Positions 1-64,000 are shown, counted from the first letter of the stretch. The stretch is 64,000 nucleotides of DNA from Bdellovibrionota bacterium (GCA_964202055.1 CAXNGS010000001.1:32186-96185); one strand, 5' to 3'. The notes: a model not told the origin generated them from the letters alone. Made by a program: numbers and translations.

Positions 1-522
1 AAAGTAAGTGAAACAATTGCCAAAGGAAACTTGGTTTCCGACGAGCAAACTAACCAGATTTTTGAATCTCAACTACTTAAAATTATTAAAGAAAAAGCTC
101 CTGCAGTTATTCTGCTAGATGGCTACCCCAGGAACACTGCCCAGTCATCGGCACTTTTGAAACTCGTTAATCATACACAATTTCCAGCTCCGAAGATTTT
201 GGAATTAGAAGTTTCTGAAGCTTCCGTATTGGATCGATTGGGTGGGCGACTTGTAAATACCAAAACTGGAAGGGTCTATCATTCAGTTTATTCACCTCCT
301 AAAGTTGCTGGAATTTGTGATGAGGATGGATCTAAGTTGGTCCAGCGCCCTGACGATCGTCCTGAAACCATCAAATCGCGTTTTGCGCTCTATACTCGGG
401 AGCGAAATGGGATCGTTGATGCGCTCGTTACGGGGGGCGTGGGGCTGGTAAAAGTTGCTGGATCAAGGGCTCCAGAGGCTATTGAACAGGAATTAGAAAA
501 TAAAATTAAAGGCTGGTTATAG
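1..522 (+). CDS. adk: adenylate kinase (5' end outside window)
   Basis: The frame is open from nt 1 (KVSETIAKGNLVSDEQ...). It has the 'LLDGYPRN' NMP-binding motif and 'QRPDDRPETIKSRF'. It sits in the usual position upstream of rpmJ-rpsM. Confidence 0.9.
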   Translation, partial: KVSETIAKGNLVSDEQTNQIFESQLLKIIKEKAPAVILLDGYPRNTAQSSALLKLVNHTQFPAPKILELEVSEASVLDRLGGRLVNTKTGRVYHSVYSPPKVAGICDEDGSKLVQRPDDRPETIKSRFALYTRERNGIVDALVTGGVGLVKVAGSRAPEAIEQELENKIKGWL

Positions 523-620
523 GGTCAGTAAATACAATTGACTCGGAGAGAAATACGGTTAGAAGACTACGGGTTATTCTAAAGACCTTAAAGGTCTTTA
601 TTATTTGAAGGTTTAAAAAA

Positions 621-734
621 ATGAAAGTCAGAGCGTCTGTTAAAAAGATCTGTGAAAAATGTAAAATTGTTAAGCGTCGTGGTGTCTTGCGGGTTATCTG
701 TGAGAATCCAAAGCACAAACAAAAGCAAGGCTAA
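621..734 (+). CDS. rpmJ: 50S ribosomal protein L36
   Basis: Absent from the ORF track because it is only 37 aa. ATG at 621, TAA at 732-734. It translates to [37 protein letters not shown], the canonical L36 sequence with its C-x2-C...C...H ribbon. Confidence 0.95.
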
Positions 735-760
735 TTTAGGAAGCGAGGAAAAAACTTTTT

Positions 761-1144
761 ATGCCACGTATTGCCGGTGTTGACCTTCCAAGAAATAAGA
801 AACTCGAAATTGCACTTTTGTATGTGCACGGGCTAGGAAAAACTTCGATTAAGAAAATGCTTAAAGCACTTTCGATCGATCCTGCTAGTAAAAGTGATGT
901 ACTCGATGAATCAGCCGCAGCGTTGATTCGTGATTACTTAGAAAAAAATATCCAAGTTGAGGGCGACCTTCGGCGTAAGACAGGAATGAACATCAAGCGA
1001 TTGATCGATCTTCAGTCTTACCGCGGAATTCGTCACCGAAAAGGATTGCCGGTTCGTGGCCAACGAACTCGATCCAACGCGCGAACTCGTAAGGGTCCTC
1101 GCAAAACGGTTGCTGGTAAAGCATCTGTTAAATCACTGAAGTAA
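761..1144 (+). CDS. rpsM: 30S ribosomal protein S13
   Basis: Canonical N-terminus [14 protein letters not shown] and '[17 protein letters not shown]'. A GAGGA RBS lies upstream. Confidence 0.95.
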
Positions 1145-1163
1145 GGTAAATGAGGATAGTTTA

Positions 1164-1577
1164 ATGACGACGACCACAACTCAAACAGCAACAGCTGATA
1201 CAGCAAAGAAGAAAAAATCCACCAAGAAGGTTCCTTCTCAAGGTGTGATTCACATCAATGCAAGTTTCAATAACACAATCGTGACTGTGACCGATCCTGC
1301 TGGCAACAGCTTGTTCTGGTCCACTTGCGGTAAAAAAGGTTTCCGTGGCGCTCGTAAGAGCACTCCATTCGCTGCGCAAGTTGCAACTGGTGAAGTCGCT
1401 CAATTGGCTTTCGATGCAGGAATGCGTGCAGTTGCTGTTGAAATCAAGGGACCTGGAGCTGGACGCGAATCTGCATTACGAGCAGTTGCCGCTGTAGGCT
1501 TAAGAGTTCTGAGCATTAAAGATGTAACCCCGATTCCTCATAATGGATGCCGTCCGCCGAAACGCAGACGTGTGTAA
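1164..1577 (+). CDS. rpsK: 30S ribosomal protein S11
   Basis: '[18 protein letters not shown]' and '[12 protein letters not shown]' signatures. It has a T/K-rich N-terminal extension (137 aa in total). Confidence 0.95.
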
Positions 1578-1624
1578 TTGTAAATAAGTTTTATTTAGAG
1601 TTTGGACAGGAGCGATTGTAATAT

Positions 1625-2647
1625 ATGATTCAAGAAAACTGGACCTCATTGATTCGTCCGAAATTTGTAGAAGTTGATCGTAGCACTTTGACCCCTGTGT
1701 ATGGTCGTTTCGTTGCCAAGCCTCTTGAACGCGGTTTTGGTCACACGGTTGGAAACGGTTTGCGCCGAATCCTTCTGAGCTCTCTTCAGGGCTGCGCGAT
1801 CACTGGCATTAAGTTTGATGGCGTTTTGCACGAGTTCTCGACCATCAACGATGTCACGGAAGACATGGTCGATATTATTTTGAATCTTAAAGGCGTTCGC
1901 GCTCGATTGAGCGGTGTTTCTCAAAAAACCGTAGTGATCGACAAAAAAGGTCCGGGTATCTTAACCGCGGCTGATTTGGGCGTAGATGATTCCATTCAAA
2001 TTTTGAATCCGACTCATCACATTGCGACTTTGGGCAAAGACGCTCACGTTCGTGGAGAAGTCACCATTCGGTGGGGGCGTGGCTACGTTCCTTCGGATCG
2101 TAACAAACAAGAAAATTCGCCAATCGGTACTGTTGCAGTCGATAGTATTTTCTCTCCTGTGACTCGAGTTAACTATTCTGTTTCAAACGCTCGCGTAGGA
2201 CAGCACACTGACTTTGATAAGCTGACTATGGATGTTTGGACTGATGGTTCAGTTTCTCCAGAACAAGCTTTAGCTTACGCTGCAAAAATCATGAAAGACC
2301 AAGTTTCTATCTTCATCAATTTCGACGAAGGCGTTGAAGTTGTTGAAACTAAGAAAGAGTCTGGCAAAAGCGACATTAATGAAAATCTATTCAAAAGTGT
2401 TGAAGAGTTGGAACTTTCGGTTCGTAGCGCGAACTGTTTGCAAAATGCAAACATCCGTTACATTTACGAATTGGTTCAAAAAACCGAAGCCGAAATGCTT
2501 CGCACTAAGAACTTTGGCCGTAAATCACTGAATGAAATTAAAGATATTTTGAACAGAATGGGTCTTAGCTTGGGAATGAAGTTGGATCTATCTGCAGAGT
2601 TGATTGCTGAGAAGACAAAAGAACTTAAGCACACTCAAGAAGTTTGA
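1625..2647 (+). CDS. rpoA: DNA-directed RNA polymerase alpha subunit
   Basis: 340 aa. The N-terminal domain has '[18 protein letters not shown]' and the C-terminal domain has '[23 protein letters not shown]'. An AGGAG RBS is present. It follows rpsK directly, with no rpsD between them. Confidence 0.95.
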
Positions 2648-2657
2648 GGTTTAGATA

Positions 2658-3152
2658 ATGAGACACAGAAAAAGAACAGCCAAACTTGGAGTTAAAACCG
2701 ATCATCGCAAAGCGATGCTGAGAAACTTGACCTTAGGTCTTTTGGAACATGGTCGTATTAAGACCACTGTTGCACGAGCAAAGCGTTTACGCTCTTTTGT
2801 TGAGCCGCTGGTTACTCGCTTGAAGAATCCTAGCGTTTCAAATATTCGCTTGGCTAATTCAGCATTAGCTAACCGAGCAGCAACTCTAAAAATTGCAAAA
2901 GAAATTTCTCCGAAATTTAGTGACCGCCCAGGTGGTTACACTCGAATCATGAAGCTTGCTACCCCACGTGTTGGTGATAATGCTTCATTGGCTTTGATTG
3001 AATGGTCTGATGAATCTTTGGTTCCAGCATATGCTGAAATGGTTGCTCCTAAAGGAAAAACCGAAAAGAAAGCAAAAGCTAAAACTGAAAAGAAGACTGA
3101 TTCAAAAAAGAAGCCATCTAAGAAGACTGAGACCGAAAGTTCTGAAGGATAA
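2658..3152 (+). CDS. rplQ: 50S ribosomal protein L17 with K/E/T-rich C-terminal tail
   Basis: 'MRHRKRTAKLG..DHRKAMLRNL' N-terminus and 'GGYTRI' motif. The last ~40 aa are a lysine-rich low-complexity tail. Confidence 0.95.
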   Translation: MRHRKRTAKLGVKTDHRKAMLRNLTLGLLEHGRIKTTVARAKRLRSFVEPLVTRLKNPSVSNIRLANSALANRAATLKIAKEISPKFSDRPGGYTRIMKLATPRVGDNASLALIEWSDESLVPAYAEMVAPKGKTEKKAKAKTEKKTDSKKKPSKKTETESSEG

Positions 3153-3177
3153 TCAGCCATCTTGAGTACCTTCTGAG

Positions 3178-3756
3178 ATGGGACTGCTTCGATTCACTAA
3201 GCTTTTTATCATGCTTTCGGTCCCCATTTTTGGGGCCCTTTACGTTTATCAATTTTCTAATCAATCGCGAAAAATCATTCGTCCTTTTGAGCCTACAAAG
3301 ATTCCAACCTTTGAAGTGAAGAGTCCCGGGAATTCAGAAATTATATCGCTCATTCCAACGTCGTCTTCAGTGACCTTGGTTAATTATTGGGCCACCAATT
3401 GTCCTCCATGTGTTGAGGAATTCCCTTCGATGTTAGAATTGCAGCGCCTGTTGGCTCCCAAGGGGCTTAAAATCGTTTTTATTAGCGTGGATGAGACTTG
3501 GGCTGATGTTGAAGCTTTCATGGCTAAATTCAATATAAAAGTGCCTGAGGGCCAGATGTTTTGGGATCCAACAAAATCAACAGCAAGTCGGTGGGGTTCC
3601 GATAAATATCCAGAGTCCTATGTTTTGAGGCCCGATGGGTGGATCGTGGAGAAGATTATTGGACAGCAAGATTGGACCCGCCCAGCGGTTTTGGATTATT
3701 TTAATGGTTTACTAGATAAGTTTGCGGGCTTGACTCCGGAGACAAAAATCAACTAG
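3178..3756 (+). CDS. membrane-anchored thioredoxin-fold thiol:disulfide oxidoreductase (TlpA/ResA-like)
   Basis: N-terminal TM helix, 'VNYWATNCPPCVEEFP' CxxC active site and an AhpC/TSA-like core. The start codon is uncertain. Confidence 0.75.
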   Translation: MGLLRFTKLFIMLSVPIFGALYVYQFSNQSRKIIRPFEPTKIPTFEVKSPGNSEIISLIPTSSSVTLVNYWATNCPPCVEEFPSMLELQRLLAPKGLKIVFISVDETWADVEAFMAKFNIKVPEGQMFWDPTKSTASRWGSDKYPESYVLRPDGWIVEKIIGQQDWTRPAVLDYFNGLLDKFAGLTPETKIN

Positions 3757-3800
3757 TTAATTTTGTGAAACTTAAAGAATAAAGGATAGGATCTGAATAA

Positions 3801-4106
3801 ATGGCAAAACTAAGTGTTGTACTGAGAAACGAAAAGCGCAAAAAAATGGCTGACAAACAAGCCGAGCAAAGAAAAACTTTGAGAGCTCAATCGATTGATC
3901 CAAAGCTTTCATTTGAAGAACGCGCTGCTGCTCAAACATCACTACAAGGTTTGGCTCGAAATGGTTCTATGACTCGAGTGGTGGTTCGTTGCTCGATGAC
4001 CGGTCGTGGTCGTGGCGTTTATCGTAAGTTTCAACTTTGCCGTATTAAATTTCGGGAATTGGCTCTTGAAGGCAAAATTCCTGGCGTGATGAAAGCAAGC
4101 TGGTAG
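3801..4106 (+). CDS. rpsN: 30S ribosomal protein S14 (long, non-zinc-ribbon form)
   Basis: 101 aa, with 'RNEKRKKM', '[39 protein letters not shown]'. It has only 2 Cys, so it is not the C4 zinc form. AAAGGA RBS. Confidence 0.9.
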
Positions 4107-4164
4107 TTTTTAGTTACTGTTAGACTGTAATTTTAGACCCTAAACTAAAATAATTTAAAGTTAT

Positions 4165-4205
4165 AAAAGCCGAGCAACGGAGACGTTGTTCGGCTTTTTA
4201 GTTTT
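4165..4205. terminator. rho-independent terminator after rpsN (A-run/T-run flanked, possibly bidirectional)
   Basis: GCCGAGCAACG (4169-4179) pairs with CGTTGTTCGGC (4184-4194) with one G:U. It is followed by TTTTTAGTTTTT and preceded by AAAA. Confidence 0.75.
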
Positions 4206-4415
4206 TACGAATCTCGTTTGGTCTTTTGCCGCACTTGTTTGCTTGGCCAAGTTGCTCTTAAAGGTGGGTTTTGACTTTTTTCTGCGAGAAAATAGGCAAG
4301 CTCATCAGCAGGGAACTTCACTTCAATAACGGAAATCTGGCAGACGCGCCGAGTCAGTCGGAAATCTGGATTCCAATTCGTTTAAGCCCATGGCATAGGC
4401 TGTTAAACTTGTGCT

Positions 4416-5618
4416 GTGAGTCCATGTGAAATTCGGCTGAGTCGAAAGGCTTTGCGAAATAATTTTGAGCTTTTGCAAAAGGTTTCAGGAAATTTTTCAC
4501 TGTTTCCGGTGATCAAGGCCAATGCTTATGGTCATGGTGCAAGTTTGATCGGGCGCTGTCTTGAAGATGATTTTTCAGTAAATCAATTGCCTTTATTTTG
4601 TGTAGCGCAAACCCAGGAAGCTCTTGAACTGAGAAAATCTGGATTGAATCGTGAAATTTTAGTTCTTAGTTTTTTCGAAAAAGAAGATTTTGGATTGGCC
4701 GCGGAAAATAATTTTTCGCTAGTGATGAGTTCAACTCGGGATTTGGAATGGCTCCTCGAGCAAAGTCCTGCGGTACAAAAAAAGACTCGCCTTCATTTAA
4801 AATTTAACACTGGCATGAATCGTTTGGGTTTTAGTTCGGAGGAAACTACCGATTTACTTAGTGATGGGGGCTTATTTGATAAACTTTTGAAAAGTTCGGC
4901 GTCGATTGAAGGACTGATGAGTCACTTGGCGCGATCCGAAGAAGATCCCAAAATCATGTCTCATCAGCAGGGGCAGGATTTAGAGGCGATTGTGAGCCGG
5001 GTGAATAAGCGACTTGGAGACTCGGGTAGACCCGCTTGTCGGTGGGTTCATTTGGCTAATTCAGCATCCCTGGATCGTGGACTGCTTCCCGGAGTGGCCA
5101 ATGCAGGTCGTCCCGGTTTGCGACTCTTGGGTGCCTTTCAAGATGTGGCCGATTTGAAGTCTGCTGAGACTGCCGGAGTGAAATTTATACCAGTTTTATC
5201 GATGCACGCTCAATTGCGCAAAGTGTTCGAGGTTCCGGCTGGATCGGGTGTGGGCTATGGCCAACGTTTTAAGGCCACTCGTAACAGTCTGATTGGCACT
5301 TTGGGGATGGGATATGCCGACGGAATACGTCGTCAGTGTTTGACTCAAACTCAGTCAGCGCTTGTTAAAAGCGTCTCGATTTTTGGGACCAGAGTCCCAA
5401 TTGTGGGGACTATCTCTATGGATATGGTTGGCATCGATTTGAGTGAGCATCCGCTGCGAGAAAAAATTCAGAAGGATTTTAAAACTCAAAGTCCGATCTG
5501 GGGAACTTGGATCGGCGAAGGCTTGGCTATTGAAGAAATCGCCGGTTCTTTAGGAACAATCAGTTATGAAATTTTTTGTGGTTTGAATCGAAGAATCAAA
5601 CGGAGTGTTGTCGAATGA
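4416..5618 (+). CDS. alr: alanine racemase
   Basis: 'PVIKANAYGHGA' PLP-lysine motif and 'SMDMV' near the C-terminus. 400 aa, GTG start. Its stop overlaps the next start (ATGA). Confidence 0.85.
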   Translation: MSPCEIRLSRKALRNNFELLQKVSGNFSLFPVIKANAYGHGASLIGRCLEDDFSVNQLPLFCVAQTQEALELRKSGLNREILVLSFFEKEDFGLAAENNFSLVMSSTRDLEWLLEQSPAVQKKTRLHLKFNTGMNRLGFSSEETTDLLSDGGLFDKLLKSSASIEGLMSHLARSEEDPKIMSHQQGQDLEAIVSRVNKRLGDSGRPACRWVHLANSASLDRGLLPGVANAGRPGLRLLGAFQDVADLKSAETAGVKFIPVLSMHAQLRKVFEVPAGSGVGYGQRFKATRNSLIGTLGMGYADGIRRQCLTQTQSALVKSVSIFGTRVPIVGTISMDMVGIDLSEHPLREKIQKDFKTQSPIWGTWIGEGLAIEEIAGSLGTISYEIFCGLNRRIKRSVVE

Positions 5619-6415
5619 ATTTTTTAAGACAATCTTTAGGCCGAATTTTTAATCCCTTTGTCGGGCCGATTACCGGGCTTGGACATTACGGAATCTTTGT
5701 TTTCGAATCGCTCCGATGGATCGTTCGGCCGCCTTTTCGAATGAGAGTGTTGATCGATGAAATCGAATTCATCGGAAATGAAAGTTTATTCATTGTTGCT
5801 TTGACTTCAATTTTTACCGGTGCAGTTTTTGCTTATCAAAGCTGGCTGGCTTTTGATTTGGTGGGAACTGAATCGTTGGTAGGTGCAAGTGTCGGTTTGG
5901 CTTTAGTTCGTAATTTGGGACCGGTGATGACATCAATTGTCGTTGCTGGAAGAGCCGGAGCGGCCATTGCCGCACAAATTGGCAATATGCGAGTCACTGA
6001 ACAATTGGATGCCTTGGAGGTGATGGCCATTTCCCCCAAACAATATTTAGTGCTCCCTAAAATTTTAGCGGGCGTGATCTGCTTGCCGCTGCTTGTTGGA
6101 TTTTTTGATTTGATCGGAAACTTAGGGGGCTATGTCGTAGCGGTCTATGTCTGTAACATCGATAAGGCTATCTATGTTGAAAAATTGAAATTTTTTCTAG
6201 CACCTTGGGACTTCTACCACGGCATCATTAAGGCCTTATTTTTTGGATTCACGCTCACTTCGATTGGTTGTTATAAGGGATTTTATTGCAAAGATGGCGC
6301 GCAAGGAGTGGGGCGTGCGACCAATGAGGCCGTGGTTTTCTCGTTCGTTACAATCTTAGTGATGGACTATTTTTTGAGCATCTACATTCCTACCGGGATT
6401 CGAACTCAAGGATGA
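5615..6415 (+). CDS. mlaE: MlaE-family ABC transporter permease
   Basis: Polytopic membrane protein with 'GPVMTSIVVAGRAGAAIAAQIGNMRVTEQLDALEVMAI', the MlaE/Ttg2B signature. I prefer the ATG at 5615 (ATGA overlap with alr) to the track start at 5576. Confidence 0.85.
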   Translation: MNFLRQSLGRIFNPFVGPITGLGHYGIFVFESLRWIVRPPFRMRVLIDEIEFIGNESLFIVALTSIFTGAVFAYQSWLAFDLVGTESLVGASVGLALVRNLGPVMTSIVVAGRAGAAIAAQIGNMRVTEQLDALEVMAISPKQYLVLPKILAGVICLPLLVGFFDLIGNLGGYVVAVYVCNIDKAIYVEKLKFFLAPWDFYHGIIKALFFGFTLTSIGCYKGFYCKDGAQGVGRATNEAVVFSFVTILVMDYFLSIYIPTGIRTQG

Positions 6416-6419
6416 TGCG

Positions 6420-7175
6420 ATGGAAAAAATAATTGAATTAGAGTTTCGTGATGTGTTTAAACATTTTGCAGGATCTCCTCATCCGACATTAAATAAGCTC
6501 AATTTATCTTGTGAAAAAGGGAAGATCCACGTTTTGATCGGACACTCCGGAGCTGGAAAAAGCGTAACCCTTAAACACGCCCTAAAATTAGTGGATCCAG
6601 ACGGGGGTCAAATTTTTGTCAAAGGCGAGGACATTGGACAAATAAAAGAGTCCGGTTTGAATGGATTGCGTAGTCATTTTGGAATGCTGTTTCAAAACTC
6701 GGCACTCTTTGATGGACTTTCGGTGAGTGAAAACATTTCTTTTCCGATGCGCGAAAAATTTCCCAAGCTTTTAGAGTCGGAATATTTAAACCGAGTTGAC
6801 GAGTTGTTGGCTTCAGTGGGTTTAGATGGTCAGCAAGACAAGATGCCGTCGCAATTATCTGGAGGTATGAGAAAACGAGTGGGGTTGGCCCGCGCCATAT
6901 GTTTGAAGCCCTCTATCTTGCTTTTTGATGAGCCAACCACGGGGCTTGACCCCCAAACTGCGGATTTAATCGATCGTCTAATTGTTCAAACTTCGCGGAA
7001 TCTTGGCGCTACTTCTTTGATTATTTCGCACGACGTTCATGCCGCACTTCGATTTGGCGATTTTGTGAGTATGATATGGGAAGGGAAGATCATTGAGACC
7101 GGCAGTCCCGACGAAATTCGTCGATCGGCTAATCCAGTGGTTCACCAGTTTTTGAAAAGCGCTGGAGCGTTATGA
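6420..7175 (+). CDS. mlaF: MlaF-family ABC transporter ATP-binding protein
   Basis: Walker A 'GHSGAGKS', signature 'LSGGMRKRVGLARA', Walker B 'ILLFDEPTTGLD'. Confidence 0.9.
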   Translation: MEKIIELEFRDVFKHFAGSPHPTLNKLNLSCEKGKIHVLIGHSGAGKSVTLKHALKLVDPDGGQIFVKGEDIGQIKESGLNGLRSHFGMLFQNSALFDGLSVSENISFPMREKFPKLLESEYLNRVDELLASVGLDGQQDKMPSQLSGGMRKRVGLARAICLKPSILLFDEPTTGLDPQTADLIDRLIVQTSRNLGATSLIISHDVHAALRFGDFVSMIWEGKIIETGSPDEIRRSANPVVHQFLKSAGAL

Positions 7176-8683
7176 AGGCACCCTCAAAAAATCTCAATCG
7201 AGAATTCCAAGTTGGTGTTTTTATATTTTTTGGTTTGCTCATTGTTGCGGCTTTTTCATTTCGGATCACCCAAACGCCCATTTTTCAGCAAGGCACGGAA
7301 TTTTCAACTTATTTAAGCGATGCCACCGGATTATTTGAACTTTCTAAAGTCAAAATGGCTGGCATCGATGTCGGAATCATCACTAAAATTGAATTAGAAA
7401 ATCGCAAGGCGAGAATTTCTCTGAAAATTTATCCCGGACTGGAAATCCCCTCGAATGCCAAAATTGTGCCCCGGCCACTGGGAATTCTAGGAGATAAATA
7501 CTTGGAGGTGGTCATTCCGGCCTCGGAAAAAATTCAGGAGAGCGACGGGAAAACTTCCTTCAATGAGTCACTGTACCTATTGGATGGGGTAGTGACTTGG
7601 GTTGCAGATCTTTTGGTTCCGTCGGCATACGGACAAAGTAAAAATTTAAAAAAGGGATCGAAGGTTATTGAATCGGTTGATTCACCGGTAACCATTGATG
7701 ACCTGACCCGTGAGTTGTCAAAAGTTGCTGAAGATATGAAGGCCATTTCCGAAAGCTTGCGAAAATTGGTCGAAGGTGGAGATCCTAAAAGTCCAATCGG
7801 CCGAACCCTTCGAAATACCGAAGAAGTGACCGGCGAATTGAATTCTATTCTTAAATCAAATTCCAAAGACATCACTGGCTTGATTGGTTCTTTGGGACGA
7901 GTGAGTCGAAAATTAGAACGAGTCTTAGATAGTGTCGATCGAGGACAGCTCGGTGATGACATTAATAATTTGGCACGCTCGGCAGAAAATCTAGGAAAAA
8001 CATTGAAAAGCATCGAATCGATTTCGTCTAAAATCGATAAGGGTGAAGGTAGCCTCGGACGTTTTATCAACGACCCGACAACAGCTGCAGAACTTAATAA
8101 AGCATTGGTCACGGTTAACAGCGCCTTGGATCGCGCCGAACGAACTAAAATTTTTATTGAGGCCTTGCCCGAGTATTCTCCACAGACGCGCGAAACAAAA
8201 ACTTTTGTGGGCTTGCGATTGGCGCCTCGGGAAAACAGTGCTTATTTAGGACAATTAATCATTGATAGTGAGGGTTCACGAAGCAAAAAAGTAACCACTG
8301 AAATCGTTAATGGTGGTGCTCCTACTGTCACTGAAACTTCTGTTGAAGATCGAAATTCCTTTAAATTCTCGCTTCAATTCATCAAGCGAGTTTATAATTT
8401 GGCCTTTAGGTTGGGAATTTTTGAAAGCACCGGCGGAGTGGCTTTGGATTTTTATCTATTGCGAGATCGCATTCACCTTGGAACGGAGTTTTTTGATTTT
8501 TCCAAGGAGTATCACGCGCAAGCTAATTTGAAGGTTTATGCTGATGTTCAGTTTGCCCCGGTTTTGTTTGTTCGTGCTTCGGTTGAAAACCTACTGGCTT
8601 CACCTAGTTACTCGGTAGGCTTGGGAGTTAGCTTCTCAGATGAAGATTTGAAAACGATTCTTTTGCTTCCGGGAGTTCGTTAA
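7172..8683 (+). CDS. long MCE/MlaD-family protein (503 aa)
   Basis: N-terminal TM helix followed by an MCE-like beta domain ('VKMAGIDVGIITKIEL...RPLGILGDKYLEV'), then helical repeats and a C-terminal domain. It overlaps mlaF by 4 nt. Confidence 0.7.
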   Translation: MKAPSKNLNREFQVGVFIFFGLLIVAAFSFRITQTPIFQQGTEFSTYLSDATGLFELSKVKMAGIDVGIITKIELENRKARISLKIYPGLEIPSNAKIVPRPLGILGDKYLEVVIPASEKIQESDGKTSFNESLYLLDGVVTWVADLLVPSAYGQSKNLKKGSKVIESVDSPVTIDDLTRELSKVAEDMKAISESLRKLVEGGDPKSPIGRTLRNTEEVTGELNSILKSNSKDITGLIGSLGRVSRKLERVLDSVDRGQLGDDINNLARSAENLGKTLKSIESISSKIDKGEGSLGRFINDPTTAAELNKALVTVNSALDRAERTKIFIEALPEYSPQTRETKTFVGLRLAPRENSAYLGQLIIDSEGSRSKKVTTEIVNGGAPTVTETSVEDRNSFKFSLQFIKRVYNLAFRLGIFESTGGVALDFYLLRDRIHLGTEFFDFSKEYHAQANLKVYADVQFAPVLFVRASVENLLASPSYSVGLGVSFSDEDLKTILLLPGVR

Positions 8684-10681
8684 ATGAACGACGAATCCGG
8701 AGATGATAATGATCCAAAGAACACCATAACCAGTGAATTGCAGACCGATGACTTAACGCTAACCTCTAATGATCAAAATTACGGTGAGTCTGATCGCTTG
8801 CGCTCGCAACATTTGAAGAGCTTGCTGGGTTCGGCGGGGCTTCGGACTCGAGCCGAAATGGAATTTCTCGTTCGGATTGATGCACGCGAGGCATCTACTG
8901 AATTTTTGAATCGCTATGCTAAAAAAGTTGGATCCTATCCTAATTTTCAAGTCACTGGTGAAGACACCTCATGTATCTTAGGGCCGGTCAATGAGCCTCA
9001 ATTAAAGGAATGGACTGACAGTGGTTATTTAACTGCAAGTGCTTTAGTTCAGAAACCATTTGATCGTTGGAAAGAAATTGGAACGGTTTTTCCGGATTGG
9101 ATTTTTCGAATGGGAGTGGGAGAGTTCACTCAGACTGGAGAATTTGATTCTGATTCAGATGAACGAGACAGCACTCGTTCGGGGCGTGAGTTAATCCGTG
9201 ATGTAGACATCACCATACAGATACCAGAAAGTATTGTGCAACGAACGTCCGTTCGTAATGTCATTAATCAAAAATCTGCTTCTGATAGTTCAGATCGTGT
9301 AAAAGCAGTGCCTCCACCACTCTCGCCGACCTTCATTGCTGGAATTGTTTTTGTAGGAGTCATCACCATCGTGGGAATTTTTTACGTGGGTGGTGGAAAG
9401 TTTCGAAAAAACTCGACAGTTAATTACGAGCCCATCAAATCTGTTCCGACTCAAAATGTTGAAATCACACCTAGTCCTGGCGTCGTTTTGGAGTCTGACT
9501 GGCCGGCAAATTTGCGTCCACTGAGCTATGAAGAAATTAAATCTGGTTCTGAGTTTCGTTTGAAAAGCGTGGCTTCGGTCCTCAGTTCTTTTGAGCGCGG
9601 AATGCGCACGCTTGATGAACGCGACAGTGTTACATTGCGACGAGCCGCAGATCCAGGCGCGGCCTCTTTTGATGGAAGAAAAGTTGCGAGTAATTTGTTA
9701 GCCGCGTTTTTATTCTTAGATCAAAAAAATCTAAAGGAAGCCCGGGCTCTATTAGAGGGAGCTCGAGAGTTAGATCCCAAAGACCCAATAACTTTGATCA
9801 ATCTAGGTTTGCTTGAGTACTCAGAAAGAAATTATCCAGCGGCTATCGAGAACTTTCAAATTGTTTATCGATTGCGGCGCGATGCTTACGACTGGTTGAT
9901 GTCTTCTTTGATTGGATTGGCGCTTTTTGAACAAGGCAAGAATGAAGAAGCGAATCAGAATTTTAACGAAGCTTTGAATCGTCGTCCCTCCAATCCGATT
10001 ATTTATGGACTTTGGATTAAGGGACTGCTGGGTAACAAGAAAGCGGTGAGTTCTGAGGTAAATGCTTTGCTGCAAAAAGCGCTGTGGTCTGATTTTGATA
10101 TTTTGAGAGATTCTCCATTGCCGGCTCCGATTTTTATTCCGTATATCGATGTTTTGTATGATGAGGGCTGGGCAAAAGCATTAAAAATGCCTGGTCTTAA
10201 TTTAAGCGCAGGAAAAAAATTGTTCATTGAATGGTTCCAAGCGCGAGATCGACCCACTGGTAAAGTTTGGAATGATTTGCGAGAGCTACTAGTTCGGGAT
10301 GATGATGTTCAATCCAAATTTTTGCTGGCTTATATGTTGAAGGAATCCGGTCGAAGTGAAGAAGCCGGAGATGTCTTGCTCAAATCAATAGGTGCTTTGT
10401 CAGGCGAAAGGACCCTGGTGGGTTCTGCTCCGTGGTCTTTTGCAGGAGAGTTGCTTTTAAGACGTGGTTCTATTGATGAAGCGGCTCGTTATTTCAATGC
10501 GGCACTTGAGAAAAATCAAACCGATGCCGCGGCCTTAAACGGTTTAGCGGTGATTGCGCGATCACTTGGAAATTATTCGACTGCCGAACAAAAATTCGAT
10601 GAGGCCTCAAGTCTTGATCATTTTTTTATTCCCGCGAAAATGCGCGTTTCCAGGTCTAAATGGCAAGACCGATTTAAATAA
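8684..10681 (+). CDS. GYF-like domain / single-TM / TPR-repeat protein
   Basis: It starts 1 nt after the MCE stop. It has an acidic N-terminus, the segment 'GPVNEPQLKEWTDSGYLTASALVQKPFDRWKEIGTVFPDW' (GYF_2-like) and a TM helix 'FIAGIVFVGVITIVGIFYVGG'. The C-terminal half has TPR-like A/L/Y/N repeats. Confidence 0.55.
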   Translation: MNDESGDDNDPKNTITSELQTDDLTLTSNDQNYGESDRLRSQHLKSLLGSAGLRTRAEMEFLVRIDAREASTEFLNRYAKKVGSYPNFQVTGEDTSCILGPVNEPQLKEWTDSGYLTASALVQKPFDRWKEIGTVFPDWIFRMGVGEFTQTGEFDSDSDERDSTRSGRELIRDVDITIQIPESIVQRTSVRNVINQKSASDSSDRVKAVPPPLSPTFIAGIVFVGVITIVGIFYVGGGKFRKNSTVNYEPIKSVPTQNVEITPSPGVVLESDWPANLRPLSYEEIKSGSEFRLKSVASVLSSFERGMRTLDERDSVTLRRAADPGAASFDGRKVASNLLAAFLFLDQKNLKEARALLEGARELDPKDPITLINLGLLEYSERNYPAAIENFQIVYRLRRDAYDWLMSSLIGLALFEQGKNEEANQNFNEALNRRPSNPIIYGLWIKGLLGNKKAVSSEVNALLQKALWSDFDILRDSPLPAPIFIPYIDVLYDEGWAKALKMPGLNLSAGKKLFIEWFQARDRPTGKVWNDLRELLVRDDDVQSKFLLAYMLKESGRSEEAGDVLLKSIGALSGERTLVGSAPWSFAGELLLRRGSIDEAARYFNAALEKNQTDAAALNGLAVIARSLGNYSTAEQKFDEASSLDHFFIPAKMRVSRSKWQDRFK

Positions 10682-10966
10682 AATTTCGCTCGGAATTTGT
10701 TCAATTGGCCAGCCCATTTTTTTTAACTCGGCAGCTAGCCCTTGGAGAATTCGCTTGGTTTCGAATTGAATTTCTTGACGCCAAACTGGATCCTTCACGG
10801 AAAGATGGAGGACCGGAACTTGGCCATTTTTATGAATTCCCAAAAACTCTGCATGTTGCGCTATGACCGGTCCCGCTGTTTTTTTCCAGGCAGCTATGGC
10901 CTGTAAAGGCCCAAAATCCTTTGAAATTTCACCAAAGCTTTTGGGCAGGTTTTTGTGGTAACTCAT
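10607..10966 (-). CDS. DUF721 (DciA-like) domain protein
   Basis: 'AIAAWKKTAGPVIAQHAEFLGIHKNGQVPVLHLSVKDPVWRQEIQFETKRILQGL' fits the DUF721 pattern. Its 3' end overlaps the convergent TPR gene by 75 nt. Confidence 0.45.
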   Translation of the reverse strand: MSYHKNLPKSFGEISKDFGPLQAIAAWKKTAGPVIAQHAEFLGIHKNGQVPVLHLSVKDPVWRQEIQFETKRILQGLAAELKKMGWPIEQIPSEILFKSVLPFRPGNAHFRGNKKMIKT

Positions 10967-11659
10967 TTGAAGTTTCCGATGCTATCCAATTTGCGGGACT
11001 TGTGGCAAGCTCGGGCCCAAATGACTTTCCCACGTGCCTTTTCTTTGGTTCTTAGAGCTCGGTATCGGGGAACGTTGCTACTCTTACTTTTGATTTTAAG
11101 TGGTTGTGCTTATCGAGTGGCTCGTCAGGAACTTCGACTCGTTCCAGGTGAATCAGAAATCAGAAACTATCAATTGGCGATTCCAGTTTTTGACAACCTC
11201 AGCAGCCGAACTTCAGGTTCGGAATCGGTGCTGACGGATGCCTTTAGAAGTCGCTGGGCTCGAGTTTCAAACGTCAGCATCGTTAATTCGAATTCTGAGT
11301 TATTTTTACTGGGAAAAATCACTGAGTGGAGTTTGAATTCAGGAAGAGACTTGTTCACGGGCACGGCCGTAACCCAGTCTTTCGGGGGGCTGTCGGAATT
11401 GCAGAGCTCGGTTGCTAACATGGTTTTGCACGTGGAAATTAAAGTTGAGTTGCTTCGAAATGTTGGGGGTGCTCAACAGGTCATTTGGTCGAAAACATTA
11501 AAGGGCTCCAAGAGCTTCGAAGCTTATAATCGTTTGGACGAAAAAAGTGGATCGTCTAGTTCTCCAATGATTCAGGAATCTCGAGAGCGATTGGCTTTGC
11601 GCCGATTGGCCGAAGATTTAGCGAACTCTTCGATCGAATCTTTTCGGGAGAATTTTTGA
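10955..11659 (+). CDS. lipoprotein, LptE-like by position
   Basis: Lipobox 'LLILSGC'. It lies immediately upstream of, and overlaps, the putative holA, as lptE-holA does in proteobacteria. The true start is probably the internal ATG at 11021 (MTFPRAF...). Confidence 0.4.
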   Translation: MVTHLKFPMLSNLRDLWQARAQMTFPRAFSLVLRARYRGTLLLLLLILSGCAYRVARQELRLVPGESEIRNYQLAIPVFDNLSSRTSGSESVLTDAFRSRWARVSNVSIVNSNSELFLLGKITEWSLNSGRDLFTGTAVTQSFGGLSELQSSVANMVLHVEIKVELLRNVGGAQQVIWSKTLKGSKSFEAYNRLDEKSGSSSSPMIQESRERLALRRLAEDLANSSIESFRENF

Positions 11660-12660
11660 TGGCGGCCTCTGCTGAAATTTTTTTTGAAGGACTCTGGAAA
11701 GGAAATTTTCCCGAGTTCATTCAAATTCGTGGAGAGAATCCGTTTTTAGAGCGAGAGCTGCGCACATCTTTTAAAAACTTAGGCTTTGATATTTTCCGCG
11801 AAGATTTGAAAACAAGCTCGCCAAATGGAGCGCTAGAAGACATTGGGCTGGCTACTTCTTTGTTTCAACCTCGTCGCGTGCTTTGGGTTCAATCAAAAAC
11901 TGGTAGCGATAAATGGAGCAAAGAGGGACTGCGAATTTGGAACCGAATTGTTTCCAATGCAGACCCCGAAACTATGGTTTTGATTTTTCAAATCACCACA
12001 GCACCGTCGGGTGCCAAGAAAACTAAGTCTAAAGATGACTCTCCGGCTGCCGAATTTATTAATTTTCAAGCAGTCGACAAAACTTTCTGGCTTGAGCAAT
12101 TGAATTTGCGGCGCAAAAAATTCTTAGATCCCGGGCGCCGCGGATTCATCATGAATTTGGATCTTGATTTAATGGCTATGGAAAATGCGGTTGAGCTTTG
12201 GTCTTTAGGTGGCGATGGGTGGGCGACTGATAATTTGGGTTGGGCTTCTAAAGGTGGCTCCTCGGCAGCGATCAATCCCTTAGGAAATTCCTCGGCAAAT
12301 CCAAGTTTTGCTTGGGTTGATGCAGTGTTGGATGGAAGAGAATCCGAAGCTGCCTTGCTATCGAAAGAATTATTGAATGGCGGCGGTGAATTCTTGATGC
12401 TGCTCGGGCTTTTGACGAAATCTTTGAAAATTTGGGCCATGCTCGAAGAGGGAAGAGTCGATTCTACTCAACCACCCTTTTTAGTTAGTAAACTTCAAAA
12501 GGTTCGCAAGACTTGGCAGCAGCGTGAGGGCAATTCGGCGGCGGCACTTCAGCGAATTTTGCACTGGTGCGCGAATTCGGATTTCTGGATAAAGAGCAAG
12601 CCAGTAGATGACGAATCACTAATGCTGAGAATTTCTGAAAGCTCTCGTTCGCATCGATAA
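11656..12660 (+). CDS. holA: DNA polymerase III delta subunit (putative)
   Basis: 334 aa. The size, the lptE-holA-like context and the helical C-terminal half all fit. I recognise no strong motif. Confidence 0.5.
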   Translation: MMAASAEIFFEGLWKGNFPEFIQIRGENPFLERELRTSFKNLGFDIFREDLKTSSPNGALEDIGLATSLFQPRRVLWVQSKTGSDKWSKEGLRIWNRIVSNADPETMVLIFQITTAPSGAKKTKSKDDSPAAEFINFQAVDKTFWLEQLNLRRKKFLDPGRRGFIMNLDLDLMAMENAVELWSLGGDGWATDNLGWASKGGSSAAINPLGNSSANPSFAWVDAVLDGRESEAALLSKELLNGGGEFLMLLGLLTKSLKIWAMLEEGRVDSTQPPFLVSKLQKVRKTWQQREGNSAAALQRILHWCANSDFWIKSKPVDDESLMLRISESSRSHR

Positions 12661-12687
12661 AAAAAATCTCAACTAAAATTTGGACAA

Positions 12688-12727
12688 TAAAAAACCCGCG
12701 CTAGGAAAATTTCCTAATGCGGGTTCA
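12688..12727 (-). terminator. rho-independent terminator of rpsT
   Basis: On the minus strand, ACCCGCATTAGGAAA / TTTCCTAGCGCGGGT form a 12/14 bp hairpin followed by TTTTTT. Confidence 0.7.
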
Positions 12728-12737
12728 AATATGAAAA

Positions 12738-13112
12738 TTATTTTTTGCTAGCTTTAGCTTTTACTGCCTTAGGAGCCGCAGCGGCTTTCGGTGCAGCTTT
12801 TGCTGCTTTAGCAGCGGCAGCTTTCGGAGCAGGAGCAGCGGCTACAGGAGCGGCCGACATTCCATTCAAAGACGTTTGCAGACGCGAAATGCGTCGTGCT
12901 GCATTTTTCTTATGAATGATTCCTTTTGAAGCGGCTTTGGCCAATTCTGAAATCGCTTGTTTCACGCTTTCAGGGCTGGTCTTAGCTTTGCTTTGAACTT
13001 GGTCGCGCGCAGTTTTGATAAAAGTTTTAAAACGGCTGCGGGCCTTTTTGTTTCTTTCGGTTTTACGAGTTGTTTGACGAATTCGCTTTTTTGACGAGAC
13101 TGTATTTGCCAT
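12738..13112 (-). CDS. rpsT: 30S ribosomal protein S20 with Ala/Lys/Pro-rich C-terminal tail
   Basis: 'MANTVSSKKRIRQTTRKTERNKKARSRFKTFIK' and 'KGIIHKKNAARRISRL' are canonical S20. The last ~40 aa are AAPKAAAAKAAKAAPKAAAAPKAVKAKASKK. Confidence 0.9.
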   Translation of the reverse strand: MANTVSSKKRIRQTTRKTERNKKARSRFKTFIKTARDQVQSKAKTSPESVKQAISELAKAASKGIIHKKNAARRISRLQTSLNGMSAAPVAAAPAPKAAAAKAAKAAPKAAAAPKAVKAKASKK

Positions 13113-13151
13113 TGAAAGGGACTTACTGTTTTTTGCTAATCAGTGTCAAGT

Positions 13152-14024
13152 CTATGTTTTCCTTCGGGACCTGAGCTCGGACTTAGCTTGTTTCCATTGC
13201 TCTTCAAGTTCATCCCGTGGAATCGCTTTCCAATCACCGGAAGCTCGCGCAGGATCTTTGGATTGCAGCTGTTTTTCAACGGTTTCAAAGCGATTGATGA
13301 ACTTGTCGTTGGCTAAGGCCAGGGCTTCTTCGCTTGAAATTCCAAGATGGCGGGCCAGTTGAACCACCGAGAAAAGCAGATCACCTAGCTCTTCTTTGAT
13401 GGCGGGTTGATTGGTTTTTTCGGAGTGCATTTCGTCCTTAAGTTCTTGAAGTTCTTCTGAAATTTTATCTAAAACTTCAGCAGGCTCGTTCCAGTCGAAA
13501 TTATGCTGCCCACTTCTTTCGCCAATCTTATGGGAGCGAACAAGTTCGGAAAGGCAGCTTGAATACTCTAAAAAGTCACTGGTTTTGGAGGCCAAGTTGT
13601 TGTTTTTTCGGGCCGCTAATTTTTCTGATTTCTTGCGGTTTCGCCACTCCAATAGCACTTCTTCGAGGGTCCAAGATTTTTGCGATTGCACGGGATCAAA
13701 AACATGGGGGTGGCGATCAACGATTTTTTGAGTCCATGAATCGAGGTTAGTAGCCACGCTGCGGCCGCTGGATTCGCTCAAGAGGATTAGGTGAAGGACG
13801 GATTGAAGCCAAAGATCTCCGAGCTCGTCGATGGCTTCAAGGCCAGGGTTGGGGTTTTGCGAAGGCTTGCGAATGGCTGCCATAAGCTCGCCAACTTCTT
13901 CTTTTAAATAGGGAAAGAGGCTCTCGTGAGTTTGGGTTTTGAGCCAGGGACAGGCCTTGTCCCCCCGAAACATTTGATTCACTGAGTTAAAATACTTCCA
14001 CAACGCTTCCGAACTTTGGCTCAT
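13152..14024 (-). CDS. mazG: nucleoside triphosphate pyrophosphohydrolase, tandem MazG domains
   Basis: Two EExxE/ELGD motifs: 'EEVGELMAAI...ELGDLWLQ' and 'EELQELKDEM...EELGDLLFSVVQLARHLGI'. Confidence 0.85.
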   Translation of the reverse strand: MSQSSEALWKYFNSVNQMFRGDKACPWLKTQTHESLFPYLKEEVGELMAAIRKPSQNPNPGLEAIDELGDLWLQSVLHLILLSESSGRSVATNLDSWTQKIVDRHPHVFDPVQSQKSWTLEEVLLEWRNRKKSEKLAARKNNNLASKTSDFLEYSSCLSELVRSHKIGERSGQHNFDWNEPAEVLDKISEELQELKDEMHSEKTNQPAIKEELGDLLFSVVQLARHLGISSEEALALANDKFINRFETVEKQLQSKDPARASGDWKAIPRDELEEQWKQAKSELRSRRKT

Positions 14025-14070
14025 GGGCTAAGAAATTATGTCAAAAGAACCGAAATAACTATGAGAAAGC

Positions 14071-15702
14071 ATGGGAAAAATCGAAGAAAGCCAGCAGCAG
14101 GAACTGAGAAACCTGCGACCCTCAAAGTGGAGCCGGCTCAAAGCCGTTTTGATTCGTGTGAACAATCGCGTTCACTACGTCGAAGCGCTTCTGAGCGTGG
14201 TTTTAGTTTTGTTCATCGCGGCCATGCTCGACGAGCGATTAAATCCTAAGTCGATTGATTTCGGATTAAGGAGCTCTTCCTTGTGGGTGGCTGTATTGGC
14301 GGCGCTTTCACTTTGGTGCACTGTTATTTTCTTCCGCCGCCAACTGCAATCGGTTTTGCAGTCCACTAAAGATAGTTTGGTCACGATCCTTTTGCTGCTG
14401 ACCAGCGTGGCGGCTTTTAAAATCACTTTAATTTTTCAAATGGACATCATCGCCGGATATTTTCTGTCAGTTCCGAAATCTTTTTTTCTATTTTTAATTC
14501 CGATTGCAGCCCCAGCCATGATTCAGCGAATGCTTTTCAGCGGAAGCTTGATTGTGCTTTTCAATGTCTTGCACGCTTTGTTCTTGGGATTTTTGCTGGA
14601 GCAGGCCTTTCAGTATGGAATGTATGTTTTTTGTGTTTCGATCATGGGTGCGTTGTTTGTTTCGCAAACACGAACTCGCAATTCGGTTCATCTGGCGGGA
14701 TTTCGAACCGCGATTGTTTCGGCGATTGCTGCGGCGGTGACTTCGCTTTCCTGGGGTGCCGAACTGCCGATTTATTCTGATTTCGTTGCCAAGGGCATGA
14801 ACTTTAATTTTTCGATGTGGGAAATTGCTGGATGGAGCGCGCTTGGTGGATTCATTGGCGGATGGGTGTCTTCGGCATTGGCGATGGCGGTGACTCCGCT
14901 GAGTGAAATTGTGCTCGATTACACGACCGATTTAAAATTGGTTGAGTTGTCGCGGATGGATCATCCGTTGCTTCGCGAGTTAGTTATGAAGGCGCCCGGA
15001 ACTTATCACCATTCCATCATTGTTGGATCGTTGTCCGAGGCTGCGGCTGAATCGATTGGGGCCAATGCTTTGTTGGTACGGGTCGGAAGTTACTATCACG
15101 ACATCGGTAAAATCGGTCGAGCGGAATATTTTGTGGAAAACCAAACTCGTGGTTACAACCCTCACGATCACATCCGTCCGAGTTTGTCGGCCAAGATTAT
15201 TATTTCGCACGTGAAGGATGGAAAAGCTTTAGCCGATGAATATAAATTGGGGTCGGCGATCAGCGATTTCATCATGCAACATCATGGGCGTTCGTTGGTT
15301 TCTTATTTTTACAACAAAGCCAAACAAGAAGCCGCGCAACCAGATTCAGAAGTCAATGAGTCGGAAATTTCCGAAGAAGATTATCGATATCCTGGACCCA
15401 ATCCGCAAACTAAAGAGGCGGCGATCATGGCATTGGCGGATTCTTGCGAAGCGGCCACTCGGTCTTTGATCGATCCGACTCCGGCGCGCATTGAAGCGAT
15501 GGTCACAAAAATCATCACTAAAGCTCTTAATGATGGTTTGCTCGATGAGGCTGAAATCACCCTGCGAGAATTGCGCTTAGTGGCCAAGGCCTTCAACCGA
15601 ATTTTAATGAGCATCCATCACAGCCGCATTCAGTATCCGAACCAAGAAGAGGGCATGCCTCCGCAAAATGTGACCTTCTTGGGGAAAAATGTTAAATCCT
15701 GA
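14071..15702 (+). CDS. 7TM-HD (PgpH/YqfF-like) membrane phosphohydrolase
   Basis: About 7 TM helices followed by an HD domain, 'HHSIIVGSLSEAAAE...GSYYHDIGK...HH'. It lies upstream of ybeY, as in the conserved phoH-pgpH-ybeY cluster. Confidence 0.8.
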   Translation: MGKIEESQQQELRNLRPSKWSRLKAVLIRVNNRVHYVEALLSVVLVLFIAAMLDERLNPKSIDFGLRSSSLWVAVLAALSLWCTVIFFRRQLQSVLQSTKDSLVTILLLLTSVAAFKITLIFQMDIIAGYFLSVPKSFFLFLIPIAAPAMIQRMLFSGSLIVLFNVLHALFLGFLLEQAFQYGMYVFCVSIMGALFVSQTRTRNSVHLAGFRTAIVSAIAAAVTSLSWGAELPIYSDFVAKGMNFNFSMWEIAGWSALGGFIGGWVSSALAMAVTPLSEIVLDYTTDLKLVELSRMDHPLLRELVMKAPGTYHHSIIVGSLSEAAAESIGANALLVRVGSYYHDIGKIGRAEYFVENQTRGYNPHDHIRPSLSAKIIISHVKDGKALADEYKLGSAISDFIMQHHGRSLVSYFYNKAKQEAAQPDSEVNESEISEEDYRYPGPNPQTKEAAIMALADSCEAATRSLIDPTPARIEAMVTKIITKALNDGLLDEAEITLRELRLVAKAFNRILMSIHHSRIQYPNQEEGMPPQNVTFLGKNVKS

Positions 15703-15707
15703 TTCGC

Positions 15708-16238
15708 TTGGCATTTCGAACCGATATTGAATATTCAATTGCAAAAAGTGATTTGCCGTTGTCAGCCGCTCAAATAAAAAATTTAGCGCGACTTCTCAAA
15801 CCACTCGGATCGAAGTTGCCCAAATACAAAGCCTGGAGAAAAATAATGGGTTGCGAGCCTGATGCTTGGGCCATTTTGTTTTGCGATGATTTGGAAATGC
15901 GGATTTATCAAAAAAAATTTCGCAAATTAGATCGAACCACGGATGTGTTGAGTTTCCCGGCTTTTGAACGAAGTGGGCTTAATGAGTTGTATTCGAAATT
16001 GCCTAAAGGCCAGCGGAGCTTGGGCGATGTTGTGATTTCGATGCCGGCGGTGGTCCGCGGGGCTAAGCGCGCTCGTCGTCCGGTGGCTGCCGAGTTAGTA
16101 GAGGTTTTAATCCACGCTTATCTGCATTTACTGGGTTTTGATCACGTGGTGGGCGCCGGGGTGGGCGCCAAAGATGCTCGAGAAATGAAGGCGCTTCAAA
16201 AGGCTTTGTTTAAAATGATTTTTCCCCAACTTTCGTGA
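15708..16238 (+). CDS. ybeY: rRNA maturation endoribonuclease YbeY
   Basis: 'HAYLHLLGFDH' metal-binding motif. TTG start is uncertain. Confidence 0.85.
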   Translation: MAFRTDIEYSIAKSDLPLSAAQIKNLARLLKPLGSKLPKYKAWRKIMGCEPDAWAILFCDDLEMRIYQKKFRKLDRTTDVLSFPAFERSGLNELYSKLPKGQRSLGDVVISMPAVVRGAKRARRPVAAELVEVLIHAYLHLLGFDHVVGAGVGAKDAREMKALQKALFKMIFPQLS

Positions 16239-16306
16239 GGCAATAATATTGAAGGATTGATATTGCGCGATTGATGGGCTGGCCGCTTTGAGACTATAAG
16301 GCAGGA

Positions 16307-17474
16307 ATGTCATCCATATTACCGGACCCACTTCCACGAAACGCAAAGGACTTGGCTTTGTTGCTCAAGACTTTGTCCGATCGAACGCAGACTCTGCGGA
16401 GGTCTCTTTGACGTCGAAATCAAAACACGACGTTATTCGGAAATCGATGCACTAGAAGAAAATCCAGAATTCTGGAACAACAATCGCCAAGCAACCACCA
16501 TTCAAAAAGAAAAGGCTTCGATCAAAACGGTTTTAGAACCTTTCAAAGAATTGAGCGGGAAGGTTGATGACAGCCAAACTCTTTTAGAATTGATGGGTGA
16601 ATCTGGAAGCATTGATGACGACTCGTTGAATGAAATTCATGGGAATTTCCACAACGCTGCTAAAATTTTGCGCGATTTAGAGTTACGACAAATGCTCGGT
16701 GGGGAAACCGACGGTAGTGATTGTTATTTGAGTGTTCATGCCGGAGCCGGTGGCACTGAGGCCTGTGACTGGGTGGGCATCTTGGCGCGGATGTATCGCA
16801 GATACGCAGAAATTGCCGGATATAAATGTTCGGTGGTGGAATTTACCGAAGGCGATGGCGCCGGTTATCGAGCGATCACTTTTGAAATCAATGGATCTTT
16901 TGCCTACGGATACTTGAAAGCCGAAGTGGGTGTTCATCGATTGGTTCGTATTTCGCCTTTTGATTCCAATGCGCGACGGCATACGTCGTTTGCCAGCGTT
17001 TTCGTCTATCCGGTGATCGACGATGACATCGAGGTCACGGTCCGTGCCGAAGATTTGCGCGTGGATACTTATCGAGCGGGTGGCGCGGGTGGCCAGCACG
17101 TAAACAAAACGGATTCTGCTGTTCGTATGGTGCATTTGCCGACCGGCATTGTGGTTCAGTGTCAGGCCGAGCGATCGCAAATTCAAAACCGGGAAAAGGC
17201 CATGAAGATGCTGAAGGCTCGATTGTATGAATTGGAAGTTCAGCGTCGAAAGACTGAAGCCGACAAACTTCACGCCGATAAAAAAGAAAACGCATGGGGA
17301 TCGCAAATTCGAAACTACGTTTTGCAGCCTTATCAATTGATCAAAGACGTTCGAACGGGGATTGAAACCAGCACTGTGCAAAAGGTTTTAGATGGCGAGA
17401 TTCAAGAGTTCATAGAAGGTTACTTGATGGGCCGGGTGAATCCGAAGGGCGCCGAGAGCGGCGACGAGCTTTAG
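16307..17474 (+). CDS. prfB: peptide chain release factor 2, requires programmed +1 frameshift
   Basis: Frame 0 runs from ATG 16307 (MSSILPDPLPRNAKDLALLLKTLSDRTQTLRRSL) to TGA 16409-16411. The +1 frame from GAC 16410 (DVEIKTRRYSEIDALEENPEFWNN...) is continuous with the track ORF 16551..17474. It carries the 'SPF' and 'GGQHVNKTDSAVR' motifs. Confidence 0.9.
16398..16412 (+). promoter_or_regulatory. prfB autoregulatory +1 frameshift site
   Basis: GGAGG tct CTT TGA C: an internal SD-like GGAGG 3 nt before the slippery CUU-UGA-C, as in E. coli prfB. Confidence 0.9.
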
Positions 17475-17488
17475 GATTTCAGATTGAG

Positions 17489-18352
17489 TTATTTGTGGCC
17501 AGGTAATTTTTTGGGTTCGTTCAGGTTCGGTTTTTGAGACGAATCTTTGTCGACTCCACTTTCAAATAATTGAAGACCAGAAAGACACTCCGCTCGGCGT
17601 TTCTCAAGAAGCTCGATTTTAAAGATTTCATCAGACGCCAGGGCCCTTTCGACGGCTGACGGCACCATGTTGTTAAATTTTAAAACGTGGTAATCACTTT
17701 CCGCGTGTCTTTCTAGCGACAAATATGGATGCTGGTAAACATGAACGATTGAATCTCCTGCAGCCATATTCAAAAAGGAAACTCTTTGAAATCGCGGGGG
17801 GGATTCTTCATTTAGGTCTTTTTTGATCGCCAGTGCTTCTTTTCGATCGTAGGGCATGACTCCAGAATCTTTAATGAAAACTCTGCCGATGCTGCCGAGG
17901 GTGAAGGCGTCTTCGGCGAGGCTAATGCTAACGTTGCTTTTGGGGCCAATAATGCGCTCGGCGATGCTCAGCAATTGCGCTCCTTCTTTATCCAATAATG
18001 AAATCGCAAGGGGCGCAGTCGTGCTGGAGCTAATCATTTTTCTTTCTTTTGAGAGATTCTGCCATCGTTGAAAGGATTGTAGAAACTCGGGATTTTTGCT
18101 TAGTGAGTTGAAGGCTTCAGTTAATTCCTTATTTCCCTGAGCGATTTCAATCGCGGAAAATTCTTTGAACTCTTTGAGTTTTTTTGCTTTTTGGATTTCA
18201 GCGGCGCCTAATTCTTTGATCGTTTGATTTAGATCGGCGCGACAAGCTTGGGCCAGCGCAGGATAGGCTGGGGCGGATGATTTTGCTGGTTGTCCCATAC
18301 TAATGGTTGGTGCGATTAAAAGTAAGGCGGCCGTAATGAATGAATGCTTCAT
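17489..18352 (-). CDS. secreted hypothetical protein
   Basis: The internal ATG at 18352 gives the signal peptide MKHSFITAALLLIAPTISMG. It also removes the overlap with the upstream gene, whose stop is at 18357. No recognisable domain. Confidence 0.5.
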   Translation of the reverse strand: MKHSFITAALLLIAPTISMGQPAKSSAPAYPALAQACRADLNQTIKELGAAEIQKAKKLKEFKEFSAIEIAQGNKELTEAFNSLSKNPEFLQSFQRWQNLSKERKMISSSTTAPLAISLLDKEGAQLLSIAERIIGPKSNVSISLAEDAFTLGSIGRVFIKDSGVMPYDRKEALAIKKDLNEESPPRFQRVSFLNMAAGDSIVHVYQHPYLSLERHAESDYHVLKFNNMVPSAVERALASDEIFKIELLEKRRAECLSGLQLFESGVDKDSSQKPNLNEPKKLPGHK

Positions 18353-18356
18353 AAAA

Positions 18357-19385
18357 TTATCCTGCTTTTTTAAGTTTATTGAGAGTTTCCGCGGAATCTT
18401 TTTTAGCGGGGTCGAGAAACATTTTGATAAAAATTTCAAAATAATGAGGATCGAATTTTTTCGAAATGCTTTCGCGCATCAGGCCCAGGGCGGCCAAGCT
18501 ATTGCGCGGAGGCGAGTAACTGCGTTTGGTGGTCAGTGCCGAGAAAGCGTCGGCGATCGATGAAACTAAAACTGCGGGCTCAAGCGTCGAAGCCACGACC
18601 CCTTTGGGATAGCCACGGCCAAGTAAGTCTTCGTGGTGGGCTTCGGCAACGAGCGGAATGATTGGATCCAAATTTTTGTGCTTGATCAAAATCTCGTAGC
18701 CAAAGCTCGGGTGCTTTTTCATTTGCTCCCATTCGTTGGGCGAGAGCGGACCTTCTTTGTTAATGATCGCAGGATCAACCATGCATTTGCCGATGTCGTG
18801 GAGCAATCCGGCCAATGCGATGTTGGAAATTTCTTCTTTAGTCCAACGACCAACCGCCATCGCAAGCGCGGCACAATAGGCGGAGACTCCGACTGAATGG
18901 GCATAGGTGTATTGATCGTGATTAGAAAGTTCAACCAAATGGATGAAGGCGTGCTTTTGTTGCGAAATGAATTTCACGGTTTCTTCGGAGAGGTCTTTGG
19001 CGGCGACCATAGCAGTGGCCGACGAAGGGTCTTTGATCAGGCGATCGACAATTTCAACCGCGTAATCATTTAGCACCGATGCTTTTTCGCGCACCGAATA
19101 GCTGCTTGAGCCGACAATGCTGCTGATGTTTGATTCCAAACTTTTGTAATATTTTTCGCGGTCCAATCGACCGATGTAGAGATAGGGAAATTTTCCTAAA
19201 AAGCGTCCGACCAGGGCCGGAGTCAGTGCCATATTTCGAGGTTTCACCAAGAAAAAAGCGTTGCCCGCTCGAACGTATAGTTCCAGTTCTTGTGCCAATC
19301 CGGTCATCAGACCTTCAATGGATACGGGGATGTATTCACCCTTTTCGTCGCGGTGATTGGGCATTTGAAAATCGGGTGGAACCAT
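18357..19385 (-). CDS. HD-GYP domain protein (putative c-di-GMP phosphodiesterase)
   Basis: 'YAHSVGVSAY...LLHDIGK...HPSFGYEIL...HHEDLLGRGYPKG' gives the HD and GYP motifs. The N-terminal ~150 aa are of unknown type. Confidence 0.8.
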   Translation of the reverse strand: MVPPDFQMPNHRDEKGEYIPVSIEGLMTGLAQELELYVRAGNAFFLVKPRNMALTPALVGRFLGKFPYLYIGRLDREKYYKSLESNISSIVGSSSYSVREKASVLNDYAVEIVDRLIKDPSSATAMVAAKDLSEETVKFISQQKHAFIHLVELSNHDQYTYAHSVGVSAYCAALAMAVGRWTKEEISNIALAGLLHDIGKCMVDPAIINKEGPLSPNEWEQMKKHPSFGYEILIKHKNLDPIIPLVAEAHHEDLLGRGYPKGVVASTLEPAVLVSSIADAFSALTTKRSYSPPRNSLAALGLMRESISKKFDPHYFEIFIKMFLDPAKKDSAETLNKLKKAG

Positions 19386-19514
19386 AAAGGACTTATCGTC
19401 GTAAATGACCGGATTCTTGAGAGGCTTTGGGCCTCGCCCAATGACGCGCGTGGTCCAATTCTAAATAGCAGCCTTTTCTAAATATTTTCCAGAAAGAGGT
19501 CGATAGGAATCAAG

Positions 19515-20276
19515 ATGAAAGCCCGTGTCTTAGCGTTCTTTAGCAATTTGAAAAAAACTTGGGCCGAGTTTCAAGAAGCTTGGGCTTGTCCGCGGCGCGG
19601 ATTGGCACTGCGTTTTGTATTCGTGATCATGTTTTTTGCGGTGGGCGCTGTAAGTTTTGTAGGCCTACGCTTGATCCGAAACACTCAGACCCGATTGGCT
19701 AAACTTGAGGGTAATCATGGTTCTCATGGTGCTCACAAAAGCGAGCACGCTTCGGCGGAGTCTGGTGACGGTGAAGAACACGCATCTGCTGGTGGTGAGC
19801 ATGGTGACAAGAGCGGTGGGGCTTCTCCTGGAATTTTTGTGGCCCCCATTCCCCAGAGCATTGAAGACCGTACAGACGGAGTTCAAGAGGCTGATAAAGA
19901 TTTAGTCGAGCCCGATGAAGCTGCACGAGGCTTGGCGAATTTGAGTCCTACAGAAGCCAAGGTCACTCCCTACAACCCTTTCTTTAAAATTTCAGGAATC
20001 GTGACCACCACTGCCGATGAGGGCACTCAGTTGGCGAGAGTGGCTGCAGTCGTGACTTTGGAAGTTGATAGTTCGGAAGCGATGCTCGAACTTGAGAAAA
20101 AACAGGGCGAGCTTAAATACATGATTGCTTCATTGATTTCTGAGCAATCGAGCGTCACTTTACGAACCCCCGCGGGCAAGGACAAATTGAAGACCGATGT
20201 CTTTAAACAAATTAATTATCAGTTGCAGAACGGCAAAATTAAAGACGTTTTGATTGAAGATCTGATCATTCAATAG
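19515..20276 (+). CDS. FliL-like membrane protein with His/Gly/Glu-rich linker
   Basis: It has an N-terminal TM helix and the C-terminal segment 'VVTLEVDSSEAMLELEKKQGELKYMIASLISEQS...GKDKLKTDVFKQINYQLQNGKIKDVLIEDLIIQ'. That segment matches the FliL C-terminal pattern by eye. Confidence 0.4.
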   Translation: MKARVLAFFSNLKKTWAEFQEAWACPRRGLALRFVFVIMFFAVGAVSFVGLRLIRNTQTRLAKLEGNHGSHGAHKSEHASAESGDGEEHASAGGEHGDKSGGASPGIFVAPIPQSIEDRTDGVQEADKDLVEPDEAARGLANLSPTEAKVTPYNPFFKISGIVTTTADEGTQLARVAAVVTLEVDSSEAMLELEKKQGELKYMIASLISEQSSVTLRTPAGKDKLKTDVFKQINYQLQNGKIKDVLIEDLIIQ

Positions 20277-20370
20277 TGCGTTTGAATTGTTTAAGAGACG
20301 AAAAATATTAAGTATTTTCAAATAATCTAAAGTTAGACACTGTGCGTTATGTCTGCTAAAAGCACCTTCC

Positions 20371-20994
20371 ATGGAATCGATGCTTTCAAAATTACTTTTG
20401 GGAATGGGACTCTTCTGTTCGGGCACAGCCTTGGCCGGTGCTGGAGGCCCTTTAGCCGCGGCTAAGGATTTAGATTGGGTTCAAAATTTAGCGATTCCAG
20501 AAACGCTTCCCGAAGGAAATCGTCGTTACATCGCGCACAATTTTGAAGAAGCGGCTTATTATTTCCGCGGTGAAAAGCTCGATTTCATCATTAACTTAAA
20601 TTATTCAGCTCAACTGCAAGCTGTTTTCGATGGTGAAAAACTGCAAGCATTGAGTTGGCCTGCGAATTCGAGCTCGCTCGGATTAAGCTTCAACACCGAT
20701 CATGAACGTGATCCTGCCACCCGAGAGAAATTGGTGGCCTTGTTTTTACTTTGGTACGTTGACCAGACGGTTCCAGCTTATCTCCATGGGAAAAAAGCCC
20801 AAGAAAGTTTGGAAATTAAAGTACGCCGCGAGAAAATGCTACAATCCTATGGGGAATACCGAAATTTTGTACAAAAAAAATTAAGTCCGATGTTTCTGCA
20901 GCTTGCTCAAAACAACGGCGAAGATTCCTTGCTCAAACAAGAAATTGCCAAGGCTTGGCGCGATTATTTATTAAAAGCAGCCGCTCGGCTTTAA
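20371..20994 (+). CDS. secreted hypothetical protein
   Basis: Signal peptide 'LLLGMGLFCSGTALAGA'. No recognisable domain. Confidence 0.45.
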   Translation: MESMLSKLLLGMGLFCSGTALAGAGGPLAAAKDLDWVQNLAIPETLPEGNRRYIAHNFEEAAYYFRGEKLDFIINLNYSAQLQAVFDGEKLQALSWPANSSSLGLSFNTDHERDPATREKLVALFLLWYVDQTVPAYLHGKKAQESLEIKVRREKMLQSYGEYRNFVQKKLSPMFLQLAQNNGEDSLLKQEIAKAWRDYLLKAAARL

Positions 20995-21032
20995 ATTTTG
21001 AATTGTCTCAAATTTAATTGAATAAACTTAAA

Positions 21033-21524
21033 TCATTGAATTGGATTTTTAGGATCCAAAGGCTTGTAGGTTTTTACGGTCATGTTTTTTTCGGCAAAAC
21101 GAACTTCTGGAAAATTTTGAAGAGTCTCGATAATGGAGTCGAGAGAGCTGGCGGAGGGGACCTCCACCAAATAAAGCTCGGTGGAGCCGACTTTTGTTTT
21201 TTCTTTAATTCCCAGTTTAGCAAAAATTTCTCGGCGCTTTGAGGCTTTGGTCTCGGGTTTTAAGGAAACCAAAAGTTGTCCTGCAACGTGGTCCGGATTA
21301 CTGGCCGGCTGATTTGTAGAGCTATGTTTTGGGGTGCTTTGGCTCGGGGACAGGGGGAGCTCTTGTTGACTGGGCGCTGGAGTTGTCGACTTGGCTTTAC
21401 GATTTCCAAGGGCCTCTGCAAGCTGGGGAGCCACGAGTAGGGTAGCCAATGAGAGAAGTAGGAGGCTACCTGATGAAAACAAAAACATTGACGTTAAAGT
21501 CGCAGAAAAGTTTTTTCGAGTCAT
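21033..21524 (-). CDS. secreted stand-alone subtilase-propeptide-like (inhibitor I9-like) protein
   Basis: It has a signal peptide, a P/S/Q-rich linker and then 'GQLLVSLKPETKASKRREIFAKLGIKEKTKVGSTELYLVEVPSASSLDSIIETLQNFPEVRFAEKNMTVKTY'. That segment has the typical layout of bacterial S8 N-terminal propeptides. The ORF stops right after it. Confidence 0.5.
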   Translation of the reverse strand: MTRKNFSATLTSMFLFSSGSLLLLSLATLLVAPQLAEALGNRKAKSTTPAPSQQELPLSPSQSTPKHSSTNQPASNPDHVAGQLLVSLKPETKASKRREIFAKLGIKEKTKVGSTELYLVEVPSASSLDSIIETLQNFPEVRFAEKNMTVKTYKPLDPKNPIQ

Positions 21525-21664
21525 GAATCTATTTTATCGGTACCAAGGCTTTTGATCAAGATGGATGATTTTCGCTCGGGACACTGAGGCATTAATCAGC
21601 CCTGATTCAACAGGGTCAAAGCCTTGGTGTTGACCTGCCGTAGCCTGAGTGAGAAAACATAGGG

Positions 21665-23083
21665 GTGCTAGAATCTTTTGGAAAATACATTGATGATGCC
21701 TGGGATTCGTTAGCGTCGGTTAAGCTCACGATTGTAATTTTTGCGATGCTGTTGTTGCTTTCCATTCCGGGAACGGTGGTGATGCAATACAACATCTCGA
21801 CCATCGATCCAGGAATCCAATACAATTTTGATTTTTGGAATTTTGGAGACAAACTTCAATTGTTTACTGCCTATCATTCGTTTTGGTATGTGGGTCTGAT
21901 TGTTTTGTTAAGTTTAAATTTAATTGCCTGCAGCGTGAATCGCTGGCCCCAAATGTGGAAATATGCCAACGCTAAAGCGGTTTTCTGGTCGCCGGAAATA
22001 TTTGCCCGACAAGACGAAAAACTTTTTCACCAATGGAATAGCAAGCTCAGTGGCGAAGATTTTCGGAAAAAAGCCGATGCTTATTTTAAATCAAAAAGAA
22101 TTCGTTCGATTGTTTTAAAAGACGAGCCCCGAGATTTTCAACTGTTTTGGCAGGCCGGTCGATGGAGTCGAATCGCTAATTACGTGGTTCACACTTCGTT
22201 GCTGATTGTTTTCAGCGGCGCGATCATTTCTTCGCTCTGGGGTTTTGAGGGCGCGACCAACATTCCTGAGGGTGAAAGCATTTCCACTTTCACCGTTTTC
22301 AAAGAAGGAAAGCACAGCGGATTGCGCAAAGTAACCGGTGGGGCGATTACCGAGCGGCAATTAGGTCATAAGCTTTGGGCTCGAAATTTCAACGTCGATT
22401 TTTATAAGAATTTTCCGGGCCGGCCAAAATCCTTTGAGTCGGATTTGGAAGTGGTTGATCGCGATGGAAAATCTTTGCAGCGTAAAAAGATCGTGGTTAA
22501 TGACCCTCTGAATTTTTTAGATTCTGGAGTTTACATTTATCAGGCCAGTTACGGCCGATTGGGCGATTTTCAAATTGATCTGCGAATTTTGGACAAAAAG
22601 AATCCGTCCGCGGGACGCGAATATTTTTCTACAAATTTGGAAAGCCCTTTCACTAGTCAACAGTGGGGTGTTGAATTGATCGCCCTACGAGCCACTCCTG
22701 ATATTCAGAATCTGGGACCCGGAGTTCAGTTCCAAGAAGTGAAGGCTGATCAATTGATTGGCAAGCCCTTCTGGGTTTTGCAAAATTATCCCCAGCACGA
22801 TTTCTTGGACCGGAAATCTCCCTACACAATTTTTCTCGATAACGTAGACGAGAAATTCTACACCGGCTTGCAGATTGGCTACGACCCTGGAGCACCGATC
22901 TACTGGTTTGGAGCTTTTGGCATGATCGTTGGTACGATGTGGGCTTTGTTCATCACCCATCGCAAGTATCACCTCTATTACGAGCGGGGTGTGGTTTATT
23001 TTGCGGGAGCGAATCATCGCATTCCGATTGGATTTGAAAAGACTGTAAAGAATATGGCCGAAGAGATGAAGGCTTGGGGGTAA
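21665..23083 (+). CDS. ccsB: cytochrome c biogenesis protein ResB/Ccs1 (System II)
   Basis: 'LASVKLTIVIFAMLLLLSIPGTVVMQ' N-terminus, a large periplasmic domain and a C-terminal TM. It lies immediately upstream of ccsA. Confidence 0.8.
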   Translation: MLESFGKYIDDAWDSLASVKLTIVIFAMLLLLSIPGTVVMQYNISTIDPGIQYNFDFWNFGDKLQLFTAYHSFWYVGLIVLLSLNLIACSVNRWPQMWKYANAKAVFWSPEIFARQDEKLFHQWNSKLSGEDFRKKADAYFKSKRIRSIVLKDEPRDFQLFWQAGRWSRIANYVVHTSLLIVFSGAIISSLWGFEGATNIPEGESISTFTVFKEGKHSGLRKVTGGAITERQLGHKLWARNFNVDFYKNFPGRPKSFESDLEVVDRDGKSLQRKKIVVNDPLNFLDSGVYIYQASYGRLGDFQIDLRILDKKNPSAGREYFSTNLESPFTSQQWGVELIALRATPDIQNLGPGVQFQEVKADQLIGKPFWVLQNYPQHDFLDRKSPYTIFLDNVDEKFYTGLQIGYDPGAPIYWFGAFGMIVGTMWALFITHRKYHLYYERGVVYFAGANHRIPIGFEKTVKNMAEEMKAWG

Positions 23084-23084
23084 T

Positions 23085-24467
23085 ATGGATTTGTTTCAAG
23101 TGAGTATTTATTTGCTGAACTCAACTGCAGTTATTTATGGGGCCGCATGTTTGTTTTATTTTTTTTACATTTGGTCAGTGGATAAAGGCCGCGAAAAATT
23201 TCTTGGTGAAGCGTCTAAATGGCTGGTCTATGTGGCCTTCACCGGTCACACACTGGGCTTGGCTATGCGCTGGTATCAGGGCGGCTTTGCTCGACCACCC
23301 TGGACCAATCTTTATGAGTCTTTAATCGCCTTTGCGTGGGGCGCGAGTTTGATTCAAGTTTTTGTGATCAGTCGATGGAAGGTTTCGATTGTTGGCGCGT
23401 TTTCAGTGCCGCTCATTGCGACTTTGATGACTATGGGATTTCTCACTTCCTCTAAAGAAGTCGAACCACTCATTCCGGCTTTGCAGAGCGGTTGGTTGAA
23501 AATTCACGTTTCTTTTGCGATTTTAGCCTATGCGGCATTCACTATGTCGGCTTGCTTGTCGGTTTTGTATTTGGTCCGACGGGGAATTTCATTTTCTAAA
23601 ATTGCCGCAATGATCTGTTGGATTTCAGTTTTCAATATGAGCATTGCCGGTGGTCGAGATGCTTATAAGCAAGGCGGATTTTTCATGGCCCGCACGGTTA
23701 CTCGAGCGATGCCCGACGGCAGTGTGAAAGAATTTAAAGACACGACTCAAGATTACGAAGGTGGTCCTATGGTGACTCGGATGGAAAAAGTCCCGATGGC
23801 CTCGGTGCCCTTTTGGTTAAGCCTTTTTGCTTTTTTGGTGGCGGGCTTTGCTCTTTGGTTCAAACGAAACCGCAATATTAAAATCGACGCTAAATTCGAC
23901 AATGATGAAATTTCTGAAGAGATGGCTTTTCGTCGTGGAGATGATCTGACTCCGGTTGGTAGGGCGGCACTGCGAACATCCGTGGGCGCCTTTATTTTAT
24001 TTCTGGCCACTACGGTTTATGGAATCCACATCAGCGAAGCGATCACTTTGCGATCTAATCCCTATTTGTTGTTTTTGATGATCATGAGTTGTTTTTTCGT
24101 AGGAACTTTTGCGATGATTCATTTTCGCTATCGTTCGTTTTTGGGCAAAATCCCAAGTGCCGCTCGTTTGAATGAATTAAGTTATGTGGGGATTCTTTTT
24201 GGATTTCCCTTTCAAACTCTGCTTTTGATCACTGGGGCGATTTGGGCTTACTTCGCCTGGGGTCGCAGTTGGGGATGGGACCCCAAAGAAACTTGGGCCT
24301 TGATCACCTGGTTGTTGTACTTGATCTATCTGCACGGCAAGTTGTTGATGCGATGGAAGGGCCCGACCCTATCCGTGGTCGCGATCATTGGTTTTGTAAT
24401 TCTTTGCTTTGCATTCTTAGGCGTAAACTTGGTATTGAGTGGCTTGCATAGCTACGGCGCTGCATAG
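23085..24467 (+). CDS. ccsA: cytochrome c biogenesis protein CcsA/ResC
   Basis: Polytopic membrane protein with the Trp-rich heme-handling motif 'WAYFAWGRSWGWDPKETWALITW'. Confidence 0.85.
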   Translation: MDLFQVSIYLLNSTAVIYGAACLFYFFYIWSVDKGREKFLGEASKWLVYVAFTGHTLGLAMRWYQGGFARPPWTNLYESLIAFAWGASLIQVFVISRWKVSIVGAFSVPLIATLMTMGFLTSSKEVEPLIPALQSGWLKIHVSFAILAYAAFTMSACLSVLYLVRRGISFSKIAAMICWISVFNMSIAGGRDAYKQGGFFMARTVTRAMPDGSVKEFKDTTQDYEGGPMVTRMEKVPMASVPFWLSLFAFLVAGFALWFKRNRNIKIDAKFDNDEISEEMAFRRGDDLTPVGRAALRTSVGAFILFLATTVYGIHISEAITLRSNPYLLFLMIMSCFFVGTFAMIHFRYRSFLGKIPSAARLNELSYVGILFGFPFQTLLLITGAIWAYFAWGRSWGWDPKETWALITWLLYLIYLHGKLLMRWKGPTLSVVAIIGFVILCFAFLGVNLVLSGLHSYGAA

Positions 24468-24515
24468 TTTGGAGGCTTTCTGGGTTTAGGCACACAGTGT
24501 GAGGTTTCTTTTACC

Positions 24516-25097
24516 GTGCTTTCGGGTCAGCCGATTCCGAAGTCGACCTATCCGCGCTGGGCAGTGGTGGGACGGTCTAACGTCGGTAAAAGTTCGCTAT
24601 TAAATGCGATGGTTCACCCCCAAGAATTGTTTCGAACTGGCCAACGCGCAGGCGTGACTATTGGAGCCATCGGAGTTCGAGTCAAAGTTCACAGCCATAA
24701 AAATGCGATTTTAGAATTGGTCGATTTGCCTGGCTACGGTTACGCCGAACGATCCAAGCATTTGACCGAAAGTTGGAATCAATTGGCTTCGGAATTTCGT
24801 GATCAAACCGACGCGCGCTATTTGACTTGGATATGGTTGGTTGATTCTCGTCGTAAGCCGGATGAAACCGATATGGAAGTTTTGAATTGGGTTGGTCGTC
24901 ACAGCATGATTTTGGTTTTTACAAAATCCGATAAAATTAAAACGGGCGATCGCCCTGCTTTGGAAGACAATTGGAAATCCGTTTTAATTCATTCTATGGA
25001 AAAGCCGATTTGGGCCAGCGCCCAAAATGGCGAAGGACTCAATCACTTGCAGCGCTTTGCTCGGGCATCGGTTAAGGATTACTGCGACCATGCTTAA
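24516..25097 (+). CDS. engB: ribosome biogenesis GTP-binding protein YihA/EngB
   Basis: G1 'GRSNVGKSSLLNAM', 'DLPGYGYA', 'TKSDK'. Confidence 0.85.
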   Translation: MLSGQPIPKSTYPRWAVVGRSNVGKSSLLNAMVHPQELFRTGQRAGVTIGAIGVRVKVHSHKNAILELVDLPGYGYAERSKHLTESWNQLASEFRDQTDARYLTWIWLVDSRRKPDETDMEVLNWVGRHSMILVFTKSDKIKTGDRPALEDNWKSVLIHSMEKPIWASAQNGEGLNHLQRFARASVKDYCDHA

Positions 25098-25653
25098 GCC
25101 TCTAAAAGTGGCAGCTTTAGCAATAACGTTGCTAGGCTCATTTTTCGCGGTGACTTCTCTTGCTGAAGAACTCAAACTTAAAGTTTTATTAAAGGTCGCG
25201 GATTTTCCGATCGTGGATTCGGATCGAGACTTGGAATATTTCTTGCGCAATCCCAGTCGTTTCAAAAATTCTGCAAAAACCGGAGCCAGCGGAGCTCAAT
25301 TAGAAGAAGTGCTTAACCGATTGGTTGTCGAGACCATGATCTTTGAAGAAAACAAAGTAGTGGGAAATGTTGAATTAGGCGCCGCCGATGGATTGGCTCT
25401 GCTGAAAAATATCAAAGCGTCCTTTGGTTCTCAGTGGCGCGAATTTTTGTTGGTTTTTGATCAAGACGAAAACTCAATTAAAGAGCGTTTGCTTAAACGT
25501 GCGCTGGTCGACAAAGTCATTCAAAAGAAAATTGAAGCGGTTTTGAAATTATCTAATTCAAGCAAAGAAAATTCTGAAGCCGTTGCTCAAAAGACGGTCG
25601 AAGATTGGTTGAAGCAGTTGCGTGGGCGTTATCGAGTTCAGGTCTTTGAATGA
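25090..25653 (+). CDS. secreted hypothetical protein
   Basis: The ATG at 25090 gives the signal peptide MLKPLKVAALAITLLGSFFAVTSLA and overlaps the engB stop. The track start at 25027 is less likely. Confidence 0.5.
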   Translation: MLKPLKVAALAITLLGSFFAVTSLAEELKLKVLLKVADFPIVDSDRDLEYFLRNPSRFKNSAKTGASGAQLEEVLNRLVVETMIFEENKVVGNVELGAADGLALLKNIKASFGSQWREFLLVFDQDENSIKERLLKRALVDKVIQKKIEAVLKLSNSSKENSEAVAQKTVEDWLKQLRGRYRVQVFE

Positions 25654-26066
25654 ACCTGGCGACCCAGCTTTTAGAAATCGAAGGCCTGGGGGCCCGTTGG
25701 TCTTTAGGGGATTACGAATCCGAGCTTAATAACCCCGATTCTCGATCTTATTTTTATCGCGGAGATCAGGGAGAACTGCGGGGTTTTGTATTGTTTCGCG
25801 AATTTCCCGACGGATTAGAAATCATGAACTTGGCGGTCAGGTTCAAAGGCCAAGGCTGGGGACGCCATTTGTTTATGGGCTATTTAGAATCACTAAAGAA
25901 TAATGATTTAGTGATTAAACCCTTGGAACTTCGATTGGAGGTCGATGCGGAAAACGCAGCGGCCATTGCGCTCTATAAAAAGAGTGGCTTTGAAGAGGTT
26001 TTTCGCCGCCCCAAATATTATAAGAATGGCTCGGACGCGCTTCTTATGAAGCTGATCATCAAATGA
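25650..26066 (+). CDS. GNAT N-acetyltransferase (RimI-like)
   Basis: 'GQGWGRHLF' and 'LEVDAENAAAIALYKKSGFE' acetyl-CoA binding core. 138 aa, with an ATGA overlap with the upstream gene. Confidence 0.7.
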   Translation: MNLATQLLEIEGLGARWSLGDYESELNNPDSRSYFYRGDQGELRGFVLFREFPDGLEIMNLAVRFKGQGWGRHLFMGYLESLKNNDLVIKPLELRLEVDAENAAAIALYKKSGFEEVFRRPKYYKNGSDALLMKLIIK

Positions 26067-26218
26067 ATCGTTATGAGTTGTTTGTTAAGTCGGGGGCCCT
26101 CAAAAAAATCTGTAGCATCGATTGGCTCTTGCATCACAAAAATCGATACATGTTACTCCATTTATCGATTTTTGATTAATTGAAAAGCCCAGTAGATTGA
26201 TCAGAGAAAAGAGGTTTT

Positions 26219-26542
26219 ATGAAGTGCCCATCATGTAAAGAAGCTGTGTTGTCGATGTCAGAGCGAAATGGCATCGAAATTGATTTTTGTCCCGAATGTC
26301 GCGGAGTCTGGCTCGATCGAGGTGAGTTAGACAAGATCATTGCTAAAGCCGTGGCTGAACAAGAAAGTCAGATTAAATCAGAATTGAGATCTGCCGGAAC
26401 AAATTCAAGTCAAGAGACCGCTTATCAACCTTCTTACCAACCTTCTTACCAAAATACTGATCTTCGGCAGGGTGAACAGTTTCGCAAGAATCCTTATGGG
26501 TACAAACGAAAAAAATCTTTTCTCGAAGATCTCTTTGATTAG
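26219..26542 (+). CDS. TFIIB-type zinc-ribbon protein
   Basis: 'MKCPSCKEAV...IEIDFCPECRGVWLDRGELDKII', followed by a low-complexity tail containing the YQPS repeats. Confidence 0.65.
   Translation: MKCPSCKEAVLSMSERNGIEIDFCPECRGVWLDRGELDKIIAKAVAEQESQIKSELRSAGTNSSQETAYQPSYQPSYQNTDLRQGEQFRKNPYGYKRKKSFLEDLFD
26423..26452 (+). repeat. 12-nt in-frame tandem repeat (YQPS x2.5)
   Basis: tatcaaccttct taccaaccttct taccaa. Confidence 0.8.
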
Positions 26543-26548
26543 AGCAAT

Positions 26549-26914
26549 ATGGAAAGCATCACGAAAAAGTCACATGCCCTCATCTTTTTTGGCGCCTACC
26601 TGCTAACTGCAGGTTTAATCGGCTACCTATCAAACCCCTCAAAAGCGTTAACTGCTTTATACTCTGGCGGCCTTTTTGGCCTCCTGAGCATAGGAAGCGG
26701 AATTCTTTTGAAACGAGGAAATCAATGGGCCTTAAAGGTTGGGCTAGTCCTTAATTTATTCCTAATTGCTATATTTTCATGGCGAGCGAGCGTAGGTTGG
26801 ATCGCTGTATCTAACGGAGTTTCAGAGAAGCTTTTTGCCTCCGCACTGATTTCATCAATGTTACTATCAGCCGTTCTTACATTGAAGGTTCTGCTGAAAC
26901 GACGTCCACAATAA
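26549..26914 (+). CDS. small 4-TM membrane protein (TMEM14-like)
   Basis: Four hydrophobic helices. 'AGLIGYLSNPSKALTALYSGGLFG' resembles the TMEM14 signature. Confidence 0.4.
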   Translation: MESITKKSHALIFFGAYLLTAGLIGYLSNPSKALTALYSGGLFGLLSIGSGILLKRGNQWALKVGLVLNLFLIAIFSWRASVGWIAVSNGVSEKLFASALISSMLLSAVLTLKVLLKRRPQ

Positions 26915-27011
26915 CCTCCCCTGTCGGCTCATTTAACTTCGCCGCTTCCAATGAAAAATAGAAAGCTGAATTTTTACAATTTGTGAAAAAGGGGTAGCCT
27001 GAGAAACACTC

Positions 27012-28550
27012 ATGCCGCTGTTGATTCTGAAGTTAATGGCCGTTTTCGTCGCGGGAGGAATTTTTTTTCGCCACAATCCCTGGATCTTCGGGGAGATTTT
27101 CCGCGATGCTTCCTCTCCGAAAATCACGGAACTCTTCTTACTTCTCACACTACTGCTTGCGTTCTTCCATTCGTGGAAAGTCTTCAAAGCTCCAAAATCA
27201 AGACCTCCCAACTGGTTTGTCCTCAGCGTTATTGCTTTGAATCTTTATCTTTTTCAGGCTCTGTCTTTCCGCTTTGATCCCACTTATTCGAATTTGAACC
27301 TGAGCGCCCTTTATGCTTCATCGTTTATCTTGGCACTTTTGAGTCCACTGGGCAGGCTTCCTTTTTTCTTGTTCTTTCTAAGTCAGGCTTTTTATATCTG
27401 GCTCATCACTGTGAACGTCGGCTTTCACCCGGACATTTCGATTTTTTCTCCACTTCTTGAAGTTTCCATTTTTTTCTTCGCCCTTCTTGTCGTGCAGCAG
27501 AAAAAAATCAGAGGCTATTCGATTCATGAACGGGGGTTGGTTTTGATTGGAATCAACTTCCTGCTGGGAATTACGTACTTTTTTCCCGCACTCGCTAAGC
27601 TTAAGGTTTCTCCCCATTTTTTTGAATGGGCCGCGTACAACGATGTTTCAAATATGCTCGCCACTTCTTGTAACGTTGGATGGCCGGCTGCTTGCAAAAT
27701 TCTCGAAAAGGTTGGCACTTCCGAAGCCCCTTTCATTGTTGGTCAGTCCTGCGTATTGTTGATGCAGCTCTCCTCCTTGTTTTTGATTCGCGGCCGAATA
27801 GCGGCGCTTCTTTGCTTTTTCCGGATTCTGTTTCACGTCGCCGTTCTCGGGCTCGGCGGCGATTCGTTTGCGGGATTGATTCTTCTCAACGGCGTTCTGC
27901 TCGTTTTGAATCTACGATACTCCTCAACTCCGCTTCCCAAATTGGATCGCCGGAAGGGATTGTCCTTTGCTGCTGCTGCAGTGATTGTACTTTGTTTTAA
28001 TCTTTCGAACGATCTCGGATGGTTCGATACTCGAGTCAACCAAAGGTACGACGTGTATTTGATCCAGGACGATCACAAAGAAGTGCCTGTGGATTACAAC
28101 TTTTGGGGCAACTACAAATCTTTTTTTTCCTTGGCGAATCTCCCCTTTTTGACGGATCCTAAAACTCCAGTCTTGGACTACGGGCTCGGAGAAACCGAGG
28201 ACTACGGGCAGTTTCTCAAAATTCAGGATCTGGATTCATTTGAGGAATACCAAAGTAAGAAAAATCAACTTTTGAAAGTCGGTTACGAAAGCGCCGAAGA
28301 AAAACATCGACTCCTCCCTTTCCTGCGAAAGTACATTCAGGGGCGCTGTCGTGGAGGACAGGATTATGAGGGACCGGTTTTGGGAGCGCTGTTTCCACAC
28401 TATTATCTAAAAAAGCCCACAGGAATGGGGGCTGTGTCTGGCTGCCCCCCCAGCGTTTCAGGTTTTCGCATCAAAATGGCTGAAAGTTTTCACAAGGACG
28501 GACATTTTTATCGCGTCGCAGACATGTTGCTGTACGAGGAACGTTTTTAA
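27012..28550 (+). CDS. polytopic membrane protein with ~180-aa C-terminal soluble domain, unknown function
   Basis: 512 aa. It has 8 or more hydrophobic segments in the first ~330 aa. I recognise no motif. Confidence 0.55.
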   Translation: MPLLILKLMAVFVAGGIFFRHNPWIFGEIFRDASSPKITELFLLLTLLLAFFHSWKVFKAPKSRPPNWFVLSVIALNLYLFQALSFRFDPTYSNLNLSALYASSFILALLSPLGRLPFFLFFLSQAFYIWLITVNVGFHPDISIFSPLLEVSIFFFALLVVQQKKIRGYSIHERGLVLIGINFLLGITYFFPALAKLKVSPHFFEWAAYNDVSNMLATSCNVGWPAACKILEKVGTSEAPFIVGQSCVLLMQLSSLFLIRGRIAALLCFFRILFHVAVLGLGGDSFAGLILLNGVLLVLNLRYSSTPLPKLDRRKGLSFAAAAVIVLCFNLSNDLGWFDTRVNQRYDVYLIQDDHKEVPVDYNFWGNYKSFFSLANLPFLTDPKTPVLDYGLGETEDYGQFLKIQDLDSFEEYQSKKNQLLKVGYESAEEKHRLLPFLRKYIQGRCRGGQDYEGPVLGALFPHYYLKKPTGMGAVSGCPPSVSGFRIKMAESFHKDGHFYRVADMLLYEERF

Positions 28551-28984
28551 TTTTCTGCAGTTTTACGAAAGTTTCGTTCAATCTCTTCAATCATTTCGGG
28601 TGGGGGATTTTGGAATTCCGAATTTACTTGAGCTTGGGCAGCTTCATAAATCTTTTGGGCTCTTTCAGCGTTTTCAATAACATCCTCAGGCAAATTATCT
28701 TGAAAATTTGAATTCGCACCTAGAAGTTGCTGATTCTTTTCTGGACGTGAATTAAGAGGGATTTCCTTGGTCTTTCTGAATTGAAAGCTCTGAACTAGAT
28801 TTGGCTGGGGCCCCTGATTCGCCATTTCCATTGGCTTGTCCATTTGAGTGAAATTTGCGCTTAAAGAATTTAATTTTGGCTCGTGAATCGAAGAACTCGG
28901 TTCCTGGGAAAACCAAAAAATTCCCCCAATGAAGGACAGGGTAGCTAGGACTACGAGACTTTTCTTAATATTCTTCACCAACAC
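28547..28984 (-). CDS. membrane-anchored hypothetical protein
   Basis: GTG start, N-terminal TM helix 'LVVLATLSFIGGIFWF' and a Q/N/P/E-rich remainder. Confidence 0.4.
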   Translation of the reverse strand: MLVKNIKKSLVVLATLSFIGGIFWFSQEPSSSIHEPKLNSLSANFTQMDKPMEMANQGPQPNLVQSFQFRKTKEIPLNSRPEKNQQLLGANSNFQDNLPEDVIENAERAQKIYEAAQAQVNSEFQNPPPEMIEEIERNFRKTAEN

Positions 28985-29014
28985 ACCTACCTTTTTGTCA
29001 TTGTCGGTTAAGAA

Positions 29015-29533
29015 TTAAAGGAAGCTTTCAGTGCTGTAGTAAAACTCACAACCGGTGTCCGCTTTATTGGTAATGGTAATATATCGATATACGTCAGTTG
29101 TCCCAAATGGACGATACTCGTATGCAGGCCTCAAGCAGGTGAAACCAATGATATCACTTCCGGTGGATTTTATGTTCCACTGTTTTTTTAGAAATTGGTC
29201 AGCAGCCGGAGATCTTGCTCGACCGCCCGAAACTGCGGTGTATTCAATGTAAGTGATGTGCCATTTAACACCAATTCCGTTCTCACGATTTCGAACCACG
29301 AGTTGATGATTGAGTGGTGATTGGTCGGGTTGCCCCGGTAGACTCATGGTGTACTGAGTGTTGTACATTTGCAAAGTGCAATTGGTGCAAAGCGGGTTAT
29401 TTTGAGCATCTTTTTTGAGAGGAATCCAATAAGAGCTCACCTGAGCCATGGCTTGGCTAGGGGCTAAAACAACTCCACCAATAACAAAGATGGCTAATTT
29501 AAAATAGGAATTTTTTGATTTTGAAAACAACAT
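29015..29533 (-). CDS. secreted Cys-containing hypothetical protein
   Basis: Signal peptide ending 'SQAMAQ'. The mature part has 4 Cys. No recognisable domain. Confidence 0.45.
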   Translation of the reverse strand: MLFSKSKNSYFKLAIFVIGGVVLAPSQAMAQVSSYWIPLKKDAQNNPLCTNCTLQMYNTQYTMSLPGQPDQSPLNHQLVVRNRENGIGVKWHITYIEYTAVSGGRARSPAADQFLKKQWNIKSTGSDIIGFTCLRPAYEYRPFGTTDVYRYITITNKADTGCEFYYSTESFL

Positions 29534-29767
29534 ACATGCTCCTTCTAGATAATTATGATTTTGCTGATATCAGAATGAAGCATCAAATTAAGATTAGGTT
29601 TTTTAGAAATCTTAAAAATTCTCTAAGTTATGCTTTTCAATTTATGAAAATCTTAATCAAAAGTTATTTAGTTGAAACACGGTGAGTGATTCTTTGGTCT
29701 GTGAATTTCGCCAAAGGATAAAGCCCCCTTTGCATGAATTTAGCTACTGTCCAAAAGTGTCTAAACT

Positions 29768-29784
29768 TTAGACAATAAAAAGGC
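29768..29784. promoter_or_regulatory. perfect palindrome, candidate enhancer-binding-protein site
   Basis: TGTCTAAA-c-TTTAGACA, about 115-130 bp upstream of the sigma54-type promoter at 29899. Confidence 0.35.
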
Positions 29785-29898
29785 GGAGATTGTCCGAGTC
29801 TTCACAGAATCTTAATGGCTGCTTTATAGGTTGCCAGCCCTTTGAAAAACACCAAATAATTTCAATAGTTTATGTCATTTTAGGGTCTGCTTGGAGAC

Positions 29899-29914
29899 TG
29901 GCACGATCTTCGCA
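29899..29914 (+). promoter_or_regulatory. sigma54 (-24/-12)-type promoter of the S8 protease gene
   Basis: TGGCACG-atct-TCGCA against the consensus TGGCACG-N4-TTGCA, with exact GG-N10-GC spacing. It lies 43 nt upstream of the ATG at 29957. Confidence 0.55.
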
Positions 29915-29956
29915 TCATAAGCTTGAAATACTGGTTGGTTGAGAAAGGTTTTTTAA

Positions 29957-31165
29957 ATGTTGAGGATGAATAAAGCAGGAAAGTTGATGTTGGCAGCAAC
30001 GGTCACAGTTTTGATAGCGAGTTCCGCCGGAGCTGTGTCGAGCAATCAATCTTGGGGAAGCGCCCAGGATTTCGGAATTGACGGAGTGGCTGCAAAAAAA
30101 TTGATTGGTGATGCCTGCGCTAAAGCGGGAGTCACAGTTGCAGTGATTGATACCGGAGTGGATTCAAGTCATCCGGATCTCAAAGATTCACTTTGGATCA
30201 ACCAAAAAGAATTGAACGGAAAAAAAGGCGTCGATGACGACGGCAATGGCTACGTCGACGATATCAACGGTTGGGATTTTGTAACCGCTTCTGGAAAGAT
30301 CATTGATTTGCACGGACACGGAACTCATGTATCCGGAATCATTGCGGCGACCGGTAAGAGTGCGGATTCTTACACCGGAGTTTGCCCGGGTACTCGAATC
30401 ATGTCGCTTCGCTATTACAGCGAAAAAGCTAGCGGCCAAGAAAATCTCAAGAACACCATTCGTGCCATCGAATACGCGATCAATAACGGCGCACGAGTCA
30501 TAAATTACTCAGGCGGTGGTGCTGAATTTTCACAGCCTGAATTTAAAGCTCTTCAAGGAGCCGAGCGCAAAGGAATTTTAGTCAGCGCCGCGGCCGGAAA
30601 TGAGCGAAGCAACGCAGATGAAAAACTTTACTATCCGGCGGCTTATCCGTTAACGAACATCTTATCGGTTGCGGCGATTAATCAAGCCGGACAAATGCCC
30701 GCATTCTCAAACTGGGGAACTTCCCGAGTTCACGTTGCCGCTCCTGGTGCCGCGATCTTGTCGACGGTTCCCGGTGGTGGATATGGTTTCATGTCTGGAA
30801 CGTCTCAAGCCACGGCCTTTGTTACGGGAATCGCTGCGATGTTGTTATCAGTGAATCCAACCCTGAGCTTTAGCAAATTAAAGTCCAACATCGAAGGCTC
30901 GGTTCGCAAGTTGCCTCAGCTCATTGGTAAAACGCGCACCGGTGGAATTGTAAATTCGTTGGCTGCATTGGAAACGGTCGGGGTCCGATCGACTTTGCCA
31001 GTCACGGTTAATATGGCGCGGTCCCTGGCCGTTCGCGACGGCACAACGTCTAGTCCGATGGCCGTTCGAGGCTTCGCAGCCGATCCTATGATGCTGCCGA
31101 AGAAGAACGAGTTGATCTTTAAAAAGAAGCGCTCAGAATTCAAAGTCCGCAACAACGCACGATGA
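29957..31165 (+). CDS. secreted subtilisin-family (S8) serine protease without N-terminal propeptide
   Basis: Catalytic triad contexts 'VAVIDTGVD', 'HGTHVSGIIAA' and 'GTSQATAFVTGIAAML'. The signal peptide is followed almost directly by the catalytic domain. Confidence 0.9.
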   Translation: MLRMNKAGKLMLAATVTVLIASSAGAVSSNQSWGSAQDFGIDGVAAKKLIGDACAKAGVTVAVIDTGVDSSHPDLKDSLWINQKELNGKKGVDDDGNGYVDDINGWDFVTASGKIIDLHGHGTHVSGIIAATGKSADSYTGVCPGTRIMSLRYYSEKASGQENLKNTIRAIEYAINNGARVINYSGGGAEFSQPEFKALQGAERKGILVSAAAGNERSNADEKLYYPAAYPLTNILSVAAINQAGQMPAFSNWGTSRVHVAAPGAAILSTVPGGGYGFMSGTSQATAFVTGIAAMLLSVNPTLSFSKLKSNIEGSVRKLPQLIGKTRTGGIVNSLAALETVGVRSTLPVTVNMARSLAVRDGTTSSPMAVRGFAADPMMLPKKNELIFKKKRSEFKVRNNAR

Positions 31166-32024
31166 TATCTCCGGCGCGAAGATTTTTGGGAACTTTATTC
31201 TCCGGAAAAAGTCCAAAGACGTAGCCGCCTAAACCTGCCCCCGTCATTTTCGCCCCGAGAGCTCCTTCAGAAAGGAGACTCTCGAGGGCTTCTTGCAAAG
31301 CTGCATTGCCAAGTCCCATATCAAAAAGCAAACGATTTGAGTCTTGAAGAACTAAACCCAGACGATCAAATTGGCTTTCTTCCATCATTTTCAATCCCAA
31401 AGTTGTGTTGACCTTGAGTCGATCAATGATCGAATTGAATTGATGAGGATGTTTTTCGCGAATATCGGAAACTTTTTTAATCACTTCGGCCGTCGAGTGG
31501 ACAATGCCGGAATCGCGCAGAATGAAAACGTAATCACCAGCACTTGCTAAATTTAGCGGCCGAAATTCATTTGCCGCCATTTTATAAACTATCGGTTGCT
31601 CGAGTGAAATGCCAAAGGGATCAGCTCCGGATGAAGTGCCGTGAAAAACACCTTCGCCAATTTTAGCTAATTTTGCGATCGCTATCGAAGAAGCTTCAGG
31701 AAAAAAATAGCGGGCAACCGCAACACAGAGCGCGGCCGAAGATCCTAAACCTTTGCCAATTGGAATTTCACTTTCAATTCTGACTAGATCTACGTTGAGC
31801 TCGACGTTCATTGCTGAAAATACTGAACGCAATTTTTCAATTTGCCACCGATCTAAACTTTTACCATTTAACAAAGGTCCCTGAGTTGTGTGTTTTGAAT
31901 CAGAATCGATTGAAAATTTTAAGCAGAGTTCTGAAATCGGATAGACCAAGGCTTGGCCGCCATAAAGAATGGAGTGTTCTCCGAGAACGATGAATTTTCC
32001 GTGGGCTTGGCCGGCGCTGGACAT
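31140..32024 (-). CDS. mvk: mevalonate kinase
   Basis: 'HGKFIVLGEHSILYG' N-terminal motif and GHMP motif 'PIGKGLGSSAALCVA'. Confidence 0.75.
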   Translation of the reverse strand: MSSAGQAHGKFIVLGEHSILYGGQALVYPISELCLKFSIDSDSKHTTQGPLLNGKSLDRWQIEKLRSVFSAMNVELNVDLVRIESEIPIGKGLGSSAALCVAVARYFFPEASSIAIAKLAKIGEGVFHGTSSGADPFGISLEQPIVYKMAANEFRPLNLASAGDYVFILRDSGIVHSTAEVIKKVSDIREKHPHQFNSIIDRLKVNTTLGLKMMEESQFDRLGLVLQDSNRLLFDMGLGNAALQEALESLLSEGALGAKMTGAGLGGYVFGLFPENKVPKNLRAGDIIVRCCGL

Positions 32025-32042
32025 TATAAAAAATCCAGCTCG

Positions 32043-32663
32043 TTAAATGACCGTAATGGTGAGGAGGACCATTGCGGTCCACACCGCTTTGGCGACGATG
32101 GCCCCTTGAATGCCGTTTTGGCGTTGAACCAAAAGACGAATGAGCGCCGAAGATGCAAAACCGGCAATGAAAAATAAAACGTGTTGAGCGGCAAAGCCCC
32201 AAATTAAACCTTCCAAAAATGCGGTGGTGAAGGTTCCCCATTGCGGAGCGATTAGGCCACGCCAGTAAAGTTCTAAGATCGGTGCAACGATTAAGCTGAT
32301 CAGCAGAAATCCATACCAAGTCGGAGAGGGCATTTCTTTGATGTATTGTTGGATCCACGGAAAGTATTCGCTGGGCCAAAATTGCAAGACGACTAGGCCA
32401 ATGCAAAAGGGCAGGGCTAGAACCAGTCCCGCGATCATCGAAGAGCTAATCTTTTTTTGCTGCCAAAAATCTTTTTCCAGAAAGTTTTTTAGAATCGGCA
32501 TTGAGAACCCTGCAGTTGCCAAAACCAAAACCAACAATCCACCGGCTAAAACAAAACTTCTTTGCCAAAAATCATGAAGATTTCCACCCCCAAAGGACCA
32601 GAGAATCAATAAAGTCGAAATCGAAAATGCCAAAGGGGTGGTGAGGTTGGCCAAAGCGTTCAT
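32043..32663 (-). CDS. CPBP (CAAX-protease/Abi)-like intramembrane protein
   Basis: 6-7 TM helices. 'ILELYWRGLI' resembles CPBP motif 1 (EExxxR), and 'GLIWGFAAQHVLF' resembles motif 2 (FxxxH). The match is weak. Confidence 0.4.
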   Translation of the reverse strand: MNALANLTTPLAFSISTLLILWSFGGGNLHDFWQRSFVLAGGLLVLVLATAGFSMPILKNFLEKDFWQQKKISSSMIAGLVLALPFCIGLVVLQFWPSEYFPWIQQYIKEMPSPTWYGFLLISLIVAPILELYWRGLIAPQWGTFTTAFLEGLIWGFAAQHVLFFIAGFASSALIRLLVQRQNGIQGAIVAKAVWTAMVLLTITVI

Positions 32664-32739
32664 GGGGGCATCTTAGAGCTGCTTTTAGAGGCTCGCAACT
32701 CGGGCAATAAGATGTTGCCTGGAAAATTTAGCGTGGCTT

Positions 32740-33741
32740 CTATCGTTCATGCCATTCGCGAAGCGAAGGCCCGGGTCCAGATTCGTCGCACCAAATTTTG
32801 GCCTTGATTCCGAGCTCGGCTAAAAGTTGGCGGATCTCGGTCTCAATCGGGCGCTCAGAGATTAAATGAATGTTGGGACCGGCATCTACTGTGAAGTAAA
32901 AATCGCGATCTGGCATGGCTTGCAACGCGTTGATGATGAGTCGACTCGATTCTTCTAGGTAGGCGATTGAGGGAGATCCCGCTTCGGCCACATGATGCAT
33001 TTCGAGGGCTTCTTCTTCGATCAGTGGTCCTAAAAGTTTAAGCGATTTTTTTTCAATAGCGCTTATGACTTTTGCAAATCGTTCACTTATTTTGGAAAGT
33101 CGCTCGGGAAGCAATGGGCTACTAAGCGCTGCTTGATGGCCAAAAGAACTGGGGTATTTTTTGTGTTCCGAAGAAACAATAGCCACCGTGTCGTAAAGTT
33201 TCCATTGCGAGAAAATCGCGGAAGCTTCGGGGCCCTTCCATTGGGCCCAGGGTCCGAACATGGATCTCGAGGCACTTCCTGATCCGCGACGGGCTAAAGA
33301 AGATACCCAGGGACCTTCGCTTTCGATTATTTTTAGGGCGCCTGAGACGCCTAGAAAAGATCCTAAAAGACCAGTGGTCAGCGCGGCAAACGAAGAGGCC
33401 GACGAAGCCATGCCGGTTCCCGAGGGAAAGTTATTGGACGAATCAATTTTTAGCGGAATTAATTTCGGAGTTTTTAAAAGCTGGCGGCTTTGCAGTTCGT
33501 TGTAAATTCTTTGGACGTGTTCGAGAATTTTTTTCTGGTCTTCGGCCGAAGCAATTTGGTGATTGACGATGAATTCAAATTCATTGGCTAGCGAAATTTG
33601 CACTCGAGTTTTAGCTTGGCTCAAAGTGAAGCTGACGGAGGGGTTCAGCGCCAGATTTCGATCGAGATCTTGGAGAGAGGGTTTTTTTCCCCAATATTTA
33701 ATGAGCGCGATGTTGGGAGAAGCTTCGGCAATCCATTTCAT
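32740..33741 (-). CDS. mvaD: diphosphomevalonate decarboxylase
   Basis: 'ASPNIALIKYWGKK' N-terminal signature, 'GTGMASSASSFAAL', 'RRGSGSASRS'. Confidence 0.9.
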   Translation of the reverse strand: MKWIAEASPNIALIKYWGKKPSLQDLDRNLALNPSVSFTLSQAKTRVQISLANEFEFIVNHQIASAEDQKKILEHVQRIYNELQSRQLLKTPKLIPLKIDSSNNFPSGTGMASSASSFAALTTGLLGSFLGVSGALKIIESEGPWVSSLARRGSGSASRSMFGPWAQWKGPEASAIFSQWKLYDTVAIVSSEHKKYPSSFGHQAALSSPLLPERLSKISERFAKVISAIEKKSLKLLGPLIEEEALEMHHVAEAGSPSIAYLEESSRLIINALQAMPDRDFYFTVDAGPNIHLISERPIETEIRQLLAELGIKAKIWCDESGPGPSLREWHER

Positions 33742-34646
33742 GATATCGAAAATCCTTTGGGGTTGATTTGGTGCTTAATCAATTTAAAGCCCAATCGTTC
33801 GGCAATTTCTCTGATTTTTTCATGGCGGCTGACTTCTGCAAAAACCATAATCGTTTCAGAACCGCCAGCTCCGCATGATTTGAGTGAAGCTGAAATTTTG
33901 GATTGTTTAAGGTGAGTCGATAGTTCGGTAATTTTGGAATCTAAAATTTCCGAATCGCGAAAGGCAAGATTATGCTCACTGATGGCTTTTTCCCAGTCGG
34001 GATTGACGCCGCCGCCTAAAAATTGCTCGCTCGATTTTGATATTTTTTTATAGAGATCTGTCGGAACTCCAAATTCAAGGGCCTGAGCTGTTGAATGTTT
34101 TTTGCCTGAGTGCAGAAAAAATATTTCTGGCGGAAGTTTCAGTTCGAATTTTTGGAGCGAATCACCTTGGACCACAACCGCTCCGCCGCAAATTTGCGCG
34201 GCCAAATCAATCCCCGAGCCTTTTCCGCCTTGCAGGGCTTGTTGCAATTTTCGAGCTTCAAGCCAAATTAAATTCATTTCAACAAAAGTTTTAAAAGCGG
34301 CGCTCGAAAAAATTCCCATCGCGCTCAATACTAAGGCCGAGCTGCTGCCTAATCCGTGACTTAGATCCCATTCGAATTCACTTTTTAATTCAGCAGAAAA
34401 TTGTGGTTTTATTTGGAATAGCAATTTTTCTAAAAATGAGAGGTCTTCTTCCTGAGCATTAGGAAATTGCAATTCTTCAAGAGGGGTCTTCCAATGGACG
34501 CTGACTGCGCGCCCGCGAGCGACTTCTTGAATTTCATATTGGGTTTTGCAAAGTTGAGTGATCGCGATCGAAAGTGCCGGCGAACCCTTTAGCACCGCCC
34601 ATTCGCCGAAGAGCACGATTTTACCTGGGCAGGCTAACGTGCGCAT
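33738..34646 (-). CDS. phosphomevalonate kinase (GHMP family)
   Basis: 'CPGKIVLFGEWAVLKG' and 'HGLGSSSALVLSAM'. It overlaps mvaD by 4 nt. Confidence 0.7.
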   Translation of the reverse strand: MRTLACPGKIVLFGEWAVLKGSPALSIAITQLCKTQYEIQEVARGRAVSVHWKTPLEELQFPNAQEEDLSFLEKLLFQIKPQFSAELKSEFEWDLSHGLGSSSALVLSAMGIFSSAAFKTFVEMNLIWLEARKLQQALQGGKGSGIDLAAQICGGAVVVQGDSLQKFELKLPPEIFFLHSGKKHSTAQALEFGVPTDLYKKISKSSEQFLGGGVNPDWEKAISEHNLAFRDSEILDSKITELSTHLKQSKISASLKSCGAGGSETIMVFAEVSRHEKIREIAERLGFKLIKHQINPKGFSIS

Positions 34647-34652
34647 ACGTGC

Positions 34653-36017
34653 TCATAATTCCTGATTGGTGTGAGGCAATGGAATTTTAGATTGAATCTC
34701 CGGCGTGTTGCGCATCGATTCCAGTAGCGCCTCGGCAGCGGAAGCCGAAACATTACGGCGGCTGACTAATTCCATAGCCACGTGCTCGACTTCATCGGGT
34801 TTGGCGCCGGCGGCGAGCGCTAAATTTTTAGCGTGAAGTTTCATATGGCCGCGTTGAATGCCGGTGGTGACTAGCGCGCGCAGGGCCGACAAATTAGAAG
34901 CCAAGCCACAGCTGACGCAAATCATGGAAAGCTCTTCAGAACTGGGGTTTCCTAAAATTTGCAGAGCGGCTTTTGAGGTTGGATGTAAGCGAGTGATCCC
35001 GCCGACCGTTCCTAATTGAATCGGCAAAACTAATTCGCCGATCAGAACTTGCTTTTGCTCATCTACGGTCCACTTGCTTAAACTCTCGTAGCGCCCGCTG
35101 CGGGCCGCGAATGCGTGAGCGCCGGCTTCGACCGCGCGCCAATCATTGCCAGTGGCAATCACTAAGGGGTCGACACCGTTCATGATGCCTTTGTTGTGAG
35201 TGGTGGCTCGATAGGGATCGTTTTTAGCGAATACATAGGCTTCGTGAATGCGCCGAGCGACTTCAAGACCGCTGAGTTGGTATTCATGATCATTGATGGC
35301 TAATTGTTGAAAGTCGACTTCGCAGCGCGCGCGAAACAATCGACGATCCGCAAGGTTGGTCAAAATTCGCAGGCCAATTCGGCCGCCAATGATTTCTTGA
35401 ATTTTTGGGGCGAGTTTTTCGCAAACCGTGTTCACTAAATTTGCGCCCATCGCTTCTTGGGTGTCGAGATGAACATGGACGACCATGAAGGGGATTTCAG
35501 ATTTCGGAAAAGAACGGACTTCTAGAGACCGCGTGCCCCCGCCACGCATTTTTAATCGTGGGTGAACGAGGTTGGCGAAATCAATCAATTCGACAGTGGC
35601 CGCTTTGATTTTTTCCGCAATGATTTCGAAATCAGCGGGATTCAAATCCAAAATTTGAATTTGCCCGATCATTTCACGGCCCAAACATTCGCTTTGAAAG
35701 CCGCCCGATTGCATGACCCATTTAGCGGCGTTGCTGGCAGCAGCGATCACTGAACTTTCCTCGACCGCAAAGGGCACCACGTAATTTTTGTTGTTCACTT
35801 GAACATTGGTGACCACGCCGAGAGGAAGCGGATGAGATCCCAGCGCGTTTTCTACGAACAGATTGGCGAGATCAAAGGAAAGCGAGGCGTCTTGCGATAA
35901 AACACGCAATTGATCGACCGGAACGGAGCAGGAAGCTTTCAAAGCGTCCAAGCGTTCGCCGCGGGTTTTTTTATAGAATCCGCTTAATGCGGGATCAGTT
36001 TTTCCCGATCGGGCCAT
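34653..36017 (-). CDS. mvaA: HMG-CoA reductase, class II
   Basis: 'VENALGSHPLPLGVVTNVQVNNKNYVVPFAVEESSVIAAASNAAK', 'DAMGANLVN' equivalent ('EAMGANLVNTV'), 'GTVGG'. Confidence 0.9.
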   Translation of the reverse strand: MARSGKTDPALSGFYKKTRGERLDALKASCSVPVDQLRVLSQDASLSFDLANLFVENALGSHPLPLGVVTNVQVNNKNYVVPFAVEESSVIAAASNAAKWVMQSGGFQSECLGREMIGQIQILDLNPADFEIIAEKIKAATVELIDFANLVHPRLKMRGGGTRSLEVRSFPKSEIPFMVVHVHLDTQEAMGANLVNTVCEKLAPKIQEIIGGRIGLRILTNLADRRLFRARCEVDFQQLAINDHEYQLSGLEVARRIHEAYVFAKNDPYRATTHNKGIMNGVDPLVIATGNDWRAVEAGAHAFAARSGRYESLSKWTVDEQKQVLIGELVLPIQLGTVGGITRLHPTSKAALQILGNPSSEELSMICVSCGLASNLSALRALVTTGIQRGHMKLHAKNLALAAGAKPDEVEHVAMELVSRRNVSASAAEALLESMRNTPEIQSKIPLPHTNQEL

Positions 36018-37032
36018 GGCCTTTTAACTCCTTAGGATTTTTCGAAGCGCTACAGAAAAGTGATACTCGAAGTGCTTCAGTCAGAAAAGCGTAGAAATCT
36101 TCTAAAGCTTTTTCGCCTTTGGAAGCTGCCTGCAAGAAGGGCAAGGCTAGCCCACAGAAATCCGCACCCAAATAAAGCGCGCGAGCGGCGTCCAGTCCGC
36201 TGCGAATTCCGCCCGATCCAATGATCGGAAAGTCAGGTCCGACGCTCTGGCGAGCCAATGTGATTGCCTGGGGGCTGGGAATTCCCCAGTTGCGAAAGAG
36301 CTCTCCCAGGTCTCGCCTTTTGGGGCTTCGGAGTCCTTCGATGTAGCCCCAATGAGTGCCGCCTTTGCCGGAAGTTTCAACAGCATCAAAGCCAATGTGG
36401 CGGGCTTGGCGAACGCTTTGGGGATCCAAACCGCAGCCGGTTTCTTTTAAAATCATGGGAACATTGATTTGCGCACGAAGTTTTTCGAGCTTTGGTATTA
36501 ATGCCGAAAAGTCTCGGTCGCCCTCGGACTGAATGGCTTCTTGAAGGGCATTGAGGTGAATGAAGAGCCCATCGCTTTCAGTGCTGTCGATCAATCGGCG
36601 GATGTCGTCGATTGAAACGCCGAAATTGAGTTGGACCGCGCCGATGTTGGCAAACAATTTTGCTTTAGGCGCAAATTTTCGGAGATTTGATTTTTTGGCG
36701 AGTGCTGGTTTTTCGATTAAAAGACGTTGCGAGCCGATTCCCATCGGGATGTTTTTTGCTTGGGCGAATTTCGCTAGCCGTTGGTTGATCCGATCGCTTT
36801 TGGGAGTCCCGCCGGTCATTGATGAAATTAAAATCGGTGATGAATATCGATGGCCCAGAAATTCGGTTTCAAGATTGACTTCACTTAATGACATCTCGGG
36901 AAGCGCGCAATGAGGAATCTCGACCGCGTTCCAAGCGCTTTCGGCATGACGGCTGCCGGAACTAACGTCGCGAGTGAGGCAAAGATCAACGTGTTGGTCT
37001 TTGCGGCGAGCGGTGGAGGGAGCTTTGGCCAT
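35995..37032 (-). CDS. fni: type 2 (FMN-dependent) isopentenyl-diphosphate delta-isomerase
   Basis: 'RKDQHVDL', 'ISSMTGG', 'ETGCG', 'SGKGGTHWGYIEG', 'GSGGIRSGLDAARAL'. Confidence 0.9.
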   Translation of the reverse strand: MAKAPSTARRKDQHVDLCLTRDVSSGSRHAESAWNAVEIPHCALPEMSLSEVNLETEFLGHRYSSPILISSMTGGTPKSDRINQRLAKFAQAKNIPMGIGSQRLLIEKPALAKKSNLRKFAPKAKLFANIGAVQLNFGVSIDDIRRLIDSTESDGLFIHLNALQEAIQSEGDRDFSALIPKLEKLRAQINVPMILKETGCGLDPQSVRQARHIGFDAVETSGKGGTHWGYIEGLRSPKRRDLGELFRNWGIPSPQAITLARQSVGPDFPIIGSGGIRSGLDAARALYLGADFCGLALPFLQAASKGEKALEDFYAFLTEALRVSLFCSASKNPKELKGHGPIGKN

Positions 37033-37229
37033 AAGAGATTGTTATTTTCCATTTTACCAATCAAAGGCAAGCAATATCCGAGGCTTGAAACGAGTCTTGA
37101 GATCTCTAGGAATGATTATAAATATATGAAATTATTGATTAATTATAGTAATTGCAGGAGCTCGGGGCCAGCTAGATTTCAGAGGGAGCTATCCAGATTT
37201 CCTCTGAAAATGCCGATAATCCAGATGTT

Positions 37230-38165
37230 ATGTCGGATTTTGAAGATCGGTTGATTGAAGATTTGGGGCACGAGATTTCGGATGTCGTGATGGCAGGCGA
37301 AGAACTTTTGCGCGCGCCCAAAAATGAATCTGAACCTTTTCAATTTGCTCACGAATTCCGCAGTCTGTTGCGAACTTTGGAAGTGGGCATTCGATTGCTT
37401 CAGTGGAATGAATTTGCAAATTTTTTATCTGACTTAGGTCTAAAATTTGATGCCGCTTTTGTTTTAGAAGAACCAGCAGAAGTCGTCCGCCAAAAAATGG
37501 AAAAGACCGTCCAACTTCTTTTGACGATTTACGAAGGTTTCGACGGCGTTCGTTTTTCAGCGGATCAACTGTCGGCTTGGGCCGAGAATATTCATCAAAT
37601 TTGGGAATCACCGGAAGACACCGCGGTTGAAGTTGACCACTCGATCCCTCTTGAAGACTCTGAGCTTTTGGCAAAGGATTTTACATCGGTTCCGACTAGC
37701 CCATCTGTGAGCAGGGCTCCTATGGTCGGGATCCAGGTGGCTAGCTCGCCAACAAAAATAGAATTTCTGGCTATTGAATTTTTGGGTCAGGAATTTTTAT
37801 TCCCAATGGATCGGGTTTTAGCCATGGCAAGCGTCGATCGACACCAGATTCTGGAATGGCGAAATCAAATGCAAAGCCCTGGCCATTTTCAATTTCGGGG
37901 CCAAGAATATCGTCCTTCAAAGTTAATGAATTTTCGAAATCAAAAAAAAGGAAGCTCAGCCAATCATTCCCTTCAGGGTGCTGAGTTCATTTTCATCAAA
38001 GGCTTGGATGGACTGGAAATGCTTGAAGTGGATCGGGTCATAGGTTTTCGAAAAACTGATTCTGAAGATTTTACAGTCGAACAGAAACCGCAAGGCGGCT
38101 TCTGTCGTTTAAAAAATCGGGGGCACTTAAGTTCACGTTGGCTTTTCAGCCCGACGGCCGCTTAA
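37230..38165 (+). CDS. CheW-like domain protein with N-terminal helical domain
   Basis: The C-terminal half, 'FLAIEFLGQEFLFPMDRVLAM...FQFRGQEYRPSKLMNF...FIFIKGLDGLEMLEVDRVIG', follows the CheW-domain pattern. The N-terminal ~150 aa are of unknown type. Confidence 0.4.
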   Translation: MSDFEDRLIEDLGHEISDVVMAGEELLRAPKNESEPFQFAHEFRSLLRTLEVGIRLLQWNEFANFLSDLGLKFDAAFVLEEPAEVVRQKMEKTVQLLLTIYEGFDGVRFSADQLSAWAENIHQIWESPEDTAVEVDHSIPLEDSELLAKDFTSVPTSPSVSRAPMVGIQVASSPTKIEFLAIEFLGQEFLFPMDRVLAMASVDRHQILEWRNQMQSPGHFQFRGQEYRPSKLMNFRNQKKGSSANHSLQGAEFIFIKGLDGLEMLEVDRVIGFRKTDSEDFTVEQKPQGGFCRLKNRGHLSSRWLFSPTAA

Positions 38166-38181
38166 AACCGTCGCTTAAAAA

Positions 38182-40608
38182 CTAGCGCTTTTCGCTACGG
38201 CTTTTTTCTTTGTCTTCTTTTTTGGGTTGATCCGAAGCCAACGGCAGAGTTGGTTTCATTTCAACGCCCAAAGCGATTCGCAAAACGTCAGCCATTTCTT
38301 TCACGAAATGAAAGGTCATGGTTTTGCGCAGCTCTTCAGGGATGTCGTCCAAGTCTTTGCGATTTCGCTCGCAAAGAATGATGGTTTTGATGCCCGCGCG
38401 ACGTGCGGCCAAAACTTTTTCTTTGATGCCGCCGACTGGCAGGACCGCTCCTCGAAGCGTGATTTCACCAGTCATGGCGACGGTCGGATCAATGGCTCGA
38501 CCGGTTAGTAGCGAGGTGAGGGCCGTCAGCATCGTTACCCCAGCGCTGGGTCCGTCTTTGGGGATCGCACCGGCTGGAACGTGGATGTGATAGTCGTAAT
38601 CAGTGAAGGCATTCTCATCGATGCCCAAGGGTCCAGCCATGCTGCGAATCCAAGACTCGGCAGCTTTAGCGGATTCCTTCATGACGTCGCCTAATTGGCC
38701 GGTCAGGATCACTCCGCCTTTGCCTTTGAAACGAGTGGCTTCAATGAAGAGAATGTCGCCACCCACCGAGGTCCAAGCCAATCCAGTTGCGATGCCGGCA
38801 CGAGCGGTGCGTTCGGCAACATCGGCAAAGTGTTTTTGTTTACCCAAGTATTTTTCAATCGACGGAGCGGTGACTTCAATTTTGGCGGTGTGGCCAGAGG
38901 CAATTTCTTTGGCAGCCGAGCGGCAAACCGAAGCGATTTCGCGCTTCAAATTTCGAACGCCAGCTTCGCGAGTGTGGCTGCGGATGATTTCGCGCAGAGC
39001 TTCGTCGTCAAAAGAGATTTGCTCTTCTTTGATCCCGTGAGCTTCGCTTTGTTCTTCGACTAAATAGTCTTTAGCAATGTGAAGTTTTTCTTCTTCAGTG
39101 TAACCAGCCAAATTGATGATTTCCAAACGGTCGTAAAGAGCCGGTTGAACGTTTTCAATCATGTTGGCGGTCGCAATGAACAGAACTTTTGATAAATCAA
39201 AAGGCACATCCAAGTAATGGTCCGTGAAGGTGTTGTTTTGTTCAGGGTCCAAGACCTCAAGCAGCGCGCTCGAAGGATCGCCGCGCATATCGGAAGTCAG
39301 CTTGTCGATTTCGTCGAGCAAGATGACTGGATTGTTGGACTTGGCTTTTTTCATGGCTTGGATAATTCGGCCGGGCATCGCTCCGACATAGGTTCGGCGA
39401 TGGCCGCGAATTTCCGCGTCGTCACGAACGCCACCCAGTGCAATGCGCACGAATTGGCGGCCGAGGGAACGGGCGACAGATTTTCCAAGCGAAGTTTTAC
39501 CAACGCCCGGAGGGCCAGCTAAGCAAAGGATCGGACCCTTAAGGTCTTTTTTGAGTTTCAAGACAGCGATGTATTCGATGATGCGTTTTTTGATTTTTTC
39601 CAAACCGTAGTGGTCTTCGTTCAACACATCTTCGGCGTTTTTAAGATCCATATTGTCGTCGGTGCTCTTAGCCCAGGGCAATTCGACCAGTGATTCAACG
39701 TAAGTTCGAATCACGCCGTGTTCGGCGGAATTGGGACTGGTGCGCGCCATGCGATCGAGTTCTTTCATCGCAATTTTTTCGACGTCTTCGGGCATTTTGG
39801 CTTCTTTGACTTTGTCGCGAAGGTCTTCGGCATCGTCGACGTCGTCTTTTTGGCCCAATTCTTTTTGAATCGCTTTGAGTTGTTCTTTTAAATAATATTC
39901 GCGCTGATTTTTAACCAACTCGTCTTTGATGTCGCCTTGGATTTTTTTGGACAATTCCAAAATATCGATTTCGCGATTGATCAAGCGAGTGACTTTTTCC
40001 AAGCGCTCTTTAACGTCGCCAGTCGACAAGATGTCTTGTTTTTCGCTTTCGTTGATGTTCATGTACGAAGCGATCAAATCGGCTAAGTAATCGGGATCAG
40101 AAATGCTTTCGATGAAAAGTGCGGCTTCATCGGGAATGCTTGGTGATAGCGAAATGATTCGGCGGCCCAGTTGCTTGATGTTTTTAACAAGCGCTTCGAT
40201 TTCAATCGGCAAGTCGCCGGTTTTCGGCAAGCCATTAATGATTGCTGAAAGTTTAGCTTTCAATAAATTTTCGCTACCCACTTCATCCGTGATGGCTTCG
40301 ATTTGAATGCGGGCAAGTCCGTGCACCAAAACGGTGAGAGTGCCATCATTCATTTTTTGAATTTTTTCGATCTTAGCGAGCACCCCGTTTTGATAGAGGT
40401 CGGGAATTGTAGGTTCGTCGACGGACTTATCTTTTTGAGTGACGATCGCGAGCAATCCGCCTTCGCCAGTGGTGAGCACTGACGAAACCGATCGGGGTCG
40501 TCCAACCGAAATCGGCATCTTCATCATCGGGAAAAGAACCGCGTTTCGTAGGGGAAGTATGAGGGCTTCTGCTGGAATTTCTACTGGTCCACGTTCATCG
40601 TTATTCAT
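38182..40608 (-). CDS. lon: ATP-dependent Lon protease
   Basis: 808 aa. Walker A 'GPPGVGKTS', and protease Ser context 'KDGPSAGVTMLTAL'. Confidence 0.95.
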   Translation of the reverse strand: MNNDERGPVEIPAEALILPLRNAVLFPMMKMPISVGRPRSVSSVLTTGEGGLLAIVTQKDKSVDEPTIPDLYQNGVLAKIEKIQKMNDGTLTVLVHGLARIQIEAITDEVGSENLLKAKLSAIINGLPKTGDLPIEIEALVKNIKQLGRRIISLSPSIPDEAALFIESISDPDYLADLIASYMNINESEKQDILSTGDVKERLEKVTRLINREIDILELSKKIQGDIKDELVKNQREYYLKEQLKAIQKELGQKDDVDDAEDLRDKVKEAKMPEDVEKIAMKELDRMARTSPNSAEHGVIRTYVESLVELPWAKSTDDNMDLKNAEDVLNEDHYGLEKIKKRIIEYIAVLKLKKDLKGPILCLAGPPGVGKTSLGKSVARSLGRQFVRIALGGVRDDAEIRGHRRTYVGAMPGRIIQAMKKAKSNNPVILLDEIDKLTSDMRGDPSSALLEVLDPEQNNTFTDHYLDVPFDLSKVLFIATANMIENVQPALYDRLEIINLAGYTEEEKLHIAKDYLVEEQSEAHGIKEEQISFDDEALREIIRSHTREAGVRNLKREIASVCRSAAKEIASGHTAKIEVTAPSIEKYLGKQKHFADVAERTARAGIATGLAWTSVGGDILFIEATRFKGKGGVILTGQLGDVMKESAKAAESWIRSMAGPLGIDENAFTDYDYHIHVPAGAIPKDGPSAGVTMLTALTSLLTGRAIDPTVAMTGEITLRGAVLPVGGIKEKVLAARRAGIKTIILCERNRKDLDDIPEELRKTMTFHFVKEMADVLRIALGVEMKPTLPLASDQPKKEDKEKSRSEKR

Positions 40609-40734
40609 TCAACCCACCTTTTGTATAATCTTAGCGTTTTAAAATCGTTCTCGGGAGTCAGATCTTTTGGCTATGCTGTAGCTACCGTTTTTACGATAGT
40701 GAGAATTTCCGGAGAAAACAAACCCTTGGACTTA

Positions 40735-40762
40735 ATATGGGTTGGCTAAATTAAGAGTCAAG
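40735..40762 (-). promoter_or_regulatory. sigma32-type heat-shock promoter upstream of lon
   Basis: The minus strand reads CTTGAC (40762-40757), a 14-nt spacer, then ACCCATAT (40742-40735). The consensus is CTTGAA-N13-15-CCCCATnT. It lies about 125 nt upstream of the lon ATG. Confidence 0.45.
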
Positions 40763-40897
40763 TTGGGCGATCCCTAAAAACACCCAATCTAAGTACTTGA
40801 ATTTACTTAATCTTTAAAAATAATTATTCAGATCTAAATATATTCTGAAGAAAGACGATACGAATCTTAACGGTTCTTTAAGGAAGGGGCAGAAATT

Positions 40898-41662
40898 ATG
40901 AGTTCGGCAGCAGTACAAGCATTCGATTGGAGTCAACAACCAGGTACCGAGGCTCAAACAGGGCGCTCGCTAATCGTCGTTGAGGATGATTCTGATCTTC
41001 AGACCATTCTTACCTATAACCTACAAAAATCGGGATTTAAGGTCCGATGTTATTCAAAAGCCGAGGACGTTCTTAAAATTCTCGACTCCAGCCCCGACAT
41101 GATTCCGGAAGGTTTCGTGGTCGACTTAAACTTGGCTGGCAACATGAACGGAATTGAACTTACAAAATTCCTTCGTGAGAAAAAAGAAACTGCCAAGCTT
41201 CCCATTCTGATGCTCACTGCGCGTAGTCAGCCAACCGACGTGGTTCATGGCTTGAACCAAGGCGCTGATGATTATCTGCCAAAACCGTTTGAAATGGATG
41301 TATTGAAAGCTCGAATCAATTCTTGCTTACGTCGCGCGGATTCTCATCCGGGACCCGTCAAAGGTGGTCGTGAGAAGATTGACGCTTCGGGTATCCACAT
41401 TGATCCAGTTTCGCACAAAGTTTCAGTTGATGGCGGCGAAGTTCATTTGACCGCTTTCGAGTACGGTTTGTTAGTTAGCTTTATGTCGCGCCCCAATGAA
41501 GTTTTGAGCCGTGATGATTTGCTGCTGAGAATCGTCGGACCCAACAAAGTTGTCACCGGTCGTACCATCGACGTGCACATTCGAGCTTTGCGTTCGAAAA
41601 TGGGCGCTCGTGGTCGTCACGTTAGCACCGTGCGCGGATTCGGTTATAAATTCGTACCCTGA
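40898..41662 (+). CDS. OmpR-family response regulator
   Basis: The receiver domain has 'LIVVEDDSD', 'VVDLNLAG', 'LTAR' and 'DDYLPKPF'. The winged-helix C-terminus has 'LTAFEYGLL...IDVHIRALRSK...VRGFGYKF'. Confidence 0.9.
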   Translation: MSSAAVQAFDWSQQPGTEAQTGRSLIVVEDDSDLQTILTYNLQKSGFKVRCYSKAEDVLKILDSSPDMIPEGFVVDLNLAGNMNGIELTKFLREKKETAKLPILMLTARSQPTDVVHGLNQGADDYLPKPFEMDVLKARINSCLRRADSHPGPVKGGREKIDASGIHIDPVSHKVSVDGGEVHLTAFEYGLLVSFMSRPNEVLSRDDLLLRIVGPNKVVTGRTIDVHIRALRSKMGARGRHVSTVRGFGYKFVP

Positions 41663-41664
41663 AC

Positions 41665-42273
41665 TTGAAACAGTCAGCTGCCAAAAAAATCATTGAAGAG
41701 CAGGGCCTTAACTCGGCCCTGCCTTTTTGCGTTTTGAGCAAAGAGGGCGATTTGCTTTGCCTGAACGCTCGAATGCAAGAGCTTTTGGTCGGCAATAAAA
41801 AATCTGCTACCAAAAAAATTGAAACCCCGATGCCATATGCTGATTTGCTTCGGATTTGGCCGTTCTTTAATGAGACCCAGGGGCCTCCGGCTTTTTTAAG
41901 TCATGTTTTGCACCAAAAAACTCGGAAGAATCCTGCAGTTTTATTTGGCGAAGGTCGGTTGAAGACGTTCAAGTTTCACGTTTGGGAATTTCAAGTGGGC
42001 GAAGCGAAGGGCCAAATCGTCGTTACGGAAATGATGCGCTCTGGGGATTTGCTGAAGGATCGTCATTCACGACAAGTTTTATTCCGATCGCTATCGCATG
42101 AAATCCGAACCGCGGTGATGGCCTTGCAGGGCTATGCCTCGATCCTTAACGGCGAGTATCCCGAAGCCCATGTGATTTACGAGGGCTTGCGCCAATCGAT
42201 GGCAAGACTCGACAATGTGGTCAAGCGCTTAGACGAATTCCGTTCGGAGCTAGAGGTTTTGGATGAAGGTTAA
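41665..42273 (+). CDS. PAS-like + HisKA (DHp)-only protein lacking an ATPase domain
   Basis: H-box 'FRSLSHEIRTAVMALQGYASIL' about 60 aa before the stop, with no N/G1/G2 boxes. The N-terminus 'PFCVLSKEGDLLCLNARMQELLVG' is PAS-like. The start is uncertain: TTG 41665 has no SD, and an in-frame ATG lies at 41773. Confidence 0.6.
   Translation: MKQSAAKKIIEEQGLNSALPFCVLSKEGDLLCLNARMQELLVGNKKSATKKIETPMPYADLLRIWPFFNETQGPPAFLSHVLHQKTRKNPAVLFGEGRLKTFKFHVWEFQVGEAKGQIVVTEMMRSGDLLKDRHSRQVLFRSLSHEIRTAVMALQGYASILNGEYPEAHVIYEGLRQSMARLDNVVKRLDEFRSELEVLDEG
41700..41735 (+). terminator. intrinsic terminator/attenuator-like hairpin just after the response regulator stop
   Basis: GCAGGGCC (41700-41707), a 7-nt loop, then GGCCCTGC (41715-41722), followed by CTTTTTGCGTTTT. 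It lies inside the 5' end of the track ORF 41665..42273. Confidence 0.5.
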
Positions 42274-42583
42274 AATTGAAATTCAAAGTCCCAGCGGCAA
42301 GAATGAAAATATCGATTTGAATGAAGTGATTTTTAAATCTCAGGAATCACTTTTAGAATGGACCGAAGAAAAATCTAATATCATTGCCTTTGGTTGTCGG
42401 GTCGGGAGCTGCGGCAATTGTATGGTTGAGGTTGAAGCCGGCATGGATTTGCTGGAGCCGATGACGCCCCAGGAGGACGACACTCTCAGTCGGATGGCGA
42501 AATCGCCCGCATCACGGCTCGCTTGTCGGGCTCGCTTTAAAAGCGATGCAAGCGGGCTGCTTAAAATCAAAACTATTTTTTAA
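42263..42583 (+). CDS. plant-type [2Fe-2S] ferredoxin-like protein
   Basis: 'CRVGSCGNC' (C-x4-C-x2-C) plus a distal 'LACRA' Cys. 106 aa. It overlaps the upstream ORF by 11 nt. Confidence 0.7.
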   Translation: MKVKIEIQSPSGKNENIDLNEVIFKSQESLLEWTEEKSNIIAFGCRVGSCGNCMVEVEAGMDLLEPMTPQEDDTLSRMAKSPASRLACRARFKSDASGLLKIKTIF

Positions 42584-42653
42584 GATTCGGTAAATTTTTT
42601 TGAGAGCGCAATACTTCATCAAGGACTGCGCGAGCCTTTCCGATAATTGAAAT

Positions 42654-43457
42654 ATGCGAGAAAAAATTCCACTTTTAGTTTTCATTGGATTGGGTCTTGT
42701 GATGTTGATTGGCGGACTAAGCTGGGCTTCTAAACGTTGGGATCTATGGAGTCATGGAGTCGAGGCTCAAGCTCAAGTGATTGAGAATCAAGTATCAACC
42801 AGCACCAGTTACAATTCTAAAACTAAACGTAATGAAACTTCGACTTCCTATTATCCGATTGTCAAATTCGAGGATAGCAGTGGAGCGTCTCACACTTTCA
42901 AAGGCAGCACCGGAAGTTCTTCGCCGGATTTTTCGGTGGGTGACAAAGTTCCAGTTTTGTACATGGCCGGTGATCCGTCGAATGCTCAAATTAAAGTCTT
43001 CACCCAATTTTGGCTGGGGCCGGTGGTGATCAGCGCTATGGGTTTGATATTCTTTGCGATTGGTTTCATCATTCCCCGATTTGGGAGTGGGATTGATTCG
43101 GCATTCAAGGGAAGCTTTTTTGCTCAAAGCAATTTTAAGCCCGGCCAGGGTGGAAGTTTCGGCCAATACCGCAAGGTTGAAACTCTTATCACTAAGGTCA
43201 CTAGCACTCGCAATGAAAAGCAAAAGCTATTGATCAGCTTGCAATGCAAAGTTTCAAGACCCTTAAATGAAGAGAGGGCGCCCCAAAATTTTGTGAGTGC
43301 ACCGATGGGATATCAGGTAAATGGAGTTGATTTAAACGAAAATGAACTGGCGACTTGGCAGGGCAAAAAAGTTTTTGTGATTTATGACTCTAAAAACCCA
43401 GCGGATTTCAACGTCGAAATTTTTGAATTGATCGATAGCCTTAAAAAAGTTGCTTAA
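42654..43457 (+). CDS. DUF3592-like membrane protein
   Basis: The N-terminal TM helix is followed by 'GVEAQAQVIEN...YYPIVKFEDSSGASHTFKGS...GDKVPVLYMAGDPSNAQI' and then a second TM helix. This is the typical DUF3592 layout. Confidence 0.5.
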   Translation: MREKIPLLVFIGLGLVMLIGGLSWASKRWDLWSHGVEAQAQVIENQVSTSTSYNSKTKRNETSTSYYPIVKFEDSSGASHTFKGSTGSSSPDFSVGDKVPVLYMAGDPSNAQIKVFTQFWLGPVVISAMGLIFFAIGFIIPRFGSGIDSAFKGSFFAQSNFKPGQGGSFGQYRKVETLITKVTSTRNEKQKLLISLQCKVSRPLNEERAPQNFVSAPMGYQVNGVDLNENELATWQGKKVFVIYDSKNPADFNVEIFELIDSLKKVA

Positions 43458-45334
43458 GCATTGGCTTTTCGGGATTGATATTCATACCAGGCAAAGGCCG
43501 GAAACATTGCTCCCCAGATGGCTAGGCTCCAGACGTATTTGTAATAGCCCGCCGGTGCAAAAGTCAGCACGACCAGAGTTCGGGTCAGCATCATCAGGGT
43601 GGCCGTGCTGGTCAGCGGATATCGGCGCCAAAATAAAAGGGAAAATCCCAAGATTAAAATCGCCGGAACGCATGAGGCAAAAATGATTCGGTATCGATAG
43701 GAATCCCAACAATGGGTGACTGCGCGCCAGGCCTCGGCTCCGTTGTTTTGCACGTGGGTGGGCAAGGCTAATTGAAGTTGCTTAAAGAGTGGGTTTTCAA
43801 AGGCTTCATTGTTAAACCAGTAGGTGTCAAAGCGGATGCCGAGAATCACGCTCGCCATTTCTATTCGGTTCTTTAAAAAATCTAGCGGGTAATCCCAAAA
43901 CAATCGCAGCGCGACACGACGCAGTCGATCTTCGCCGCCTTTTTCTGAAATTTCAGCACGACGAACCGCGTGCTGATGGTATTCATCAATGTCGTGAGCC
44001 TTGTGGATAGAAATGGCGCGGTCGATGTCGAGGATTCCCTCAAGATCCCTGACTTCATTTGGGCTTAAAATTTGGCGGCCGTGTTTGCTGAGAATAGCCA
44101 TCATGGGATTGATGTAAGAAGTGATCGTGTAAACAGGATCCATTTGTATTTTTCGGTTGTACGGCGTCCCAAATAAATATCCCATAATGATGAGCGCTGG
44201 GATCGCGAAGGATTTTAAATTTTCGGCCCAAGGTTTGGGACTGCGGAATTTTTCATAAACCATCAGCAAAGGAAGTAGAAATAAGGTTTCTTTGCGAATT
44301 AAAAATGAAATCAAAAATAACGAGATACGGACTAAAAAGCTGGAGTTCCGAAGTGAAACACTGGCGAGGAAGGCCACGAAGACCCAGCTAAAGGTGATGT
44401 CCCGATTTTGAAAAACTAAGAGTTGTTGATTGATGTTGGAAGCCAGGAAAAAAACAAATCCAAGACTAAACAATAAATGGTTGATCCGGTCTTTTCGAAA
44501 ATAGGAAAAGCAAGTAGTGAAAATACCAATCGCCAACACTAAGTTTAAAATCATGCCACTGGCCATGCTTCGGCAAATAAGCACTAAGGCATAGTGGATC
44601 GCCGAATAAAACATCAGAGTCGAGGGATTGTGCATCCCCATTAAGGCCACTTGGTAATCGATCGGAGTGTCGAAACTCAGGTGTCCAGGCCAATTTAAAT
44701 GAGCGAGATATCCGAAAATTAAAACAAGTAGCGAACTAAAAACCAATTCAGATTTAAGGCGCCAACGGTTTTTTCGAAGCTCAGAAAATAATGCAATCAA
44801 TCCGTATCCTGCTGAGAGCAGAATGACGAAGGCCATATAGAGTCCCGAAAAATGAGCAAAACCTACGGCTTCATACTCAAGACCTAAAGCCGGAGCATTC
44901 CATTTTGAGTAGGATTGAGAGAAGGAATCTTTGTTGGTGGGGCTGGGCGAGCTGAAGAGTTTAATCGCCAGCGGTTGATTGTCCCACATTCTGCCAATTT
45001 TGATCAGCGGACTTTGCTGATTGATCGTGGTCACGTCGAGATCTAGTAGGCGTGATTCATAGAGTGTAAGCAGCGGCGGAGTTTTGGAGTTAATCGGGAT
45101 AATGATTTTTCGCTCGCTCCATCTTTCGAGGGTGTGCACTTCTATTGAGATGACTTGCGATGGATCAAAATGAATCAGGATCGGTCCCCGCTTCGGATTG
45201 ATCCCGTGAAAGATAATCGTAAGTAGGAGAGCTAATCCCCAGCAAATCAATAAATAGTTTAGGGCTCGGGATTCTTGAATTTTTTGTAGCAAAGAATCCT
45301 TGAGTCCGGGATCTTGCGAGTCCATTTGTTTCAT
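43454..45334 (-). CDS. large polytopic membrane protein, unknown function
   Basis: 626 aa with 12 or more hydrophobic segments and a ~150-aa soluble insert. The layout is GT-C/ArnT-like, but I recognise no motif. Confidence 0.5.
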   Translation of the reverse strand: MKQMDSQDPGLKDSLLQKIQESRALNYLLICWGLALLLTIIFHGINPKRGPILIHFDPSQVISIEVHTLERWSERKIIIPINSKTPPLLTLYESRLLDLDVTTINQQSPLIKIGRMWDNQPLAIKLFSSPSPTNKDSFSQSYSKWNAPALGLEYEAVGFAHFSGLYMAFVILLSAGYGLIALFSELRKNRWRLKSELVFSSLLVLIFGYLAHLNWPGHLSFDTPIDYQVALMGMHNPSTLMFYSAIHYALVLICRSMASGMILNLVLAIGIFTTCFSYFRKDRINHLLFSLGFVFFLASNINQQLLVFQNRDITFSWVFVAFLASVSLRNSSFLVRISLFLISFLIRKETLFLLPLLMVYEKFRSPKPWAENLKSFAIPALIIMGYLFGTPYNRKIQMDPVYTITSYINPMMAILSKHGRQILSPNEVRDLEGILDIDRAISIHKAHDIDEYHQHAVRRAEISEKGGEDRLRRVALRLFWDYPLDFLKNRIEMASVILGIRFDTYWFNNEAFENPLFKQLQLALPTHVQNNGAEAWRAVTHCWDSYRYRIIFASCVPAILILGFSLLFWRRYPLTSTATLMMLTRTLVVLTFAPAGYYKYVWSLAIWGAMFPAFAWYEYQSRKANA

Positions 45335-45338
45335 CTGG

Positions 45339-45689
45339 CTATTTTTTAATTAAAATGACTTGATAGGCTCGGCCCGAAAAGGTGGGCCCGGCCGGAACGC
45401 TTTGGCTTTGGGCGACTCCTCCACAATGGCTCTTGGGATCGACTTCCAGCAAAATTCCCACGGCGATCTTGGTGATTTGGCTTTGGCGATCGATTTCATC
45501 ATTTCGCAGAACACCGACCAATCGCTGATTGCAATGGATGTCGAAATTCAGATTGAGTTGAGGCGGGAGAGATTTGCCTTCGTTGAAACTTTTTACCTCA
45601 GCAAATTGCAAAAATTTTTCCGCGGCATGCGCGGAGAATGCCAAGCCAAAGCCAAGAAGGAATATGAAACTACTGAGTAGGTGTGTCAT
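45339..45689 (-). CDS. small secreted protein
   Basis: Signal peptide 'FIFLLGFGLAFSAHA'. Its stop lies 4 nt upstream of the 43454..45334 gene, so the two are likely co-transcribed. Confidence 0.45.
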   Translation of the reverse strand: MTHLLSSFIFLLGFGLAFSAHAAEKFLQFAEVKSFNEGKSLPPQLNLNFDIHCNQRLVGVLRNDEIDRQSQITKIAVGILLEVDPKSHCGGVAQSQSVPAGPTFSGRAYQVILIKK

Positions 45690-45820
45690 GGAGTTAGTTT
45701 AGTGAGGTTGCGCCGAAGAGCAAGACTCTTCGTGATTCATTACGCGCCCGGTCTCGGGGTGGGATTCTCGCTGCGCTCGTCTTGTTTTCAAAATTTTAGA
45801 GCGCTAAAAGAATTTGCAAG

Positions 45821-46987
45821 ATGAAAAATTTAAAACAATTTCCGTTTGTTGCTTTTTTACTTCTTTTGGGAGCCCAGAATTCGCAAGCGTTATCATTTCA
45901 ACCCATCGCCGAAGACCTCAATTTGAATCAACCACTTTTTATGGTGGTGGATCCTGAGCCAGCTAAAAGCAATGCTTTGAAGTCATTTTGGGTCATTGAA
46001 AAAGAGGGAAAAGTTCAGCGAGTGTCGCTAACAAGTAGTGGTGCTTTGACCCGAGAACTTTTGGATATATCAACGGTTCCGGGTTTCACTTCTGATGGCG
46101 AGCAAGGTTTACTCGGCTTGGCGGTAGATCCAAATTTTAAAACAAATAAATTTGTATATTTTTATCAATCACAAGAATTGCCAAACGTCGGTTCGGTTTT
46201 CGAGTCGGGACTATCGTCTTTGATTGTGCGCTATTCTTGGGATGGCGCTCAACAGAGTTTTTTGCCGAGCAGTCGCAGGGTGGTTTTTAGTTTTGATCAA
46301 GAGCCCTATTCCAATCACAAAGGCGGAATGATTGCTTTTGGTCCGGATAATATGCTTTACATCGGAACCGGTGACGGTGGTTCGGGGGGAGATCCTCAAA
46401 ATCACGGCCAAAACAAATCGACTCATCTTGGAAAAATATTGAGAATCGCTTTGCGCAATGGCCAAATGAGCGTGCCCGCCGACAACCCGTTCTTTTCCGA
46501 CAGCAATGCTAAGCCTGAAATTTGGGCTTTGGGTTTGCGCAATCCGTGGCGATTTTCCTTTGATCGACAAACCGGCGATCTTTGGGCGGGCGACGTGGGT
46601 CAAGGTAGTTTTGAAGAAGTTGATTTAATCACTCGCGGTGGAAATTTCGGATGGAAACTTTATGAAGGCAATTCTGAATATGACAATCCGACTCACCGAC
46701 GGCCCCCAGGATATCAAGGCCCAGTTTATGCATATGGCCGACAGCAGGGGTCGACCGTGATCGGTGGTTATGTTTATCGCGGTAAAGTTTTTGCTAAAAT
46801 GGTGGGCAGCTATATTTTTGGCGATTATGGCTCCAGCAAAATTTGGACTCTGCGCCGGAATAATTCAAGTTCGACTCCACTAGTCACTCAAATTGCAACG
46901 GTTTTTGGATTGGTTTCATTTGCGGAAGACACTTCGGGGGAAATTTACGCAGTGTCCATTCAAGGGCAGATTTTCCAACTGCGCTAA
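45821..46987 (+). CDS. PQQ-dependent sugar (glucose/sorbosone) dehydrogenase-family beta-propeller
   Basis: 'NHKGGMIAFGPDNMLYIGTGDGGSGGDPQNHGQNKSTHLGKILRI' and 'GLRNPWRFSFD'. A signal peptide is present. Confidence 0.8.
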   Translation: MKNLKQFPFVAFLLLLGAQNSQALSFQPIAEDLNLNQPLFMVVDPEPAKSNALKSFWVIEKEGKVQRVSLTSSGALTRELLDISTVPGFTSDGEQGLLGLAVDPNFKTNKFVYFYQSQELPNVGSVFESGLSSLIVRYSWDGAQQSFLPSSRRVVFSFDQEPYSNHKGGMIAFGPDNMLYIGTGDGGSGGDPQNHGQNKSTHLGKILRIALRNGQMSVPADNPFFSDSNAKPEIWALGLRNPWRFSFDRQTGDLWAGDVGQGSFEEVDLITRGGNFGWKLYEGNSEYDNPTHRRPPGYQGPVYAYGRQQGSTVIGGYVYRGKVFAKMVGSYIFGDYGSSKIWTLRRNNSSSTPLVTQIATVFGLVSFAEDTSGEIYAVSIQGQIFQLR

Positions 46988-47033
46988 CTTTTTTTGCGAT
47001 GCTTAGGCTAAGCTTTTCTAGGGGTGAGGCTTA

Positions 47034-48062
47034 ATGTTGATCGGAATTTTTTTAGCCTCATTTTTAATTTTTCCGGCTGCTAATGCATTTTCTTCTCACT
47101 TTCTTTCACAAAGCGCCGAGTTACCAAAAACCTTGCAGGACAGCGGGCTTTATCAATCGCAAAACCAGAATGTGGTGGACCCAAAAAATCGGCTATTCGA
47201 AGCCCAGTATCCCTTATGGAGTGATGGAGCTCGTAAGCGCCGATGGGTATATTTGCCTAGTGGCCAGCTGATCAACTCGCAAAACATGAACGACTGGATT
47301 TTTCCGGTGGGCACAAAATTTTGGAAAGAATTTTCTTTTGACTTAGCTGATGGTAGCCATCGAAAAATTGAGACTCGCTACATGGAAAAAAAATCCGATG
47401 GATGGATCATGGCGACTTATCTTTGGAATCTTGAGCAAAGTGAAGCCAAGCTTGCGCCCGAGGCCGGAGTCCCAAATTATTATCCCTTAAAACCCGGACA
47501 CCATTACTCGATTCCCAGCCGTAACGATTGTTTGCTTTGTCATTCGGGTGCTCGGGATCCAGTTTTGGGTTTTTCGGCCTTGCAACTTTCAGCACAGCGC
47601 GATCAGCCAGCCTTGAATCCTGAATCTATAAACTTAAATAATTTATCAAGTGAAGGTTTACTAAGCACGGTTCCTGATCGGCAGCCGGTGATTCCTGTTC
47701 CGAGCGAGCAGGCAAGGAATGCGATTGGATATCTATATGGAAATTGCATGAGTTGTCATCGAGCCCGCGGCACCGCCGGATTCACCGGCTTCCATTCCGA
47801 CATTGATGTGGGAATGACTGAGTATCAAAGACTTGCCCTTTATCGAAGTGCGGTGGGTCGTCGATCGACTTTCCGAATTCCAGGCTATGAAAACGCGAGT
47901 TATCGTATTTTGGCAGGTCACCCGGAGCAAAGCGCGGTTTTGTTCCGACTAAAAAATGAATCTCCTCAAATGCAGATGCCCCCCATTGGCCGCAGTTTTC
48001 ATGACAGTTTTGCTGCTGGCTTGATCGAAGATTGGATTCAATCGGGGCTCAATATTAAATGA
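47034..48062 (+). CDS. secreted di-heme c-type cytochrome-like protein
   Basis: Two CXXCH motifs: CLLCH (47529-47543) and CMSCH (47745-47759). A signal peptide and a 'LWSDGARKRRW' motif are present. Confidence 0.6.
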   Translation: MLIGIFLASFLIFPAANAFSSHFLSQSAELPKTLQDSGLYQSQNQNVVDPKNRLFEAQYPLWSDGARKRRWVYLPSGQLINSQNMNDWIFPVGTKFWKEFSFDLADGSHRKIETRYMEKKSDGWIMATYLWNLEQSEAKLAPEAGVPNYYPLKPGHHYSIPSRNDCLLCHSGARDPVLGFSALQLSAQRDQPALNPESINLNNLSSEGLLSTVPDRQPVIPVPSEQARNAIGYLYGNCMSCHRARGTAGFTGFHSDIDVGMTEYQRLALYRSAVGRRSTFRIPGYENASYRILAGHPEQSAVLFRLKNESPQMQMPPIGRSFHDSFAAGLIEDWIQSGLNIK

Positions 48063-48068
48063 AAGTCG

Positions 48069-49199
48069 TTAGTGAACTCGACAGGATTTGAGGGGCAATG
48101 TTTTAAGTTCGCCTCGAAACATTGATTCCGCAGCATGAATTCGAGTGGCTAATTCGCTGATTAAATAAGTTGAGGGGCGACTCGCCTCAAAGAGTTTTCG
48201 GGGATTCAAATGCAAGAATCGAGTTCCACTCTCACCCGCGTGGCAACCATTGCAGGTTTGCATGGCAAAAGATTTGCGCACATCTTCGGGCAAATCTTGA
48301 TTTTTGAGCCACTGAAAGTTTTCATCGGGAATCAAAGATGCAAAACTTAAAAATTGATTGGGAAGATTGTATTGACCATTTCGAATCGCACTTTGATTGT
48401 CCAAAATCCAATTCTTAAGCGGTGAGTTCGAATTCGGATCGTTAAAGATGAGGGCAGGGCTTCGAGGTAAGAACTGTGAACGCAAGAATCCGGTTGAATC
48501 TCGGCTAAAGTTTCGCAATTCCCAATGATGGGTTCCAATCAATTGGTTGCTTCTGACGGAAAGCAAATTTTCCGGCCGAGCCCATATACGAGTCATTTGC
48601 TCGAGTTTTTGCTTGAAGTCTTGATTGTAAGGACTCAGTCCCAAGTCGCGAAGTTTTGAAGCCCATTTCTGGGGGCTGAGTGAATCAGGAAGCCGATATT
48701 CAAAAATGATGGTGAGTGGCATTAGCAATTGTGATTTTGGATTGAAGAGACCAAAAACAAAGCGGCCTTCGCCCGCGGGGTTCAATTGAGTGCGCAGATC
48801 AGGACGATGAATCACGGCTAGCAATCGAAAGGGGGATCTCGATGCTATCAATCGGCCCAGCGAATCCTTGGTCCACAGGTCCTTGATTGTTTGCGGGCGA
48901 GGCTGTGGAGTGTTTTCATTTGAAGGAGTGCTGCGCCATTCTAAAATCCAATCAGTTAGATAGTCTTCGAGTATTGTATTGGTAGGTGCCAAAGTTTTCA
49001 GCAAATGGGAAAAGGACCACACTCCATCGTTTTGGCTGCGCAAATCATTCACCACTTCAAGTTCATTAATCATGAGCGAGCGAGAAAATGGACTTTGGCT
49101 CACTGCATTTGCTGCGTTTGCTAGCAACGTGGTGAGGGCGAGTGTTCTTATCAATCTTCTTATAGGACGCCAGAGAAACGTCATATAAATATTTTTCAT
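48069..49199 (-). CDS. secreted protein with one CXXCH motif
   Basis: 'TCNGCHAGESG' near the C-terminus. Signal peptide 'LALTTLLANAANA'. Confidence 0.5.
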   Translation of the reverse strand: MKNIYMTFLWRPIRRLIRTLALTTLLANAANAVSQSPFSRSLMINELEVVNDLRSQNDGVWSFSHLLKTLAPTNTILEDYLTDWILEWRSTPSNENTPQPRPQTIKDLWTKDSLGRLIASRSPFRLLAVIHRPDLRTQLNPAGEGRFVFGLFNPKSQLLMPLTIIFEYRLPDSLSPQKWASKLRDLGLSPYNQDFKQKLEQMTRIWARPENLLSVRSNQLIGTHHWELRNFSRDSTGFLRSQFLPRSPALIFNDPNSNSPLKNWILDNQSAIRNGQYNLPNQFLSFASLIPDENFQWLKNQDLPEDVRKSFAMQTCNGCHAGESGTRFLHLNPRKLFEASRPSTYLISELATRIHAAESMFRGELKTLPLKSCRVH

Positions 49200-49302
49200 T
49201 TGCTTAGAGGATAATTGTGGAAATCTTTGAATGCCATAAAGTAAAGATGATTTATTTCATAGCTGACTCAATAGTGAGTCATGATTCTGGGGGACCTAGC
49301 AA

Positions 49303-50814
49303 ATGAAAATCATAAAAATTTTTTCCAATTCGATCGCAAGCACTTTGATGGGCTCATTGATTTTATCGACCGCCGCGAGTGCTGTAGATTTTACAATTCA
49401 ATTGCAGAGCGTAAGGGTCTCAGGTTCGCGAAGTGCTGGGAAGTTGACTTACACAGCCTTGATTAAAAACTTGGACACTGATGCCTTCAATGGCGACGTG
49501 AGAATCAAAGCCATTTTAATTCCCTCGAATGATGACTCTTCGGGGCGGGTCCAGCAAAAAGGTGTGGTCTTGCCATCGAAAGATGTAAGAATCTCTCTTC
49601 AAGCCGGTGCTTCACAAGTGATCAGCGTTTCAGAAGCCTTGCCAAAGGTTCCCAGTGACAATTATCTTTTGGGTGCGATTGTTAACTCCAACCGAGCGGT
49701 TGAAGAGTCCAACATTGATAATGACTTGAGTGCGGATCTATTGGCTGTCGGTCGAGTGAGTAACAATGTTGCTGGGCCAGAAACCCAAGCCCATGATTGC
49801 TATTCTGATACCGAAAATTTTCAAGTCGATAACACCGTTTCTGGTGCCACCCATAGTTGGAGGCTTTTTTGTCGGGGATCTGCTGAGAATCTTGGTCTCT
49901 TTGCTCTGTTCATGATTGCTGATTTGAAAGCTAAAAAACTTTATATGTCAGATTATGAAAAAGGGGTGGGTTGGATAAACATGGGCACCGATGTCGACGC
50001 CCAAGGTCGCGATGTTCCTTACGATGTTTACTGGCAATCACCGACTTATAAAGATTTAAAAGCTGGTAAATATTATTTATTGAGTCTCGTGAACGCTAGA
50101 GATGCTTTACGTGAAGTCGATCATTCTAATAATTTAGATTTGCGGAAATTTGAAATCAGTCCTGCTTATTTCGTAAACAAAGATGAAGATTGGTACAACT
50201 TCGATGCGGGAGCAGCGGTTCCTCAAACTCGCTTAGTTAATTTTGTAACCGATTTTTCAGAGCAAGCCCGAATCGAGATCAATCCATCATCGATTCCTTC
50301 GTGCATGAGTTTAAAGGACAAGGTTGGAGACTTCAGTGAGGGTAAATTCACCACCGAAGCCACTGTGAATTGTGGTCGATTGCCCTTGGGCCATCATGAA
50401 TTTCAAATTCAAGCCAAGGCGACGTTGAATGGTCGAGAAGAGCACTTAGTGCTGCCCATAGTGGTCAACGTGTTTTCGTCATCCGACAAACCTTCAGTTC
50501 AAATCACAGACCATTTAGATTTGACCGCAGTGAAACCCGGATTGAGTGGCGCTAAATGGTTGGGCTTGAAAAATTCGGGCAATGGCGATGCTTGGTACCG
50601 AGTTTGGTCGAATGATCCGTGGGTTGTGTTGGCGCCTGATTTTCGAGGCGTTAATCGCGTTAAAGCAGGCTCAAGCGTCAGCATTTCGATCATGGCTGAT
50701 TCTCAGCAATTGCCGGTTTCAAAAACCGCAACGGGCACGATTTTGGTTCAGACTAGTGTGAGTGCGGAAATTGTTGAAGTTCCGGTCAACGTGAGAGTAC
50801 AACTGATTCATTGA
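49303..50814 (+). CDS. secreted multi-domain beta-rich protein (CARDB/Ig-like repeats suspected)
   Basis: Signal peptide 'LILSTAASA'. Segments with 'N.DNDLS' / 'VDHSNNLD' recur and resemble the ends of CARDB-type domains. Confidence 0.45.
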   Translation: MKIIKIFSNSIASTLMGSLILSTAASAVDFTIQLQSVRVSGSRSAGKLTYTALIKNLDTDAFNGDVRIKAILIPSNDDSSGRVQQKGVVLPSKDVRISLQAGASQVISVSEALPKVPSDNYLLGAIVNSNRAVEESNIDNDLSADLLAVGRVSNNVAGPETQAHDCYSDTENFQVDNTVSGATHSWRLFCRGSAENLGLFALFMIADLKAKKLYMSDYEKGVGWINMGTDVDAQGRDVPYDVYWQSPTYKDLKAGKYYLLSLVNARDALREVDHSNNLDLRKFEISPAYFVNKDEDWYNFDAGAAVPQTRLVNFVTDFSEQARIEINPSSIPSCMSLKDKVGDFSEGKFTTEATVNCGRLPLGHHEFQIQAKATLNGREEHLVLPIVVNVFSSSDKPSVQITDHLDLTAVKPGLSGAKWLGLKNSGNGDAWYRVWSNDPWVVLAPDFRGVNRVKAGSSVSISIMADSQQLPVSKTATGTILVQTSVSAEIVEVPVNVRVQLIH

Positions 50815-51917
50815 TCATGAATTTTGATTCAGAAATTTTGTGGGGCTGGAATCCTTTTTTCGAATCCTTTTATCTCAAGGAAACGGAATCATTAAAGGAT
50901 CCTTGCCCCTTAAGAGTCGTTTCCGAATTGTCCGGAGTTTATCGAGTTTTTTGTCCGCGATTGAATAAAGAGTTTTTCGCAAAAGTTTCTGGAAAATTGC
51001 GATGGGCTGCCGATGATCGCGAGAGTCTTCCAGTGGTTGGCGATTGGGTTTTTTGTGATTTAGCCGTCGAAAGCAAAGACACTCTTCGCATCGAAGGGGT
51101 ATTGCCGCGAAAATCATTGTTAAAGCGAAAGGCTCCAACCGATCGAGGTGGTAACCAGATTTTTGCTGCCAACGTTGAAGAGGTTTGGATTGTCAGCAGT
51201 CTTGATAACGATTTTAGCGAATCAAGAATGGACCGAATTTTGTCGCTGGTCTCTGAAGGTGGTGCGATTCCTCGCATGGTTTTAAGTAAAATTGATTTGG
51301 TTTCAGCCGAAGATCAATCGAATTGGCTGTTGCGCTTGGCCGATCGTTTTCCTGGCATTCCCGTTCATTGTCTATCGAACTTAGATCCCGAAAGTGTGGC
51401 TGAGCTGCGCAAAAATTTAAAATCAGCTTTGTCATTTGTGGTGGTGGGCTCTTCGGGTGTGGGTAAATCAACTTTGATTAATGGCTTATTAGGCCGTCAT
51501 TATCTAAAAACTCAAGCAGCACGAGAAGACGATTCTAAAGGCCGGCACACCACAACCAATCGCGAGTTGTTGCAGGTTCCGGGGGGCGCCCTCTTGATCG
51601 ACACCCCGGGAGTTCGTGAATGGCAATTGACCGATGACAGCGAAGTTTCTGGTGGCTTTCAAGACGTCGAGGCCTTGGCCGTGAAGTGTCGTTTTTCTGA
51701 TTGCAAGCATGCCAAGGAACCCGGATGCCAAGTGCAGGCAGCGTTGGCTAATGGCAGCCTAGATCACGGGCGATGGAACAGTTACTTAAAGCTCCACCGA
51801 GAAATTCAACATCAATCCCGCAAAGGCAGCAAAGCACTGCAAAGCGAGCAGAAGAAAAAATGGAAAAAAATTCACCAAGAAGTTCGGAAAAAAAATCGGC
51901 GTCCCCGCGAAGACTAA
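50811..51917 (+). CDS. rsgA: ribosome small-subunit-dependent GTPase A
   Basis: 'SKIDL', 'GSSGVGKSTLINGL', 'DTPGVRE' and the zinc knuckle 'CRFSDCKHAKEPGCQV'. Confidence 0.9.
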   Translation: MIMNFDSEILWGWNPFFESFYLKETESLKDPCPLRVVSELSGVYRVFCPRLNKEFFAKVSGKLRWAADDRESLPVVGDWVFCDLAVESKDTLRIEGVLPRKSLLKRKAPTDRGGNQIFAANVEEVWIVSSLDNDFSESRMDRILSLVSEGGAIPRMVLSKIDLVSAEDQSNWLLRLADRFPGIPVHCLSNLDPESVAELRKNLKSALSFVVVGSSGVGKSTLINGLLGRHYLKTQAAREDDSKGRHTTTNRELLQVPGGALLIDTPGVREWQLTDDSEVSGGFQDVEALAVKCRFSDCKHAKEPGCQVQAALANGSLDHGRWNSYLKLHREIQHQSRKGSKALQSEQKKKWKKIHQEVRKKNRRPRED

Positions 51918-52132
51918 GCGTTGATTGCGCGATGATTGCTAGATACGGTCAAGACCCCATAAAAGCCTTATTTTTCAGCTTAACTCGTCCTTGAAAGGCT
52001 GCTCCGCTGATTTGGCGAACAACTTTAAAGCTTAATTTGGTGTTGCTCTTAAATATCGAGATACTGATTCGGTCTTAAGGAGTGCCCGTTTGTTGGATGT
52101 CGTAAGCTCCTTGGTCCAAATCAAAGGATCCA

Positions 52133-52345
52133 ATGTTTTTAAGTAAAAAGTCCCAACAAATTCTTAAGTCGATTTGCGAGATGGAAATGCCATGGAATCA
52201 AAGATGCCGCCAAATGCTTGCGGTGGTTGCCAAGGATCGCTCTAATTCAAAAAATTCGGGTAGTGATTTTAAGCTCCCCATTCGAGTAAAACCTCGTAGT
52301 AAGCGCAATGACAATTTGCCTTCAACTGAGCTTGGATTAAAATAA
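52133..52345 (+). CDS. small hypothetical ORF (weak)
   Basis: This is the only ORF in a 435-nt gap. 'FKLPIRVKPRSKRNDN' faintly resembles the DUF167 core, but the ORF ends right after it. Confidence 0.2.
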   Translation: MFLSKKSQQILKSICEMEMPWNQRCRQMLAVVAKDRSNSKNSGSDFKLPIRVKPRSKRNDNLPSTELGLK

Positions 52346-52352
52346 TAAAATA

Positions 52353-52940
52353 TTGAGTTTATCTAGTGTTCGAGTGATTCGACCGAATGAATGGCAAAGC
52401 TTTCCATGGCTAAATGGTCGGGGAACAACTTCCCAAATCATCATTGAACCTGCAGAGGCTAATTTTTCAGACTTAGATTTTGATTGGCGACTCAGTTCGG
52501 CTCCGATTTTTGAAAGTGGAAATTTTTCACGGTTTCCTGATCATCATAGGATGCTGACTCTGATTGAAGGGAAGGGCCTGGAGCTGCAAAAGCCAGACTC
52601 TTCGATTCGTAAATTGAAAATCGGCGATTTTTTTGAATTTTCTGGTGAAGAAGATATTTTCGCCAGCCCAGTGCAAGGCCCAATTCGTGATTTGAATTTC
52701 ATTTATAAAAAAGATTTTTTGAAACCTAGTTATTCATGGGAACCCTCTATTCCAAATTTAAAATCAAGGCAGTTCTCAAGCGAAAACCATCACCTGATTT
52801 ATTTGATTTCTGGGAAGCTTAATCACACTACTGGAACGGTGGCCGAGGCGGGGGATACAATTTGCATTTCCCCCACCACGGATTCAAAATATTTAAATTG
52901 GAAATCGGAAGCAGCAAGTTTTATTCGAATTAGTTTTTAA
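52353..52940 (+). CDS. HutD-family protein
   Basis: 'WQSFPWLNGRGTTSQIII' is the N-terminal HutD/Ves signature. 195 aa, TTG start. Confidence 0.6.
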   Translation: MSLSSVRVIRPNEWQSFPWLNGRGTTSQIIIEPAEANFSDLDFDWRLSSAPIFESGNFSRFPDHHRMLTLIEGKGLELQKPDSSIRKLKIGDFFEFSGEEDIFASPVQGPIRDLNFIYKKDFLKPSYSWEPSIPNLKSRQFSSENHHLIYLISGKLNHTTGTVAEAGDTICISPTTDSKYLNWKSEAASFIRISF

Positions 52941-52947
52941 TAAACGA

Positions 52948-53685
52948 TTAGGTTTTATTTTCTTTTTTGCTACGAATACAAACCGCGGGGATTCCGCCCC
53001 AAAGTTCGCCGCCGGGAATTTTCATTTTCGGAGCGATAAAGGAATTGGGCATGATTGTGGATCCCTCGCCGATTTCCACGCCACCTAAAAGAGTTGCTTT
53101 CAACCCAACGGTGGCCCCTTTGCGGATCACAATCGGCGATCGAATTAAAAATCCTGCAACGCCATAATGCGCGGCGAGGGTGGCCGAACCCCCGATGGTT
53201 ACGTAATCTTCCAGCGTGATGAGCCCGGGATCGGAAATGTTGGTCGAATTGATTTGGACGCCACGACCAATCTTCATGCCCATCATTTTATAAAATAAAA
53301 GATTAAAGGGCGATGGCGTGATGAATTGCAGAAACGTGAATCGTACGATGTAAGTTAAATTGTTGTGGGCGTACCAAACAATTGTACCGGGTGCGTGATA
53401 GACGCCGCGACCGGCTTTCACGAATGGTAAAATCAACAGATTTACGGCGGGGACTAAAAAAATCAGTACAAATCCATAAACAAAATAAGCCAACACAGCG
53501 GCAATTCCTGAAACGATCCATCTCAAAATTTCTGATTCTGGAGAAACCCACTCAAAACGAGCACTAAAAAATGCCAGGGCCGGAGCCACCGCAATTCCCA
53601 TGATTACAAAGCTCAATGCGTAAAGCGGAAGAATCAAACCAAGTTGACTTAGATTGGGAAATTTTTTCAGGAGGGCTGCGAACAT
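52948..53685 (-). CDS. membrane-anchored hexapeptide-repeat (LbH) acyltransferase-like protein
   Basis: The N-terminal half has 3-4 TM helices. The C-terminal half has imperfect hexapeptide repeats ('IGRGVQINSTNISDPGLITLEDYVTIGGSATL...IRKGATVGLKATLLGGVEIGEGSTI'). Confidence 0.6.
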   Translation of the reverse strand: MFAALLKKFPNLSQLGLILPLYALSFVIMGIAVAPALAFFSARFEWVSPESEILRWIVSGIAAVLAYFVYGFVLIFLVPAVNLLILPFVKAGRGVYHAPGTIVWYAHNNLTYIVRFTFLQFITPSPFNLLFYKMMGMKIGRGVQINSTNISDPGLITLEDYVTIGGSATLAAHYGVAGFLIRSPIVIRKGATVGLKATLLGGVEIGEGSTIMPNSFIAPKMKIPGGELWGGIPAVCIRSKKENKT

Positions 53686-53926
53686 TTTTTTGATCCTCGT
53701 CGTCGATTCATTTTAATTGCATTCTAACGTTTGCATTCTAAAGGCAGAGTGTCTGATGCCTCTTTACCTAAAGTTCAAACAACTGAATAGGTTAGCAAAT
53801 GAAGCGGCGCAACAAGAATGACTAAATTTCAAAACAACGCGCTGCGTGATTAATTTCTGGCACCTCAATGCCGAAAACAAGATGTGAGCGAATTGAATTC
53901 ATTTCTGTATTCATTCCGGCATTTAA

Positions 53927-56044
53927 TTGGGGAGAACTCTTGTGAGCTTTGATTTCGATAAGATCGATTCGAAACATGATGAAAATTGGTGGTCGTCATA
54001 CGCCGATTTATTTTCCATGATTTCAGTAATCTTTTTGATGATGTACGTGGTGTCTTCGATGCGATCTGGCATCGGTGGCGTACAAACTCAAATGCAGTTT
54101 CAGCAAATCAGCAAAGAGAATCAAGATTTGAAACAACAGCTAGAGGTTTACAACACTTTAAAGGAAGACCAGCTCAAAGATTCATCAGATCAAGAGCAAG
54201 AAGTTTATCAAGGCTTGATGAAGCGGCTAACACTTTTGCAGGATGAAGCTCGTGATGAAAAAGACAACCTTCGAAAGCAAGCAAAAGAGAACGAAGAAAA
54301 AGAATTCGCGCTCAATCAGTATCAGCAAATCGTTCGTAACATCATCAACACCAACGTTTTGGCAAAAACCCAGATCAAACGCAAAGACACTTTGATCAGC
54401 ACTAAAAACGTTGATCTAAAAGAGAAGCAGCAAATCATCGAAGAACAGGAAAATGATTTGCAACAAAGCGCACAAGAGATATCTCAGTTGGAATCTTCAG
54501 TGGATCAAAAAGAGCAAACCATTGCAGAAAATCAGCAAAAAATTGACCAGGTCAATCAAGCCTTGGAAAATAAGATATCGCAATTGCGACAACAACAAGA
54601 AGCGGCCCAAATCACCAAAGCTCAGTTGAACTCTGAAATTAATAAATTGACCGATGAGTCTCAGCAAACCATAGCGCAACTTGAGGCTAGGAAGCGGCAG
54701 ACTCAATTAGCGCTGGAGCAAACCAAAAATAATTTGGACAAAGTCCAAGAAGAAATGGTCGAGCAACAAAAGCAAAACGCTACCGAGCGTGAACGCTTGG
54801 TCGGTGAAATGCAAGACGTAAAGGGCCAGTATCAGGGGCAGATTGCGGCATTGCATGCAGAACACCAAGAGCAAATTGCTGAAGAGCGTGCGGCCCGAGA
54901 GCGTTTGAAAAAAATGGGAGCTAAACAACGAGCCGCTCAAGAGGCCAAACTGCGCGCCGAAGCTGCGGCTCGTGAATCAGAATTTAAAAATGCCATTGGT
55001 GATTTGAATGGCAAAATTGCCGATTCAGAGCGTGACTTGGCAGACAATTTAGCTCAAGTCGAAAATTTAAGGGGCCAGGTCCAGGCCGCTTCTGGTCGGT
55101 TGGCTGCATCTGAACGCGAAAAAGGTCGATTGGCCGCAGAAAAAGCGCGGTTGGCTGGAAGTCTAGAAGCGACCGAAGCTGAAAAGGGGCGATTGTCTGC
55201 AGAGAAAAATCGATTGGCCGGAAATCTTGCAGCAGCTGAGGGCGAAAAGGGTCGACTGGCGGCGGAGAGCTCTCGATTGGCTGGAAATTTGGAAGCCACC
55301 GAAGCTGAAAGAGGTCGATTGGCGGCGGAGAAGAATCGACTGGCTGGAAATCTGGCTGCAGCTGAAGGCGAAAAGGGTCGTTTGGCGGCTGATCGAAATC
55401 GTGCTTTGGCCAGCGTTTCGAATCTTGAAAAAGAGCGAGAAAATTTGAGCGGTGAATTAAAACGAGCTCAAGAAGTCGCCAATGCTAAGAAAAAATTGAT
55501 TGGTCAGATCAAACAAAATTTAAAAACTGCAGGCTTGGAAGCCGAAATCGACGCCAAGAGCGGCGACGTGGTTTTATCTTTTGGTGAAGAATACTTTGAT
55601 ACCGGTAGTGCGATTTTGAAGCCCAGCATGACTGGAATTTTGAACCGCTTCATGCCCAGTTATTCAGATTCGCTTTTCAACGATCCAAACATTGCAGATA
55701 AAATCACCAACGTGGAAATCGTGGGTTATGCCAGTCCGACTTTTAATGGCAAATACGTAAATCCAGAAAGTTTAAATCCCAAAGATCAAGAAGCGATTCG
55801 TTACAATTTGAAACTGAGTTCTTCACGAGCTCAAGCAATTTTTAATCACATCTTTGATACCAAAAAATTGAAATATCAAAAACAACGAGATCTATTGCCA
55901 AAAGTTAAAGTGGTCGGCCGCGGTTATTTGCCGAACGGAAAAAAATGGGACGACATTCCGTCCACCATGACCGAAAAAGAATTCTGCAAACGTTTCAATT
56001 GTCAGAAAGCACAGCGAGTCGTGATTCGCTTTAACATGGAGTGA
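53927..56044 (+). CDS. MotB-like protein with ~480-aa coiled-coil spacer and C-terminal OmpA/MotB-type domain
   Basis: The channel helix 'WWSSYADLFSMISVIFLMMYVV' can be compared with E. coli MotB 'YADFMTAMMAFFLVMW'. Its Asp codon is at 54005-54007. The middle is Q/E/K/A/L heptad-rich. The C-terminal core is 'VEIVGYASP...NLKLSSSRAQAIFNHI...VVGRGY'. The start may instead be GTG 53942, which has a GGGGAG RBS. Confidence 0.75.
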   Translation: MGRTLVSFDFDKIDSKHDENWWSSYADLFSMISVIFLMMYVVSSMRSGIGGVQTQMQFQQISKENQDLKQQLEVYNTLKEDQLKDSSDQEQEVYQGLMKRLTLLQDEARDEKDNLRKQAKENEEKEFALNQYQQIVRNIINTNVLAKTQIKRKDTLISTKNVDLKEKQQIIEEQENDLQQSAQEISQLESSVDQKEQTIAENQQKIDQVNQALENKISQLRQQQEAAQITKAQLNSEINKLTDESQQTIAQLEARKRQTQLALEQTKNNLDKVQEEMVEQQKQNATERERLVGEMQDVKGQYQGQIAALHAEHQEQIAEERAARERLKKMGAKQRAAQEAKLRAEAAARESEFKNAIGDLNGKIADSERDLADNLAQVENLRGQVQAASGRLAASEREKGRLAAEKARLAGSLEATEAEKGRLSAEKNRLAGNLAAAEGEKGRLAAESSRLAGNLEATEAERGRLAAEKNRLAGNLAAAEGEKGRLAADRNRALASVSNLEKERENLSGELKRAQEVANAKKKLIGQIKQNLKTAGLEAEIDAKSGDVVLSFGEEYFDTGSAILKPSMTGILNRFMPSYSDSLFNDPNIADKITNVEIVGYASPTFNGKYVNPESLNPKDQEAIRYNLKLSSSRAQAIFNHIFDTKKLKYQKQRDLLPKVKVVGRGYLPNGKKWDDIPSTMTEKEFCKRFNCQKAQRVVIRFNME
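55118..55432 (+). repeat. 63-nt (21-aa, three-heptad) in-frame tandem repeat, ~5 units
   Basis: The units start at 55118, 55181, 55244, 55307 and 55370. They encode EKGRLAAEKARLAGSLEATEA, EKGRLSAEKNRLAGNLAAAEG, EKGRLAAESSRLAGNLEATEA, ERGRLAAEKNRLAGNLAAAEG and EKGRLAADRNRALASVSNLEK. The ...EATEA and ...AAAEG endings alternate through the four conserved units, giving a 126-nt super-period; the fifth unit is degenerate. Confidence 0.9.
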
Positions 56045-56059
56045 TTTTAAGAGGTATAT

Positions 56060-57049
56060 ATGCACGCACTTATAAAAAGCTTAATTGACCTAGTCGTACT
56101 CTTCACCAACCAGTTCTTAGTGCCCTTTCTTTTGTCGGCCTTTGTGTTCGGGGTGATTGCCCGAATCTTGGTCTTCTACACTGTGAAGCGCCAAGAGTGG
56201 TTTGTAAAAGAATTTGAAAAACGGGTGATCAAGCACGTTGAAAAAGAGGTTGGCAACGCTCGAAAATCCGAGAGTTTCTACATTCTTTCAAAACGACTTT
56301 TAGAAAAAACCTATTATGAACTTTTCGAGGTTCGCGCCGCGAATAAACGCCGACGCACTGATTACATCACGACTCCCAGTGATCGACTCTTTTTGATTCA
56401 AACCGGCTCGGCTTGGTTTGTTCGCGAAGCTTTGCGCCACTTTAGATTTTTAAGAAAATCAGACGAAGATCCTAAGTTTTTGGACATTTCAAAAAACATA
56501 TTTAAAAGTGTGGCTCCTTGGAATAAAGTTTTTGGAATCGTTCCCGTTGGTCCACTCAACGATCTTTTGAACTTGATGTCCGGACTTTTCATCATCGGCG
56601 GTATCTTTGGAACTTTCAACGGGATCATGGAAGCGTTGCCATCTCTTGGTGGCATGGACATGGCCGACATTGAAAAAAGTCAAAAGACCATGAGCATTTT
56701 CTTAGCCCACGTATCCTTTTCGATGTCGACATCGATCATCGGGATCATGTGCTCAGTGTTGCTTGCGATTGTGAATGCACTTTGCAATCCTGAAAAAGCT
56801 TTCTTCATGACCGTCACTAAACTTGACGCCACTTTGGCTTTCTTGTGGGGCCGTTGCGAAACCAATGTAGTCCCCGACGGTACTCCACAATTCGATGAAC
56901 ATAAAGATCCCATTGATGCTCTTGCCGAACTCGCAGTCGACAAAGAGCTCAAGAATTACAGTCCCGGCGAAGACTCTGATCGCCCGCGACTTCCGATCAG
57001 CACGCCCAAAAGAGTGGAAAGCGAGGAGGCTAAGAAGACAGCCTCATAA
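56060..57049 (+). CDS. MotA/TolQ/ExbB-like proton-channel protein
   Basis: TM1 lies at aa ~20-45, followed by a ~120-aa loop, then TM2 and TM3. 'LFIIGGIFGTFNGIMEAL' and 'SMSTSIIGIMCSVLLAIVNAL' resemble the family signatures 'GLLGTVxGMIxAF' and 'ALxTTxxGLxVAI'. A ~90-aa C-terminal tail follows. Confidence 0.6.
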   Translation: MHALIKSLIDLVVLFTNQFLVPFLLSAFVFGVIARILVFYTVKRQEWFVKEFEKRVIKHVEKEVGNARKSESFYILSKRLLEKTYYELFEVRAANKRRRTDYITTPSDRLFLIQTGSAWFVREALRHFRFLRKSDEDPKFLDISKNIFKSVAPWNKVFGIVPVGPLNDLLNLMSGLFIIGGIFGTFNGIMEALPSLGGMDMADIEKSQKTMSIFLAHVSFSMSTSIIGIMCSVLLAIVNALCNPEKAFFMTVTKLDATLAFLWGRCETNVVPDGTPQFDEHKDPIDALAELAVDKELKNYSPGEDSDRPRLPISTPKRVESEEAKKTAS

Positions 57050-57056
57050 GTACTGA

Positions 57057-59411
57057 ATGAGTTCTGAACGCGTCGGTCACATCAAAATAGAATTGGTGAA
57101 GAACGGCGTTCGCTCGTCCAAAATCTACGGAAAATCTGTGGTTTCCGTGGGTCGCATGGATCAATCAGATCTCCAAATCGATGATCCATCGATGTCTCGC
57201 GAACATCTCAAAATCGAACTTAAAGACAAAAAATTATATGTGACGGATTTAGGATCCTCGAACGGATCTTTGCTGAATCATTCGCGATTAAATGCAAACA
57301 AAGCAACGGTGATTCCAGAGGGCGCAATCGTACGCCCCGGTAGCGCAAAAATAAAACTAACCATCACGCTCGTTGAAGTGCGAGATTTAGACGACGTTGA
57401 TGCCGAGCTCGAAGATTTAACTTCCGCGCTCGAAGGTTTGGCAAAAAATGGTGTTAAAAAAGTCCGTGAGATCCAACTGCATGAAGAGACTCTCCAAAAA
57501 TCAGTGAGAGCTAAGCAGGAAAAATTAGTTCAATTAGTCGATCGACTTGAGGCGCAAAGTTTAAAAAAAGAAGAAATTGAAATCGGACTTAAATGCCTAG
57601 AGCCCAAATTGGCTCGGGTGATGGCTCTGATGAAGCTACAGGAGCCCCGACTCCGAAAAATTTGGGTTCTTAGAAAAAAACAAATCAGATACTTTCAAAA
57701 TCGCCGCGAAGTTTTGCTAGCCTTAGGCGATAAAATCGATGACCTAGAAATCAACATTGAAAATCATGGACTGTCGGAAAAGCGCGATCGATTGCGAGAA
57801 GAGATTGCGCGTTTAACTGAATCACTAGAGAGCTTAAGACGCACTGAAGAGAAGACGCGCTCTGACGTGGAAGGTCAATTAAAGCTGCTCGACATGAGGA
57901 AGCAAACCGAACAGGCCGAACTCCAGTTAATCAAGGCGCGAATCCAAAAGGAAATTGAAGAAGTCGAAGGTAAAAAATCGATCGTTACTTCAAAACTTTT
58001 GGAGCTGCAGCGCGAGTTAACCGGAACCACTAAGCAACTAGAAGATGTGCGCGATCATTTGGCGGGCGAAGTGGCGGCCACAGAAAAAATAGAAAACGAA
58101 CGAAATTCCATCGAGGTTCACATTGAAGAGCTGGAGGGCGCGCGCAACGCCCACGAACGTAATATTAACGAACTTCATGCAGAAGAAAGCGATTTGGATT
58201 CACGAGTGACTGTTAAACGCGCGGAAGTCAAAGAGCTCGAAGACTTCATCGTAAATCGTTTGGCAGAAACCGATGAGCGATGCCGCCAGATGGAAAAAGA
58301 ATCACAAGACACCTTGGATCAGCAACTCTTTGAAGCTGCGCGTGTGGCCAAAGAGCAGCTCGAGCAAGAGTTGGCCTTTAAGCGTGAAGCCGTGAGCGTA
58401 GACCTTGCTCGACGCGAAAAAGAAATCACCGATCGAGTTAAGGCTTTGGAAAGCAATCTTCAAGAGCAAAGCAATTCTTTCGAAGAGCGGATGATGATCG
58501 AGGAAAAGCGAAGAAAAAATGAGCTCGATCTTCAGCTAAAAGAAATGCAAATACGCCATGAAGTGGTCATTCAAGAAAAAGAAAAAGAAAGCATGACCCG
58601 ACAATTCAAGCGTATGGAAAAACAATTGCGGGCACTGGCTGCTAGTTCTTTAACCACCGCAGCCCTCTACATAAAGAGCACTACACCTAACGCCGCATCA
58701 CTCTTATCTTCGCCCGAATTGGAGGATGAAGTTTTTCAATCGCTTAAAGAAGCGGTATTGCCGCAAAAAGATGGCAAGCCGGTCTTGGCTCGAGCCATTG
58801 ATTTATCCGACCGCGAACGCCGTTTTTGGACTCGTACCGGAGTCGCAGCCTTCGCAACTCTCACCATCATTGGTACTTTAGTGCTCAATCCAAACTGGCC
58901 GGGCCAAGTTCTGACTGGAATGGTTTCTTATGTTCGAAGCCAAGAAAGCAGTTCGGATTATTTCGCGCGCAAATTAGAAGAAGAAAAAGCCAATCGGCCC
59001 AAATTTTTGCCAGAGCAAAATAGGACTTATAAGGAAAGCTACACCGATAATCTTTTGTACACTGAAGGTTTCTTGTTGGTTAAATCCGACGAAGAGATTC
59101 GTAAGCATTGGACTCTTAAACTCAATGATTATTTGATCAAAGAATTCGAAGTCGATGAAGACGTGGTGGTGAAATTTTTACCAGTCGAATCTCGATTGGT
59201 GAATGATTTAGCCGAATCGATGAAAACGATCAGCCCCAATTTTGTAGAAGACGGCGTTCAAAAAATGCGCCAGATGGAACTTAGTTACAAAATCGAAATC
59301 GAATCCATATTGGGCAGTCCTGAAAATTTTAAAAAATTCTGGGCTTTTCAAGGCGAATTTTATAACGAAACCATCCAATCGTTGGGATCTCGGACACCGG
59401 CTGGCAATTAA
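57057..59411 (+). CDS. FHA domain / long coiled coil / single-TM protein
   Basis: FHA domain: 'VVSVGRMDQSDLQIDDPSMSREHLKIELKDKKLYVTDLGSSNGSLLNHSRL'. It is followed by ~450 aa of E/K/L/R-rich heptads, a TM helix 'GVAAFATLTIIGTLVLNPNW' and a ~170-aa C-terminal domain. Confidence 0.75.
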   Translation: MSSERVGHIKIELVKNGVRSSKIYGKSVVSVGRMDQSDLQIDDPSMSREHLKIELKDKKLYVTDLGSSNGSLLNHSRLNANKATVIPEGAIVRPGSAKIKLTITLVEVRDLDDVDAELEDLTSALEGLAKNGVKKVREIQLHEETLQKSVRAKQEKLVQLVDRLEAQSLKKEEIEIGLKCLEPKLARVMALMKLQEPRLRKIWVLRKKQIRYFQNRREVLLALGDKIDDLEINIENHGLSEKRDRLREEIARLTESLESLRRTEEKTRSDVEGQLKLLDMRKQTEQAELQLIKARIQKEIEEVEGKKSIVTSKLLELQRELTGTTKQLEDVRDHLAGEVAATEKIENERNSIEVHIEELEGARNAHERNINELHAEESDLDSRVTVKRAEVKELEDFIVNRLAETDERCRQMEKESQDTLDQQLFEAARVAKEQLEQELAFKREAVSVDLARREKEITDRVKALESNLQEQSNSFEERMMIEEKRRKNELDLQLKEMQIRHEVVIQEKEKESMTRQFKRMEKQLRALAASSLTTAALYIKSTTPNAASLLSSPELEDEVFQSLKEAVLPQKDGKPVLARAIDLSDRERRFWTRTGVAAFATLTIIGTLVLNPNWPGQVLTGMVSYVRSQESSSDYFARKLEEEKANRPKFLPEQNRTYKESYTDNLLYTEGFLLVKSDEEIRKHWTLKLNDYLIKEFEVDEDVVVKFLPVESRLVNDLAESMKTISPNFVEDGVQKMRQMELSYKIEIESILGSPENFKKFWAFQGEFYNETIQSLGSRTPAGN

Positions 59412-59414
59412 TTT

Positions 59415-60500
59415 ATGTGTTGGCTGTTCGCTTCAAGATTTTTTTTAAAAAATCTAACAGGAATTTTGTTGGCAGCCGTATGGCTCTTAGCAGGTTGCGC
59501 CTCGCGACCAGAATCAACCCGCAGTCCTCAGTCGATCTTTAGCGGGTGCATGGAGGCGGCTCAAAAAATTTTGGGCACCGATGATTATCGATCACGACTA
59601 AAAATCGTCGAAGACCTTTCTCGGAATGAAAAATTTGATGTTTTACGTGGAGTCCGTGAGGCCAAAACAAAGAATCCAATTTTATGGTGGAAGTTAAAGC
59701 GTCGCTTGGCACTTTTAGAAAAAGATGGACTGACGCCGGATCAAGTCGAATCGCTGGTGGCCGATTTGTATCGACTGGCCAACCCAGAATCATATGTGCG
59801 CAAGTGGTTTCGCGGTGGATACCAAGAAGTTAAAGAAGCCTACATCATTGAATCGATATCTCAGCGCTTGCTTAATGAAGACTTGTCCAAAGTCTTTGCC
59901 GATGTGGGGTTGCTGCGCGAAGCCGGAGCGATTGAAAAGATTCGAAGCCATTTTCGCGAACAGTTTCGAGCCTTCAATATCATTCTTTCTTTTTGGGCCA
60001 GTGGAATGTCGATCAGTCACGGAGTCCCCTTTGTTTATTTGCCCTCGCTCAATGTGATGGATCGAATCGAGATTCCTGCCTCTATCATTGATAAAATTTT
60101 CAAAAATGGTTTGGATTCAGCTTATCCCGATCTTGAGCGACTCTACGGCCGGCGCGGTGATTTTCATGCGCTCTGGGGCGAGTTTGTTAAGTATGGGACT
60201 TATGCGGCCTTTGGGTCTCTACTGATTTACAGTGGGCACCAAGCTTATGGTGAATATCAGAAGGCTAAAGCTCATGACCTAGCGGCAATCGAAGAAAAGG
60301 CGGCCCCGGAAAAACTAAGCGCTCGCGAGCAGCGGCTGCAAAAACAAATTGATGAGTGGAAAATTCGCTTTCGAAAAGATCAGGGTCGAGAGCCCAGCGA
60401 AGTGGAAACGAAAGATTATTCCCGAGTCCTCAAATTTTATGGCGGACCCGGGAACCGTTCAGAAGAATCTCAAGCAGCGCCAGAGGCTCTTAAAAATTAG
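59415..60500 (+). CDS. lipoprotein, unknown function
   Basis: Lipobox 'WLLAGC'. It starts 3 nt after the FHA gene stop. The C-terminal tail is charged. Confidence 0.55.
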   Translation: MCWLFASRFFLKNLTGILLAAVWLLAGCASRPESTRSPQSIFSGCMEAAQKILGTDDYRSRLKIVEDLSRNEKFDVLRGVREAKTKNPILWWKLKRRLALLEKDGLTPDQVESLVADLYRLANPESYVRKWFRGGYQEVKEAYIIESISQRLLNEDLSKVFADVGLLREAGAIEKIRSHFREQFRAFNIILSFWASGMSISHGVPFVYLPSLNVMDRIEIPASIIDKIFKNGLDSAYPDLERLYGRRGDFHALWGEFVKYGTYAAFGSLLIYSGHQAYGEYQKAKAHDLAAIEEKAAPEKLSAREQRLQKQIDEWKIRFRKDQGREPSEVETKDYSRVLKFYGGPGNRSEESQAAPEALKN

Positions 60501-60508
60501 CTTCTTGA

Positions 60509-61429
60509 TTAATTCAAAAGCAAGTTCAAGAATTCAGTTTGAGTTCGCTCTTCAACAGTCACTTGATATTGCAAGGCGATAACTTTGCGGTTGATCGCTT
60601 CAAAATCGGTCGCATTGACCGAAACAAATTTGCTGCTGATCGAATAAATTGCCCCGCCGAGTGCGATGCCACCAGCTCCAAAAATTTCTGCGACCAATGC
60701 GCCCATGCCGCTTCCAGTAATTCCGGCTACGATTCCAGCCGCGCCTAACACAGCAACCAAACCCGCAGCCGAATACGCTGGGATTTTGTAACCTTCTGAT
60801 TTGTTGTAGCTTCGGCGCGAAATTTCAAGTTCGATTTTCAATTCATCCAAGTGAGCCTTTAAATCATTCAGATCGGCTGAGCGATTTTTTACGATTTCTT
60901 TCAAGTGATCTCGAGCATCGGGACCAAGTCGAGTGAAGGATTCATATAAATCAGCCAAATCTTTTCGGTCTTCTTTAATGTTGGCTTCTAATTCGGCAAT
61001 TCCTTTTTCAATTTTAGCGACGTTGCTGAATCTAACTTTAACGGAAATTCCCGCGTCAGCTAAAATCGTGGCTCCGAAACCAAGCGCAATCAAAGTGCCG
61101 GTAGTTTTAGTCAAAACACCTTTTAAAAGAAATCGAGTGAAGACCACTGCGCCTACTGCTTCCAAAGAGTTCACTACAACCGAAGTTCCGCGAACCATTT
61201 TTGCTTTGCTAAGAATTTTCTTAAATTCCTCGATGCTTCTTTCTTGGGCGGTGATCACTTCTTTGCGGCGTTCGATGTCTTGGCGCAAAAAGTTTTCCAA
61301 ACCTGGTGAAAGCTGGCTGGCAGTTGCCTGAGTTGCTTGAGCGGTGGCAACGCGGGGAGTGGTGATCGCTGAGCTCACGGCCAACGTTGAAAAAATCATT
61401 CGTATCAGAGTGTTTTTGATCGATTTCAT
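60509..61429 (-). CDS. secreted/membrane protein with coiled coil and glycine-zipper C-terminal segment
   Basis: It has a signal peptide and the glycine-zipper segment 'AAGLVAVLGAAGIVAGITGSGMGALVAEIFGAGGIALGGAIY'. No recognisable domain. Confidence 0.45.
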   Translation of the reverse strand: MKSIKNTLIRMIFSTLAVSSAITTPRVATAQATQATASQLSPGLENFLRQDIERRKEVITAQERSIEEFKKILSKAKMVRGTSVVVNSLEAVGAVVFTRFLLKGVLTKTTGTLIALGFGATILADAGISVKVRFSNVAKIEKGIAELEANIKEDRKDLADLYESFTRLGPDARDHLKEIVKNRSADLNDLKAHLDELKIELEISRRSYNKSEGYKIPAYSAAGLVAVLGAAGIVAGITGSGMGALVAEIFGAGGIALGGAIYSISSKFVSVNATDFEAINRKVIALQYQVTVEERTQTEFLNLLLN

Positions 61430-61525
61430 GAAAGTCCTCGCCTTCTATTTTCTAAGCTTGTGACTAATCAAAATAATGCTACGCGTCAACGCGGGCTTGG
61501 CGGGCAAATCGGGTGAAAAATGCGC

Positions 61526-61990
61526 CTACAAAAGAAACAAAATCACGAGCAAGGCGAGCAAAGCCCCGCCGTTGAGCTGAACGCTAAGCTTATGTAAGTA
61601 ATCAAATTTTTCGCGAACCAAAGCTTCAGTGCTGGGGTCTAAAATCGAGGACTGAAGCGCGGTGATTGCAGGGGTTAGCGACCATCGGCTGTAGGCAAAG
61701 ACACAGAGTGCGGCGGTCGCCAGCGGTAGGATAAAACGATATCGCCAGCGCTCAGAGCTTGTGGTGTGGCGAGCGCCGTAAATGGACAGCGAAACAAAGA
61801 TAAAAATCGCTCCCGAAATAACGCCGGCTAAATAATAAGCCGGAAAAATCGAGGCCTGAAGTTTCGCGGCGTCGGCTCGCTCTAAAACTTTAAACACTCG
61901 CGGCGCAAAGATGATGATGAAAAAAAGCATCTCGCCCAACCAAAAGGTCAGGGCAAGCTTTTGCAGGAATTTAAAAATTCGAAGAATCAT
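61526..61990 (-). CDS. DUF4149 (TMEM205-like) membrane protein
   Basis: 4 TM helices. The N-terminus 'LALTFWLGEMLFFIIIFAPRVF' is typical of DUF4149. Confidence 0.5.
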   Translation of the reverse strand: MILRIFKFLQKLALTFWLGEMLFFIIIFAPRVFKVLERADAAKLQASIFPAYYLAGVISGAIFIFVSLSIYGARHTTSSERWRYRFILPLATAALCVFAYSRWSLTPAITALQSSILDPSTEALVREKFDYLHKLSVQLNGGALLALLVILFLL

Positions 61991-61996
61991 TAAGTC

Positions 61997-63643
61997 TTAT
62001 TCTAAAACAAGAACCTTGGTAAATCTTGGATCGGGAGCTTTCTCTTTGGAATTTTTAGCAAGCTTAGCCAAATCTTCGAGCGCTTCAGTGACTCGTTTTT
62101 GCAAGAAAGCTTGAGCGGCTTGGGGCGCCCGTTCCACGATCATGCTTAAGCCCTTGGCCACGATGCCTTCATCGAAATTTTTGATCAGAGTTAGCCATTC
62201 ATTGGAGCTCAGCGGCGTCACATCAAGAGCTTGTTCTAAATTCCCACCACAACTCTGGCGAAACAAAGCGGTGATGAGTCGCGCCAAATAGCTTTCGCCG
62301 CTGCGACGGGGCTGAGTATTCCATTGCAAAGTCTTCGCCAAATCTTCCGCGAAGTATTTGTGCAATGCCGATAAGTGCGCCAATCGTTGCCCGGCTTTTA
62401 ACAAACTTGCCAAGTCGATCAACGTTTCAGCAGTGGCGCCCAAATCTTTGAGAATTTTGGCGTTCAATTCCGGATGACGACCTTGTAATGATTGCAAAAA
62501 CTGCGCGTCGATTTCTGGATAGAAATCGGCCGAAGCTTTGCCGACGACCGTAACCGCCGCGGCCACTAAATCTTGAGCGCACAGCCACCCTAAGCGATGA
62601 ATGTCGGAAACCGATTGGCGCTCGAGCATGAGTGCGCCTCGTTCACGATTGCCTTCGGCCAAGTAGCTAAGGCCCAAGTCCAAATATTTGCGCGCGCGTT
62701 CGGAAGATTTGCGAATTTGCTCTAAGTCCAAATGCAAAACTCGATCGGCGGATAGTCCAGCGTTGACCGAGCGCAGAATTTCTTGAAGCAAAACTTCTTT
62801 GAGTTCTTGCGAGCTAATCAGCGCCATACAATCGGAAACAAATCCGCTTCCCAAAATCGCACCCTTGATTGGTTTTGGCAGCCACATTTCAATGTCAGCC
62901 GGATCAACGTTGCCGTCGCCGTAATCTTCATAAGAGCGGACTTTTAATTTTTGATCTTTATCAAGTGGTTCTTGAATCAGTTTTTCTTTGAGCGAAATCG
63001 CAGTGCCGCGACCATAAAGCCCAATGGCTTCGTAGTAGTCCACAAAACCCATGTCTTCGAGACGACCTTTTTTGATTTGATAGGCGAATTCTTCCAAGTC
63101 GGAAATTTGCTCCCATTTGCATGATTCCAAATGTCGACGCATCAAATCCAGGCTGGTCGAGCTCAGCTTGTCGAGCCACTGGCGAACCGCTTCTTGATGT
63201 TGTGGTTCTGCGTTTTTGAAAAGCAAAACGTATTTATTGTCGGGGCTGAGTAGCAGTCCGTTTTCATCTTGTTCGGGCGGATTTTGCGGATCGTAATCTT
63301 GAACTTCGCAAAGTTCCATTAAGCATCGGACCACGAACTCGGGGTCGACTTCTTTCATGTAAATAAAAAGCTTCGGAGCTTCGAGCAATGCCATGTTTTC
63401 AAAAAATAATAATGCACGATCGGCTTTGAATTCCGAGCCGTCCCAGCAATCCAAGTCCATAATGCCTTGGACTTGATTGGGCTGAGCGTTTTCGAGTAAC
63501 CACATCGCAGTTTCGCCATCGGCTTCTTTGAGCGCCAAGTAAAGAGTTTCTACGGGAAGTTCTTGAAGCACTTCGATTTCGTCTTCCGGGCGAATCAAAG
63601 GCAATTGGGAGAGTACCGGTTTCAATAATGTATCTAGACTCAT
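61997..63643 (-). CDS. conserved-looking cytoplasmic hypothetical protein (548 aa)
   Basis: Helical and acidic, with an MgtE-N-like beginning ('LYLALKEADGETAMWLLENAQPNQVQGIMDLDCW'). No catalytic motif recognised. Confidence 0.45.
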   Translation of the reverse strand: MSLDTLLKPVLSQLPLIRPEDEIEVLQELPVETLYLALKEADGETAMWLLENAQPNQVQGIMDLDCWDGSEFKADRALLFFENMALLEAPKLFIYMKEVDPEFVVRCLMELCEVQDYDPQNPPEQDENGLLLSPDNKYVLLFKNAEPQHQEAVRQWLDKLSSTSLDLMRRHLESCKWEQISDLEEFAYQIKKGRLEDMGFVDYYEAIGLYGRGTAISLKEKLIQEPLDKDQKLKVRSYEDYGDGNVDPADIEMWLPKPIKGAILGSGFVSDCMALISSQELKEVLLQEILRSVNAGLSADRVLHLDLEQIRKSSERARKYLDLGLSYLAEGNRERGALMLERQSVSDIHRLGWLCAQDLVAAAVTVVGKASADFYPEIDAQFLQSLQGRHPELNAKILKDLGATAETLIDLASLLKAGQRLAHLSALHKYFAEDLAKTLQWNTQPRRSGESYLARLITALFRQSCGGNLEQALDVTPLSSNEWLTLIKNFDEGIVAKGLSMIVERAPQAAQAFLQKRVTEALEDLAKLAKNSKEKAPDPRFTKVLVLE

Positions 63644-63990
63644 AAAAGGGGCTCCTCGCAGCGATTGTAAGTCAGCTTGCTAAGCGGTTTCAGCGCTCCA
63701 GGAAATCGATCGTTGATGAATCTCAGATTCTCGTTAATTCGGGTCAGGGTCAGTCCGCGCAATTCGGGGTGCAAGAGCGCGCTTCGCACATGAAGTTCTA
63801 AAAACTGGTCGGCGTCAGTTGGAAATTTTATTATTTCTAAAATTCCAAATTGTTCGAGCCGAGCATTCATCGACGCTAGGAAAACCATTTCTGCATAGCG
63901 ACTTTGAAAAGAGTCACGATGAATTTTAATGGTGGCCTTGCCGCCGATTTCCATCGAACAATGATTGATTCTCCAGAGCGGATCTAACAC
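63640..63990 (-). CDS. hypothetical protein, possibly extending beyond the window
   Basis: GTG at 63990, but the frame stays open to nt 64000. It overlaps the downstream gene by 4 nt. Confidence 0.35.
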   Translation of the reverse strand: MLDPLWRINHCSMEIGGKATIKIHRDSFQSRYAEMVFLASMNARLEQFGILEIIKFPTDADQFLELHVRSALLHPELRGLTLTRINENLRFINDRFPGALKPLSKLTYNRCEEPLL

Positions 63991-64000
63991 TTGGTTTTTC

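Follow-up and report, generated by a model that had tools for sequence, protein, structure and literature searches.

In a four-ORF locus of a Bdellovibrionota bacterium, ORF1 and ORF2 represent, as judged from sequence, subunits B and A of an ion motor of the 5:2 type, with ZorB and ZorA as their nearest known relatives, and homologous loci indicate that they form, together with ORF3, a three-gene module co-inherited across Bdellovibrionota. The best explanation of the whole, to which we assign a probability of about 0.5, is a ZorAB-related motor module that is complemented by ORF3 in trans and serves as a resident envelope sensor or transducer. Literature searches for the ORF1-ORF2-ORF3 module found no paper describing it, in agreement with the initial annotation, which had put the locus forward as a candidate undescribed machine.

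Locus organization and the two motor subunits

The locus consists of four ORFs on the same (+) strand, and the intergenic gaps of 15, 7 and 3 nt reported for it proved real when the coordinates were recomputed. Minus-strand genes lie on either side of the block. The longest open frames, all on the + strand, span 53927-56044, 56060-57049, 57057-59411 and 59415-60500. The start of ORF1 was placed at GTG 53942 (700 aa), which is more likely than TTG 53927 of the longest frame (705 aa), because the resulting N-terminus MSFDYDK is that of the family and GGAG lies upstream. No promoter or terminator signal above shuffled expectation was found in a scan of the locus. The features are listed below, with positions counted from the first letter of the window (the whole 64,000-nt stretch of DNA that was analysed).

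53942..56044, +, ORF1, B (ZorB/MotB-like) subunit (PADLOC ZorB1); probable GTG start, 700 aa
53987..54055, +, ORF1 channel helix; conserved Asp at codon 54005-54007 (family motif; MotB_plug)
54074..55546, +, predicted periplasmic coiled-coil stalk of ORF1, ~490 aa (Pro-free, heptad-rich)
55101..55389, +, tandem repeat within the ORF1 stalk, 63-nt (21-aa) unit, 4.6 copies
55547..56041, +, ZorB-type predicted peptidoglycan-binding domain of ORF1 (ZorB1 PDLC00609, OmpA, 8vvi_A)
56060..57049, +, ORF2, A (ZorA/ExbB/TolQ-class) subunit, 3 TM, no long tail
~56108-56179, +, ORF2 TM1
~56555-56635, +, ORF2 TM2 (T185)
~56690-56782, +, ORF2 TM3 (S225)
57057..59411, +, ORF3, bitopic partner
57141-57335, +, ORF3 FHA domain
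57375-58676, +, ORF3 coiled coil
~58827-58889, +, ORF3 TM segment
58890-59408, +, predicted periplasmic helical bundle of ORF3
59415..60500, +, ORF4, putative lipoprotein outside the conserved module (lipobox; absent from related loci)

ORF1 has a single TM segment, which contains WWSSYADLF, and the motif W-x-S-Y-[SA]-D-L-F, in which the family shows no variation at the Asp, is conserved among full-length homologues. The MotB-type channel helix that had been noticed earlier is thus retained with its conserved Asp, but with the start moved this residue is likelier D22, counted from the GTG, than D27 of the 705-aa numbering. The protein matched PADLOC ZorB1 in two stretches, the TM segment and the C-terminal domain (E 3.7e-27), and Pfam MotB_plug at 8.5e-5 (22.5 bits, under the gathering score of 24). 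The two halves of ORF1 had been described as separated by about 480 aa of heptad-rich sequence, and we found about 490 aa: residues 1-565 are Pro-free and residues ~50-540 heptad-rich. Within the ORF1 family the distance from the Asp to the C-terminus ranges from 364 to 685 aa (median 552), and the stalk, estimated at about 25-70 nm as a coiled coil, differs about three-fold in length. A compliant stalk of 50-70 nm is hard to picture as the reaction arm of a rotating motor, and together with the variable length this counts against the explanation favoured here. So does the lack of correlation between the lengths of ORF1 and ORF3 (rho 0.16, p 0.32). The 21-aa tandem repeat in the stalk is unique to this genome.

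The C-terminus of ORF1, noted before as OmpA/MotB-type and found OmpA/ZorB-like in our domain searches, is by sequence a ZorB-type predicted peptidoglycan-binding domain that keeps all four peptidoglycan-contact residues of ZorB. All 23 family members examined matched ZorB1 PDLC00609 (best 5e-29) and 22 of the 23 matched Pfam OmpA at E<=0.01, with the window's own domain scoring 20.0 bits against OmpA, below the 27.2-bit gathering score. Searched against the PDB as a family profile, the domain gave ZorB 8vvi_A as the sole significant sequence match (2.8e-6); ORF1 as a single sequence gave no matches there. The contact residues described for ZorB, Y151/N152/L155/R159 (PMC11946911), correspond to ORF1 Y626/N627/L630/R634 with identical spacing (Y-N-x-x-L-x-x-x-R), and a Cys pair (C687/C692) is invariant. 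As the OmpA-like 'GHTD/S' motif reads GFAS in ORF1, peptidoglycan binding is only predicted.

The 329-aa ORF2 was modelled by AF2 with three long TM helices (pLDDT 75.6), in line with the three-TM layout and glycine-rich TM2 first read from the sequence; the motif GGIFGTF lies in TM2. No variation occurs at G181, G184, T185 or G188, and S225 is at least 90% conserved, at a mean pairwise ORF2 identity of ~51% (48 loci). T147 and S184 of ZorA align to T185 and S225. Judged by homology, the ion path, made up of the ORF1 Asp and ORF2 Thr185 and Ser225, is intact. ORF2 matched PADLOC ZorA at 2e-5, and all 25 family members examined matched ZorA models (best 1.6e-11). ZorA entries 8vvn and 8qyd were its only significant sequence matches in the PDB, and Foldseek with the AF2 model ranked ZorA first, followed by ExbB and TolQ. 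Past TM3 the C-terminus extends ~90 aa, of which the final ~30 aa are disordered; the tail is a stub of ~50 aa. Some ORF2 homologues carry the precomputed Pfam assignment PF28082, a family found in no paper searched; names are absent from the source annotations.

The initial annotation's proposal of a MotB-like/MotA-ExbB-like ion-motor pair is thereby supported by homology and conserved residues. Among the Pfam models it had suggested, FHA was matched clearly, whereas MotA_ExbB (13.1 bits for ORF2, cut-off 22.9), MotB_plug and OmpA all remained below their gathering thresholds. PADLOC ZorA and ZorB models matched ORF2 and ORF1, but ORF3 and ORF4 gave no hit apart from coiled-coil noise. That the pair is related specifically to ZorAB had been missed (25/25 ZorA and 23/23 ZorB model matches). 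NCBIfam ZorA and ZorB scores for ORF2 and ORF1 are far under the curated cut-offs, and the two proteins are therefore considered relatives, not equivalogs, of ZorA and ZorB.

The conservation of the ion path also bears on a purely structural role, in which a peptidoglycan-anchored coiled-coil skeleton or polar landmark would use the motor core as a membrane anchor only and perform no ion-driven work. The coiled coils are indeed very long and variable in length, and coiled-coil peptidoglycan-binding hub proteins such as FimV and HubP are known. Against this, little or no variation is seen in the Asp, in the Thr/Ser filter or in the Gly-rich TM2 despite the sequence divergence of the 48 loci, which argues for selection on ion conduction and makes a scaffold very improbable.

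Conservation and distribution of the module

Relatives of ORF2 are encoded in at least 282 species genomes (a lower-bound count), and of the best 80 loci, 75 carry the label Bdellovibrionota. By ORF clustering, an ORF1-like gene lies directly upstream of the ORF2-like gene in 73 of 74 loci; the single miss is an ORF-picking artefact, as phmmer detects ORF1 there (locus L009). Directly downstream, 74 of 76 loci belonging to other species have an ORF3-like gene. Pairwise protein distances of ORF1, ORF2 and ORF3 correlate with r = 0.58-0.68, whereas permutations gave at most 0.21. The arrangement first described stood in that B precedes A, B carries the giant coiled coil and an FHA coiled-coil protein follows, and co-occurrence in a fixed order held for ORF1-ORF2-ORF3 but not for ORF4. 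The module is also present in the cultured predators Bdellovibrio, Bacteriovorax and Peredibacter.

The locus had initially been taken as a four-gene unit, yet a family HMM for ORF4 found it in none of the 80 related loci. The LLAGC lipobox supports its earlier description as a lipoprotein, at least putatively, and lipoboxes or signal peptides recur in the homologues closest to it. One homologue (40% identity) occurs in an unrelated context, adjoining NlpC/P60 and FG-GAP genes. ORF4 was ruled out as a fourth member on these two grounds, the absence from 80 loci and the unrelated context, and is a lineage-specific secreted protein or lipoprotein outside the module that is probably co-transcribed with ORF1-ORF3 at the window locus. 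A further candidate partner, neighbour cluster 3, was rejected as a generic PAS histidine-kinase family without a fixed position, and no conserved outer-membrane partner gene was found near the module in related loci.

Defence systems are typically sporadic and associated with islands or mobile elements. The genes flanking the module vary across the 80 loci, no relative was found on viral contigs, the G+C content of the locus is not anomalous and in the window it is surrounded by housekeeping genes, RsgA, HutD and cytochrome oxidase among them. Together, the phylum-wide spread, the variable flanks and the lack of viral-contig relatives favour a housekeeping machine over a defence island. Searches with PADLOC for ZorC, D, E, F and G found none in ORF3, ORF4 or the flanks, and no other defence model hit these. 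These observations count against a new Zorya-like anti-phage type, in which ORF3 would stand in for the ZorA tail and use its FHA domain to recruit an effector whose gene lies elsewhere. The spread of relatives over at least 282 species, with practically all of the best 80 loci from one phylum, and the joint inheritance of the three genes count against it as well. In its favour, both motor subunits are closest to ZorA and ZorB, and a long cytoplasmic coiled coil also takes part in Zorya signalling (PMC11946911). We consider this type highly unlikely, and of the roles suggested initially, defence is the least likely because of the phylum-wide distribution.

The FHA partner and a proposed mechanism

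Each part of ORF3 that had been predicted was found: an FHA domain (residues 29-93, E 3.5e-15), a coiled coil of ~430 aa (residues ~107-540) that is predicted to be cytoplasmic, a TM segment (~591-611) and, after it, a conserved C-terminal domain of ~170 aa. The hydrophobicity of the TM segment is weak in the window protein but clear in homologues; basic residues flank it on the N-terminal side, and the homologue alignment showed no conserved polar motif in it, a point against the mechanism proposed below. The phospho-Thr-binding residues of the FHA domain are kept in 82-97% of 66 homologues. A model of the C-terminal domain built from 8 sequences folds confidently as a helical bundle, and Foldseek with this model returned only generic helical bundles (best E 0.6). 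The domain matched no Pfam family; against an index of 5.8 billion proteins it found nothing as a single sequence and only 7 fragments as a profile. On this modelling, the predicted periplasmic helical bundle of ORF3 is novel. ORF3 is distinct from the FHA proteins Bd0473 and Bd0474 of Bdellovibrio and from the products of FHA-domain genes close to tad loci.

In the mechanism that we propose, an ORF1 dimer would sit inside an ORF2 pentamer, and the two ORF1 chains would form a long two-stranded periplasmic coiled coil with tip domains anchored to the cell wall. Ion flow would rotate the ORF2 ring relative to the anchored ORF1. The ZorA-like tail would be reduced to a stub in ORF2, and the long cytoplasmic rod would instead be supplied in trans by ORF3, whose single TM segment may dock on the motor as those of TolA, TonB and GltG do on theirs, as suggested by synteny and analogy. 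The FHA domain would couple motor activity to phospho-threonine-marked cytoplasmic partners, and the novel helical domain would couple the motor to the periplasm. We favour a resident envelope sensor or transducer over a mobile anti-phage system because the module occurs throughout the phylum amid varying housekeeping neighbours and lacks a nuclease effector.

An unlikely alternative is an outward force transducer of the Tol-Pal/Ton/AglRQS-Glt kind, which would deliver work into the periplasm or outer membrane through the ORF3 domain, the ORF1 stalk or both. Its output could be gliding, division, envelope remodelling or prey invasion, with the FHA domain as a kinase-controlled on-switch only. 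Three-gene operons of a motor and its transducer are the rule for Tol and Ton, long-stalked B-like subunits occur in GldLM/PorLM, and the periplasmic domain of ORF3 is conserved and well folded in the model. Furthermore, ORF3 has the layout of GltG, an AglR-binding protein with an N-terminal FHA domain, a TM segment and a periplasmic C-terminal domain (PMC3169522), and NCBIfam GltG matched it at 2.9e-7, in the FHA region only and with 29 bits against a cut-off of 650. On the other hand, ORF3 has neither a TonB_C domain nor a Pro-rich motif, its C-terminal domain matches no Pfam family, and the module has no ExbD/TolR-type B subunit; no Pfam or NCBIfam matches to ExbD/TolR, TonB_C or TolA were obtained for the module proteins of the window. 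The lack of a conserved outer-membrane partner gene nearby also speaks against it, and the ~430-aa cytoplasmic coiled coil of ORF3 would be left without a role. In addition, this motor resembles ZorAB, for which a sensor role is described (PMC11946911).

Beyond the sensor or transducer reading, we tentatively suggest that the module may be a previously unrecognised class of 5:2 motor, a resident, phylum-wide sister of Zorya with a stalked anchor and a tail split onto an FHA protein. Rotation or twisting might then be coupled to Ser/Thr-phosphorylation signalling and to the long-range envelope mechanics of predators. The Zorya motors may have been recruited from this module as their ancestral context, or recruitment may have gone the other way. 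Descriptions of ZorAB have so far come from phage defence; an effector-less relative conserved throughout a phylum would, if true, mean that motors of this lineage have a cellular role as well, and it would allow comparisons that bear on how Zorya detects perturbation of the envelope. Current ideas of how B subunits resist torque are challenged by the architecture, since ORF1 has hundreds of coiled-coil residues in the place of a linker that is absent from ZorB and short in MotB, and the proposed supply of the tail in trans is a further departure. Because the module occurs in cultured, tractable predators (Bdellovibrio, Bacteriovorax and Peredibacter), the question is directly testable.

Comparison with known motor systems

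Pfam, PADLOC and NCBIfam searches matched the module to none of the flagellar, Tol, Ton, Agl or described Zorya sets, as the initial annotation had judged. Like the module, the AglRQS-GltG gliding core of Myxococcus and Bdellovibrio combines an ion motor with a bitopic protein carrying an FHA domain, a TM segment and a periplasmic domain. Its motor is of the TolQ/TolR type, unlike the ZorAB type found here, and GltG differs from ORF3 by having a TonB_C domain and a Pro-rich motif and by lacking a long coiled coil; no Glt genes are linked to the module. TolQRA and ExbBD-TonB also have three components, a motor with a single-TM transducer, and the A subunits TolQ and ExbB share the three-TM fold class of ORF2 in Foldseek. 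TolR and ExbD differ from ORF1 in lacking an OmpA-like domain, TolA and TonB differ from ORF3 in having an N-terminal TM segment and a long periplasmic part, and the Tol/Ton gene order is A then B, whereas here it is B then A.

In GldLM/PorLM, a long dimeric stalk projects from the B-like subunit into the periplasm. In GldM it consists of globular domains and terminates at a ring in the outer membrane, whereas the stalk of ORF1 leads to a predicted peptidoglycan-binding domain, and no sequence similarity of GldLM/PorLM to the module was detected. MotAB and PomAB share with the module a peptidoglycan-anchored B subunit, the channel Asp and a linker from the TM segment to the peptidoglycan-binding domain. 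The MotB linker comprises roughly tens of residues, compared with hundreds in ORF1. MotA has four TM segments and a torque-generating cytoplasmic domain, whereas the AF2 model of ORF2 has three TM helices. In MotAB homologues B is consistently downstream of A (PMC12505986), an order that is reversed in the module.

Zorya ZorAB (types I-III; PDB 8qyd, 8vvn, 8vvi) are the best and nearly the only sequence and fold relatives of both subunits. ZorA and ORF2 have in common the three-TM A subunit and the Thr/Ser ion filter, and ZorB and ORF1 the Asp, a disulfide-containing peptidoglycan-binding domain (represented by the Cys pair in ORF1) and the Y-N-L-R residues. Zorya likewise includes a long coiled coil in the cytoplasm, but in the module this is located on a separate FHA/TM protein, ORF3: ZorA is ~700 aa with a long tail, whereas ORF2 has 329 aa and a ~50-aa stub. 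ZorB passes from the TM segment to the peptidoglycan-binding domain without a linker (PMC11946911), whereas the B subunit of the module carries a coiled coil of ~300-500 aa. The module further departs from Zorya in its gene order, B then A, in its lack of ZorC-G effectors and in being phylum-wide rather than sporadic.

Gene cluster and motor pair

Four closely spaced same-strand ORFs, flanked by minus-strand genes on either side, were confirmed in the window, with gaps of 15, 7, and 3 nt between them. All source annotations examined read 'hypothetical protein'.

Features of the region (window positions)
53927-56044, +, ORF1 (B subunit), longest ORF, 705 aa, start TTG 53927
55101-55389, tandem repeat in the ORF1 stalk, 63 nt = 21 aa = three heptads, 4.6 copies, unit EKGRLAAEKNRLAGNLAAAEG
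56060-57049, +, ORF2 (A subunit), 329 aa
57057-59411, +, ORF3 (FHA/coiled-coil partner), 784 aa
59415-60500, +, ORF4 (putative lipoprotein), 361 aa
49303-50814, +, secreted protein gene, 503 aa, no Pfam hits on record
60509-61429, -, convergent neighbour gene, 306 aa, signal-peptide-like N-terminus, coiled-coil segments, Gly-rich hydrophobic stretches

The G+C content of the region is not unusual, and a strong AT skew at 54-56 kb arises because the coiled-coil sequence uses A-rich codons. No promoter or terminator signal exceeded the shuffled expectation in a consensus scan. The ORF1 family begins with MSFDYDK, the window equivalent of which is GTG 53942, preceded by GGAG and also picked as the start by one gene caller. 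This makes it more likely that ORF1 comprises 700 aa, and that the channel Asp, rightly recognized in the initial annotation, is D22 and not D27.

ORF1 and ORF2 had been described as a MotB-like/MotA-ExbB-like pair. The Pfam models concerned were matched, all below threshold for the window proteins: MotB_plug by ORF1 (22.5 bits, cut-off 24), MotA_ExbB by ORF2 (13.1 bits, cut-off 22.9), and OmpA by the ORF1 C-domain (20.0 bits, gathering score 27.2). At E ≤ 0.01, OmpA was matched by 22/23 C-domains of the ORF1 family. Neither protein matched NCBIfam MotA, TolQ, ExbB, ExbD, TolR, or AglR. Both matched Zorya models of the defence-system library: ZorB1 aligned with ORF1 (3.7e-27) in separate stretches covering its TM helix and its C-terminal domain, and many ZorA models matched ORF2 across TM2-TM3. 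The same held for the homologues, with ZorA models matched by 25/25 ORF2 proteins (best 1.6e-11) and ZorB1 by 23/23 ORF1 C-domains (best 5e-29). When family profiles were compared with all PDB sequences, ORF2 retrieved ZorA only (8vvn, 3.5e-5; 8qyd-series, 2e-4 to 8e-4) and the ORF1 C-domain ZorB only (8vvi, 2.8e-6). The AlphaFold2 model of ORF2 (pLDDT 75.6) contains TM2, TM3, a helical domain on the cytoplasmic side, and a long TM1 helix that also extends there; Foldseek ranked ZorA top, followed by ExbB and TolQ, with MotA not among the top hits. Judged by sequence, ORF1 and ORF2 make up a motor pair homologous to ZorAB.

The channel Asp is kept in full-length ORF1 homologues. In ZorA, T147 and S184 form the ion filter (PMC11946911); they align with T185 (invariant) and S225 (≥90% conserved) of ORF2. 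Y626/N627/L630/R634 of ORF1, invariant or nearly so in the family, match the PG-contact residues Y151/N152/L155/R159 of ZorB (PMC11946911) with identical spacing. The predicted ion-path and ZorB-type PG-binding residues are hence intact in the pair, and this strict conservation of the ion path disfavours a purely structural scaffold, which we consider very improbable. An invariant Cys pair in the C-domain (C687/C692), reminiscent of the disulfides in ZorB, is consistent with a periplasmic location.

Stalk, tail, and FHA partner

The long heptad-rich stretch noted between the channel helix and C-domain of ORF1 spans residues ~50 to ~540, and residues 1-565 contain no proline. If extended, this predicted stalk would measure ~70 nm, beyond a typical periplasm as had been anticipated; in E. 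coli, the inner membrane lies ~9 nm from the PG (PMC11946911). In the family, the Asp lies 364-685 residues (median 552) from the C-terminus, and stalks are therefore roughly 160-480 residues long. The EKGRLAAEKNRLAGNLAAAEG repeat enlarges the window stalk and is missing from the closest relative (L002) and every other locus, indicating a recent expansion. Long antisense ORFs within coiled-coil coding DNA, at 55054-55299 (-) in the window and ~8000-9950 (-, 632 aa) in the related locus L009, are composition artefacts.

ORF2 ends ~90 residues past TM3, leaving a stub that can be aligned to the base of the ZorA tail. The extreme C-terminus of ORF2 (56960-57046), separated from the rest by a disordered linker that varies, is conserved: the final two residues are AS, AA, VA, AG, VS, or SA in ~166/183 distinct sequences, and 89/183 have Lys at position -3. 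It may serve for docking or as a degron. Some ORF2 homologues (P0018, P0032, P0034, P0051, and others) carry the precomputed Pfam accession PF28082; no mention of it was found in the searchable literature, and it may be a very recent entry covering the ORF2 family.

The domain layout first proposed for ORF3 was upheld. An FHA domain (residues 29-93, E 3.5e-15), whose predicted phospho-threonine-binding residues (G32, R33, S47, H50, N69, G70) are kept in 82-97% of 66 homologues, is followed by a coiled coil of ~430 residues and a single TM segment flanked N-terminally by basic residues. This segment is weakly hydrophobic in the window but evident in most homologues; its distance from the C-terminus is always ~180-200 residues. 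The last ~170 residues form a conserved domain, predicted by AlphaFold2 as a helical bundle (pLDDT ~90); neither a significant fold match in the PDB nor a Pfam family was found for it.

Distribution and conservation

In a GTDB scan with each species represented by a single genome, at least 282 genomes encode an ORF2 relative. Among the best 80 loci, which include cultured Bacteriovorax and Peredibacter, 75 are labelled as the Bdellovibrionota classes Bdellovibrionia, Bacteriovoracia, and Oligoflexia; the other five carry vague labels or reflect evident mis-binning. An ORF1-like gene lies directly 5' of the ORF2-like gene in 73/74 loci with room, the sole miss (L009) being an ORF-picking artefact in which the antisense ORF displaced the real gene, recovered by phmmer. 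An ORF3-like gene follows directly in 74/76 loci. The exceptions are L057 (Silvanigrellaceae MAG), with unrelated genes after the motor pair (10954-13181), and L068, where a foreign gene at the ORF3 position (10912-16140) is bracketed by a small ORF present in two copies, which suggests an insertion. Pairwise distances of ORF1, ORF2, and ORF3 correlated with r = 0.58-0.68 (maximum 0.21 in 500 label permutations); the three genes therefore travel together. The genes flanking them vary among related loci. The module, FHA partner included, is widely distributed and co-inherited within one phylum. Two copies in the JBBARF01 MAG (L056, L067; ORF2 proteins 55% identical) represent true paralogues or else a mixed bin; L031/L033 and L023/L024 are duplicate pairs with 100% identity that stem from redundant assembly or binning.

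The fixed order proposed for four genes holds for ORF1-ORF2-ORF3 and not for ORF4, which was rejected as a component: its family HMM found it in 0 of the 80 other loci, the closest relative of the window locus carries a minus-strand gene at that position, and a homologue (40% identity) sits in an unrelated gene neighbourhood. ORF4, the start of which varies by gene caller (361, 343, or 316 aa), belongs to a divergent family of secreted proteins or lipoproteins of ~350 aa; the family has 58 cluster representatives, lacks a Pfam model, and shows no link to the motor module. By its gene context, ORF4 is a local addition. The convergent gene at 60509-61429 is not kept beside the module in any other locus. 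The secreted protein gene at 49303-50814 lies directly 5' of an RsgA GTPase gene, with coding regions overlapping by 4 nt.

No viral contig encodes a relative, and ORF3, ORF4, and the neighbouring genes gave no match to ZorC/D/E/F/G or any other defence model. The distribution and the absence of effectors disfavour the defence role suggested earlier, and a new Zorya-like defence type is very improbable.

Proposed mechanism and comparison with known systems

As the best explanation overall (probability about 0.5), we propose that ORF1 and ORF2 would form a 5:2 motor with a dimeric, periplasmic, PG-anchored stalk. The ORF3 TM helix would dock on the ORF2 ring, supplying in trans an equivalent of the ZorA tail that may couple motor activity to phospho-threonine signalling. 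How a long, compliant, length-variable stalk would resist torque is not accounted for by this explanation. The main alternative, doubtful in our view, is an outward force transducer resembling Tol/Ton/Glt, with the FHA domain acting simply as an on-switch. GltG, which binds the AglR motor, has its FHA domain in the cytoplasm, a single TM helix, and a domain in the periplasm (PMC3169522); ORF3 has the same predicted layout but, unlike GltG, no TonB_C domain.

The B-then-A order, the giant coiled coil on B, and the FHA coiled-coil partner, all pointed out initially, set the module apart from every described system compared. Across the MotAB homologues of one survey, gene B consistently lay 3' of gene A (PMC12505986). 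Unlike ZorA, ORF2 lacks a long tail and retains the stub only, and ORF1 has an inserted stalk, whereas the PG-binding domain of ZorB is joined to its TM helix with no linker at all (PMC11946911). Full-text literature searches found no description of the module; its superfamily is known, and its architecture and partner are new.
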